A DNA stretch of 64,000 nucleotides from Blasia pusilla (taxonomy: Eukaryota). Under the pieces are notes generated by a model. It saw nothing but the letters and a program-made list of their open reading frames with translations, did no database searches and was not told where the DNA came from. Every line of letters begins with the position of its first letter. Within the stretch, counting starts at the first letter, position 1. This document shows positions 1-64,000 of the stretch, piece after piece. The position numbers were made by a program, and so were the translations under genes. The stretch spans positions 40,114,001 to 40,178,000 of the forward strand of contig CM114271.1 in the NCBI GenBank assembly GCA_050084515.1. The letters are read 5' to 3'.

Positions 1-399
1 AGGTGCAAGAGGTTATGTTCTTATTGGTTCCTTGTGTGAGAGAGATGTACTGACTTATGCATGCAAGAAATTAAGTCTAAATTCCGACCATCATCTCCTT
101 AAACATTGAATGACCCCTCAACATAAGAATATTGGGCTTTACTTGATAGTGATCACACAATAAGAAGACTTTGAACCCAAGAGCTTATGAAAAAATTGAT
201 AAGAAGGAAATATGTATATGATATCTAAGAGTCTCTTCAAGGAGTATTGTGGTGAGCACTATGCTTGATGAGAGACTCAATCTCGTAAGAACCATATCAA
301 GGTAGGAAATTACGCAAACTCATCAATAATTAAAAAATGATTGTTGTATGAAGATGCAATAGGTTTTGGACTTGGTCAATTGTAGGTATGAATATCAAT

Positions 400-1760
400 T
401 GAATTGTAATAAAAATGTGCAATGTATTATGTTTTTCAATAGACAACGAGACCCATAATCTCCCTTTTTTGGAAAGTATGTCTACTCTTAGGGATGTGTG
501 TCAAAACATACTCCCTCTTGTGAAGAGACGGGTAATTGATGTAGGAACATTAATTTCTCCACTTGTAAGGAAAAGAAAAACGGTTCATCTCTCTCTTTAT
601 CCTCTGGTTGGTAGAATTTGTTTTCTATCCAAAACATGACAAAATCATCTATGATGGTGGAGGGCATTTGACCTTGAAGAAGTATCCAAAACTATCAACA
701 TCACAAGGGGGTCACTTAGAAAGTGCAAAAGTCCAATTCTAATATCTCCTCCAACATTCCACAATATGGGAGTTCCCCTCTGAAAATATTTGTGCCGTCT
801 CTAGATGCTCATGACTCTTGCTCAAAACTGCAACATACTCCATTTTCTTAGTTCTCCTATGTCGTTCATCTAATCCATTGGGTCTAAAGACCTTTAAGGG
901 CAATCCATACTCCTATCCACAACACAAACTCCCTCTGAATAGTTGAATTGCTACTCCATCCATAGCTCAAGGTACGTGTCTAGATTATGAGCCATCTTTA
1001 CCCCTATAACAATTTTTTATAGGGGCAAAGTTTTTGTAACATGCATCGTGTATGAGCAAATTTTTTGGTGGTTACTTAACCAAATATACCATAAGGAGTT
1101 GAATGTGAGGTCTCATATTACAAAACTTCAAGAATATAGAACCCATATCTAGAGTGATCAACTCTAGGATGAGAAAATCCCTCTTCATAACAAGCCAAGG
1201 TGGAATAATATAGTTCACCAACATGATTAGCCACACAGAGCCGCTACATGGACATTCCGCCAGTCGCAAGATCTGATCGTACATGACAAAAATTTGCTCG
1301 CCAATCTAGGGATGTGCTCTCCAAATGCTAGTTGGCTGGAGAGTCCACCACAAAATGCATCGTCAGCATGCATGCCACACCATTAAATCTTTCAGTAACC
1401 TTACTCTATACATATGCAACAATCATTGCATGTTGGAGAATCGAAGAAGAACCTTCCAATGAACATCTCCTAGCACATCTTTTTGGTATCGTGTGGCTTG
1501 ATAATATGGATAAAACTCAAGGATAGCCCATGCCCAAGATGTAGGAACTTGCCACAAGGGCATGGATGTATAACCTCATAGTATAGTCCCATCTGGCTCA
1601 ATGGTTGTTGGGCGGATGATTTGGAGTTGGGGAAAGTACTGTTCCCCCTTGTAGCAATCCATCGTGTAGTTGGCTGATCAACACATTCAAAATAGATAAT
1701 CGCTCCTGAAAGTTCAGAAGAAGCAAGATAGCAACCACGCAAGATGTTCAAGCGCCTTGA
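400..1760 (-). mobile_element. Decayed CACTA/En-Spm Tnp2 (Transposase_21-like) relic
   Basis: Minus-strand peptides LSQMGLYYEVIHPCPCG (ORF 1470-1751) and SVWLIMLVNYIIPPWLVMKRDFLILELI (ORF 1072-1284) align by eye with ISKLGMSYNSIHACPKG and STWPILLVNYNFPPWLQTKKFFVMLALI in the CACTA transposase at 24918-26282. Boundaries approximate. Confidence 0.6.
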
Positions 1761-3819
1761 TACGATAGAACTTGCGCATATTCATCCAAATAATCTCTGT
1801 TAGAAAATGGGCATCATCCAAATCTAATTACCATATTGTATATATATAATGCAAGATGGTGCCATAATGAGAAATCTTCTTAGCACAAGTTGGTGGATAT
1901 CTTCATGATAGACTACCAAATGAATTTTACAATATGGTGATTAGATTAGGATGATGCCCGTTTCTAACAGCAATGGAATGTGATTGCAAAAAGTCATTCA
2001 TGAAACTTGATATCACTTTGGTAACGCACCTAGTATTCGTGGGAGACCAATAGTATGAAATAACAAGAGATACTTTCCACCTTGTTCCTACATACTATTT
2101 TTTACATTAAAGAAGGTATGTATTTTATGTATCCCCAAAAAATGGAAAACATGCTCAAAGGCTTCAATTAATTAAAATTAGGATATTCAAGTTTTGAATA
2201 CTTTGGGGACAAGTGAAAAATTAGGTTGTGATTTTTTTTTGATGATCTACACTCATGTGAGACTATTTAAAATGTTGTACGCAATATGATGATACAAATG
2301 AAGCATAAGTGGATTCCCAAGATTTGAAGAATTAAGTACTCCAAATTTTGTTTATTATTTTTGGACAAGAAAATTCATTGCTCTAAATAGTACTTGATGA
2401 ATTATAGAAAAATTGAAAATAAAAGTAACTATTATAAATCCAAATGTGTGCAATTTGATGACTTTAATATTTTCAAATAATTTTTTATCTAGTAAATTAT
2501 TTAAATCATGAAAACATAGATGTGGAAGCAGTTTTTAGTATCAGCATCTTTGGAAGAAAATAATTTTAATAAATAAATGAAGGATTTATATAGATAAGAT
2601 GACCTCAGTTTGGTGGATATTTGGGCAACAACAAGGTGTTTTAGGTGATTAAAAAAATTCTTCAAGGAAAAAAATATTTTCTAAAATTAACTTCATTCCC
2701 AATTTTTCCTCAAAATAAAATGGGAACTTTTTTACAGAAAATTAAATTTATATTATAAAAATTAAAGTAGATATTATTTTGATTATAGGAAGAATAATTT
2801 GAGAAATAAAATATTTTTAGTTTTCCTACCTTGATTTTGAGTGATTTTTAAATTTTGGGGATACAAGATTAAATGATAAAAAAATTTGGATTAAGTAGCT
2901 TTGAATCTATTTTCAAATTTAATTGTATAAAATTAGGAGGAAGAAGGATCATACGACAAAACTTTAAGATATCTTAAAAATGTATATAAATATCTAATTT
3001 TTGTAAGTTGCTGACAACAGGAAAGACATAAGTTGTAGACAAGCACGGTCAATATTTGTCATGCTTCTCTTGAGCATGGTAATTTGCAAAAAACTACCCA
3101 CATCCATGCATTTAAATTTTAAAATGAATTACTATGAAAAATATATGATTTTTTTTATAAAAATGAATGCTTTGATAGCGTTAATGAAATGATTATAAGT
3201 CATTGGAAAAGTCCTTCGTTATGTGGAAGGACATCTCTTTTTATTCCATATGTGGACTTTACATTGTCAACTATGGATCATGTGAGCATGCACCTAATAA
3301 CTAGATTCAATCATATCATATGAAAATTTACAAATGCTTTGGAAATATCCAAGATAAAAATCCTTTTGGAATATCTGAGTTATGAAATTAATTTGAAAGG
3401 ATTTAGTATGTTTTACGGGCACACACTCTTCCTCAATCAAGATGATGGAATTTCAATAATATAAACATATTTTTTTGGATATAAGGAAAATTCCACTATA
3501 ATTCATAAGTTTAATTTAAAAATAAACTAGAACATACAATTTAAAATTACAATTACATGTAAATTCTAGTGAACTAGAGTTGAGATTAGACATATACTCC
3601 ATTCAAGGTTAATCGCAACCTTCCTCTATTTCCCTCTTTGGCTACACTTCTTAGTACATTACATGGATGCACAAAGAGTAGCTTTTCACAAGGAACATCA
3701 CATCTACCCCAAATCATTTTGGATACAATCAGTAGTATGATCGCCAAATGCAACTATTGAACTTTAAAGTCTGATACATCAATGCCCTTATGTGTAGGCA
3801 AAAAAAGAGTTGTGACTCA

Positions 3820-5840
3820 TTTTAACTAACTAGAAGATAGTAAATGTGAAGATTTGGAAGGTCTTACTGTTGAACTTCTCAATTGTGAAGGGAATGCTCT
3901 TAAGCCTATCTTCACCAAACTATTAGATGATCTTGCTATCCATGGTTTTCCAACTACTTGGTCATTATTTCTAATTATTCCCATGTATCAGTCAAAAGAA
4001 AGGATTTCTTGATAACTATCATACTATCATGGTATAAAGAGTCATTGCCAAGCTTTTAGAGAAATATTGAGGGATACGGATTAAGATATCTCCAAAGAAC
4101 TAGTTCTCCCTAACTTAAAACATCATTTACAATACCTAGGTTTTGTGTTATTTATTTCAGAAATATAAAGGCACTGGATAAGCTTTTTTGTTTCATTGAT
4201 TTCATAACAAAACTTTTGATTTTTTCCTTTGGAAGCTTTTGTGGGATAGGTTAAAAAACAATAAGCATATGAATTCTTGAGATTCTCCTTATAGCTATAC
4301 CTACATTATAAGAATATGTATGAGTAAAACTAAAAACTAAAATTTAAGATATTTTGAGTATTTTTCTCAAGATACTATTGGGATCATTTAATGTTTCCCT
4401 CTTGGTCCCCCCTTAATCTATTTGGAGTTTCTATGAATGACATTGGAAGGTGGTTGGAAGAGTCTCAAGGAGAGATATGACTGTATAAAGTATGGAGATT
4501 TTTTTAATCAAAATGTAATTGTATGTAGAATTGTAGATGATATCATTTTACTAGCACGCAATGAATGTAGTTTAGAAAACCATTTTGATACTCCAAATTA
4601 TTTTTGAAATAATAATTACATGCAGGTTAACTAAGGGAAGTCTAAAGTCAATGTAGTAGATAATAGATCAATATTCTTATTCTTTTGTAGAGAATAACCA
4701 TTTCAAAAAGTGAAGAGTTATACCTATCTAGGCATTGATTTATCTCATGTTTATAGTTTGGCACTTTGCTTTTAGAAGATATTAGAAGTTGGTTGTAAAG
4801 CACTCTCTTCATTTTGGAATCGATATAGACATGCTCATCTCGTATATTGGGAAAGTAGAGAAAGTTCATATTTATGAGATTAGTTTTACCCGTGGTTTTA
4901 TATAGTTCCCAAGTGTGGGGCGTTTTTCAATGTTGCATGTGGACAAAGTCCGTGTCCGTGGACTTATGTCCGTCCTATGTAAGGACTTGTCCGTATGGGC
5001 CCAATCTTTCCTTTCTTTCTCATTTCCCTTACTTGCCTCCGTGTTCCATACTCCCCCATTTCTTCCTCCCTCCATCTCCACTCCCTCCTCACTTACTACT
5101 CCTCTCTTCCTTACAGTGCCTTCTATCATGGACTAAAAGTGTGGGTCCCACCTCTTAGAACCCATGTCCGTGGACACGTCCAGACTTGTCTGCCCATGTC
5201 CGTCTCAAGGAAGGACTTGTCCATTTTTTGCAACCATGACATTTTTTTACAAGAAGGTCTGATAAGAATATGTAAAGAAGGTGCAAAAGATCTTTCTCCA
5301 TAAGAAATTGGGTATGAGAAACCAAACTCCTTATGCTAAAGTACGTGCGAAAATAGGTTGGCAAGGTTGTCTACCCCCTTCAAGCAGAATCTCCCTACTT
5401 GGCCATAACTTATATTACAAGGTAAGATCTTTTTCCTCCTTCATCAAGCTTTGTGTGCCACACGCTCAATATGGTATTGATACCGGTATTATGATGCATG
5501 TACATACGTGTTGTCTTGGTCTAAAAATTGGAATGTGATTGAACGGGATTGGGACTTGAATCCGGTTGCACTTCACGAGCATCTACAAAAGAGATTTCTT
5601 ACCAATCCTTAGAACCTCCTTGAAATGTTCCTTGGCACAACTCCACATGATCCCATGCTTGTATATTGTGAGCAAGACTACTTAATTACAGGCATCTCTA
5701 TCTTTTTACGTCACATTATCGCAAAAGATTGTTGTAGCTCTCATAAATTAGGCATTGAAGAAGGAGGTTGGCTAAAGATTGATAGGAGTGAACATATTAT
5801 TAGGGTATGCAACTTAGGAATGAATGATGTTCCTTGAAAG
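3820..5840 (+). mobile_element. Decayed non-LTR retrotransposon (LINE) reverse transcriptase relic, interrupted by a MITE
   Basis: Manual translation gives LEGLTVELL...FPTTW...IIPMY...NYHTIMV (~3850-4035), FCFIDF..K.FD (~4185), V-D-D-I-I-L-L (YADD-like, ~4530), VLPVVLYSSQVWG (~4880) and QKIFL..LG.R..TPY..V.A.IG (~5280-5360), in LINE RT/C-terminal order. Many stops and frameshifts. Confidence 0.65.
4928..5238. mobile_element. hAT-like MITE, copy 1
   Basis: Ends CAATGTTGCA...TGCAACCATG form an imperfect TIR. 8-bp flanks gcgttttt/acattttt differ by two G>A changes. Subterminal GTCCGT/GGAC repeats. Homologous to 54978-55299 and 62813-63073. Confidence 0.75.
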
Positions 5841-8800
5841 CCCCAAATAAGAATTGATCAAATTAGCGCATAAAATTATTATTCCAAATTTCTTCTCTTT
5901 ACTACAATTGATGGTTTAGAATTTTCGTTGTTATACTAGAGAGCTTCTAGACAATCATCGGGAAGATTCAAGGTTATGAGTAATCGTAGCCGGTTAAAAT
6001 TGGAAATTTTCGTTTCATTTAAAACTAGTCGAAAAAAACTAGCAAGAGTAAGGCGGGTTTTCTATATATTAGCTATGTGAAAACCGGTTCGAAATCCAGT
6101 TTTACCACTCCCAACTCCGAAAAACCAGAAATGTACCCATTCGTGTGGAAAAACTCCCCGGACCCTGGTTCTAGACATTGGCTAGGTTAGGCCTTTAGGG
6201 TCTTTCCCTTATCATCATGACTTCTATCTTGCAGTGTGGCTTTTAGACTTTTGATCCTTTGGGGGGCCCATGGACTTAATTTATTTACCATTTTGGTAAT
6301 GAATTATGAATTATTATGCTTTGCATTGGTCATAAACATTCTTATAGCATACATTTCCTTTTCTTGATATTTTTTTATATGTAGTTAGAGATCCTTGAGG
6401 ACAATAGAATCGTTGACAAATCAAGAGCCCATCTCCTTACAATAGTATTTGCTAGAACCAGAATTTCTCACGGACTCCTCCCACCACATTCCAACATGGA
6501 AAAAATTGAAGACCTTACAAAGCCAATGATAATTTTTTTCTAAAACATAAAAAAATATCCATTCTCAAACTACATGTAAAAGTTCTTATGGAGGCATGTG
6601 AACCATTTTCTAAAAAATTCCTTGTATATGCTCTAGGAGCACACATGTCAAACATACACTATACATCCATACGGAAGAGGATATCCCTACTTAATGTCAC
6701 TACTACTCATAATATAGTGATTCTACAACCACAAAATTTTGATGAGGTCTTTCCCATCTTTCTTTTTTAATTAAACTCTAACTAGCCTTTCATGTCTCTC
6801 AGGAGGTGTATTATGATTCTCGGTCATCGAGAAAGTGAAGATTTGAGTGTGATCTGAAATTTTTCTTAGTTTAGTGGGGCAATCTTCAGTTAAGAAAAAT
6901 CTATCATCATCTAACAATTATCTCGGCCGTGTTACCTTTGTATGATAAAAAGTTTATCCGGGTGGAAAATATAGAATTCGGTAAGTGCCAAGCAGACCTC
7001 CCCAATACAGATACCTTAACTAATATTCTTCAGGTCAATTACCGAGTTAGGCCAAACATACACTATGATGATAACCCTTAAGTAGGGACCACAGTGGCGT
7101 TTAGGGTGATTACTTTGTGCCAGAAAAACGGGAGGGACATGACTTTGTAGAGAGGGAGTAAACAGAGGGACAACATTCTTTCTTGAGCTGTTTTATTAAA
7201 CTTTTCACTTTGTCGAGTTCGTGAAGCGTTGAGGATGTCATGCTCCTCATCCCTCGATTTGACGAATAGCACATTTCGAGCGACTTTCAATAGCGAACGG
7301 TCTTTCGTAGCCGTTGTTATTGTACGAAGAAGACGTAGGAAGCTTCTAGATTCGCTCATCAAGGTGTCATGGGAACCAACCAAAACCAAACGTGGAAAAG
7401 GTGGCTTCTTGAAGTCAACTTACATTCTCTTTCGTTCGTTGCCGTGGCCTTTTGTTGTTGCCTTTCTTTCTTAGAAAGCTATGAAAAGTCTCGCTCATTT
7501 CCGCCTTCTCCCGGTCATTCTTAGCCGGAGCGCCTTTTCGAGACACGCCACATCCGAATACGCCGAGTCTTTGCTGGGAAGGACTGGAAAGTAGGAAGAG
7601 GAAGAAGACGACGACGACGACTTTTGGCCGGAAGGTAGTAAACCGACTTTCTCGACCGACACCGTGACTCGTACTCCTGCTTGCAGCCGGTGACAGAAGT
7701 TGCTCTCTTATCCATGTTGCTCTTATCTGCCTATGACTCCCCGGAGTGCGCCCGCTAACAGTAGTTGGATGAGATCGCCTTAGTTTAGTTAGAAGTTAGA
7801 ATCTGCCGGGAAATCCGTGCGCTGTTTCTCACTTCTTGACCCTGGTTCGATGAGGTCAACCGGATTTTCGAGTCCGGAACACGACCGCAAGCGATGTTTT
7901 CGCTACGTGACCGTGGTTTGATGAAGTCTGCCCGTGGTTAGGGTTAGACGCCGTCGCTAGCAATGATGTCCACGCCGCCAAAAAAGGCGCGTTCGTATTT
8001 CATGTGTCGGAAGACGCTCTACATCTTGTGCCACCGGTGAGCGGAGTCACCGGGGGCTGTCGACTGATCGCGGTCCCCCAGCGCCGTGTACCATGTGTGC
8101 AACAACAATCATGCGAATTGCCTCCATGTTTCACCTTTAATTTCACCTTGCTTGAATTTGAAACTTCTTTCAAGCGTACGCACGCAATCTTGCGATTGAT
8201 TATCTCGGATGTTTCACCTTTTCGAGGTACGCTTCGTCGCTGAAATTCTAACTTCTTTCTCCCTCTAAATTTCCGCGCTCGCGTGCACTCGCTTTCACGC
8301 TCACGGGAATCTGTCGCGATGTGGCATGCAGGAGAAGACACTGCCCCCTGAAAACTATGTAACCGTCGACTACAGACAGAGGCACCGATAGATATTTTAG
8401 GTCGAGAAACGTTCCTCCCACGAACATTAGCCGGCAGCTTGAATTTTGAAGTGATCGCCCTGGAAGTTGGAACAGTGGAGTTTACGAGTACAAAAGAGTT
8501 ACGCCCCGCGACGGTAACGAACCGGCGCTCGCGTCGTTCCAGAGACTATCTCCCTCGAGTCGAGATGTCAACTTGTTCGGAGCAACCCTTACGTATACGT
8601 ACACTCCCATCCAAGCATCGGTGCCTGGAACAGTAGAGTTTACGAGTACAAAACAGAGCCACATCTTGAGTCTTGACTCACTCGCTCACAAGGTAACTCG
8701 ATCTGACAAACGCATGCGAGGATAGGAATGGAATATGTGACGAGAGCGTAGTGGAAACGTGACGCGACTCTAGGAAACTCTCGCGATCCGCGGCCGTGTA

Positions 8801-11734
8801 TCAACGTACGTTCTGTGTATGTTCAACAGTGGACCTTGGTTGTGCTTCTTCGTAAGCTTCGTGGCGCCTTTTTTTACATATAAAAATAAATTTAGCAATC
8901 AGCATACGTCCCTCATGGATGGTTCCGTTGGTACAATGGATTCAATTCGACGGAACGCTTTTTCCTTCTTTCAAATTTCCAACGACCATGACGACTATGA
9001 GGAGAGCTGCGTTCGCAACTCTCCACTCCTCCGTCATCATCATCTTACTGGCAGAACGAATGGGTACGCTCTCCATCATTACTTTACTCCGGACCCGAGG
9101 ACGCTGCAAACAACTATTATTTTTATCTTTTTACAGAAATATATAGACGTATACGAAGATTGAAGTTTAAATACATTAGTGTAAGAGCGTGTGAGATGCA
9201 CGCGATTAAATTATCTTCTATAATTAACATTCGAAATTTTCAAGCGCCATTTTAGAGGGAAACGAGCGAACCTACTGTATCAAGAAAGTGAGGAGATGTA
9301 ACATAGATGAAATATGTACAAGCGTTCGACTATCCACGACTCATGGACGCAATTTACAAACCGTATTACCGTCGAAAGAAAAGTTGGGGGAGCACTGTTC
9401 ATGAGCTGACGGACGGTGTGCGACTTCTTCTGTGTGGTTGATTGCTGATGAAGGTCGCTGGCTGAACGAATGGGTACAACTAACAGCTGATCACCTCACA
9501 AATCCTACGCTCGATTAGCCTTGAGCTGTACATTCAGCACAATCCGAGACGCAATTCGAAGGGCCAGTTATGACTGGATTGAGCGCCCGCCACCACCACA
9601 CCTTTACAGAATCGAAGGGCAATCTCATGCTTTACGAATACTCCTGAGAGCACGAAAGCGCAGTGGACTCTGCCGTCTACAACTGGTAACAATGTTGAAG
9701 TTGCGTGATGCGGCCTCATGGTTGATAGTTTTATGCGTACGCTTCCATCGTCATTTGTTCGTAGAGGTCTTGGCGAAGATGAGCCGATGTGCTTTCTGTC
9801 CAGCACCGTTCCAGACCGGATTTCAAGTTTAGGTTTAGCCTGACGTCTTTTCGGATAGATTTATGTCGTTGGATTTTGTCAGTAAAAGTGGATAATTTCC
9901 AACGCGGGGTCGTAGCGAAACATTCACACAATTCTTGAACCTGACAACTGCATCTCGCGAGCTCTTGGCAACCTGTCCTGGACAGGAAATGCGTGTCAGC
10001 GGAAGGAATCATATGTGAGACGAACGTCTCCTCGTGAGGAATTTCAGATATGAAGCAGTTTACACGTCGAAACGTAGCAGGAACCCCTAAAACCATGCTT
10101 CGTTAAGCCTGGACAGAGTCGATTTCCAGACTCTGCTTCAAACTACCACACCGGACGTAATTTTGAGTCACCCTCTTAGCTCAAGCTGAGCATAAGAAGT
10201 TCGAAACCAGCTAAGATTGATTGTGAACCGAAATAGGAGATCAAACGGGTGTTACCTTGGACTTTCCTCTCCCAACAACGGAGTGCATTTCGATCTGGGT
10301 AGATTTTGGATAGTTCAGAAAGTACTTAGCCTGGACTCATCGTGATAGATTGGATTCGTTGGGCGCCCCCAACGAATCCAACGTCATTAGCTCGAAGACG
10401 AAGTGTGGGTGATACAGTTCCATGTGACGTTGTCGTGAAGTCGAAATGAAAGTGGCACTGGAATGGAGCAGATGAGCCACTTTCCCTCCTGGCACACCCT
10501 TTGACAGCCCACCGAAAGGGCCACCGTATGCGTAATTTTGACTCATGATAACGGACCCACCTTGTTCAGCACCGCACTCCCAAGCCTTCCATCGTTGAAT
10601 TCAGTTCCCCACCTGCGTAGAGTCTGTCCGTCGGCGATGCGAACCAAATCGTGACCTTCAAGCTTTTCAAGCCTGCGGAGTCAGTGTGCACACTGCCGAT
10701 ATGTGACGCCTCACCTGAAACAAGTATCTTCACGCCCGTACCGTAGTTGGAGTGCCGTCCGAAAACGGGAGGGTGATTTTTTTGAAACATCTTACACGGC
10801 CTGTGTTGCGACTCTGAACATCCATCCGTCGCCCCAGTCCATTCTTGCCGACGAGCTGCTGTGACTGCTCAGCAGCGACTCGGGCAGCTGGAGCTGGGGC
10901 TTAAACGTCTCGATTCTGTCTGAACGACCGATTCTTCACCGGATTCAGCGACCCGTGACAACAGGGCGGATCAGCTCAGAACTGTGCATTAAACCACTAC
11001 TTATGACCTAATCAACCCGTGGCTGCTGCGGCCGTTTCTCGTTTGTAGAATTCCGGTCTCCTTCTACGAAGCTCTCCTGCAATAGTCACTCGCTCGCTCA
11101 TCAAAGTAAAGTCAGAGCTAGGTGTCATGATTACAAAAGTCAAATTGTCAGATGCTCAGCCTTCCTTTATGTAAAAACGAACGAATGGGTCCTCGGCCTG
11201 CTTTCACCTACCAGATCTTAGCATTTCTCCAGAGTCCATCCATACTGTTCTCCTCCCGGCTCACACTGCCGTGACTCTACCCACCTTCCTTACCTCTCCC
11301 CCATTCGCCTGTCTGAATATTTATTGATTCTTCTCTATGAAAAGGAAATTCGCTCCCCTGGGAGCAATCTCTCTCCTTCTTCCAAGGGCGGACCGCCGGA
11401 TCGGAGTATCTCATTGTATTCCCATACCGATCCCACGGTCCCTGATTTTCCACCCGTCAGCTACGGAAGGGACCGGAGGCCGTCACTGTATGGTGTGTTG
11501 GCGGTGCGCGCACCCCAAATCTGACTGTGCTCTTTGGTGGTCTCGGCGAGAATCGCGAGATCAACGTCGCGGTCGTTGCCCTTCATTGCGATTCCTTTTC
11601 TTTCCCTATGTGACATAAATTCTCATTTTATTCCGAATTGTGATATTTATTGCTTTTTTACAACTAGTTTGCTATTTTTATTCCCAGAATTATGATCACA
11701 TCGAAGAAATAATACCGGGGACTCATCAAGTAGG

Positions 11735-11737
<3 letters not shown>

Positions 11738-11767
<30 letters not shown>
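11738..11767. repeat. (AT)n microsatellite
   Basis: About 15 AT units, read directly. Confidence 0.95.
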
Positions 11768-11770
<3 letters not shown>

Positions 11771-13059
11771 CATGTTATTACTAAAATAAAACAACTAGGC
11801 ATGGAGCGCAAGGCAATTAAAATTTTACGCGCATAGAAACCTTTTTCCCCCTAAAGTCGTATGTTCTAAGTGTCAACACGAAACAGGAAGGAGTCCGTGA
11901 GGACGACTCTGGTCCACCCACAATTACTTAGCCATTAAGCCCCTCCTTTGTTACGGCCCTTTGGAGCGAAGACATTCGCGTTCCGCACATGTGTTGCCTG
12001 GAGGAGATTCTCGCATGGCAAAAACCAACAAAAATAGTGTAAGACTTTCGTTGTGGGAGATCCCCGTGGGGGAGCGAAGTTTCCGAACCGCCATCCGAGC
12101 CTCAAGTTAAGTTCCTTCAAGAAAGTTTCCTTTGGCGGAGGACAGCGTCCACACGAATAAATAGGTGCCTGAGTGTATAGTTGAGAGGAGATATTTGAAT
12201 CGGGCTTTCTCGGGATGGTATGGATGGCGTCACAAAGTGAGAGCATCCATCCATCCATCCATACGGGTAATAATGAACGGCAGTGCTATTCTCTTACCTT
12301 CTTTTCCTTTTGTTGCGAAGATGTTCATTCTTCCTGTTTAGGGCCCTCGATACCATCCGACCACTCTTGATGGGAGGACTCCACGACTCGACTATACCAC
12401 TCGTGGACGCCTCGTGCGTACTTTTCTTTTCGTTTGTGTAATAAAAAATAGAGATTTCTACAATAAAATCCAAAAACTACTTGGAAATAGCATTTGGGAA
12501 AGGACAGCTGTTTCCTAAATTTCCCTTTCTTTCCCATTTGCGCACTCGCATAGGCCATCGTGTCCTAAATCTTCCTTTTTCATAGAACCTTAGATTACCT
12601 ATCTTCTAATAAAATCTTCATAATACTCCAAGAATCGATGGGGTTGCAAGAAATCGGAGGCGTATGGGACCCACGCGATGCAATCGCCGAGAAATTGTCC
12701 GTATTTGGACCCCGGTACCTTAAAAATCGTTTTCATAAAATTTTAAGGTATCTGGATTTTTTTCATTTGGTCTTTTGTTTTCTAGCTAATTGGAATTACC
12801 TCACATACACGAAAGAAGAAAATTTTGAATTAAGAAATCTATCAGGAAAAAAGGAGAACATTAAATATTTCAACTCTCAAAACTGTGTTGAAGAAAATCT
12901 TATACATGCATGTAAGCAATCTATAATGCATAGGAAAAAGCATGCATTCTACAAGAAATGTACACGGTCCACTCCCAATCTATAAGTTACATCCATGGGA
13001 GAACTTATAATTTGGTTGTGTTATTAATATCATGCAAGAAAACTGCATCAATGAATCTA

Positions 13060-13636
13060 TGTCCTGATTGGCGCTTGCCAACAAGAATGCGGCCCCGTTA
13101 GGAACTTTGGGGAAGGAACTAGTATAAGAATCTCACGGGAAGTCGACGGTTGGTGTAAGGAAGTATGTATATGTAACGTGCAACAGATTTTGGGATTAGT
13201 GGTGCAGGATTTTAAGGACCATGGGAAGGAATATGCAAGAATGCATGAAAAAAGTGCACGCATAATACCAATTCATAACTTGTACCCCAGGCAAATACGT
13301 AAAATCATGTGTGGGAAATTTTTAAAATAATGGTGTATATTGTATACATAGACGTGACCCTTGGAATATACTCACGTCTTGATGATGTTTTGTTTGTGCT
13401 CTTTGGGAAATGCAAATGATATGAAAAGTTGGAGTATTGTTTATTCATTTTTGGAACAATGTTGAGATTAGTTGACTGATAAGTATAAGTGGGTTTCTAA
13501 AACAATTTTGATATCCAAAGATGTTTGTTTCGTAGTAACGCAAAGATGCTTCGTTATTCGGCCTGCTTCGTAGTAACCCAAAGACGCTTCGTTCTTTGGC
13601 CTGCTTCGTGCTCTTGGTTGCCTTGTATCCACGAGA
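13060..13636 (-). repeat. Possible 3' LTR of the Athila-like Gypsy element
   Basis: Lies downstream of the integrase and a short purine run on the minus strand, and begins TG at 13060 on the plus strand. No second LTR is present in the window to confirm it. Confidence 0.3.
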
Positions 13637-13729
13637 ACGACCTCCTAGGGTGGAGACTCGAGGTAGTCCTCGAATCTTGATAACGGTTTGTTGATCGAGG
13701 CGGCTAAGGTTAAGTGCTACGGAAGCACT

Positions 13730-16069
13730 TAACTTTACTTTCACTCGAGTCGGCAATGCTTCCCCGTTCAAGGTCTCCAAGTGCAAAGACCCATTCTCAA
13801 AATTTCCACCACGCGATAAGGTCCCATCCACTTCAATTTCAACTTCCCTTGAAATTTCATCCGGCGGTTATCATAGAGCAACACTACATCCCCGGAACTT
13901 ACGGATTGCAGCCGCAGATGCCGGTCATAGCGCTTCTTCCGTTCATCCCATACCGTCTTCATGTGGCAAAGGGCTAAGTATTGTGCTTCATCCAAAGCAA
14001 CTAGGGCCTCATTCTTTCTTGTTGTGACCACCGACTCCTCGTCCGCTCTGCCCTCCTCCAAAATACGATAAGTGGGCAGGTCCCATTCAATGGGGGCTAG
14101 TGGTTGAACTCCATATATAAGGTAAAACGGGATATACTGCATGGTGACTTTCTTACCGATACGATAGGCCCACGCTGCCGCCGGAATCTTTGCATCCCAA
14201 TTGTATGAATATGTGACCGCTAAACCATTCAAGATTCAGAAAATTAGTCCATTAGACTTCTCAATTCACCCATTTGCTTTAGGGTCGTAGGGGGTCTTCT
14301 TACAATGTTTGATTAAGAAATGTGTTATCAACGATTCAATAGTCTTGTTAAGAAAGTGAGTTCTTTGGTCACTCAGCAACTCCAAGTCTCCAACGGACAA
14401 CCGTACCGGATGATAATCATTTCATAAGAGAATTTTGCTACTGCTTCACTATCATCTTTCCGAGTAGCGACGACTTCCACCATCTTCGTACAGTAATCCG
14501 TTGCGATAAGAATATACTCTCGGCGAGTTTTTCGAGTATCCAGAGAAATTGGTCCCACAAATTCAATTCCCCATTTCTCAAAAGGAGCTAAGGGAAGTAT
14601 GGGCACCAAAGGCCAGCGAGAAGTAGTTGTTGGCCTTCCTGCTCTTTGACACGTATCACATTTCTGAATAAATTGCCCCATATCCTCAGGATATGGGGCA
14701 ATTTATTCAGAAATTTATCGGCCACCAATAGCGAGCAACTAAGATCTTCTTTACCATATTCTTAACGGCATAGTGCCCTCTTGGATGGATAACCGTAATA
14801 ACCCTAGGAACTTCATCTGCTTCCAAGCATCTTTGATACTCTTCATCAGTGCCCAGCTTAAATAACACCCCTTGGCACAACTCATATGGTCATACTTTAT
14901 GTAGAAACACAACCCGTTCTTCCGCCGTCATGGGCGTCGAAAGTCGTAAAGTCAATAAAAAGCGTAAGATGTCCTCGTAGAGGGAACTGCACATTTTTTC
15001 TTCACTAATCTGAAATAGGTCCTCGTAAGGAAAAGTGTCATCCAAGGTTTTTGCGAGATCTGCATTTTTCATCCGTAAGCGAGATAAAAAAAAATCCGCG
15101 TTGGTGTGCACCTTGCCAGCTTGAGTGAATACATCAAAAGTAAATTCTTGTGACAAGAAGATCCACCGAGAAATCCTTCTGGATAGGTCAGCCTTAACCA
15201 TTAAAGTTTGGAGCACAAAATGATTCACATGAAAAACTAACTCGTACCCCAACAAATAGTGGCGGAACTTTTTGCAAGAGAATACCATCCCCAATGCCTC
15301 CCTCTCGTTAGTAGTATACTTCTGTTCTGCGGTTGAGAGTTGTCGACCCGCATAGTAAATCGGGTAATCATGCTTCTGTTCATCGAGTTGGCTCAACACC
15401 ACCCCAATAGTGAATGATGATGTGTCCATATACACATGGAAGGTCTTTGTCCAATCAAGAGGACGAAGCATAGGAGTTGCTAAGAAAGCCCGTTCAATTC
15501 CTCAAGGGCGCTTTACATTAGGAGGTCCACTCTCACTCAATCATCTTCTTCAACAAGGTAGTCAAGGATTTTTCTTTGACCGCATAATCCTTAATAAAAC
15601 GTCAATAATAGGCTACGTGACCAAGGAAACCTCTAAGTTCTCAAAGATTTTTAGGAGCTTCCAATGCCACAATTACCTTCACTTTTTCTCTATCGACTTT
15701 TATCCCTTGTGAGGACACTCCATGTCCCAACATGATACCTTGTCATCGCAATATAAGATTTCTCCGAATGTAGGGACAACTAAACCTCTCAGCACCGAGC
15801 TAATGTTAGCTTCAGCTTGTGTAAATGTTCTACCTCCAAAATGAAAATACAAAAATCATCAAGGACGATTTTGATGAATCTTCAAAGGTACTCTTGGAAA
15901 ATGGAAATCATCATCCGTTGCAATGTGGCAAGTACATTACACAACCCGAAGGTCATAACTCGGTACGCAAAAGTACCCCAATCAATAGTGAAAGTAATGA
16001 GAGGCCGATCCTTTTCTCTAATTGACACTTGAGCATAACCGGAGTATCCGTCCAAGAACGTATAACACT
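13730..16069 (-). pseudogene. Ty3/Gypsy (Athila-like, non-chromovirus) pol: RT C-terminal part, RNase H, integrase with GPY motif
   Basis: FLDGYSGYAQV...FGLCN (RT); YYAGRQL...NEREALGMVF..KFRHYLLG (RNase H); CDTCQR...PFEKWGIEFVGP (integrase); KLKWMGPYRV (GPY/F). Frameshifted. Confidence 0.92.
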
Positions 16070-16089
16070 CACTAAAACAATTCCATAGT

Positions 16090-16940
16090 TTTATGACTGG
16101 CTCATATGACTCCCTCAAGTCATATATGCCTTAAAATGACTGGAAATGACTGATGACTTATGGAGTCATAAAAGCCTAGTCATCTACCATACCATGACTC
16201 GAGTCATTTTAGGATAAGAGACCTAGTCATTCATTTAAATGACTAACACATCACTAAAGTCATATAATATGACGACCATATCAGCATATGACGTGGCAAA
16301 TCGCCAAGTACGACTACTTAAATCATGTCACATTGTATGAGTCAATTGTAGTCATATTGTTCGTAGAATTTCATAAAATTGACTTCACATTCAATTCTAT
16401 GACTAGGCTTTCAAATATGACTAAGTCACATTGATCATTTTGTTTCGTCTAAATGACTTTAAATGGATATATACGACTCAAGAAATGACACGGTCTTTGT
16501 GTATGACTCAAGCCTGACTACTTTGTATGACTCCATGCTTTGTGAATATGACTAGGAACTTAAATATATGATTGTTTTAAATGACTCCATATTTTTTTAA
16601 TACATTTTTTCTTATGACTAGAATCTAACTTCTATATGATTGATATTTTGCATGACAGGTCTAAATGACTCCACGATTCATTAATATGAGTGCATGATAG
16701 ATGAATATAACTAGGTACCTGCATATTTGACTTTTAAATGACTGTATATGGTTTTAGTATGATTTGGTACATGTTTGGATTAGTAGTTTAAATGATTGCA
16801 TATTGTTTTAGTATGACTTGGTACATGTTTGACATTAGTAGTTTAAATGACTACATATGGTGTGATATGACTAGAGTTTGGCTACATTATATGACTGAAT
16901 GATTTATGACTAATATGATTCATATGATATTTAAATGACT
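16090..16940. repeat. CACTA subterminal ATGACT/AGTCAT repeat field (left end)
   Basis: Dozens of ATGACT-like hexamers in both orientations. Confidence 0.85.
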
Positions 16941-17373
16941 TCAAGATATGGGAATCAAAAGTAGATCTCATGATAAAAGGCTAAGGTTCTCTTTGTAGAA
17001 TGTAGCCTATCCATTCATGCATTTATTCTCACAAGGCATCGATAAAATAACCAAATCAAGGGAAAGGTGGAGATTTTAGTTCAAACACTCCATTCATCAA
17101 CTGAGAATGCGGTGTAAAAACAAATATCTGATTGGAAACTACTAACTATCCAATGTAGGAACTAGAATAAAATTCTGTACTCTCATATTGAAGAAAAGTA
17201 AATTCAGCAAAAAAGAAAGTGGTCATAAAGATTACTACAAGTAATCAACAATGACTTCTGTGGAGAGTTTGAGATTTCATAGAGAACGAGTCAACAAAAC
17301 ATGCACTACTGTAAGTAAGTATTGTCTAAATGTAGGCATGAACGTCTAATATTAGCCTATGATTTCTTCAAAT

Positions 17374-20300
17374 TTACTTCAGGCCAAAGTACTGAATCTC
17401 CAAGAGCATCACCCAGAGTGTATTGGATGGCATATCAGCCTCATTTGGTTGCCATAACTTATGATCCAAGAATGCAAGATGGACAATCTTCAGATCCACG
17501 CGTACCATCCCCGATGGGATATCACTCCCATGAAATTTGTGTTGTCCACTCAAGCCAGTTACAACACCAGTGCCCAAAATTGTCCTGCTGAGCTTGGGCT
17601 TTAGGAGTTGAACCTCATCGCCCACACGAATCTGCAAACCCAAGATCCCCGAATAAGTCTTTGGAGGAAACAAATGCATAAAGTTGGTGTTGGACATATA
17701 ACACAACACATTATTAGTTACAATTCTTTCAATTGAAATATTGTAGCACTTGAATAAAGTTCTGATTATCATGCCAAGCAAGAAAGTTTTTCTTCCAAGT
17801 CCATGTGCATACCTTCCCAGTGTTTTTTTGTTGCTTCCTGACTTTTCATCGCTGTCATGTTCACTACTTGCAGCTTGAATGGTGTCAGAATGCACTCTTG
17901 TAACACGTCTCTTTTTGTTTGGAGAAGACTCTTTCTTCCCAACAATGAAACCTGCATGGTACAAAAGGATAGTAAAATAAAAGAAAAGTAATTTTGTTAT
18001 GTTGAATGTACATCCATAGAAGACTACTGATATATAGCTATAATATCAGAGAGGGAAGTATACCAAGCTGGAGCTTGACATTTACTTGTTGTACATACTT
18101 ACTAGTTGTACATAATCTCTTGTTGTAAAAAAATTGAAGATCTCTTTGAATCTATAGTAAGTATAAGGATATACCAAGCTGGAAATTGACATTTACTTGC
18201 TATACATATTCTCTTGCTGGAAAAAAATGAAGATCTCTTTGAAACTATAGTAAGTGTAAGGATAACAAAAGTAGAGAGGGGAAGAAAAGGAAATCTAAGA
18301 GGGTTGTTGTTTTAGGTATGTTATCAAAGCAAACAACGATACACAAAACTGGAACTTCACATTTAATTGTTGTACATAATCTTAAACCATAATGCATTGA
18401 AGATCTCTTTGAAACTATAGAAAGGGTAGGGATAACAAAAAAATGGAGGGGAAGAAAATCAAACCTGAGAGAGTTGTTGCTTTAGGGTTTTCAGAAGGTG
18501 AGTAGGATTTTGATTCGTTTTCCTTCTTGACTATCACACAACAACAATATTTATAAGAAACTAAAAGAATTTGCACTTACAAAGGATATAATTTTTATAA
18601 ACCAAATCAGGATTTTCTAAACTCAATACTTACGAGCTCGAATCCCTTCAGTTTGCCCATCCAAGTCCCTTGATACCTCCTTATGAGCACCCAAAACATC
18701 TACTCCAATCTTTGAAGGGTCATCCTTGACACGAGCAAGATCTGCCATGTAATTTCATAGGAAAAATTATCAATTTCTAATAACTGCACCAATGCTTGAA
18801 AAGAAACAAACTTGAGAGAGGACTCTTACCTTCTTGCTGACTCATACTATGAGTCTTAGAAGGACCACATGTATTCACTTTAGGTCTCTTCTTTTGTGAA
18901 AGCTTGTTGATCATATCAACAAGCATGGAAAAGGCCTCTTTTTGTTCTTTCTGGTTTTTTTCCAACTTCTCCTCAATCAGGGATTGGTTGATTGACATCT
19001 TCTTCTCCAAGAGGAGTTGGTTCCTCTCCAATTTTTGCTCAAGATCACCCTTGATGATACCCATATCTGCATTCCATTCCTTCTCTACCTTCAGAAGTTG
19101 AGTGGTTATGCTTGACTCTGCACTCATCTGAAAAATAAAATGATATCCATATAGTTAGTATGTTCCCTGCAAATATATAGCTCCAACTCCAGGCTATATC
19201 AGTCTTTGTATGAAGATAAATCAAACACTATCATAAGTCATATTTAACTCGGTAGCATTATACTCACTCGGGAACCTCCAGTGTAAAGGCTATCACTCGC
19301 TGCTGGTGTTTGCTCTTCAGGTTCTTTCGTGGTCAATGGTACTGTCACACCTCCCTCCTATTGGTAAGATTACATACAAACCAATGAAAGTGAATATATC
19401 AGGCGGTGAAAAAATCTACAATGTATTTACAAACCTCACAATACACGGGAAATAATTCACACATAATTATAGCTAACTTACAAGACTCTCTTGTTGTGGA
19501 ATTGGTCTATTGTCAATAACACCTACATTGCTTTGTGTGGTTGATCCACCTCTGCCCTATACATGGAGAAACCCAACAATACAATTAGAATCACTAACAT
19601 TGACAAACATTAACAATCTGAACACGAAAGTGCAGAAATCATAAATATAAAAGAAATGAAAGCTAAGGATAACTTACAGAAAACCCCTCTAAACCTCCCC
19701 GTCCGCTGTGATTTAAAGTCATAACCTTTGATCTTGCATTCACCATCTTTTGGGCCTTCAACATACCCTCTTCAGAAAGCCAATAATCTACCAAACGGCC
19801 CCATGCGTCTTCCTTAGCATCAGGGTGGCAAGGGACATCAACATGAGCCCCATTGGCCACCCGATATGCTTTCATCGTGGACCGTTCTGTTTTTAATAAT
19901 TGTGCACATTTCTTCTTCAAAAAGTCCAAACATAAAGATGGTGCCCCAACATATGTGTACGCACTCTCAATGTGCTTGCTAACTGTTGCCACATTAATAG
20001 CCTCTTGCCTACTCATCTCGACACATGATAAGTCGAGATAGCGTAGGGTCCATACCTTTAGGTCATTCAACCATGGCTCATAACCGGGCACCTTCGTCTT
20101 TGGAACCCCAGTAGGAATTAATTCACATCTAGGTAGTAGGTTTTGGTCCTTGCGTTGAGCCACATCACGGTTCCACAAATCTCTCTTGGTCCTACTTCTC
20201 CTCGCACTTGCCCTATCACCTGAAGAAATGAAAGGTGCAAGAAAATCAATTTAGACATGCACATGTTACAAAATGTAGGGAATAAAAGACCAGATCACTA

Positions 20301-22619
20301 ACCGCTTGTACTCAACATTCTTGGTCGACATTTAGACCATGCCTCAAAAGCGACTACATGTGGACATACCCCCACTTTTATTTCTGGGTTTGGAGAGACT
20401 AGGGGCCATAAAAGACAAACTGTCATTTTGATGCGAATGTACACTCGTCCCAACAAATCTCAATGGCCCATCAGAAAATGTTGAGTCATAACCTTCTCCT
20501 GCAGTTGGATAAGGGGGCGGAGGGCATGGTGCTCCATCCTGTCCACAAATGGAGATAGCACTCGTACATCCTTCATCAACACTATAGACAAGAAATTAGG
20601 ACTTCACAATCTGAAAAAACACACCAAAGCAGGAAAGGATAATGGCCACTTTTCGAGTCATCATGAGAAGATCAAGAGTTAAAGAGTTATCATTCCTTAA
20701 AAATAGAGAATTTGATCACAAATATACAATGTGGAAAGAAGGTTACACTTGGCGTTGCGCATGGAAGAACCAAGTTGAATGGGTCCCCATTGCTGTTGAC
20801 TCTCCATCGGGGTAAAAGTTTGTGTATGAGAATCCCATTCGGCGTGAGATCCAGATGGTAGAGATGGCTGGGTATTGCCTACCCAGGGGCGTTCTACAAC
20901 TCTAGGTTGTGACCAAGACATGCAAACAGGCCATTGGTCTTGAGCGGTCATGTGTCCAGCCATAGGAGTTTGTTGACCCCATTGTGGTCGGGGGGAAGGG
21001 TTTAGGGGCAAGCCATAAGAGCCATGTGGGCCATGATTCAACATCAACGGCTCGCGCTCATGAGTGTACCACCTTGCACCCATTGGTCCACCCCAGTATT
21101 GGCTACCACTCTCTGACCATGGGGGATATTACCAACCCATTTCTGATCTCCCACTTTGGCCTGAATCATGTGCCTTATAAGTGGCATGAGATTTGTGGAA
21201 TTCTCTCCCTCCAATACCCTGAGCATATGAAATAGAAATAAAAGTTAGTGTACTATAATAAATAAACACAGAGATTGGAAGAATTATGTATCCCACACAA
21301 AATCTTACTGAAGATGGTATATAACATATCATTGTAGTTACCCTTTTGACTTGGATCGGATGGAATGTCGGCCCAATATCCTTATTCACGAATGGAGGAT
21401 GAGGTACATCTTCCTCCTCATCATTCTGGTATTCTGAATCTTCAGTTGGCATATAATCTGAATCTTTCATTTTATTATCCTTAAGGCTTTCAAGCATTGA
21501 AGGACCTGGTAAGCTCTCCAAGACCTTTGATGTCAATCTCAAACTTAGTCGCTTTTCCACTACCTCTGCCACTATTGCTCTACAACATGAGGCTTTCTTG
21601 GATGCCTTTGCTGGTCTCAGCCTTTCCAAACAATGATTTCATCATCAATCATCTATGTAAGATCATGCAAGTCTCATTTACTACGAATAAGAAAACTACA
21701 TGCAAGAAGGAACGGAAAACCATGCAATATTATTGCAATTCACATCTCATGCAAGGTAGTGAACTACTTACTCTGAGGGAATATCACCAAGATTTTTTGC
21801 TGCTCTTCTTTTGTTTTCCCTTATCTTCCGTGCCCGTTCTTGTTCAATCAGGAGTAGAGCATGAAGGTCCTTATCCAGTAGGTCTGGACTCTCAAATCCA
21901 TCCCCAATATCAGAGTTCTCCAAGTTTGAAGAGTTTGTGGGCGTATTAGGATGTCTAAAGTTGTCATTACCTTGACCATCTAGCTCCATTATAATGTGCA
22001 GAGGTGATGTTTCTCTCTCATAAGTTATTGCCTCTCTTTCAAAACCCTTAGATATTTCTTGCCCCTCTGTACTCAAATCATAAGCCACCACATTTTTGTT
22101 GAGATCAGCCCTCTCCATGGTTGCACTCAGATCTGAAAGGTGCCCTATAGAACCGGGTCTACACACACTTGACGTACTACTACTCTCTCTAACTATAGAT
22201 GCAGTGGAAATCCTATTTTGCATCTCATAATTATTTTCTTGGCCTTGGTCCAGTTCCCTTGTCTGCCCTATCTTATCCTCTTGTTCATGTGCATTTGCAC
22301 ATTTCAATTCACCATCACAAACAATGCTTTCATCACCCTTGATATTATCCTCTCTAGGGACATTCTCTACATCACTCGACAAGGGCCCCCATCTCTCATC
22401 AATAAGATCATCATACACCACGAAACGATACACACATATCTCACTCTTGTTCTTGTGACATCTCCACTTCAAGGCCCAAGCCTGATGATTTAGCCCATCA
22501 GGAAGTTCCCCACTTGCATTACGTAGGCCTTCAGAAGCAATAATAGCCTCAAGGTCTGATCGAGTTCCCCCCTTACCACCTATTGTACTACCTTGGAGGG
22601 CATATGAATGGCCCTCCAT
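17374..22619 (-). pseudogene. CACTA TnpA-like multi-exon ORF (Ptta/En/Spm- and TNP1-like segments)
   Basis: DAWGRLVDYWLSEEG...NARSKV...HSGRGG (19663-20178) and GTGVV...HKFHGSDIPSGMVRVDLK (17374-17640) resemble En/Spm ORF2 domains. GT/AG-bounded pieces; exon structure not fully resolved. Confidence 0.65.
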
Positions 22620-22823
22620 TATGAAAGGTTCTGTTGAAAAATGTCGTCAAGGAGTTGAATCAGGAGAGTTATCATGCATGATTGACAAATGCAAACATCT
22701 CAGAAAAAGGTTAAACTAGAACCATGACTTTTGACTCACTTCTCAAAGCAAACCGCATGTATGTCAAATATTTAAACAAAAGGAAAATTAAATCTCTACA
22801 TCCTCTTCGGAGCTCTCTTCTTC

Positions 22824-25800
22824 CTAAAGCACTTCTCTGGACACGTGGATGATAGGGACATTATCACAATCTCTATTTGCAGTCACCACCTCTTCAGCAG
22901 TGAGCTCTACAACACCTAGAGTGTTAGCTAGTGGCACTCTTTCTGATGGCATTTCAATCTGGTCAATTGCAACATAATATCCTTCATCTAGGTTTCCACC
23001 ATCATAGATATCCGAAATTACTCGACGGGATCTAGATTCTTTTCTCAAAACAACCTTCCATCCACTTCCTGCATTCGTATCTCCAAAAAAGACTTGTTCC
23101 ACTTGAGATGGGAACACAAAGGGTTAATGGTTGATAGGTTCACAAGATCTAAGGTTTACAAGTAGAAAGCCTTCATGGTCTCGCTTCATGGATGGCGTCC
23201 GTGATTTCCAATCTTCCCTCACCCACCTCCCTCTCATTAATATTACAGGTTGATCAACAATCCCATAATCAAGCGCAATTACATCGACCAGAACTCCCAC
23301 ATATGAATAAGCACAATTCTGATCATCATTACCCTCATCCAAAAATATTGCTCCAATTCCACTATCGTAAGTGGAGTATGCATTATATCCACCCTCTCCC
23401 TATACCCTATAGTGATTGCCATAAGCCTTCATAGACTTGTATGAGAGAACTTTTGCTTGTGGAGGAATTGACAAAGCCAATAGCACTTCATCCACCTTCC
23501 CATCTTTTTCCCTAGCATCTCGAAGGATAGCTGGTTGAATCCACTCTTCAAAAGAAACTGATGCATTCTCAGCCTCAAATTTACTGGTAGAAAGAAAGAA
23601 CATCACCAAAGAATAAGATGACGTGGAAGCTGAAACAAACATGTAAGGTTCAGAAGATCAGGTTCAGGGTTTCCATACATTGAATTCATTGAATATAGTT
23701 GAAATTTACGTGCGCCACATGACCATACACTCCATATTGTGTAGGACATAATGGTGTGCCAAGATAATCACTTCTCGGGATAATATGATTTCACCTTCCA
23801 ACTCCTTCCCTACGATCCCTTCTTCTTCGCCGTCATCCCATGTTCGTGTCCTCACATCCTCAAATCTTTTCATATACTCAGTCACAAATCCCAATGCCTC
23901 ATCTTTGATATACCCCTCTGCCATACATCCCTCTGGGCGAGCTTTAGATCTAACATATTTTTTCAGAATACCCATGTATCTTTCCATTGGATACATCCAT
24001 CGGCAAGCTAAAGGCCCACATATATCCAATTCTTGGACAACGTGGATAAGAAGATGTGTCATCACATCAAAAAATGATGGTGGAAAATGCATCTCCAATA
24101 GGCAACGGGTAATTTTTGTATCCTTATGTAGTTGTTCATAGCATGTAGGATCATACACTTTACAACACAATAACCTAAATATCTTACTCAAACGCATGAT
24201 TGATGAGCGAATTGGATCCTTCATTAGCCCACGAAGGACAAAGGGAAGGATTTGGTGAATCAACACATGATAATCATGTGACTTCATGGATCCCAATTTC
24301 TTTTTAACCACGTGCTTCTTCAACTCCGCACTATATCCTTCATTAGCCCACGAATTGGATCCTTCATTAGCTCCTAGGATTTTCCTAGGAGCTAGGAAAA
24401 TGGACATTTCATGAGGTGATAAAACATAATCACATTGAGGTTTCACTAGCCCTGTTGCTTTACTTGGATGGGGTTGTAACCATAAGTGAGGTAGAATTCC
24501 ACGAGCCTCCATATCTCTTCTAACCTTCACTGTATCCTTCATCCCAAATAGAGTTTTAACTAGATTCTCAGATATATTCTTCTCCACATGCATAACATCT
24601 AGGATGTGTCGTATCAGCAAATGCTACGTTGAGGTCAAGGAAAAATATATACATATTCATGGTTGACAAGAGATAAGTAACTATATCGCCTATCACAACA
24701 AAAATTTGAAAACAATTAGATATTTGTTGGATACTTTCCAGTATGGCAAATCAAAGAGTACACTTCGCCGCTTTACCCCTATCCTCTTGTATGGATCCGT
24801 AGGAGCATCCTCTCGACCACCTCCATCGTCATATATTTTTTTCTCTTCAGCCCATTCCAGAATTTAATCTGATGTAATCCTTAGCGGTGGTGGTCTAGAC
24901 TCACTCTCACCATTGAATCAAGGGCCGTAAGGTCGCCCTCTCCAAACATGGTCTAGTGGAAGGTGTCTTCTATGACCGCCAAATACAGGCTTTCCACATT
25001 GTTTGGAGAAATCTGAATCCACATACGGTCCACATACGGTACATGCAAGTTTTCCACCATGGCTTTGCCGTGAGATTGTGCCATAGGCTGGATAATCATT
25101 TATAGTCCATAAGATCATGGCTCTAAATTTGAACCCATGTGGTCTTTTCACATCGTGGAATTCAATCCCATTCCACAACACCCTAAACTCCTCTATCAAG
25201 GGGGCCAAGAAGGTGTTGATATTCTCTCCATTCACACTCTCCTTACCAGGTATGATAAGAGCCAACATGACAAAAAACTTTTTTGTTTGAAGCCAAGGTG
25301 GAAAATTGTAGTTAACCAATAGGATTGGCCATGTTGACCATGAGTTTGCCTTATGAGAGTATGGATTAACTCCGTCAAGTGCTAAACCAAACCTACAATT
25401 TCTACCCTCTATAGCAAAATCTGGGTACAAACGATCAATATGATTCAAAGCCTTGCTGTCCCCTGCATGTCTTACCATGCCATCCTTACTTTTGTTCTCA
25501 GAAGACTGACTCAATAACTCAGACAAGGCCCTACACCTATACATACGCCAGATCCGCGGGATTACAGGGAAGTGTCTCAATACCTTATTTGGTACTAAAG
25601 ACTTCCCGACTTGCTTGAACCTAGCATTCCCACACTTCAGGAAAAATTTTGCACCTTCCAAGTCCCCTCGAAATAGAACACAACCTTTAGGGCAGGCATG
25701 GATAGAGTTGTAGCTCATACCAAGTTTACTAATGAGTTTATTTGCTGCATAGTATGATGGTGGGACAAGATTTTCAGATGGGAGTACCATCTCACGTAGG

Positions 25801-26430
25801 AGTTTCAATATCTCATCAATTACAATATTAGGGACCCCATGGGTCGTACCAATATTGAAAAGGAGCATAACAAATGCAGGTAAAGAAGTCTTGGCTCCAG
25901 GGAAGAGTGGCTTGCATGCTGCGGTAAGCTCGTGAAAATCTGATGGAATATTTGGATCATTGGTTTCATTGAGGTTCCCGTTCTCTGTCCCACTTTCATC
26001 AACAACCATATCCTCATCATGGAGATGATCATATTCTCTAAAAATATCATTCAACATCTCGGGAACATCAATATCAACATCAAAATCAGGATTCTCTAGA
26101 TGCGAGATTTCAGGTCTAACAAAGGATTGCATAATGTGCTCACGTTGCTCCTTGTCATTGACCTCTTGTTGTGTGAACCACTCCTCATCTGAAGAGTCCC
26201 ACTCCTCCCTACTTTTTGGAACTCGACAAAGATGAGATCGACCATTTTTCCTTAGACGGTCTTCTACCTTTGCTAGTCCCAAGGTAGTTCCGCCCTTGCC
26301 CTCTTCCTCCCCACTTTGCGAGACCTATCGCACTCCCTTTGCCACAACTTATAGTCGTGTGCTTGGATTCTATGAGGATGTGTCAAATCCAACCGGACGT
26401 GAGCAGTCCTTTGTGGTATCATCACCCCTA
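22824..26430 (-). pseudogene. CACTA TnpD/Tnp2 transposase (Transposase_21, DUF4218- and DUF4216-like segments), spliced and partly disrupted
   Basis: IHACPKGCVLF, GLALDGVNPY, STWPILLVNYNFPPW, WTINDYPAY, RHILDVMHVEKN, MKSHDYH, FFDVMTHL, RWMYPMERYMGILKKYV, PEGCMAEGY, FPSQVEQVFF. Confidence 0.93.
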
Positions 26431-28439
26431 CGTCAAGTTAATAAGAACATAGGTAAATGAATGAAGGAAATTATGGCATCCCATTGTTCCTAACATTACA
26501 AACATGGAAGTGAAAATGTTTCAGTATGGTGGATATCTATTGGAGCAGAATATGTTGATTTCAATATAAATGAAGCGAGAATCCGTAATTATCTACGTAC
26601 CTTGAGTATATCAGGTATACCCCTCCGTGAAATATAAACCTCTCGTTGATATCCTTCTCTGATAGTGATAATTTGATCCTCTACAATCCGCAAATGAACT
26701 TTGACACACACCTTCACAACATGACACATGGAGATGTCTTAAGTATATGCACAGAGATTGTATCACGTGAATGATCAGATATAAATACATCAATACAGTT
26801 TGAATACTATAAGGTGGTATAAGATTTATTTTTCCCTAAGTCTATGTGCACTTAAAGTGATGATTCATCCATAATTTCTGAATTTCAGACCATTTCCATG
26901 TCAAATGCCTTATCTTTAGGTTGTCTGTTTGAAGGGTATGGTTATTTCTTCTATATTTCTTCATTTAAACATTGTAGCTTTCAGTTTTTTTTTGGCAAAT
27001 TATGCATTAAAAGAAAACCACAGAGTCAGAGGATTAGCCCTCATTGCTACATAACAAAACCCGGTTCAATTTTTAGCCACATCACAACTCCACAAACAGT
27101 TTGCTACCCTGATTTTGTTGTCATCCAGAATACTGCATTTTGTGGTAAATTTTGTGTGATATTGCATTATTTGTTGATGCTATGGTAAGATATAGAAAAT
27201 CAAACCACTTGGCCTATCCATTCATGCAAAAATTGAAATCATCCGCATTTACATCAACTGGACAATGGCTTTCTATCCGATGTTGCTGGTCATTATAGAC
27301 CAATTTAAATCAAAAGTCAGTGTTCCAAAATAGGCTTTAAGCTCCACTTTCTCTACTAGCTCCCTCTTACTTCATCTCAAAATCTGGTATATATATCCAA
27401 AATTCCAATCTGTAGTCATTGGTGAAAATGGTTTCTCTATCACTTGTAATGCATGAATTCCTTAAAACCATCCTTTTCTGCCTTTTTAACAAAATGAAGT
27501 CAATCTCACTCAAAAAGTTATAGAGTTTGAAAGTTCCAAACCTACCAAGCTGCTCTCCTGGAACGCCACCAAATAGGGCCACAACAAAAATGAGCACAAC
27601 ATGGGCAAAGACAACCACTCAAGTTCTCCCTACGATAACCAGTTGCGCTGCATATTCTCTCACCAGGAAGTCTCTCCATTCTCACAGAAGAGTACTCAAA
27701 TCTGACTATACATGGTTTCCCATAATATGCAATAGCTGCATGGATAAGAGCCAATGCCTTCCTAAATATGGGTGAAGAGTCCTCACCGACGACCATGCCA
27801 TCAGAATCATGACAGATATGAAGGGTCATGATCTCTGCAACACCCATCATCAACCAAAGAAGGATGCAGTATCGATCCTCTTGCATAGATATGAAATCAG
27901 AGGCCGTCACATATAGATGGTGTGCTTTTGAATGAAAGCGCCGATTCTCAATTCATTCATGCTAGGTCCAATACCAATACCAACCTTCCTTCGTTGTCTT
28001 TGATGTAGTCGTAGGCTGCCATGAAGTTCAATTTGTACATCAAGCGGTGGTTGGTCAATTGGATTCATCCTTCAGGGAAAATTAGTGGTCCTCTGAAAAA
28101 TATTGGGGAGAGTTGCACACAAGGAGAACTACACACAGGTGATCGATGGCGCTCGCAACAGGAAGCAACAACCAGCTTTGAGTACAAGTAGTACTGAATC
28201 CTGCATAGCTCAGAATCATAAAGCTTTGTCAAAATTTGCTTGAAGTGCGCATAGCCATCGAAAGTGGAGCTCAAAAAAACACGTAAAGCAAGAGACCTAG
28301 GAGAATAGACCTTAAACCAAAGAAGAGAGCTTGCAAGAAATTTTGAATTACGGGAAGAACCAGCAAAAAGACAATGAGCAATTAATCACAATAAATGATT
28401 TGTGAAGGAGCCCAAAGAAATGGGATGGCTCTTTTGTAG

Positions 28440-29180
28440 GCTCTTCTCAACAAACACAAGAGCATCATCAACAGCTATAGCAGCAATAACAATTAACACA
28501 ACATCAACAACACTTACAATGACATTAGCTGCAGCAATTGATGCAACGACAACTACAGCAGGTTGCAAGGCAAAGCATGCAATCTCACAAATGGGAGGGC
28601 TATTTTGTTGGCTCTTCTCAACAAACACAGCAGCATCATCAACAACTACAAAAAAAAAACAATAATTAACACAACATTAGCAGTACTTACAATAGCATTA
28701 GTAGTAGCAAAAGGTTATACATCAAAAGCAACATCAATTACAGCAACAGCAGATGCAACAACAACACGACCAACTATAACAACTCCAACAACAACTTTTA
28801 CTTCAGCAGCAGAAACAGTAATTGTTGCAGCAACAGCATCAAAAGATTTTATAACCAAAGCAACATCAATTACAATAGCAAATGATGCAACAATAGCAAG
28901 AGCAGTTACAGCAGCAGCAACAAAAACTTTTACTTCAACAACATGAACATAAATTGTTGCAGCAGCAACAGATTGTACAACCAAAAGCATTATCAATTAT
29001 AGAAGTAGCGGATGCAACACTAATTGCAGATGCAACAACAATAGGAGCAGCTACGACAATAGCAACACAAACTTTTATTTCAGCAATAAGAACATTAGTT
29101 GTTGCAGCAGGAGCAACAACAACATCAACAGTAGCAAAAATATCAATAGCAACAGATGCAATTACAACACATATTTGATT
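28440..29180. repeat. Degenerate (GCA/ACA)n low-complexity tract inside the CACTA element
   Basis: Runs of gcaacaacagca give Ala/Thr-rich (+) and Val/Ala-rich (-) ORFs. Includes an internal duplication of tggga..ggct.tttt..ggctcttctcaacaaacac. Confidence 0.8.
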
Positions 29181-32100
29181 AGCAATTTGGGCACGAGCTG
29201 TTTGATTAAGCTAACACACACTACAAGTAGTCATTAATTGAGTATTGCGACTAGCTTCATCATATCTTTGCGTGGCAGTTTGGCACAGACTATCTGTTTC
29301 CAATATTCATTGCCCAAATATTCTATTGTGGTGAGTAATATGAGCCAACCCTACATGACCTGTAATAGAGGAGCAAATGATAAAGCATTTGTGGAAACCA
29401 TAATCAAAGCAATCAGCAAATTGATATGGCAGAACAACACCAAGAAATCCATGAAAATCATTGAGCTCTCTGCCTTTACAGTATATCTCAATCTTGTAGA
29501 ACAAAATAAGTGATTACAAAGTTAACAAGACACAGACCAAGAGCTTATGATGATATTTCTAAGCTAGTAATACCTGAATTTTTCAACATATTCACTAGCC
29601 TAGATTCATTGCCCAAAGTTGTTGCACTAGTTAGTAATGTTTCTAGGGAATCCCAATCAATTGAAGTACATGATCCTTATTACTTGAGGAGTAGTCTCTC
29701 TCATGTCCAAACAGGGCACATGGTCTACAGTCGCAAGGCTACGACAAGCACTACTTAATGAGCATAGTGTGTGGTCAGCTGGTAACACCAAAAATGTTCA
29801 ACACATTTTGTAGCCTAGATTCATTGCCCAAGCTGTTGCACTAGTAAGTAATGTTTATTGGGGATCCCAACCAGGACAAGTAGATGGGGTGGTGAAGAGC
29901 TTCATGGTTGAGACTTAAGAGCTCTGCACCAACACGATGTATGGTCAACCCTCACACTATATGAGAATATCCTGCTTCTATTCATGAATTCTTCCTCTCT
30001 CTCTATTCCCATCCCATTCTTAACACTGTCCAACCAAGGCGTAGGGTCTATAGTCACAAGGCTACAACATGCACTACTTAATTAACTATTGAGTACATTT
30101 TCTCTCTTTGGTAAGCTAAAATCGTAGCACCAGAAATTTTCAACACACACAATAGCCTAACTAGATTCATTGCCCTACAAGACCATAGACCATGCACCGG
30201 GGGAATCTACACCCTTCGAGGTCTCAAGTTACTCATTGACACTACTTAATGAGTACAGTCTCTCTTTCTCCGGGTTTCCAACACAAAATTTAGAACACAC
30301 AAACCAAAAAGATTTCTTGATATACCTAGGTTGGTAACACTAGGATCATAACCAAGCTACAGATTAAAAACAAAGATTCAAGAGATACGTCAAAGAACTA
30401 GGCTCTCTACAAAAGCCTAATTTGTGGGAGAAAAATGGGGAAGTATTTGTGGGACCTATCATAGTGACATACTATGTCTTTCATTCTCTCCTCATAAAAT
30501 TTACAATAGATAGAGCAAGAACATATGTTGTTATTGTTATGTTGGTAGGACCAGAAGTGTTCTCCACATTCACTAGCTTGTATTAATTGCCTAAAGCTGC
30601 TGAACTAATAAACCTTGTTTATTAGGGATCCCAATGAGGTAAACTACATGGTAGGATAATCACTAGACCCATCTCTACCCTTCCCATCCAACTATGACAA
30701 ACACTGCTTAATGAGTAGAACCTCTCTTGAAAGCTGGTCTCCTACACAAAATTCAAAACATACACAACAAGAGCATATGCTGATATAGCTAAGTTGGTTC
30801 CTACAAAATCAGAAGCACGCTATATCCAACTATGACAAATACTACTTTATGAGTTCAGCCTCTCTTTCTCATGGTCTCTTGCATATAATTCAGACCACAC
30901 ACAGCATGAGCATATGCTTATAGAGCAAAGTCGGTAAGACCAAAACCATAAGCATGCTACATCTTTGAACAAAGATTCAAGAGATTGAACAAGGCCCTCT
31001 ACATAAACCTGAACTGAGGGAACAAGATGAGAAATTTTTGTGGATGCCATAATCAAACTAAGCTTCAAACATCTTCAGCAAAAAATCACAAAGGAAGCCA
31101 TGACAATGCCTGACTTGTCTTTCATCATTTTATACCATGAACAAGTAGAACTGAAAAATTGCTTCTGGGGATGAAGCTAACAGAAGTTCAAGTTTAAGAT
31201 GGGGGCACAACAAATAAACCCTTTAACCATAACAAAACTAGGATGGGAACATAACAAATAAAAAGCTCTCTTGGTATTCTGCAAGAACTTTGTCCACATC
31301 GAACAAAAGCATATGTTGATCTTGCTTTGTTCTTACTACTAGAATTGTTCAACACATTAGCTTAGATTCATTACATACCCATCTTCACTTCTTCCTCTCT
31401 ATGCACCCATCCTATTCTTAAGGAATTTTTGAACCAAATCCTAGTGTCTAAGGTGCTTTATAACAAGCACTACTGCGAGAAAACACAGAAAATCGAGCAA
31501 ATTTGAATCGGCCTTGGACAACTCACCTCCTAGCTCATAAGGCTGAGCTCACGTTACTGCACATTCTCTGCACCTCTCTCTCTCTCTCTATGCTTTCTTC
31601 TCTAATTCTCTCAGCCAATATGCTCTTTTGCACCCGATACGCTCTTCTACCTGCCTCTCCAACTTAGTTCTTTAGCAAAACTCTCGTGCACTTTGCCGTT
31701 TTCCTCTTATACCTGCCTCCTACAAGCTTGTGTTCTCCTCCGTCCTCACACCTTCACTCACTCTCTTTCCCTTCCTCGATCTCCTTCCATAATCCGCGTC
31801 TTCAGACACCTCAAAGAGAGATGAAACCCTTCACCCGACCACACACAAAACCGACCACATAAGGAGTTCAGTTCGTTGCAACGTGCGCCTACGTACCCTG
31901 ACGACTACTTCCCTCTCTCTTAGGGTTCGCTCTAAGCGACGAAAACAAAGCTTCGCGCAAGCAGCACACAGTCACAACACCATCAGAACTTCCGCAAGAT
32001 GGAAAGAACATAGTAGGGAGGCGGCGCAGAGCGAGAGAGAGCCCTTCCCTAGGCCTCGTAACAAGTCTTGCGACTTTGGCCCCTCTTGCTCATGCTCACA

Positions 32101-32269
32101 CTTCCTTGCTCTTTTCCCCCCAATCGGTAGCTCCTTCTTTGCTTGCGCACCATAAGTGCGTCTAGAGGGCGCTATGTCATTTGCCACGTAGGTATGTGAA
32201 ATTTGGGAATCCCCATTAATTTTGCTCATTTTTTTCATCTAAGTGTTGATGTACCTTATTTGTATTTAG

Positions 32270-32545
32270 TTTATGACTTGACACGTTTAGTCATTTTTCG
32301 TTCCTTACTCAAGTGAGTCATATAAATTTTCAGTATGACTATACACAAGAGTGACTACTTGCTAAGTCATTTCAAATATGACTACACCATATCCTAAGAT
32401 TTCTCTATGACTTAGTCATATTTGTATATGACTAGAACTTTACTATTATATGGTGTGATATGACTTCTATCCGAATGGCAAACATTCTAGTCATATGTTT
32501 GAGTCATGAAGAACCTCAGTCATTCTAGTACTAGTCATAAAAACC
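32270..32545. repeat. CACTA subterminal ATGACT/AGTCAT repeat field (right end)
   Basis: Same motif as the left end, adjacent to the TAGTG terminus. Confidence 0.85.
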
Positions 32546-32562
32546 ACTATTTTCTTCTAGTG

Positions 32563-32704
32563 ACTCATGTCCGACTACTTTTTCCAGGATGGTATCTGTG
32601 AAGGATAACGGATGGTGATCCTTCAAGGTGGCCGCATTCAACTTTCGATAATCTTCGCATACCCAGATCTTGCTTGATTGCTTCTTAGGCACAATCATCA
32701 TTGG
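32563..32704 (-). pseudogene. N-terminal part of the same Gypsy RT, on the other side of the CACTA insertion
   Basis: Translates PMMIVPKKQSSKIWVCEDYRKLNAATLKDHHPLSFTDTILEKVVGH and joins in frame to ECYTFLDGYSGY once the CACTA element and one TSD copy are removed. Confidence 0.9.
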
Positions 32705-34779
32705 GGGGGCTGGTATTCTTACAAGAGAGAGTAAGAGAGGAGAGGAAGAGAGGCCCTTTCTTTCTCTCCAAAAGAAAGGGCCAAATCCTTAAACTCTCTT
32801 CAAAACTTTCTTCAAGTTTTGAGGTTTCTTCCCTACTTCTATTGAATTCTCAACATCCACTCCTCTGAGCACCATTGATTTGATCGGCCCCCTTGTATGA
32901 GGAGAAGCCTAGATCGATGGTTCCGACTTAGACGTCGAAGGAGTCATAGTAATATGACGTAGGTGGTTTACGGAGTAGCGTTACTAGGTTTATCTAACCC
33001 TATATTGCATCAGGGTGCCCCGCACCCTGATGCAACTTTTTTCTATTAATAGAAACGAAGAAAAATAGGTAAAAACCCTGGTTTTCCCGAGTAGTCAAAT
33101 AGTCGGGAGCCGTAGCGGTAGCGCATTCTCGTATGTCGAGTTATCTCCCAGTTCAGGTTCCATCGAAGCTCTTCTGTGAGCACACGGACGGACTAGGCCA
33201 CTTTATATCTCTAAGTTTTGTAAAGATTTAAGTGATTTAGTCATTTTCTGCTTTTCTCACAACTTCAAATGAAATAAATTTTCAAAGAGAGTAAGAAGTG
33301 CACCACAATGGGCTCTTTGTCCAATACTCCCACCCTCATCCCCAACACTTTGTGAAAATCTAACAACCAGTCATGACAGACTTGTGATTCCGATGGGACT
33401 ACAATGAAGGAAACGAGGCTGGGAGTTGCAAAGAATGAATTGAAAATTATGTTAAGAAATTGTGAAAAATGAGAGTGTTAAGATTTCATTTTTGCAAGGG
33501 AATTGCAGTACTAAGCTTGCAACATCTCAGAAAATCACATATTCCAGAAGCATGCTTTGAAGAAAATGGGGGAGCAAGAGCAAACGATAATAGCATTCTT
33601 CCTAGGTTGCATGCCATCTTCCAAAGTTTTGGAAACTTCACATCCATTTGAAGAAGGATCTTGACAAGTGGTTCCATTATGCCCTGCAACCCATGAGAAT
33701 CCGATAGGTTGGAAGATATGATAAGTCCATGGTGCAAACGAAGCGCTTGCAACCTGTCAAAATCTGACAATTTGCAAGCATTGTCTTTTTTATGTTTATC
33801 TTCCAACCCATCGGAATCCGACGGGTTGCAAGATAAAGAAAAAACAAAGTTGTTACCAGGGGTTTTCTGTGATAAGTTTGAACCTGTACAATCTCTCTGA
33901 ATCAAACTTTTTGCAAGATGTGGCATCAATGAAAAAGATGTTCCTAGAGTCACCTTAGAGTAGGCATACATGGAAGAGCTGGGCTAGTATTGTGGCATAT
34001 TTGAGGAGTGTACATGAGGACGTCAAAAGTGGAAGATGACGAAGAGCCAAATGAAGAATAGAAAACCCAAAAAAGAAAAAGATCATAAGGGAATCACCCT
34101 GAGTCATGCAACCTTTCGGAATCCGACAGGTAGTAGGAATCCAACACGTCTCTGAAATAACGTGTTAGAGAAGAATGGTGTGAAGATAATGGGGGAATGA
34201 GGTGAAAGTGAAGAAGCCTGCGAGAATGCCTCAAAAGTCTTATCTTCGCGATCCTATCTTTGCGATAACTCTTATCCTTCTATCGCCACGAAGAGTCTTC
34301 CTTTCTACTTTCTTTCAATCAACTTCCTTCAAAGCATTCTCTACCTTTCTATTCCTATTCTTAATACATCTTTCCGCTTTATGAAGACTCTTTGACTTCT
34401 TCTGCTTCTTCCTCTTCCTTCTTAGAGTTCTTAATCTTTGCTCTTGGATCTTCGCTCTTCGTTCTTTGTACCAAGTCTTCGCACAAAGACTACCTTCAGT
34501 CTTCTTTACAAATAACCGTTTTTCCAATCTTTTTTGACAATCTTTTACACTGTTCTTACTCCGGTCTTCCTTGCGAAGCACCCGCGCTTCCTCTTCTAAC
34601 TTCTTTGCCTATCTTTACTTACTTTTACACAATTCTCACTCTTCCGAGATGGTCGTTAATCTTCCAACATCTCCTGTCCTCTCATCAGAGTTTTTTCAGT
34701 CAAGTTTTTCACATAATTTCAGTAAAGTAAGACTCTTTACTTCCGGTATTGAGTCTTTAGTCTTTGCTCAAGGAAAACT

Positions 34780-35945
34780 GTTGTACAAAAAATGCTCTTT
34801 CTGTCATATTTTAAAAACCGTGGGCACGACAGTCCACATTGTCAAGCCTCCCCTTTCTGTGTTAGAGCGTGTCCGGCTTATATTTTTTTCTTAGTGCACG
34901 ACCACAATTCTACGTCCGAGTACACAAGGTTGGAAATTCATGGTGGGAGTCACACTCACCCTATCACGGATGCAATTGAAAGACACATCAAGGAGGATGT
35001 GGCAAAGAAGGTTGCCAAGGTGTACAAAAAATCTCCAGGATCAAAGCCATGAGCGATCAAATTAACAACTGCATCATAATTTTATGAACAACTTCTGGGT
35101 ATCCCTGGCCAAGGGGAGATCACGGCAGTTGTGGGAAAATATTGCATTCTTGGCTGGTCCAGAAAGCTTCAGGAACTTATTGCATCAAATACAAATACTT
35201 GATGGAAAAACCACGGAAATGGATGCCATTTCCAGAATCAAGGCCAACTCACGGTTTCCATTCATTGGGAGATGGCAGTTCATGGGCCAAGGAGGCAAGG
35301 GATCTAGAGATTATGTCTTTAAAATGTCAAACACAGGTCCGTCTAGTGGCTTGGATCTTATTGACAGAATGAGGAAGGGAGAATATCTATTTGGGAGCCG
35401 GGTTAGCTTTGATATTTGCTATAGGGTATTAGATGGATGGTTGAATATGGGTGCACACGTATACCACCATGTGGAGAAGGGTCTCAAAACTATTTTTTTC
35501 TCTGAGGTGAAAGCGGAAGATGTTGGCAGCTTGAAGATGTGTTGGTTACTCCTACTAGAGGTGATAAAGGAAAACAAAAGACCTCCTCCTGAAATATATG
35601 GCTTCATGGCCGACAATGCCCAACCGAGATGGATTGCTATCAGGGAAGTGTTCTCGGTAGGGGGGGAATTTCAACCGGAAAGGGAAAGATTGGATGCTTT
35701 CCATTGGCAACAATCCGTGACTCGCTACACAAAATCCTGCATCAAGGAGACTAAGAGAACAGAGCATGTAGCTCTACTTCAACGTTGCAAGGATAGCAAA
35801 ACCTTGAAATAAGCCATGGAGTGCCGGGAAGAGCTTCATGTGTGGTGGAGAAAGCATGTGATTGAGGGGAAATACAAAGAGTTGTGTTCGTGGCTCAGTT
35901 GGTGGACCGTCCGTATGAGGCTATGGGGAAACTTTATGCGACATC
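34780..35945 (+). pseudogene. Mutator-like (MULE-type DDE) transposase relic with N-terminal C/H zinc-finger-like region
   Basis: KCSFC...C...HGGSHTHP, followed by SFD, YGFMADNA and DAFHWQQSV (CxxH-like position). Stops and frameshifts present. Superfamily assignment is by motif resemblance only. Confidence 0.55.
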
Positions 35946-35990
35946 TGAGTTTACTCCATTTTTTTGGAAGTATGTGGTCCAAGTGTGAGG

Positions 35991-36870
35991 TTGCAACCCG
36001 TCGGAAGCCTACGGGTTGCAAAATAGGTAGGTAAAGCAACCTGTCTGAACCGACAGGTTGCATCAAATTGAGGAATGTCTGAATCCAAAGGCTTGCAATC
36101 CGTTGGAATCTGACGGATTGCGAGCTAATGTTTTGCAAAAAGAAATCCATCTTGCAACCCGTTGGAATCCGGCGGGTTGCAAGATGAACTTTTTTCAGAA
36201 AAAAAATCAACCTGCAAAAAATTGCAACCTGTTGGATTTTGACGCGTTGCAAGATAAATTTCTATCGCAAAAAGTTCATCTCGCAACTTGTCGGAATCCG
36301 ACCGGTTGCAAGTGACTTTTTGCGAGAGAAATTAATCTTGCAACCCTGTCATAATCTGACTGGTTGGAAGTTACATTTTGCGAGAAAAAATCATCTTGCA
36401 ACGCGTCAAATTCTCATGGGTTGCAAGAACATTGGCAGAGAAAAGTCATTTGCCGAAGGACTGCAATCGGCTTTTTTCAAAAATATTTTGGTGCTTGTCC
36501 ACGGGTTGCAAGCGGCTTTTTTCAAAAAAAATTTGGTGCTTGTCGAACGGTTGCAAGCGACTTCTTTCAAAAATGTTTTGGTGCTTGTCAACGGGTTGCA
36601 AGCGGCTTTTTTCTAAAATGCTTTGTTGCTTGGAACCTTTCGGATTTCGACAGGTTGCAAGCATTGAACCCTTAGGCGTTCCCTCCATCAATTGGTAAGT
36701 TTTGTGCAGGGACTTAATATTCACGAGAACATTGGCAGAGAAAAGTCGTTTGCCGACGGGCTACAAGCGGTTTTTTCAAAAATATTATGGTGCTTGTCGA
36801 CGGCTTGCAAGCGGCTTTTTTCTAAAATTCTTTGTTGCTTGCAATCTGTCGGATTGCGAGAGGTTGCAAG
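35991..36870. repeat. Array of ~31-bp palindromes, consensus TTGCAACCYGTCGGAATCCGACRGGTTGCAA, plus a larger tandem duplication
   Basis: Copies at about 35991, 36036, 36093, 36152, 36222, 36281, 36338, 36395, 36630 and 36839. Further copies at about 33685, 33747, 33801 and 34107. Confidence 0.85.
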
Positions 36871-36939
36871 CATTGAACCCTTAGGCGTTCCCTCCATCAA
36901 TTGATAAGTTTTCTTGTGCAGGGACTTAATATTCTTTAT

Positions 36940-37316
36940 TACTCATAGTAGTCATTATTATTTGAGTTATAACTTGTAAAATGACTCTTCCAAGTCACTC
37001 TTTAAGACTAGAAGAGTCATAAAGAATGATTCGTCTAGTCGTTCTTTATGACTTGAGTAGTCATAAGGAATGACTTGTCAAGTCATTTTTATGACTTCAC
37101 CTAGTCATGAACAATGACTAGGTGAGTCGTATTTAGTGACTACATTGAGTAAAAAAAATGGGACTCAAACATGACTACACTCGGTTTGAGTAACAACCTA
37201 TATGACTAGGAGTAATTTTAATTACTATAGTGTGGTTAAGTAATTACAAAGTCTCAGTCTCGATTTGAGTAATATCCAATCTTTTTTTTAGTCATTCAGA
37301 GGGGGATTTTGTAGTG
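36940..37316. mobile_element. Orphan CACTA terminus with ATGACT subterminal repeats
   Basis: Ends ...ggattttgTAGTG at 37316 (reverse complement CACTACAAAATCC), with a dense ATGACT/AGTCAT field. No matching partner end or TSD. Confidence 0.8.
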
Positions 37317-38964
37317 ATACAAACTCGAGGTTTATGTGTAGTGCGGCTCAGATAGAGGCTCTGACGGTGATGACTTGGGGTGATGCAAGAGTTACCAAGC
37401 CACTAAGGGGTAGGGTGGAGATAGATCCACAACAGGGAACTGACGAGTGATAGGCCAAGGTTCCCTAGTCATTTATGTTGTCAAAGGCACTTCACACACC
37501 TTTGATGGTGCCTAGATGACCAATATTGCCCACAAGTGAGTCGATATCATGAGGAATTGGAGAGAAAACTCCTATGCTGGCTCAAGTGGAGCAAGTGTCG
37601 ACCATATGGTTGGAGGTGGCCACTAGGGTGAGCCAGGCGGCGTTGTTTGCCACCATGGAGTTGGCGACGATGGGTGTTCTAGTTGGCCACCATGTTGTGT
37701 GAGCGTGGAGAGGTGGATGCCTCTTTTTCAGAGGTGGTTGTTGAGGAGGTGGTGGATGTGTCCTCGGAGCATATGCTCGGGACGTCCCTGACTCAATCAG
37801 GATAGGCTACGATGGTGAAGTTAGTGGATATACCAACTTGATCAGTGATAGAGCAAGCCATGGTGACACCAGGTGTGGTGTTGTTGGATAACCAGCTTGG
37901 AGTGTTCCGCTTGTTAGTCCCATAGGTATGATGTACCACCCGTAACGCGTCCTACTTGCTTTGGGAGCGCAAACCTTGTTGTTAGGAAAGGCGGCGTGTT
38001 TGACATTGGGATTACGGAAAGACGACATTGAGCCTTGTCCCTTTTAGATATAGACCTCTATTAGGGGCGTGTCACTTATGCATTACACAACTCGATAGGA
38101 GGTAGCGGTCAAACTCCAACCAGAGCATGCGTTAGATAGTGCGATGGTGTGCTCTTGTGCAATTACGACACCGGTAGAGTCGTATGATATGTTGGTAGGC
38201 ATTATGGTGTTGTACTCCCTTGGTTTTATCCTTGATTTTTGGGAGGAAAGATTTCTTATCGACCACAATACGTGGCCATCAAGTGATGGATGGGTGGGCC
38301 ATCTACTGGTGTAGTCTGCAGGGCGTAGTGGTGGTCGACCACGTGATGATACGGTGACCGTGTTGGCAACATTCATAGGTGGTGACCATGAGAGTTGTTG
38401 GAGGGGACACACATATGGAGGAAATTCCCGTAGCGGATAGTCCCGTGGAGAGACATGCTAGGGTGGGTGTCTCTTCCTATGGTGTGGAGACCTCTTTACT
38501 CTTGGTGGGTATGAGTGTTGACTTGCAGGGGAGTGCATACAAGCTTGTAAGGCAAGCGTGGAGTTGTGTGGGTGTCTTTGGAGCAAATAGAGTCAGGTGA
38601 TGGTGGTGCTCTTGGAGTGGAGACTTAATATCTTCAGATAACAGACGTGTTGTCTGGCAGGGTATGGAGGAGGGTGCAAGAGTGTTAGATCTCTTCGGAG
38701 GGATCAACAAGGCGGGTATCTGTAGTGTTGTAAGAATGATGGAACCAATGGTGTAGATGTGTATAGAGTAGTAGATCATGTTACGTAAATGTGATGTCTG
38801 CTATTTGGAGTTAGGGGCATCCAAATACCAACTAGGGGGGCGGTTTTGTGGTCTCGATGTATGTGCGTGAGTGTATTTTGTTTATGAGTGCATCAACCCG
38901 TATGTTGGAAAGATTGGTGTTGTGTGGTGTGTAGATATGACCAGCGATGTGTATTCGTACGACA
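37317..38964 (+). mobile_element. Truncated, internally deleted second copy of the DNMT-carrying Gypsy family
   Basis: Colinear with ~56895-58310 (protease region, RVLDLFGGI at ~38679-38705), then jumps to the PHD 3' end, PPT (38834-38843) and block B, which ends in CA at 38964. Confidence 0.85.
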
Positions 38965-38966
38965 GT

Positions 38967-39599
38967 TGTTACATCTTAGTTAGACGACAGGTAGAGTTGT
39001 ATCATGTCAAAGACATAGAGGTTTAGTGGGTTGTCCAGGTATAACTTTTTTCTTGAGACGTCGGATGAGGTTGGCGACAATCCCATTGCATTGGGAACAT
39101 CATCTCTAAATTTTTCCTATTTTTGTCTTTGTCATCCAAGTGACTAGTTGACCCAGTCAACGGTCATGCGATAACCTATGCTTGCAGGTTACCGTTTGGA
39201 GGCTATTTTTGGGGGAAGAGCTATTTTAAGAGAATACACATTGTTAGTCACATCTGTAAGGGTGTGAGAGAGGGAGAGATAGCTTTCCCAAGCCATCTTT
39301 CTCACTTTGGGCCTTAAGAGCACCTCTCTTGCTTGTTTATGTAGGAACTAGGGTGGTAGCGTCCAGATTTCCTCATAACGGAGGGTGGATGTGACTCGAT
39401 ATGCCGATGTAAATTCAAGAGTGGAGTTTTAGGCTGGGTAAGCTATTTTTATTTTATTTTATTGTGTGGTCTCGATGTATATGCATGAGGGTATTTCGTT
39501 TATGGGTGGATCAATGTGTGTGTTGGAAAGATCGGTGTTGTGTGGTATGCAGATATGACCAACAATGTGTATTGTGTAGCAATGTGTATGCGCACGATA
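38967..39599 (+). mobile_element. A+B unit of the same family (solo-LTR-like or internally deleted element)
   Basis: 38967-~39440 is homologous to 56200-56652 (block A, starting TGTTACATC). 39463-39599 is homologous to 61678-61813 (block B). Confidence 0.8.
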
Positions 39600-39629
39600 T
39601 AAGGCATCTTGGAATCTTTTAATTAGTAG

Positions 39630-39870
39630 CATTAAGCTTTCCAAAAATAATAAATTTCATTCTTAAAGAAAATATGGAGATGCATTATCACTTTATTAGA
39701 GAAGAAGTGCTCGTAGGAGAGATTAATCTTGCGTACAAAAGTATAATTATGCAAACTACTAATATATTATTGAAGGGATTGCTTAGAAATAAGTTAGATA
39801 CGTTTAGAGATGATGTATGTGTTAGAGATATCCATACAAATTTGAGGAGAATATTGAAGATGGAGTAAGA
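39630..39870 (+). pseudogene. Ty1/copia RNase H C-terminal relic
   Basis: EMHYHFIREEVLVGEINLAY...QTTNILLKGL...FRDDVCV matches the copia HFIRE...Q.ADIFTK.L tail, followed by a purine run. Confidence 0.75.
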
Positions 39871-42800
39871 GTTAAGCTCATTGGGCATATGAATTGATAC
39901 ACTTGGCACTCATATAAAGACGTTTAACTGAGTCAATGTAGGTAAGTTAGCCACAATGAGCTCAAGTAGGCTTAATTTATTTAGCCATAATTTTTTGAAC
40001 AAGAGATGACAATTATATTTAGGACTAGGGATTCTTGTACATACGCGACATAATTTAGAAGGGAAAAAAGTGTTGGTTGGAAAAAGAATCGGAGTTGAAA
40101 AACAAGAAGGAAAATTTGAAATATAATTAATCCTCGCAATAGATGGGTGGAAACGATTAAATTAAAACAAGTTCTTATAGACGGATAGAGTGATAAAAAT
40201 CTTGAGTAGAATGAAAAGAAGAAAATCGACCACAAAAATAAATATGAAAAAGGGAAATGTGGGTGAATAAATATTTAGGAATTGAAGATCATGATTCTAC
40301 GAAGAAATGTGAATAGGAATACTTCCGTGACGAAGCAATTTTGTAAATTCTTTTGGGACCCTAAATTATTGTGGAGAAAATTTGGTGTCTCGAAATTTTC
40401 TTGGAAAAAGATTGGAAATGAAATGAATCCAAAATGGTGATCTTGGAATGAAAGTTTTTTTGGGAGGAAGTTCTTATGGAAATAGTGAAAGAGCTAGTAG
40501 TATCGAAATAACCCACTCTTTCATAGCTTAATTTTATTTCTTGGTGTTTGTGTGTGTGTTTTGAAAGATCGGGGAAAGGAGAGGGAAGGGGAGGGAGGGT
40601 TTTTTTGGGGTATGTCTATTTATTAAAATAAATTTAAGAAGGCGGAAAAGTGATGTTTGCATAATATTCACTTAAATTTTAATTTTAAAATTATGTTTTA
40701 TTTTAAAGTCGTAAATAAATTTATTAAAAAATAAAGAAAGTTCTTCATATTTTTCTATGCTAAGTAAGAAAAATTTCTAAACTTAATAATTACTTGGACG
40801 ATGAATTGCAAAGTTTGAAGAACGACTAAGTTGATTTCACTTCGATCAAAACATTAGGACCCCTACAAATTCTCTTTGTTTTTTTCTCTCGGTCTCCATC
40901 TAACTTATCCACATGTTTTCCACATGGATTATAATCATTTTCTCCCCCCTTTCTCCTCGAAAGCCCACACTAATTTAAAAATTTATCATAAAAGAATTTA
41001 TCATGCATTTGTAAATACTTCTCGTATTCTAAGAAGAATTGTAATTTCTAGTCCACACTTATTCCCAAATGTTTGGACTTTTCCCGGAGCCACAAAAGGA
41101 TGCAACGCCGAGCTTGCCCGCTCTAGCCCAGGAAACTTTGGAGCGTCGATGGTCATCCAACGCTCAACAAAGAAGACGCCCTTTTCATTTCAGCCTATAG
41201 TCTAACAAGTGACCTGAGATCCAAACTCAATGCCAAGGCACCTGTCATATGGAATTGGGGGCAGGTCCAAAATGGCGCCACCGGAAACCGGGTGGGGGCA
41301 AAGACCCGTTGCACAGTAGTCCCATCCCGCGAAATGGAGTCGTGTCGCGGTGCTGCCTTATTTAGGGGCGCGAGTCCAAGTGAGCGGAGCAGTGCGATCT
41401 GTCGACATCCCCGTGTCACCGCCAGACTTAGCAGCGACACTCGACGCTGTGGCGTGAAGAGGGAGGGAGTTAACTACTACTGTAGCGGCCGCTGCATGGA
41501 AATTGGAATGTTCCGCGAGTGATGAATTTGACGGTGACGGTTGTGGGCGGGGGGATGAATGCATGGGAGGCGAGGGATGGATGGATGCATGCACGCATCG
41601 ATGCATGGATGAGGGAGGAATTGATGTGAGGAAGGGGCGGGGGAGAATGCATGGGAACTGTAGTGGCAGGAGAAGGGGCTGTGTTGTTAAGGGTAGCTGG
41701 TACAGTTGGTGTGGGGGAGTTAAGGGGCAGGGGTTGTGTGTTCAGGGGTTGCAATAAAGGACATGTGTGTGTCAAAATCACAACTACTTGCAGGGCTGGA
41801 ATTTATTGTTGCCAATAGACCCCAGAATTAAGACCCCCATCAGAAACGAAGGACAAATTGAAGGCCCACAACTGCGACGACTTTCTCCTTCAATCCTGAG
41901 GCGAAATTTTCCCGTGTATTATCACCAAAGTGGGCTGAAAAGTTCGACCGGGGTGATAAATGGCGAGAGGGGGATGGGCAGGCGGTTGGACGGGCTGGGT
42001 GGGTGGCGGCCATAATGGAGGAGGGCGGATGGTATGCGGCACCCTTTGACTCTGGTCTAAAGTCCACTCCCCGCTCTCGTTCCTCCACCTCACACTTTCG
42101 AGTTGAATGTCCGACAACAATCAAGAGAAGACCAACGCCCACTGCCGCTGGCGGTAGTAGGGCCACTCACTGCCGGAGTTGGGAGGCCCCCGGGAGTCCT
42201 GGCAACGGCCAATGCCCGTTTGAAGAAACACGGCTCCCGTTTAGGGACGTCCGAAAGAAATTTTTGTCCTCTTTCGGACGATATCAATTTTTAAATTATT
42301 GTTTATAAAAATAATAATAATATTATTCAATAAATTCGTGTGGACTAGACGGGAATTTCCTCTGTCCCCGTATTTGTTCCCCGTCGGGAATAAATGAGTG
42401 GCCCTACTAGTAGACGATGGACCTGAGCGATGGTCGGGCGGTTCGGTCATCCGTGGCCGGGAGGGAGAGGGGGGGGAAAGTAACGACGAACAACGGCGCA
42501 GCGAGAGATGGCTTTTTCGGTTCGGAAACGAACGAAGGAGGCGGACGAGCAGGAGACTTTTGATGGCTAAGGTCGCGGGGAGCTCGGTAGCTTTCCACTA
42601 GGGTTTGAACGTTGTCCTTCTTTGATTGATGCTTCGGTGGAGGGGGGGGTGGTGGGGTATGCGTCTGCGTCAGGTGTGTTGGGCTGGCGAAGGAGAGGAG
42701 GTTGGGTTAGGAAGAGGAGCTGAGCAAAAGCAGGTGAGCCTGGCAACGGCGGTAGTAGTCGTAGTAGTGGTGGTAACAGCAGCAGCAGTAGGAAACGTAA

Positions 42801-43418
42801 GGAAAGGAGAAGAGAGCGGAAAGAGCGAACTAAGAGATCGACTATTGTATGCCCTGGAGCATCGTCTCGCGAGAGAGGGCGTTGACTTACGGTGCACTCA
42901 TCCGTGAAAGACCGCGACACGGGATGCACATTTAGAGAAAGAAACTTTTGCAATCACTCGTCTCTGCCTTGAAGTGAAGCTGTATGTATCTACAGCGCAG
43001 GAGTCCGCAGAGCACTGGTTGAGGGAAGAGAGAGAGAGAGAGAGAGACAGTGAGAGAGAAAGATTAATCTCCATCCCTCACTAGACGAGATCGCCCGACG
43101 ATGGCGGGGAGAGGGAGGCCTACGAGGATACTCCTATGTTTGATGATGGAACCCCCATTTGATTACTCACATGTTGCAAGGATCAGCAGAAAGAACTTCC
43201 GCGTGAAGAGATTGGATCCTCCAATGTTACCTTTCTGCTGTAGTTAACTCTCCTTCTCCATGAAGTCCGGGGTGGATGCATTGGCTGGTTTGTAGGCTCT
43301 GTGTGACGGTATTTCGAGACTAGAAGCTTAGCTCTCTTTGCCGATCTGCGGAGAACGAGCAATTTGCCCATCCAAGAAGAGAGAGGAACACACACTAACA
43401 GAACTATACACAAATAGG

Positions 43419-43456
43419 AGATTGAGATTGAGAGAGAGAGAGAGAGATTGAGAGAG

Positions 43457-43510
<54 letters not shown>
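43419..43510. repeat. (GA)n microsatellite immediately upstream of the PP2C start codon
   Basis: Long GA run with gagatt interruptions. A second GA run lies at ~43024-43060. Confidence 0.95.
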
Positions 43511-43514
<4 letters not shown>

Positions 43515-43516
43515 CA

Positions 43517-46500
43517 ATGGGATCCGGCGTGTCACACTTAGCAGGGTGCTTCATCCGACCTCGCGATGGTTCTTCCGATGGAGGAGTAGGACTGCAATAC
43601 TCGGAACCGTTGGATGAAGGATTGGGCCATTCTTTTTGCTACGTTCGCCCTCCACCTCTCGGCTCCCCCCCACTTATATCCCCCGATAAGTCCGATGAGA
43701 TTCCCAACCCAAATGGGAAACATCTCCCGGTGCCAGTAAGCGACGATGAGACGCTTGTCGATGGTGCCGACCTGTCGAGCTCCCAAAAGGTACGGATGTG
43801 TTTCGAATGGCCGATTTCCACCGCAGCTCTCAATTGTTCCAAGATTGTGTTTCGAAATTCCTGCATTGGAAGTTATAGTGCTTTTAGGTTTGGAAAGCTT
43901 TCCTACCGCTAGTTGCACAGAAATCATGATTCGCGCATCCTTAAGTGTACAGGGTTTTGAGATCGAAGATTATTATCATGTGTATGAGTTGAGTCCAGTT
44001 CCATTTGCATTTGCCATGTCGAGTAGTCTTTTTGACTGGTGTCTATTCATAGGAGGAAGCGGCGACTTCCCATGCCGAAAAGAGCCGTTCTGCTGTAGAA
44101 AGAATAAAATCCTCGTCTTCCGACAGACCTAAAAACCCTCACATTGACAAGACTAAGAATGTGTCGGAGACGTCCTTCAAATCCATCTCGGGAGCATCAG
44201 TGTCCGCCAACACGGCCACCCCCCGTTCTATAATATCGTGTGAACAGTTCAATTCGTTTGCCAATGTACTGTACGATCGAGCGGCTGCTTTCGAAAGCAC
44301 TTCTTCTTTCTCTGCACTTCCTCTTCAGCCGGTCCCCCGGGGATTTTCTGGTCCGTTATGTGGAGCTTCAGGTCCTTTGTCTGGACCACTCGACCGAGGA
44401 TTCATGTCTGGTCCCATCGAAAGAGGGTTCATGTCCGGTCCTCTGGAAAGGGGTTTTATGTCAGGTCCTCTCGAGAGAGGCTACATGTCTGGTCCTCTTG
44501 AGCCTGGAGACAGAGGCCACTTCTCTGCTCCTTTGAATGGACCATACAATTATTCGACAGGGTACTTGAGGAAGAGGAAGAAGTCGTTGGTTCGCTTTGT
44601 TAGAAGTATGAGTGGGCCCATGAAGAAAGCGCTCGCCAAAACCGCTTCTTCTCTGGCAAGGACGCAGAGATCCATAGTCGCTCCTGTGAAGAGTTATGTG
44701 TTCAGGGAAAATAGGGATAATAAAGAGTCCAAGGAGAAGGACAGTGGAGACAAGGAGTCCAGTAAAGCACCTCAAAAATCTGTCGACGAACCTGAGAATG
44801 TCGATTACACTTCTTCAGAACTGGACTTGCGAGAAAGTGATAATTTACAGTGGGCACAGGGCAAGGCTGGAGAAGATCGGGTTCATGTAGTACTGTCCGA
44901 GGAGCACGGTTGGCTGTTTGTAGGTATTTATGATGGATTCAACGGCCCGGATGCACCCGATTTTCTGATGAGCAACCTGTATACTGCTGTTTATCAAGAG
45001 CTCAAGGGACTTTTGTGGGACACGAAAGAAGACTCCACGAGTCAAGGGGATGAAGAAAGTGAGTGGGAAGTGGTCGGTGAGAGGCAGGCAGATGGGGGAG
45101 AAACCGTCACCAGTGAGGATTTCTCAACGCGGAGGAAAGAGAGGGGTCAACGTGAAGGAGGACGAAAGCGAGGCATGGGAGTGGTGGTCGACCAGAACCG
45201 CAGATGGAATAGAAGGGGTTTAGCTAGGAGTAGTGAGAAGGTTCATAGTTTGAAGGGGGAGAGAGTCGAAGGGGACACTGTGAATCTTTACGTAGATGAT
45301 AGGACTATAGAGGTTGATGATGTGGCTTGTGTGAATGAAACGAAGTCAGGTTTCTGCAAATCCGGCTCAGATTGGGAGGATTCGAAAATGGAGGATGCAG
45401 GTTTTGGAGAAGGAGAAGTCATTCCCGTAGAGTGTGAGAGTGAAGAGGCAAGTACAATTCACAACTCAGGTCAGGCGGGGAGTAGTCAAGAGAGATCCTC
45501 TCTTGAACGGGAAGGAAAACTAGCTGAAGATAGGGGAAACGCTAATGAGGATGAATCAAGTGGCGAACTTGCTTTAGAGCAGGCAGAATCCATGACAGTG
45601 AGCTCTTCGTCAGTCAAAGAACAAAGATTGATCAAAAAGAGATCAGTAACTGGCTTCAAAGTGCGCAATAGTCATGAGAGAAGGAAAGAGCAACTGCGAA
45701 AGTATTTCCAGTGGAGGTATGATTGGGACCATGAGAATGCCGGATTTGTGCAGAAAGTTAAGAATGCCAAAGTGAGCCAGGAACCTGAGATTTCAAGCAA
45801 AAACAAGGCTGTTGATCACACTTCTGTATTGAAAGCTTTGGCCAGAGCCCTTCAAAGTACAGAAGATGCCTATCTGGATATGGCTGATAATGTCCTGTAC
45901 GAGAATCCAGAGCTTGCATTAATGGGTTCTTGTGTGCTAGTAATGCTAATGAAAGACGAGGATGTGTACATATTGAATGTTGGAGATAGTCGCGCTATCC
46001 TAGCCCAACACCCAAAAGTAGAGCCTGTTAATATGTTGGGAAAATTGGGTCGGAGTGGACTTCACAGAAATGATTCTGGAGCGAGAGATTCTCTATTAAG
46101 GATTGAGCTTGAGCGCATTATTGAGGAGACTCCACTGGAACTTGAGGCTCTGGAGGCAGCTCATGACAATTGTAGCATGGAGGGACCACCAATTTGTGGG
46201 CCATCACTACTGGGTGCATTGCAACTGACAACAGACCACAGTACAAGTATCGTGGAGGTGAGGGGAATAAGTTTTGACTTCTTACTAAGTAAAATTTTAC
46301 AAGTCTGCTCTGATGCTGGTAAAAACTATTATTCATCTGGACTACCACATGTTATTATCTTATGCCTTGGAATCATAGACTTTATGTTATGAAGGAAGTA
46401 AAGCTAGCTTTATGAATAGCAGGCACTACCTGCTATGAGTTCACAAGCTTGTGCACATCCGGATGAAGTGCACCTCTCTGCTGGTATCAAGTGGAGTTCC

Positions 46501-48116
46501 TCTGGTTATTGTAGCCAGGAGTGCATGTGCAAATGACAGTACTACTGTGCGGGTAGTATGAATTGTCTGGTAGATACTTGGAGGATGCCAGCCCCTTTTG
46601 TTGTGCCAGTACCTCTTGGGCCAAAACTAAATACCACAAGCGGCAGCTATGTAGGAGTGAGTGACATGAATCGAGAAGGGCAATTGTGGGATTTTTCCAT
46701 CTTCTGATCCATCCTTACGTATCATGAAACCTTATAGTCTAGGTTGTTTCCAATCCAAAAAGGCGATAAGTCAAACACTATGTGACCTGGTAGGTGAGCA
46801 TGAGATGCTTTGGTTTTGATTGTCGGGCGGGCTGTTTCAAGAGACCTATCTTTCCCTTTTTTGCATGACACATCCCTCTGCTCAGTCAAGATTTATGTGG
46901 ACTGAAGGGCGACTAAGTTCTGCTTGTCCTGTCCATTACAGGAAGTTTTGAGAATCAAGGCAGAACATTCAGATGCAGACACAATCCACAATGATCGTGT
47001 AAAAGGAAGGCTAAAAGTTACACGTGCATTTGGTGCTGGATTCCTTAAGCAGGTATATGCACACATTTGTTTCCTTTGGTAACTAGTCTCACTGGTTCAA
47101 ATCCCCCTGGAGGTCAACGGATAGTGCCTATTAGTTTATGTAGCTCCTGAACTGTTTCTGAAACATTCAATGATCTCATAGTGATTGAATTGTGGTTTTG
47201 GTACGTTGAATATCCCTATTAAATTTGCAAATTATGAAACTTGGACTCACTCTCGGGATCAGAGCATCCAAATGTGAAAGGCTTATTACTGGTGTAGGGA
47301 TTATGTGGTCATGTTTGAATTTAGCGCTTTTGAGACACATCCCCAAGAACTGAGTCACACTTCATTCCACAACTATCAAAGTGTCTATTTTCACTCGGTA
47401 CAGGGAAGTGCACATTCTAGTTGTTGAAGTTGTACTTGATTGCTGCAGCCGAAGTGGAACAATGCCCTTCTGGAGATGTTCCGAGTTGACTTCATTGGAA
47501 CAGCCCCTTATATTACATGCGCTCCAGCACTCTACCATCATAGATTGGGTCCCCTCGATCAATTTTTGGTGCTCTCATCTGATGGGTTGTATCAATACTT
47601 GAGCAATGAAGAAGTAGTTTCACACGTTGAGTGGTTCATGGAGAAGTTCCCAGATGGAGACCCTGCACAACATCTTATTGAGGAACTGCTATTTCGTGCA
47701 GCAAAGAAGGCTGGTAAGATGCTGTTTGCTGTAACGATGTTTATTGCAAGAATATCTGTTGTCCCCACTTGTAAATTGGTGGTTGAAGCCTAAAATAAGA
47801 ATTCACATCTGAGAGTTTCCTAGCAAAGGTTTGACTGAATTTTTCTTCCGTTTTTGGTTCATGGGTTGTGGGAAGAGGTACTCAGATTCTTTCTCCTTAC
47901 TCGACGTTTCAAAGTCATGGAAGGTGGTAGTCTGATGGAAAGAATTCTTTTAGGTCTGTTGAACATGGATTAATGTCCTTAATTGCCTATGTTTCTGCAG
48001 GAATGGATTTTCATGAACTTTTGGACATTCCTCAAGGAGATCGTCGCAAATACCATGATGATGTATCCGTGATGGTCATCTCACTCGAAGGAAGAATTTG
48101 GCGATCATCAGGTTAA
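43517..48116 (+). CDS. PLL: POLTERGEIST/PLL-like protein phosphatase 2C (clade C PP2C). Exons 43517-43789, 44053-46257, 46942-47052, 47449-47713, 48001-48116; 989 aa
   Basis: N-terminal [12 protein letters not shown] (myristoylation/palmitoylation-type), [31 protein letters not shown] repeats, [83 protein letters not shown]. All four introns are GT-AG and the frame is preserved (2970 nt). Confidence 0.95.
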
Positions 48117-51100
48117 AACTGATACTTGTCCTCTCTTGACTCGAGGAAAGAGATTCAGATTAAAAAACCTCTGTAAGGATGAAGGGTTGATATCAAGTTT
48201 GCCTCTAATCACCGTTGTCGTTGGAAACCACTTCTTTTGTAACATTACATTGGAATAAGGGAGGTGGAGCTCGAAAAGCCTCCACTGTCAGAATGAACAT
48301 GCTATGGGGTATAGTTCACTTATAAGGAAGGGAGTCTCATGGTCCCACCTATCAATTAAATTTGTCAATTACAGTGACTTTTAACAATTCTCTCAGGTCG
48401 TCAGCTTCTTACCAGTAGACTACGGCCTCCTGGTTATTGTGGGGTTAAGTTTCAATATTGATAGTCTAGGAGCTGCAAGAAGTTGTAGGACCTTTGGACA
48501 GGAAGGCAGGTTGAAAGATGAGCCAAATCTTTCGGAACATAGTAGGCTGGGGAAAGTACAAATGCACGGCCAATGGAAGTGACATTCAATGGAAACAAAC
48601 AGTGAGGTCAGGCTGGCAGAAATTGTAGGATCGAGGGGAACTGTAACATATTTCTAGGTTTGCAGAAAGTGAGAAGTGCCGTTGATTCAGATCACCTAGT
48701 TATGATCATGTAAGTTATCTCTTGGATGGCTCGCGGTGCTTTACTTATACGGCTTTACTCAGAGACTCCTTTCCCCCCTCCCTTTCTTTGGCGTTTTTAA
48801 AGTCATTTGAATAGTTATTTCTGCCTGGTCATATGGCTTTTGTGCCAAGTCTTCACTGATTTGAATGCCCACTGCCACAAGAACCACTTTGCTTCCTGTC
48901 ATTGGGACAGAACGGTGGTCATATTAGCTGCTCTTTGCCTTTCGACTGGGGAAGAGAGCCCTTGGATTGTACTGGTCAGAATAGTCTCTGTTATGGAAGA
49001 AAATACCAGGGATTATTTGACAGAACGGGGAAGGGTGAGGGACGCAGAGGGCGCAAGAGAAAAGCATAAGAAAATCTTTCATTCTTTTCAGGTGGTGCCT
49101 TCCCTGAGCATGGGATCTTAACTTGGACTGTGTTGGGACTAGGGAGAGAACCTGTCTCGTGATAGGCGTTTTTCTTTGACTACGTGTCCTTGTTGTCTTT
49201 CTTGATTTTTGGCATGTCCCTCTTGTAGACCGGAATCTTTTTAACAGCTGCACTAGTTAGGGACAGCCTTGAGTATTGTGAGGAAGAGCTTAAAGTCTTG
49301 CATCAGTTGGGACTCTTGCTGCTAGAGCAATGTTCTGAAGTCTCTACAGTTTCCCTTACAAGTTACAATGTACCATCAGTGCGCAGTGAATGACCCCTGG
49401 TATGTTTTGTAGTGATAATAAACAATACATGAAGCAAACGATAGGCAATTCTCGTTACATTCTAACACACTCAAGAAGGGAAGCATTCAGTTTGTTACAT
49501 AGCATTGGTGCAATATGCAGTACAAGGGGGTTGCCTATGGACAGGAAAACTATCTGAACACAAAACATTCATATCCTCTGATGGGTTCAGACACGTGACC
49601 AGTAGAGCATGTTAGATTCATCCGGTGATGGATTGGTTATGAGGCTTCACAAGGCTTGTTCTAGTGTACGAGTAATTGACGTGCGAGTTTGATCTTTATA
49701 GGTCCACAAAATCAGCTTGAGCTCTTGAAAGACCAAGAAAGTCAGCTTGAGGTCAGGTCGGCACAATTCTATCAACCTGTCTCCAGAAGGAGGAATGCGT
49801 GGGCAGCTGGAGCTCGGTAGTTGTGCACACCATACTACTAGGGACCTTGGTTCTTCCAAGAAGACGATACTGTACACTAACCTCTCCAAGAATGGCTTGT
49901 AATAATCGGCGCATTCAAATTGAAGTTTTCTCACTTCCTTTAGAAGCAAGTGAAGATCATCACGTAGGAACAGGTGCAAAACCACCTGTGGCCATTTTGC
50001 GGCCTTCTAAACATGTAAGTAGAGTTTTGCCTCACACCTATTCAAACAATTGGAATACCCTCCCCTTCCCCTTTTCCCAACACTCTAAACCCCTTAAATG
50101 GAGCAGCTCTTGTTTTCCCACCTCCCTCTGCCTGGGCTCCATGGCCTCCCCCCCCCCCCCTCCCTATTCCTTGTGTCCGATCCCAATAGAACTTGACATT
50201 GAGCGAATTGTGGCTGACGCAAGTAGACGGGTCCAATTTTAGGTTTACGAATAGACGATGGAATACTGTTATGCTGTATAGATCAACTGTCATATTAATC
50301 GCAATTGTTGCCATTTGTACACTTTGTGCGGGTCCGACTATGCGATGCATTAGAGGCATAGCGATGAGAGACGAAGGAGGCTAACAAGTCACTTGAAGTT
50401 TATTTGTTTGTCATATTCGCCCGAGCACTTCGCTGTATCCACAGCTGTGAAAGGCCGTGGTCTAGAGAACACGATTCGACACGGATCTGTGAACCGCTGT
50501 CATCTGCACTCGGCACGGTGGAATCAGGCCATGATTCTTTTCTATCTATTGTGGTTATGCCAACTACCTCTAACGCAAGATCATCGTGGAGGAGCAAATC
50601 CGCCTGGCAGTAAATGCAAGTGCGAAGGAAAGAGTTTTTTAGAATATAGGTCCACAAGACAGAGCTATTGAGACATTCGCCGATAGTAATATCAACGACA
50701 TCTGCTCCGCCTTCAGTTAATACAAGGAGGAAGGGAGGCGGTCAACCATCACCATGAGGGATGTTTATTTCAAGAAATGTCCACGATGGCAATCTGATTG
50801 CTAAGTAGACCTCTCTATTTATTTATGTAAAAAAGTATTTTTATCCTAAAAGATAGCAGATCATGGTGAAATGGACTATTTTTCTGATAAAAAAAACCCT
50901 TAACCTCTTTATCTACTTCATGTTGTAGAGTATTTGGATCATAGACTGAATATATTATATGTTAGAATAAGTGAGATCCAATCTGCTCAGTTTTTGATTG
51001 ATAGTCAGGTTGTGGGAAGTAGCGGAGTTAGGTAAATCCATATTCACGATTCTATCGTCATTATTTCAATAATGAAAAATTTAACCTCGAAGAATCCTAA

Positions 51101-52039
51101 GGATGCAGGTGGGGGTGGGGATCTTGAGCTACAGATAGGACCGTGACAATTCATGGGCGATCGCAAAGGTGAGGCCAGTAAAAAAGCCGGCTCTGCCTCG
51201 CGCCCCAATGCGAATGTTTCCTAACTTCTCCCACTGGCAGGCGAGGCCGTCTCAAGCCAACCTGTAATGGTGAACCGCATCCGAACACATTCCATTTCTG
51301 ACCGCCGCAACCTGGCCTGGAATGGCGACGGTGAGTGCATTCTCGGTGGCCATAGTCGTTATGGTCCATTTCTGACTCATTGCTCGGAATAAGCCCACCT
51401 CAGGGAAGGTCTTCCCGAGTCATCCGCAGTTTTTCCCCGTATGGGAGGGGAAGCTAGCATGTGTTCGGACCAATAGGCGGAGGGCTAGTGAAGCCATGGC
51501 ACGTTCTTGTATTAAATACTAGCTGGTACCTTTGTATAATTTGAATTATTATATAAGTGTAAAACTCAATTTAATTTGAATTTTTTTGTGATTTAGACAA
51601 TTTCCATGAGTTATAAAAGATGTGTAAAAAGATTACTTCTAAATGAATAGAAACTCGAATAACAGTATAGATTCCCACATAGAAGAGAGAAATCTCATTA
51701 TAAATCCTAGATGTTAACTTCAACTCCTTGACCCCATTGTAAAATGACAAGTAGCCTTTTATCTTAGAAAATCAATGCTCCTACAATTCCATGCTGAAAT
51801 TTCTTGACATTGAAATAATTTCGATAAAGAGATTGCTTGTTTGACTGGCATGGGGGAAATCTAAGTGAAATAAATTGGGCATACCCAAGAAGAAAATTGA
51901 CTAACTTCTCTTCCATAACCTTACACATCTTAAAGTACCTAGTTGAAAAAATGTAATGATAAACGCTTAAAAAAACCCTCCAATGCTTATATTTAAATTT
52001 AATACCTCTTCAAAAAGTGAGTGGCATTATGTAACCGGG

Positions 52040-52400
52040 TGGACATTGGGTAATATGCCTGTTAATATCACATTGACTTGTTGTCTTGAGTGGCACACAC
52101 TAAACATTCTACAATCGAAGTTGCAATGAAAAAAATTATGGTAAATTATATTGTTAGATGTGCAATTGATGGATTTAGTCCTATTGGAGTGGAAGTGTTT
52201 GGGCACTTACATGAGTCTTTTGCTATTTTCCTCAAAACATGTACTTATCATTTCCTTGAGAATCATGATCTTGGCCTTTCTCATCTCTCTTCTCCTTTTA
52301 GTAGTCACTATATATTTACGACAATGCATCTCGGTGGTCTTATGACATGTATACTCTTGGGCGATGATATGTGGAGCGGAAGTGATTGGGTTGGTCATTT
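52040..52400 (+). mobile_element. Possible C-terminal relic of an RLE-type (CRE-like) non-LTR retrotransposon
   Basis: A..K...Y.......FSPIGVEVFGHLH..F..FL, then RQCISVVL in another frame, resembles the restriction-like endonuclease tail of CRE-clade elements. Confidence 0.4.
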
Positions 52401-52699
52401 CTGTGTCCATTCACTAGTGTTCATGTTGAGTTTGTTTCAGCCTATTAATCACGTAACTCGTTGATTTGATATTTGTTTCCTCAACCCTAAATCCTAAATG
52501 TATGTGCCTGGCTTGTTGCCATTTTTTTTTCGTATTCCATCGTGCATTTCTTGACTTGTTCCCTTCTTGGGACGTCATTACATTTCTTTGTCCTCTTTTA
52601 ACAAAATGGATATTTATAAATAATGACGTAAAATATGGCTTAGAACTAATAAGAAATATGACAAGATAGAGGGCAAGTTGACATATTCTAATAAGATGA

Positions 52700-54100
52700 A
52701 AGAATGTGGAAAATATAAAAATATGAATAATTTATTATTACATGTGCTCACAACACATTTTAAGTACTCTAGCAAGCTCATGATAGAAGTCGCTATTGAT
52801 GAAATCTACTTGTCTCCACCCTCCCATGGAATTTCTACCTTTTCCATTGCAAGTCGAAAGCTTATTTTTACTAGGTTTATTAGAGGTTGTGTTGCAAATA
52901 ATATTTATTGGAATAAATCCAATGCATCAATCCAAAATCTTGGACCATGTTATCCAACCCCATTTAAATTCATCCTCTTATTCAAAAAGTGTAAATCTAT
53001 GATGATTGTTTAGATTTGTCACGCAAAACATATCTACAATGGGAGTGGTTATGATTCTAACTCTGGTTACTAAAGATGGACTATGATTGCGGGAAATCTG
53101 ACTATAACATAAAAAATTGCTCTACTCATGATCAATAATTCAAAGTTAAAATCATACATTGAAATCGCGCTTAGAAAATCTAATTATATCTTTCAAGTTT
53201 CCCTAAAGCCCACAAAAAGGTGTTCATGGGAGGATTAAATGCGGATCTCATCGTCGTCAAGATGGTCTTGAGAATATATTCCAAGTCTAAGCCATGGATG
53301 TAATATGTCACATGAGCCAATCCTTAAGTTATCAACTTCTCAAATCATATCTAAATATGCATACTAATATGAGACCTAGAACAAAGCAAGATTCCACGGG
53401 AGCATAAATATATTATGGAGGACAAAACTCTAAACTAGATCATAATAAAGAGTTATAATACATCTCAACTTTACAACATTGTAGAGTGTGCATGAAATGC
53501 ATAGACATTGACTGTTGGTGCACAACAAAGTTTGGTGCCCATGATGTGTATGCAGATGGAAGAGAGTTCTCTTCAACTTTCATCTCACTTGATCTTGTTT
53601 CTTCCATCCTTTGTCAAAATTTTCAAAAAGTCCCTCGTGAACTTTATTTTGGATCTCCTGGAACTTTATCCAATCTTAGGTTCTATTAGAGACGTAGAAT
53701 TTACAAAATTTGTGAATTTGTTAGTTATTTTATGCAAACAACTAGTGTACAACATGCGCCTTGCATAAGATTAATAGACATGTTGCCCATAAATTCCAAA
53801 TTTTTTCTTGTTGCCCGTCTTATGAAATTTTTTTCTTGTTTTCATGTTGTCATGTGTCAAGCAGATAGTTACTTGCGAATCAAGAAGGTTCTCTCCACTA
53901 ATAGTGTAGATGTAGCACAATCCAAAATTTGAATCAGAAATTGTTTTCATTGTTTTTGGGCCGTTCAACCGAGTTTGATAAAAAATTGGTCCATGTGCAA
54001 GACCCTCTCTCTAAGGGATAAAGTACCTATACTTCATTTATTAATAACTCGAAATACAAGATATAAGTTTTTGGACACATTATTTAAATACATTAGTGCA
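52700..54100 (-). mobile_element. Highly decayed L1-like LINE relic
   Basis: Only weak residual RT-region-like peptides on the minus strand; AT-rich and heavily mutated. Confidence 0.3.
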
Positions 54101-54977
54101 TCCGGAATGTATCAAAGTTATTTGGTCCCACCCTTCCCTTTGGGTTAGGAAGAGTGTTTAAATTCGTCACAGATTAGTGACCAATGAACAAGGATGAGAG
54201 TTTGAAACACTAGTGTATAGCCTCTGCTATGCATAAAATCAATGGATCCTGACACTAAAATGCATTTTGTGACAAAATTTCATGAATTATGGGTTAAAGG
54301 AAGAAGAGGAGGGCCAAATGATGATCTTCCCAAAAAATCAAATTCTATTTTGCCCACACCAACAAATTTTTTTTATAGTGCGGACAATGATGTTTTTAAA
54401 AATAAGTGTGAAATATAATTAATCCCCTGTCTATATTATTAATTACATGAAAAGTTCTTGAGTTTAGAACATCTCCCCTCTTGACACATGTTCCTTTCAA
54501 CCCATAGGATTGTTGGCTCCCTCATCCATAAAAGCGCTCAAAATTGATTCAATTACACAAAAAGGATAAGTAATTCAAAATTATCTATAATTTTTAATCA
54601 TTGCATGGGCACATTTCAAATAAAAAACCATCATCCCTTATAAATTTACTAGCAAGGTGTCAGTGCAATGTATGGATATGAAGATACTAATAAGAAGAAT
54701 TTATTTATAAATCACATTACGTGTGAAGTGTCCTTTTTCTTTTCAATGGGCATCACTTCCTATTATGATATTATTTTCATTTCTGTTTCGTAATCTTGAC
54801 AATGCTACCTATGATTAACCATGAGAAAATACTGATGTATGTAGATAAGTTCCTATCTTTTTCAAAGTTTGATCTTGAGACTTATTAATAGACATGGATA
54901 AAGAAAGACAAATAGGAAATTGAAATTTATGTATGTCAAAAGATAAACCTTAGTCTCACACAATCAATGGGATACAT

Positions 54978-55299
54978 CAAGATTGCATATGGACAAAGTT
55001 TGTGTCCATCGATATGTCCATGTCCGTGGACTTACATTGGTCCCATAGAAGGACTTATCCATGTGGGCCCCATCTTACCCTTCTTTCCCATCCCCTCCCA
55101 ATTTTCTTCGTGGTGCACACTTTCTTGTTTCTTCCTCCTCCCACATCCATTCCCACCCCCTTAATTTCCCCATCCACCCTTGCCTTCACTTCTATCATAA
55201 ACTATAAGTGTGGGCCCCATATTTTTTGATCCATATCGATGGATATATCCAATATTGTACGTCCTAAGAACGGACTTGCCAATTTTTTTTGCAACCATG
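54978..55299. mobile_element. hAT-like MITE, copy 2
   Basis: CAAGATTGCA...TGCAACCATG ends; 8-bp TSD ggatacat/gtatacat (7/8); interrupts the Helitron helicase. Confidence 0.8.
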
Positions 55300-57519
55300 G
55301 TATACATGGGAGAACGACTTGATCTTTAGTGTTCCGACCAATGATGATTTTGGCATCAACGACATGTTGGATGAATAAATGAATCACCAATTGGGTTCCG
55401 CTAGCTTGTCCTTTTGAAATTTTCAAGTTTTGCAAAAGCATGAAAGGTGCTCCAATTTTCAAGCATAAATAATGTGATGATAAACCAAACGGTAAGTAGA
55501 TATGTAAGTATTCTATGGGACAGACATGACTCATTCCCTCGCGCGGAACCGAATCAACAATAAGGTAAGTAGATTCTATGTAGAAATATAACTTAGAAGA
55601 TGATTTGAGCTTCGATGCATAATAAATTTGAAGAATTGATGAAGAAAATTACATTCAAAGTATTAGAAAACCAAGATGATCCCTCTATAGAATGGAGACA
55701 CGACGTTCGCATTGATGTTATAAACATCTTGATTTTTTGATATAAGAATTTGTATATCTCTTAAAAAGTTGATGTCAAAAATCTTTTCAAAATCTTTTGC
55801 ATTGATGAAGTCAATAATATCACTTATTTTCTTACTCTTGGTCACCATATATTTGGAAATTTTATAAAATCATCTCCGGAGTGAGCTTGCAAAGATACAC
55901 GATTCTCTCCCACACCCAATAACCAATCTGTAGGTCGTAGTTCATTTCCAAATTTTGAACTCTTACATTTGTTGTAAGCTTCATCACCCTCATATAAAAC
56001 CATAAATATTACCTCTTTAGTGTAGCTTGGATAATTTGTGGATGATCTCCATGAAGAACCACAAACAAGACTTGGCAAAAATCCCCACAAAAGATCGCTA
56101 ATTTGCCACCAAAAGGAACGTTCCTCAAGTTTTTAGATACCATTCCCATGATATCTTGGAAGGAAGAATTTATAGTCTTGAATGCATGGTGATGAGTCAT
56201 GTCACATCTGAATAGCCGATAGGCCGGGATCTATTGTCGATAGGGCGTAGGAGCCAGTGGACTATCTTGAGTGTAACTTTGTCCGACGGTGTCGGATGAG
56301 GTTGAGGATAGGTCCATTGTGTCAGAAACGTCGTTTCTGACAACTTTCCTTTTGAGGTCTTTCACACCCGGGTGACTTGTTGACCAAATCACCCGCCCCT
56401 GGTAACCTGTGCGCGCATGTTACTAGGAGGATAGCTATTTTTAGGGGAAGAACTTTTTGGCTCTTCCCAACCCTATATAAGGGAGGAAGATGGTTTTCCC
56501 AAGCCATCTTTCTCATGTTGGGCCGTTGGAGCACCTCTCTTGTATGTGTGTGAGATAGGACTAGGGTGCTAAAGTCCGTATTCCTTGATAGCGCAGGGTG
56601 GACGAGGCTCGATATGCCGATGTTGATTGAGGAGTGGAGTTTTAGGCCGGGTGTGCAATTTTAACTACTCTTTTTCCTGGAGTTCTTCCTGGATGTGGTG
56701 GTCGAGGACCACCACCAGCCATAGGAGATGGAGCAGGAGCACCAGAGCCGACATTTCTCTCACGCATCGATCAGTTGGACCAGAGGATTGCTGCCATGAC
56801 GATGATGCAGCTCAGGGAAGGCACGGAGCCGCGAGCAAGTAGTGTGGTTCCAGCTTCTATCTCTTACCCTGACCCGGGTGAGGATCTTGCTAGTATGGGG
56901 TTTATGTATAGTACAGCTCAGGTTGAGGCAGCTGCAGTGGTGACACGGGGTGTTGCGAGAGGCACCAAGCCATCGAGAGGTCGAGTTGAGATTGACCCAT
57001 CGGAGGGGACCGATGGGCGTCAAGCCAAGGTTCCATAGTCATTCACATTGTCGGAGGCACTACACACACCATCGATGGTGCCTCAACGACCAGCGGTGCC
57101 TACAGCTCAGGAAGGTACGTCGACGTCACAAGGAGTTGGAGTGACAACTCTTATCTGGATCGAGTGGAGTCTGTGTTGACCATAGTGTTGGAGGTGGCCA
57201 CAGAGTGAGTCAGACTTCGCTATTTTCCGCCATAGAGTTGGCGACATTGGGAGTTGGACCAGATGAGTTGTTTTGGCTGGCTGCCACGTTGTGCGAGTAT
57301 GGAGAGGTGACTGCTTCTTATTCAGAGATAGTTGAGGAGGTGGTGGACTTGCCCTTCAGAGCCGGTGCTCGGAATGTCGCCCATAGAGTCATGGCATGCC
57401 GCGGCGGCGAAGTTGGTAAATATGCGTGCTCGACCGGCCATAGAGCGAGCAGTTGTGACACTTGGAGTAGTGTTACTGGATAACCGAGCTTGAGTATTTC
57501 CCTTGGTTAGTCTGACGGG

Positions 57520-57850
57520 GACAATATACCACCCGCATTGCGTCCCACTTGATTTGGGAGCGTAGCCCTTGATGTTAGGGAAGGCAACGTGTTTAGCGTT
57601 GGGGTTACGGAAGGCCGACATTGAGACTTGTCCCTTCTAGATACAGACCTCGATTGGGGGCGTGTTACCAACGCAGTATATGAATCGACAAGAGGTAGTT
57701 GTCAGAGTCTTGCAAGAGCATGCGACAGATAGTGCTATGGTGCGCAGACGTACGATTACGACATGAGTTGAGTCGTACGATGTGTTGGTGGGGAGTAGAG
57801 TGTTATATCCCCTAGGATTCATCCTTGACTTCTGGGAGGAGACCGTTGCT
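57520..57850 (+). pseudogene. Retropepsin-like aspartic protease domain
   Basis: VPLDLGA*PLMLGK (LLDSGA-like; the second copy reads RVLLALGAQTLLLGK) ... YDVLVGSRVLYPLGFILDFWEET. Confidence 0.65.
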
Positions 57851-58269
57851 TATCGGCCACGGTGGTGGTCAGGTGACAGGCGGATGAGTCAGTTACCTAT
57901 GCAGTTTGCGGGACGAGGTGGTCGATCACAAGACGAGTCTGTGACCACGCTGGCAACTTTCATAGGTAGTGTTAGCTGGCGTGGAGAGTTTTTGGAGGGG
58001 AATGCACATGCGGAGGATATCCCAATAGCGGATAGTGCCATAGAGAGAAACGCCATGGCGGGTGTCTCTCCCATGTTGGTGAGACCTCTTCACCATTGTG
58101 GGGTACGACTCGAGAGCTACACAAGAGTGCCGAAGACCTCGTGAGGCAGGCGTGGGGTCATGCCTTTATTCCGGAGCAGCGAGAGTCAGGTGGCGATCGG
58201 GCCCTTGGAGTGGAGGCGTTGACTCCATTGGATACCACACTCATTGTGTGGCAGTGTCTAGAGGAGGTT

Positions 58270-59230
58270 GTTAGGGTGTTAGATCTCTTCGGAGGGATTA
58301 GCACAAGATGGGCTACGGTATTATAGGCGGGGATATGGGTGCATCAGTACCTTTATGTGGAGAGAGATGAGACCGCGCGGCGAGTATCATTACGTCACGT
58401 AGCGAGATTGGTCTAGAGGTATCATGAGTTATTGCCGGTATCTGCAGTACATGGATATCAGCATACACTACCCGCCGACATCTCTTTGGTGGGGGCGTAG
58501 GATCTCGATAGAGTTGGCACCATTCATTTGGTAATTGCTAGATGGCCGTGTTAGGGTCATTCATTAGCTGGTTGAGGATTTGGATTGCATGATCCGAGGT
58601 CAGGGATGTTTTGGGAGATGCTGCGAGTAGTACCACACTTGCAAGAGAGTCAAACATGTTCTCCAGAGTACATTTTGGAGAACGTGCTGTTGTTGGGAGA
58701 CACTCGTGCACGTTTGATGACGAGTGTGCGTCAGGTGTGCATCTAGTTGGGACTTGCTATGTTGCTAGATGCAGTGAGAGTTGGATCACGCGCCCATCGT
58801 CCATGACTGTGGTGGACAAACCTAGTACCATCAGAGATACTGAGTCGAGCAGACGATGGAGTCCAGAGAGCACCACATCTCAGAGTGGATGCTATTTTGG
58901 GCTCAGGATGTCAATCTCAGGTGGTGAGGCGGGATGATAGACCACCGTTGGCGATGACCAATATGGTGGGGGATTTGAGGGTAGCCTTACCTACGTTGGT
59001 GAGCTTGCCAAAATCCCATGCCTTTTGTCAGGGAGGTCCAGGCATGATTTGGGATGAGGTGACCCAAGCATTGGAGGAGCCTATAGCACATGAGCGCGAG
59101 CGTGCCATGGGATTTGCTACAGGAAATACGGCGGTGCCAAGGATGACTGAGGCATCCCGGAGACAGGTGTTGGGGCAGGCAATGGACCTCAACTGTCTCA
59201 CATGGATAGTTAGCCTAGGTATGGCTGAGC
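58270..59230 (+). pseudogene. DNMT3-like C5 cytosine DNA methyltransferase domain within the retroelement polyprotein
   Basis: One reading frame with 7 in-frame stops. Motif I VLDLFGGI (58276), motif II YVERD, motif IV LVIARWPC*GHS (PC at 58546-58551), motif VI YILENV (ENV at 58678), motif VIII LLDAVRVGSRAHRP*LWWTNL (~58760-58824), motif IX ERERAMGF (59092), motif X RRQVLGQAM (59158). Confidence 0.88.
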
Positions 59231-59689
59231 ATAGATGGATGCAAGTGTCATCCATGCCGTCACGCCCACGAGTTGGACCATTGCCTACAGGGTCTGTACA
59301 GGCATTGGCTGGGGGCGGGATGAGGAGAGATAGACACCCACGGACTTCCTGGGATGTCGTTTGAGCGGAGAGTGCAAATGCGGCTAGAGCAGCACATGTT
59401 CATTTTTTGGATATGGAGCATGGGGTAGAAGGTCAGAGTGGAGTGATTGTTGCGGAGGTGGCTAGGATTGCTACATAGTAACCAAAGTCAAAGGTTGCGT
59501 CCTCTCCGAGTGAGGTCACGATGGAGACTTGGGAGCCTGTGATAGGTCTCAAGTTGATAGAAGGAGAGCAACTATGAGTTCATAAGTTTTTGAGAGGGCA
59601 TGTTAGTTGTTTTGCCTTCAATATGGGAGACTTGGGTACGCTGAAGGGTCCCGAGATACGGATTGAGTTGGCTAGTGCTACGCCGATCT

Positions 59690-60434
59690 TTCGTCCACCC
59701 TATATAGATATTCCGATATGGAGCGAGCCTTGACTCAGAGCAGGAGTCATGACTTGTTGGAGGGAAGTATTGTGGAGTTATCACATAGGGAGTATGCATC
59801 TACCATAATCATGCCGGTGAAGAAGGATATGTATGGCAATTGGACGGATAGGCGGATGTGTGGAGATTACCGTCCTATCAATCGATAGACGAGGTCAGAT
59901 CCGTACGCCATGCCTACTCTTGAGGATATCTTTGATGCGGTAGGGCGTTCAAAGATCTTCAATATTTTAGATCTCCATGTTGGCTATCATCAGCTTCCTA
60001 TCAGGTTAGAGGACAGGGAGAAGACAACATTTTGGGGGATAGATCGGTTCAGGAGAGATTGCTTGTATCAGTGGTAGTTCTTACCATTTGGGTTGAAGAA
60101 CGCGCGTGCACAGTTTCAAAGAGTGATGGATAGGATTTTGGCTAGCTTGGATTTTGTACAATGTTACATAGATGATATTCTTATCTTCAATTCCACGGTT
60201 GAGGAGCATGAGCAACACCTGGAGGTGTTTTGGCGATTGCAATTACATGGACTGAAGTTACATCCAAGCAAGTGTAGATTCTTTCAGGAGAAGGTTGAGT
60301 ACTTGGGACACACCATATACCCGAGTGGGTTAGACGTTCAACAGACAAAGGTGGAGGCTATTGCGCAGATTCCACGTCCTACAGCTGTGAGTCAAGTCCA
60401 AGCGTTTGTTGGACTGGAAAACTTCTATCAACGG
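59690..60434 (+). pseudogene. Ty3/Gypsy reverse transcriptase domain
   Basis: RMCGDYRPINR, LDLHVGYHQL, EDREKTTFW, LPFGLKNA, YIDDILIF, LHPSKCRF, VEYLGH. Confidence 0.93.
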
Positions 60435-60481
60435 TTAGAGTCAAAAGAGTCGACTCAAACCATGTGCATACATCCCAACCC

Positions 60482-61599
60482 GTGACAGAGTGCGAGCATC
60501 CTTCAATGCTCCCACTCCGCAGTTAAATCCTTTGCCGATTATGGGTTTAGGTTATCGATGGATTTTAGACTTTGTGGGACCTTTTCCATTGACGGGGCGT
60601 CATCACAGGTACGTGTTGGTGATGGTGGAGCATTTCTCCAAGTGGATAGAGTTGGTGGCACTACCGGACAAGGTGAGAGAGGGAACAGCTTATGCGTTTC
60701 TAGATCATGTGCTTAGTCACTTGGGTGCACCGGCGGAGGTGTTGATTGACTAGGGTACCGAGTTTAGGGGAGACTTTCAGGCCTGGTGTGATCAGGCGTT
60801 GATAGATCATCGCACCACGTCTAGAGATCATCCTAAGGCGGATGGGTTGGCGGAGAGAGTAGTACAGATGGTGAAGAGAGGATTGCGCAAGTATGGCTTG
60901 GAGTGGGGATAGTTGAGGGAGTGGGACCTACACTTGCTATGGTTGGTTGTGGGTTATCGCTTTCGTCGGTAGACATCCTTGGCGTCATTTTCACCGTACT
61001 TTTTGATCTTTGGGAGAGAGCCACATTTAGCTACCTACAACTATTCAATGTGACATGGCGGAGGTGTTAGATCTTGATGATCCAGATGTGTGGGTTCAAG
61101 CGTGTTCTCAGAGGACGGAAATTTATCTCAGAGTTATGCATATGGCCTTTGAGAACTTAGCTATTGCTCAACATTGAGGTACGCGACCATTCCTAGAGGA
61201 GGTTATCGTCCAGGGATTAGGAGATTTTTTCCTGGAGATTACGTGTATTTACAGCAGGTGGCACTCACGACGCTAGATGTCACTACAGGGCGCACAATCC
61301 TACGTGTGCGCGAGGTATCATCGACCGGAGTCCTCATCTTGGAGGGACGGGATGGTATGGTTTGGAAGGATCATGTGCGCAATTGTGCGCCATGTCATCT
61401 TATGGACGTAGACGGGACAGTGGATCCAAGCTTGGCACTGGTACCTGTAGGCTTGAGGTGTATGTTGTGCGGATCTGCGAGGGATGCATCCACCATGTTG
61501 GTAGGTGATGGTTATTCTCGAGGGTGGCATATGTCATGTCTGATCCTCCCTCTTGATGTAGTTCCCACGAGACGATGGATATATCCGAGATGTGTATAG
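60482..61599 (+). pseudogene. DDE integrase core with C-terminal PHD finger
   Basis: WILDFVGP (D), EHFSKWIELVAL, VLID*GTEF (D), LAERVV (E), then CMLC-x9-GDGY..GWHMSCL..PLDVVP..RWIYPRC (PHD-like, 61459-61593). Confidence 0.85.
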
Positions 61600-62812
61600 G
61601 GTAGTAGGTCGTGTCAGAGAGATGTGATATTTTTTATCTGGAGCTAGGGGGATCCAAGTGCCAACTAGGGGGGCGGTTGTGTGATCTCCATGTATATGTA
61701 TGAGTTGATTTCAGTACATGTGTGGATCTATCCGTGTGTGGGGAAGATCGATGTTGTGTGGTGTAGATGTGACCATCGATGTATGTTGTGTAGCGATATG
61801 TATGAGCACGACACTCATATTTCCCTCATCTCATATGATAAGCCAAATCCTTCGAATATAGCATGCAACTTAGCTATTAGTCGGTAAAATCAAAATAAAT
61901 ATATTAAAAAATATTGGTATTTTGGAAAAGACATTACATCCTTGCCACTTTAATGCAGTTGCAAAGTGATGAATTGAGTATAAGCCTGCAAGTGGAGTTG
62001 TAGGGTTTAGGGTTTAATGGAAATGGAGTTTTCATCTACATTGATTGGAATGTTGAAGCGTGAATGGGTTGTGAATCCTTCATCTTACAACTATCCTTGA
62101 TGAAGCACCAACTAAAGCTACACCTTATGCATCTCGTACATTTGCAAGAAGAAGATTATATAAGAAGGTTTTTTTTCAGTTTTTCAATGCCCATCCATAA
62201 TGAACATTTTAGAAGTAAATGTAATATCTCCATCAATGATGCTATCAAGCTTCTCAAGTATAACATTCCAAATCAATCGTTGTCCATTATTCAAATTCTC
62301 CTCTCCTTACCTAGTTTTTTCACATAGCGAATCTATATCATATAGGAGCTCTTTTACTTTCAAATACAAATATTACAATGGAGTATGGGAATCATCTTGG
62401 GGCATATACAAGGTTACTAGACTAGATTACTATACTGCTATGTGTTTTGATGCCTAAAGTGACCGTGTTCTGATAGTCCAAGGAGTACTAGGTGGCGTTT
62501 GAGCAACTAAAGTTTATGGTTAGCAATGTACAAAATTTGGCAAAAATAACCAAAAATAAAATCTTTTTTTTTGGTAATGAATCATCATAGATAATTCATT
62601 ATTTTTGGGGAAATAGCTCATGGCGATGTAATAAAACTTTTGGTTAACGCCATAGAAAATTTCAATCCTATTTATGAAGTGAAAAAAGTAAGAATCTTAG
62701 GTCTGTGGAACACGACACAGGGCCTGTAACCAAGACCAATAATATTTGCTATCCAATCCGTCACGGGTAGATCTGGCATTTTAATTCGGGAATCATCTTG
62801 ACTTGGCTGATT

Positions 62813-63073
62813 CAAGGTTTCATGTGGACAAAGTCTGTGTCCGTGGACTTACGTCCGTCCTATGGAAGGACTTGTCCATATAGGTCCCACCTTCCTCTTC
62901 TTTCTCTTTCCCCCCACTTGCCTTTGTGTCCCTTTCTGTCATGTTTCTTCTTTTTTCCACCTCCACTTCCTTCCCTCTTATTGCTCCACAGGCCTTGGCC
63001 CAGACATCATAAACTTTAAGTATGGGCCCCATCTCTTGCAATTCGTGTCAGTGGACATGTCCAAACTTGTCCG
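62813..63073. mobile_element. hAT-like MITE, copy 3 (3'-truncated)
   Basis: caaggtttcatgtggacaaagtctgtgtccgtggactt... is nearly identical to the start of copy 1; the right TIR is missing. Confidence 0.75.
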
Positions 63074-64000
63074 TTTCTGGATAATTATGGGCATATATGG
63101 GAAATCAAATAGTCTCTTTCGTTGATATGGAAAATGATAATGGACTTTCAATATTGCGATTATCATAATCAAAGCATTAGGGGAAAGATCAAGCATCCCT
63201 ATTTTCTACATGGATCTTGGGATTTATGAAATAAGTCCAATAGAAAAAAGATGAAATAAGAGAAGTACAAAAGGAAACAAGAACATGAATTACCTCATAT
63301 TTTTCATATAAATATCATCTATATATAGGATAAAGAATGACTCCATAGTTCAATAGGTTGAGCATATGTGTTATAAGCCAAAATAACAATGAATAGTTAA
63401 CGAAAGGCACAACCCGTGCGGATTTATGAAGCTTCTTGGAAGCATGAGTAAACTTCTCTATCATCCTCAAGAAGACCCATTTAAATAGTAGCCTCCTTAA
63501 AGGTTAGATATAACATTCCATACATAGTTCTCGAGTATTTGTATGTAGTTACACCTTGAATATGATGAAACAACAATTGAAATTAATGGGGTTCGTATAT
63601 CTACAAAAACTTGAATGTAAATATATAATACAGAAAAAATTGCAAATGGATTTGAATATCCTTGAAAGTGGATTTAATATAGCATAAAATACAAAGAGAT
63701 ATACCTAATAAGTGGCCAATACGTTGACCACAATTGTTTCTTCTTTGGATTTTACGGATCCATTATTTTATTGCTCTAATAATAATAGGAAGGAAAATCC
63801 ACACATAGATATTATCAAGGTAACAAATCGCAACAATTAGTTGCAAACCATTCCATAAGAATTGTCTCCCTTTTTCTTTGTAGAATATATGTTAGAATGT
63901 TGTGATCATCGAAGACTACCAATCTCACAATACTTGAATGTTTTGGATGTAAGTTGAACTTGAAAAGTCTCTAGCATGCCCCAGAAGAAGAGATGTATTT

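Follow-up and report, generated by a model that had tools for sequence, protein, structure and literature searches.

The window analyzed here is a stretch of 64,000 nucleotides from the genome of the liverwort Blasia pusilla, and all positions given below are counted from its first letter. On its plus strand, between about 56200 and 61813, lie the remains of a Gypsy-type retrotransposon that carries a cytosine methyltransferase (DNMT) domain between the protease (PR) and the reverse transcriptase (RT). The element begins with a terminal repeat, B (B1, 56200-56673), that is alignable to a second copy from 56291 on, with its start estimated at about 56200; the stretch 56291-56662 matches 39060-39449 at 69%. 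The edges of B1 in other genomic copies were seen as joints in DNA reads, from 56673 to 61676 (16 reads) and from 61813 to 56200 (3 reads). A minus-strand remnant of a PIF1-like helicase ends at about 56203. A neighboring PP2C gene, whose best matches are in Marchantia paleacea (69%), Riccia (60-61%) and Calypogeia (58%), places the window in a liverwort.

The coding remains start with the C-terminal part of Gag (56745-57360), spread over two frames. Residues 395-569 of the Marchantia protein P0158 align at 56745-57342, and no counterpart of its Gag residues 1-394 was found in the window copy by tblastn. By this comparison, approximately the first 394 residues of Gag are deleted, along with the 5' untranslated region. 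The aspartic protease and the start of the linker between protease and methyltransferase follow at 57389-58090, in the frame of 56201 (P0158 residues 584-821, 47% identity). This region is 38.7% identical to the protease of the intact relative L047, and the homologous stretch of L047, P0011 and P0082 carries the Pfam families Asp_protease_2 / gag-asp_proteas. The remaining linker and the methyltransferase (58093-59361) align to P0158 residues 820-1244 in one frame with 62% identity and seven internal stops; motif I lies at about 58276-58299, the PC of motif IV at 58546-58551, and motif X at about 59160-59190.

The terminator of the first open reading frame (ORF1) and its context, TAG TAA CCA, are at 59476-59484. 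Relatives read TAG CAA CCN, so the second stop is a CAA codon altered by a C>T change. The RT (59703-60434, frame of 56202) scores 89 bits against PF00078 and is 61% identical to residues 753-958 of P0166. An earlier note on this DNA, made from the sequence alone, had the methyltransferase frame running on toward RT, broken only by a slip near 59703. The break itself was confirmed: the alignment to Marchantia P0163 switches frame at 59703, and comparison with P0163 and P0166 makes this frameshift the sole route from the DNMT frame into the RT frame. It is not the only interruption, however, as four further stops (59362, 59476, 59479 and 59575) lie between the DNMT domain and 59703.

Downstream of RT, about 1 kb has been lost, including RNase H and the integrase zinc finger, leaving a scar at 60438-60486. 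In the alignment to P0011, residues 1376-1615 run up to 60437 and the match resumes at 60487 with residues 1946-2124; the intervening 330 residues (RT_RNaseH and Integrase_H2C2) are without counterpart. The integrase core (rve) and C-terminal region occupy 60487-61458 in the frame of 56200 (PF00665, 43.5 bits). The core is 71.7% identical to that of L047, and P0008 residues 1165-1534 align to 60484-61593. A decayed PHD finger at the integrase C-terminus and the stop codon of the second open reading frame (ORF2) are at 61459-61599. This finger scores 19.2 bits against PF00628 (cut-off 24), compared to 31.9-40.6 bits in intact relatives, and alignment with the PHD fingers of L047 and L064 shows three of its eight zinc ligands replaced (C>G, C>Y and C>Y). 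Repeat A (A1) follows at 61677-61813, of which 61677-61811 matches 38844-38955 and 39462-39597. Beyond 61813, 169 DNA reads diverge; the expected B2-A2 is missing because the element is truncated after A1.

The order PR-RT-RNase H-DDE integrase of Ty3/gypsy pol is full in L047, P0011 and P0156, and the window retains RVT_1 and rve. Gag, PR, DNMT and RT of the window are colinear with Marchantia, Calypogeia and Sphagnum proteins (tblastn), which bears out the earlier description of a Gypsy-type element with a methyltransferase between protease and RT. As judged from its sequence, the window copy is dead: the DNMT domain and other parts contain stops, the reading frame is shifted, three segments are deleted, the PHD finger is destroyed and the 3' end is missing. 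There was no sign of its expression in the RNA reads sampled (6-12% of three runs), with zero depth over 57919-59446, a result that applies to this copy and not to intact ones. The RNA reads elsewhere were few and fit mostly in part (71/74, 66/68 and 62/71), and therefore come from related copies. Compared to a consensus of 46 relatives, 150 of 321 differences were transitions (C>T plus G>A, 80; T>C plus A>G, 70), a spectrum that is uninformative on the decay of the window copy because the synonymous divergence to these relatives exceeds 2. The observed/expected CpG ratio was likewise non-discriminating (element, 0.72; whole window, 0.63; relatives, 0.55-0.70).

A second copy and the terminal repeats

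A second, fragmentary copy of the element was delimited at 37329-39597 on the plus strand by blastn, translation and tblastn. Its portion from Gag-PR to DNMT motif I (37329-38704) is 71% identical to 56899-58298 (blastn), and Marchantia proteins match it at 37331-38735 (tblastn). The second copy that had been suspected near 38682 thus exists: ARVLDLFGGI is found at about 38680-38705, at the same PR-DNMT junction as in the window copy, and the sequence then breaks off. The repeats of this copy, located by blastn, are A1 (38755-38955), B2 (39060-39449) and A2 (39462-39597).

This arrangement, together with that in relatives, indicates that the element is bounded by split direct repeats in the order B1-internal-A1-B2-A2 and not by LTRs. 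The complete order was seen in two independent insertions only, L007/L028 (apparently one locus) and L020, and in part at six further loci, one of them (L046) weakly. A repeat A of 115-116 nt lies on both sides of B2 at the 3' end of L007/L028 and L020, and no repeat A was found near the 5' B1 in either. The window fits the same scheme. An ordinary LTR Gypsy element would require that both LTRs were truncated by chance and that the A-B-A array at 38755-39597 is a 3' LTR plus the start of a neighboring copy. The window alone is compatible with either layout, and the pol is of Gypsy type: its integrase is of the DDE kind, and a tyrosine recombinase was not found. We nevertheless consider the LTR layout quite improbable, given the repeat A flanking B2 on both sides in L007/L028 and L020, the presence of A1...A2 at the same spacing in L040, L048 and L077 (more weakly in L046, 74 nt, 81%), the occurrence of both B|A and A|B junctions in genomic reads of the same species, and the DIRS-like repeats reported for a Klebsormidium nitens element (PMC5890265). 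No two identical long terminal direct repeats were found in the window or in the loci that showed these repeats. We also rejected an assignment to the order DIRS: rve and Integrase_H2C2 are present, no tyrosine recombinase family was found by Pfam in L047, P0011, P0156 or the window, and only the repeat layout is DIRS/Ngaro-like.

The methyltransferase domain and its class

Reading through the stops (as X), positions 58261-59364 encode 368 residues with seven internal stops (five TAG and two TGA) and a terminal TGA. All of the motif strings quoted previously are present in this frame: VLDLFGGI, WPC*G, ENV, LLDAVRVGSRAHRP*LWWTNL, ERERAMGFATGNT and RRQVLGQAM. The order of C5-methyltransferase motifs in the read-through translation is canonical (I-IV-VI-VIII-IX-X), as LFGGI...WPC*...ENV...AHRP*LWWTN...ERERAMGF...LGQAMD, and the catalytic Cys is in place. 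The Pfam search that the earlier note had proposed gave a positive result: the 368-residue translation scores 23.1 bits against PF00145 (E = 6e-5), above the curated cut-off of 22 bits. The same model gives 19.8 bits, under the cut-off, on a 1900-residue translation of the frame, and 28.9-58.4 bits on intact relatives.

The nearest solved relatives by sequence are the DNMT3 enzymes. A phmmer search of PDB sequences with the window domain listed 30 chains, 29 of which were DNMT3A/B/C (best E = 7.7e-6), and the alignment to DNMT3A also takes in the C-terminal ERERAMGF / RRQVLGQ block. A profile built from 16 relatives scored DNMT3A/B/C chains at 52.9-71.4 bits (best E = 5e-19), compared to 39 bits for M.HhaI, 33-39 bits for DRM (partial) and 30 bits for DNMT2; DNMT1 or CMT chains were not listed by this profile at E≤0.01. 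The fold gives the same answer. An AlphaFold model of the DNMT domain of intact L047 had a pLDDT of 91.7, and among the matches listed of the top 50 in a Foldseek search of the PDB, all were DNMT3A/B/C (best E = 1.6e-19, TM 0.83). The likeness extends to the motif order and the DA..V.(S/G).AHR.R..W.N block. The domain differs from the vertebrate DNMT3A/3B/3C in that identity is 20-23% (Foldseek alignments), the context of the element's enzyme is Gag-protease, and no PWWP or ADD domain was found beside the methyltransferase of relatives by Pfam.

Together, the sequence comparisons and the predicted structure identify the window domain as a DNMT3-like C5 cytosine methyltransferase whose nearest solved relatives are DNMT3A/B/C, and the DNMT3 likeness asserted earlier holds by both the PDB profile and the Foldseek ranking. 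The label "DNMT3-like" rests on this ranking, because the tree described below is without host DNMT3, DRM, MET1 and CMT. The exclusion of DRM also stands: the motif order is unpermuted, and the DRM chains match a stretch of 60 residues only. A bacterial methylase was considered and rejected (M.HhaI, 39 bits, versus up to 71.4 for DNMT3A/B/C). The DNMT resemblance is far beyond chance: a representative library contained 1503 relatives of the domain with E≤1e-3, and 176 reached E≤1e-30. A protein atlas returned generic C5-methylase clusters only, with scores of at most 0.90.

Relatives and the two-ORF layout

The order Gag-protease-DNMT-RT is common to many annotated proteins of Marchantia polymorpha and to Calypogeia, Sphagnum, Closterium and metagenome loci; at least 12 Marchantia proteins have the same order and frame. 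From 100 confirmed metagenome relatives, 80 loci were kept, and RT-RNase H (RH)-integrase (IN) is also found downstream in 56 of these. The metagenome loci are silent on DNMT-less sister elements, as they were collected with DNMT peptide patterns. A second, word-based search with alignment recovered mostly the same Marchantia proteins again.

In intact relatives, ORF1 encodes Gag (CCHC), the aspartic protease and the DNMT3-like C5 methyltransferase. ORF2, in the same frame after the ORF1 stop, encodes RT, RNase H, integrase (H2C2 plus DDE) and a PHD finger. The ORF1 stop is conserved and in frame, a UAG with a context of the CAR-YYA type. UAG-CAR-YYA is the known rule for a read-through motif. 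The junction between ORF1 and ORF2 was located in 43 of 81 sequences, with TAG in 36 and TAA in seven, followed by CAACCC in 33. Two intact copies and one nearly intact copy (L008) read TAG CAG TTA, TAG CAA TCA and TAG CAA CCA; in most decayed copies, CAA is followed by CCC instead of YYA. Judging by this context, the UAG is probably leaky. The proposal that the methyltransferase belonged to the polyprotein is correct in that it is the C-terminal domain of ORF1 (Gag-PR-DNMT), but the conserved in-frame stop parts it from RT-RH-IN-PHD, so that DNMT would be joined to RT in the read-through product only.

The link to Klebsormidium drawn in the earlier note proved correct and can be tied to a particular protein. 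The K. nitens protein GAQ93235.1 is CCHC-protease-DNMT, and its PR and DNMT are colinear with those of Marchantia P0158 (E = 1e-54). In the unrooted DNMT tree, one branch (SH-aLRT 95) parts 32 rows of the PR-DNMT-RT order from 80 of the RT-RH-DNMT-IN order, and GAQ93235.1 and the window are on the same side of it; the window groups with Marchantia and Calypogeia in a clade of 10 rows (support 100). Among 186 relatives, 39 have PR/Gag before DNMT or RT after it, and 82 have RT/RH before or IN after. The shared order and clade argue that the window element and GAQ93235.1 share descent as members of one family. Compared to the K. nitens protein, the DNMT of the window has about 36% identity, and Marchantia has 29% over PR plus DNMT. 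The species and architecture of GAQ93235.1 suggest that it belongs to the published KnitGypsy-Dnmt3 copies.

KnitGypsy-Dnmt3 is described as a Gypsy element whose Pol ORF contains Dnmt3, whose repeats are DIRS-like and for which Ka/Ks<0.2 (PMC5890265), and its copies were placed with Dnmt3 in de Mendoza 2018 (PMC5890265). It resembles the window family in the unpermuted Dnmt3-type methyltransferase within a Gypsy-type coding region, the repeats and the purifying selection. The available part of that paper gives a charophyte as the only host, whereas the host of the window is a liverwort and the element therefore a land-plant member of the known Gypsy-DNMT3 family, and the same part of its text makes no mention of an ORF1 stop with read-through context or of a PHD finger (PMC5890265). 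A literature search for a DNMT-bearing retrotransposon in a land plant found no report, and copies from bryophytes may be listed in the supplements to PMC5890265 and PMC12344493. Bryophyte members are already in the public annotations of Marchantia, Calypogeia and Sphagnum as "hypothetical proteins."

Three other systems were compared. In a sister architecture, RT-RH-DNMT-IN-PHD, the DNMT3-like domain is related to that of the window (about 36-39% identity), RT, RNase H and integrase are likewise of Gypsy type, and the integrase is followed by a PHD finger, but the DNMT lies after RNase H and ahead of the integrase instead of between protease and RT. It has one named host, a chlorophyte ("pol" KAF8056149.1, Scenedesmus sp. 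PABB004), and its other members are mostly metagenome proteins. SymbioDIRS-Dnmt3 of the dinoflagellate Symbiodinium also bears a Dnmt3-type domain on a retrotransposon; this DIRS element has a tyrosine recombinase and is described as having been acquired independently (PMC5890265), whereas the window family has a DDE integrase. Chromoviruses share a histone-tail reader fused to the C-terminus of a Gypsy-type integrase. They have LTRs and are not known to carry a DNMT. We rejected a chromovirus assignment, as the reader in the window family is a PHD finger (PF00628), not a chromodomain.

Between intact elements, the DNMT domain is under purifying selection. For L047 versus L064, dN/dS was 0.153 for DNMT (365 codons, dS 1.20), a rough value because a dS of 1.2 is near saturation; it was 0.036 for RT-RH, 0.142 for PR and 0.241 for the linker. 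Median values in decayed copies were 0.53 (DNMT), 0.34 (RT-RH) and 0.57 (PR).

These data bear on whether the locus is a one-off chimera, with a host DNMT3 pseudogene or captured fragment lying in or beside one decayed Gypsy copy and not a heritable part of it. The window copy is full of stops and deletions, and nesting and fusion are inseparable from one locus. Such a chimera is hardly credible given the same order and frame in the second window copy, the sharing of that order by at least 12 Marchantia proteins, Calypogeia, Sphagnum, Closterium, Klebsormidium and 80 metagenome loci, and the selection on the domain between intact elements; it is refuted by this recurrence of Gag-PR-DNMT-RT. 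The domain is a family trait, as the earlier note had argued from the second copy and as the bryophyte and algal proteins and the 80 metagenome loci now confirm. Very probably, then, the window contains a dead, internally deleted Gypsy-DNMT3 copy in a liverwort genome.

Possible roles of the enzyme

The layout suggests how the element might use its methyltransferase. A leaky UAG would yield Gag-PR-DNMT in bulk and the fusion with RT-IN-PHD rarely. The protease would then free the methyltransferase inside the particle, or leave it on Gag, and the enzyme could methylate fresh cDNA there, either ahead of integration or during it; the integrase, through its PHD finger, would read histone tails and so choose the integration site. 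We tentatively put forward self-methylation of the element's cDNA as a possible function, though one less likely than not. The remaining probability is divided among an effect in trans on host chromatin, a non-catalytic role and an RNA substrate.

Action in trans on the host genome, for example by building heterochromatin at landing sites or by disturbing host silencing, and not on the element's own cDNA, seems somewhat unlikely. An ORF1 product would be abundant and the integrase also carries a histone reader (PHD), both of which favor this alternative, but the K. nitens methylome is reported to resemble that of land plants despite the KnitGypsy-Dnmt3 elements (PMC5890265).

The domain could also be a family trait that is no longer a DNA methyltransferase, serving as a DNA- or chromatin-binding module or acting on RNA like DNMT2. 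Of 164 domains, 162 retain the catalytic Cys and 152 the E-N of motif VI, the RxR and ERE..MGF motifs are widespread, and the fold and best matches are those of DNMT3 (DNMT2, 30 bits, versus up to 71), all of which makes this alternative unlikely. So does the finding that isolated domains of SymbioDIRS-Dnmt3, independently captured, methylate CG de novo in yeast (PMC5890265). In its favor, the proline of PC is kept in only 72 of the 164 domains and replaced in 92, with E-C the commonest form, and the K. nitens domain gave no detected methylation in yeast, in an assay that its authors regard as not conclusive (PMC5890265).

A broader reading of the family is possible and rather doubtful. One ancient, integrase-bearing lineage with split direct repeats would have taken a DNMT3 writer and a PHD reader from Klebsormidium-grade algae via Zygnematophyceae into bryophytes, would be young enough for activity in Marchantia polymorpha, and would encode an enzyme that methylates DNA in vivo.

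What a retrotransposon gains by carrying a DNA methyltransferase is a question that has stood since 2018, and the hosts described, Symbiodinium and Klebsormidium, are hard to manipulate. Marchantia polymorpha is a genetically tractable species. It has many annotated copies that are 93-96% identical, including the Mp_4g09160 ORF1, a full-length model with every DNMT motif, and because of these near-identical copies and its tractability the question can move to this plant. What bryophyte annotations present as DNMT3-like "genes" may be transposon ORFs; Mp_8g17980, for instance, has one UniRef name that begins "DNA (cytosine-5". The anatomy gives hypotheses on dosage, packaging and targeting: the DNMT closes the Gag-PR ORF ahead of a stop that is probably leaky, the integrase bears a PHD finger, and split direct repeats are combined with a DDE integrase. 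If there is indeed a single lineage with an active enzyme, then element-encoded de novo methylation would be a live part of the land-plant epigenome, and one that could be tested genetically.

A DNMT3-like domain in a decayed Gypsy element

The methyltransferase domain in the window is real. The earlier note had claimed a DNMT3-like methyltransferase between the protease and RT of a Gypsy retroelement, and all of the C5-MTase strings that it quoted were present when the frame of 58261 was translated through its stops. The read-through product (P0001; 368 residues with seven internal stops, five TAG and two TGA) matched PF00145 with 23.1 bits, slightly over the curated cut-off of 22. As claimed, the motifs were in canonical order and not in the permuted order of DRM, which rules out DRM identity, and 29 of the 30 PDB chains matched were DNMT3A, 3B or 3C. 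The best E-value against all PDB sequences was 7.7e-6, and in that search the ERERAMGF/RRQVLGQ block aligned separately with the DNMT3A C-terminus. Among 1.84 billion representative proteins, HMMER detected 1503 relatives of the window domain at E≤1e-3 and 176 at E≤1e-30. Each of the seven stops corresponds to a Gln, Arg or Trp codon in the relatives, and a single C>T or G>A change turns such a codon into TAG or TGA.

The affinity to DNMT3 was also found with relatives of the window copy. A profile built from 16 domains of element relatives matched PDB chains of DNMT3A/B/C with 52.9-71.4 bits (best E 5e-19), M.HhaI with 39 bits, DNMT2 with 30 bits, and DRM with 33-39 bits limited to a 60-residue stretch; no DNMT1 or CMT chains were listed at E≤0.01. 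An AlphaFold model of the DNMT domain from L047, an intact metagenome copy, was made with 49 sequences and had a mean pLDDT of 91.7. When this model was compared to the PDB with Foldseek, all matches listed from the top 50 were DNMT3A/B/C, the best with E 1.6e-19 and a TM-score of 0.83 on the target. As modeled, the element domain has the DNMT3 fold. The catalytic cysteine was retained in 162 of 164 aligned DNMT domains and the E-N of motif VI in 152. The proline preceding the catalytic cysteine (PC dipeptide) is normally invariant; it was retained in only 72 of the 164 domains, E-C was common, and the commonest form of the catalytic motif was GWECQD.

We placed the parts of the window copy by tblastn with proteins from Marchantia, Calypogeia, Sphagnum and metagenomes. 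All are on the plus strand and in order: a Gag remnant (56745-57360), protease (57389-58090), linker plus DNMT (58093-59361), RT (59703-60434), integrase core and tail (60487-61458), and a PHD finger (61459-61593). The finger has a low score of 19.2 bits, and mutations have replaced three of the eight zinc ligands. The window copy is dead because the leader and the first ~394 residues of Gag are absent, a deletion between 60437 and 60487 removes ~330 residues (RNase H and the integrase zinc finger), a frameshift occurs at ~59703, where the earlier note had placed one, and stops are scattered throughout. A second copy, also noticed previously, is represented by a fragment (37329-38704) with 71% identity to 56899-58298. 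It reads ARVLDLFGGI and then breaks off; therefore, this diverged copy had the same protease-DNMT junction.

Several other features lie nearby. A tandem array with a 45-nt unit (TTG.C.A.GG.TGCAAGCGGCTTTTTTCAAAAA...) is found at 36450-36912, just 5' of the second fragment. A decayed PIF1-like helicase fragment (55946-56203, minus strand, 63 bits), presumably a Helitron remnant, adjoins the 5' end of the element. A short dispersed repeat is present in three copies, 76-79% identical (4926-5102, 55016-55098 and 62811-62987), two of which bracket the DNMT element region. Farther away, a different Ty3/gypsy copy (13880-16100, minus strand) carries RNase H (92 bits), RT and integrase. Its identity to the DNMT-bearing family is just 22-44%, and no DNMT match was found beside it. 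A CACTA-type transposase with long open frames (23706-26324, minus strand) matched Transposase_21/tnp2 (186 bits) and DUF4218 (124 bits). The window also contains a POLTERGEIST-like PP2C host gene (43418-46392, plus strand) that has an open exon of 779 codons; ahead of it lies a (GA/CT)n-like run coding for Glu/Arg at ~43420-43510. The best named relatives of this gene are in Marchantia paleacea (69%), then in Riccia (60-61%) and Calypogeia (58%); mosses, lycophytes and ferns come next. By this ranking, the window is from a liverwort.

Family members, hosts and two architectures

The nearest relatives of the window DNMT are annotated as hypothetical proteins of Marchantia polymorpha, Calypogeia fissa and Sphagnum fallax. 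Those of M. polymorpha (Mp_4g09160, Mp_8g17980, Mp_6g11220, Mp_2g26090 and several MARPO_ models) are 55-70% identical to the window copy, and four Marchantia copies (P0163, P0164, P0165 and P0168) are 93-96% identical to a fifth, P0158. RT and RNase H come after DNMT in those gene models long enough to show them. When JGI metagenome contigs were scanned by pattern, 100 of 287 candidate stretches were confirmed as relatives and 80 were kept. Gag-PR-DNMT was present in all 80 loci, which were found with DNMT peptides, so the scan is blind to DNMT-less sisters. RT-RH-IN was downstream in 56 of the 80, and an ORF2 match was absent in 24, many of which are short contigs. The same order in bryophyte proteins, metagenome loci and the second window copy indicates a family trait rather than a one-off insertion.

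Exact look-up recovered further relatives: GAQ93235.1 of Klebsormidium nitens, a CCHC-protease-DNMT protein that matched Marchantia P0158 with E 1e-54 across protease and DNMT, five proteins of Closterium species, and the 'pol' of Scenedesmus sp. PABB004. The earlier note had mentioned DNMT-bearing retrotransposons of Klebsormidium. For KnitGypsy-Dnmt3 of K. nitens, de Mendoza et al. (2018, PMC5890265) report Dnmt3 domains within the Gypsy Pol ORF, Ka/Ks<0.2, and repeats 'the same as that of a DIRS retrotransposon'. Because this description is shared and the closest named algal relative is from K. nitens, we file the window element in the KnitGypsy-Dnmt3 family. A 2026 preprint uses the wording 'streptophytes (Gypsy-DNMT3)' (10.64898/2026.05.21.726589), and a 2019 opinion paper mentions absence of DNMT-bearing elements from land plants 'such as tracheophytes' (PMC6338049). 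No published report of such elements in a land plant was found by a literature search of main texts, supplements being a possible source of bryophyte copies outside it. The kind of element is known from K. nitens (2018); what is new here is a broader set of hosts and several details of anatomy.

Domain probes run with phmmer were used to sort 186 relatives into architecture classes. In 39 relatives DNMT is preceded by protease or Gag, or followed by RT, as in the window; in 82 it is preceded by RT or RNase H, or followed by integrase, and many of these 82 carry a PHD finger at the end. In this sister architecture DNMT lies between RNase H and integrase, with the PHD finger 3' of integrase (P0008, P0018, P0184, P0019 and ~80 more representative proteins, including the 'pol' of the chlorophyte Scenedesmus sp. 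PABB004). In an unrooted maximum likelihood tree of 164 DNMT domains (quick search, LG+G4; domains spanning <270 profile positions, the Sphagnum protein among them, left out), a single branch (SH-aLRT 95) separated 32 rows of the PR-DNMT-RT kind from 80 rows of the sister architecture. The window copy grouped with Marchantia and Calypogeia in a clade of ten rows (support 100). When the sister architecture was taken as outgroup, the branching order was Klebsormidium, then Closterium, then liverworts, which fits descent with the hosts as far as three named lineages can show it.

Split direct repeats

In L020 and in L007/L028, which appear to be one insertion present in two assemblies, a repeat of ~340 nt (B) precedes the coding region and recurs at the 3' end. 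A 115-116-nt repeat (A) lies on either side of the 3' B; none was found near the 5' B of these elements. A1...A2 occurred at the same spacing in L040, L048 and L077, and more weakly in L046 (74 nt at 81%); B1...B2 was found in L001, L032 and L078. On the plus strand of the window, the main element has B (56200/56291-56673), the internal region and A (61677-61813) and is then truncated, and the second copy has the internal region followed by A (38755-38955), B (39060-39449) and A (39462-39597). Both arrangements fit a B1-internal-A1-B2-A2 scheme. Genomic reads of the same species spanned the joint from B-end to A-start (56673->61676, 16 reads) and that from A-end to B-start (61813->56200, 3 reads). 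With a DDE integrase and split repeats, these elements therefore join this integrase to a layout otherwise known from tyrosine-recombinase elements.

Two ORFs, a conserved stop and selection

The intact copy L047 has an ORF1 (976-5082, 1369 aa) encoding Gag-protease-DNMT and an ORF2 (5086-8226, 1047 aa) encoding RT-RNase H-integrase-PHD, in the same frame with a single stop between them. L064 has this layout except for one ORF1 frameshift, and L008 is nearly intact. The earlier view that the MTase was part of the polyprotein thus holds for Gag and protease, with which it shares ORF1 in L047, but an in-frame stop separates it from RT-RNase H-integrase-PHD. The junction was located by script in 43 of 81 sequences; the stop was TAG in 36 and TAA in seven, with CAA CCC next in 33. 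In L047 (5083-5091), L064 (4661-4669) and L008 (4509-4517) the contexts were TAG CAG TTA, TAG CAA TCA and TAG CAA CCA. The window has TAG TAA CCA (59476-59484, plus strand), in which the same stop is followed by a CAA altered by C>T. The conserved stop is thus UAG, then CAR, then a pyrimidine-rich codon. In tobacco mosaic virus (tobamoviruses), the leaky stop has the context UAG-CAR-YYA, and the ORF1 stop is a candidate leaky UAG.

Between the two copies taken as intact, L047 and L064, dN/dS (Nei-Gojobori) was 0.153 for DNMT (365 codons, dS 1.20), 0.036 for RT-RNase H, 0.142 for protease and 0.241 for the linker, which shows that the DNMT domain is under purifying selection. Medians among decayed copies were higher (DNMT 0.53 in 47 copies and 1015 pairs, RT-RH 0.34, protease 0.57, linker 0.74), as expected with post-insertion decay on top of earlier constraint. 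Median identity to L047 was 43.8% for DNMT, 23-24% for Gag, 37.8% for protease, 63% for RT and 72% for the integrase core. RNA depth on the DNMT bins of the window copy was zero in three runs of the species (6-12% of each read), as expected for a dead copy; this bears on the window copy only and not on intact copies. RNA reads matched the RT, integrase and PHD stretches (59829-60210, 60402-60783 and 61357-61547) in part and then entered different sequence; therefore, related copies of the same or a similar element are transcribed elsewhere in the genome.

We propose that the UAG between ORF1 and ORF2 is read through, that the protease would release the methyltransferase, that the latter would be packaged together in the particle and methylate element cDNA, and that the integration site may be chosen through the PHD finger. 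Methylation of cDNA by the element's DNMT was also suggested by de Mendoza et al., and the only published assay of the K. nitens domain, described there, was negative, a result taken as inconclusive (PMC5890265). If the stop is leaky, the methyltransferase would be made in bulk with Gag and protease, and the RT-integrase fusion only rarely. Stop-codon read-through, if true, would be an unusual route to pol expression for a plant Gypsy-type element.
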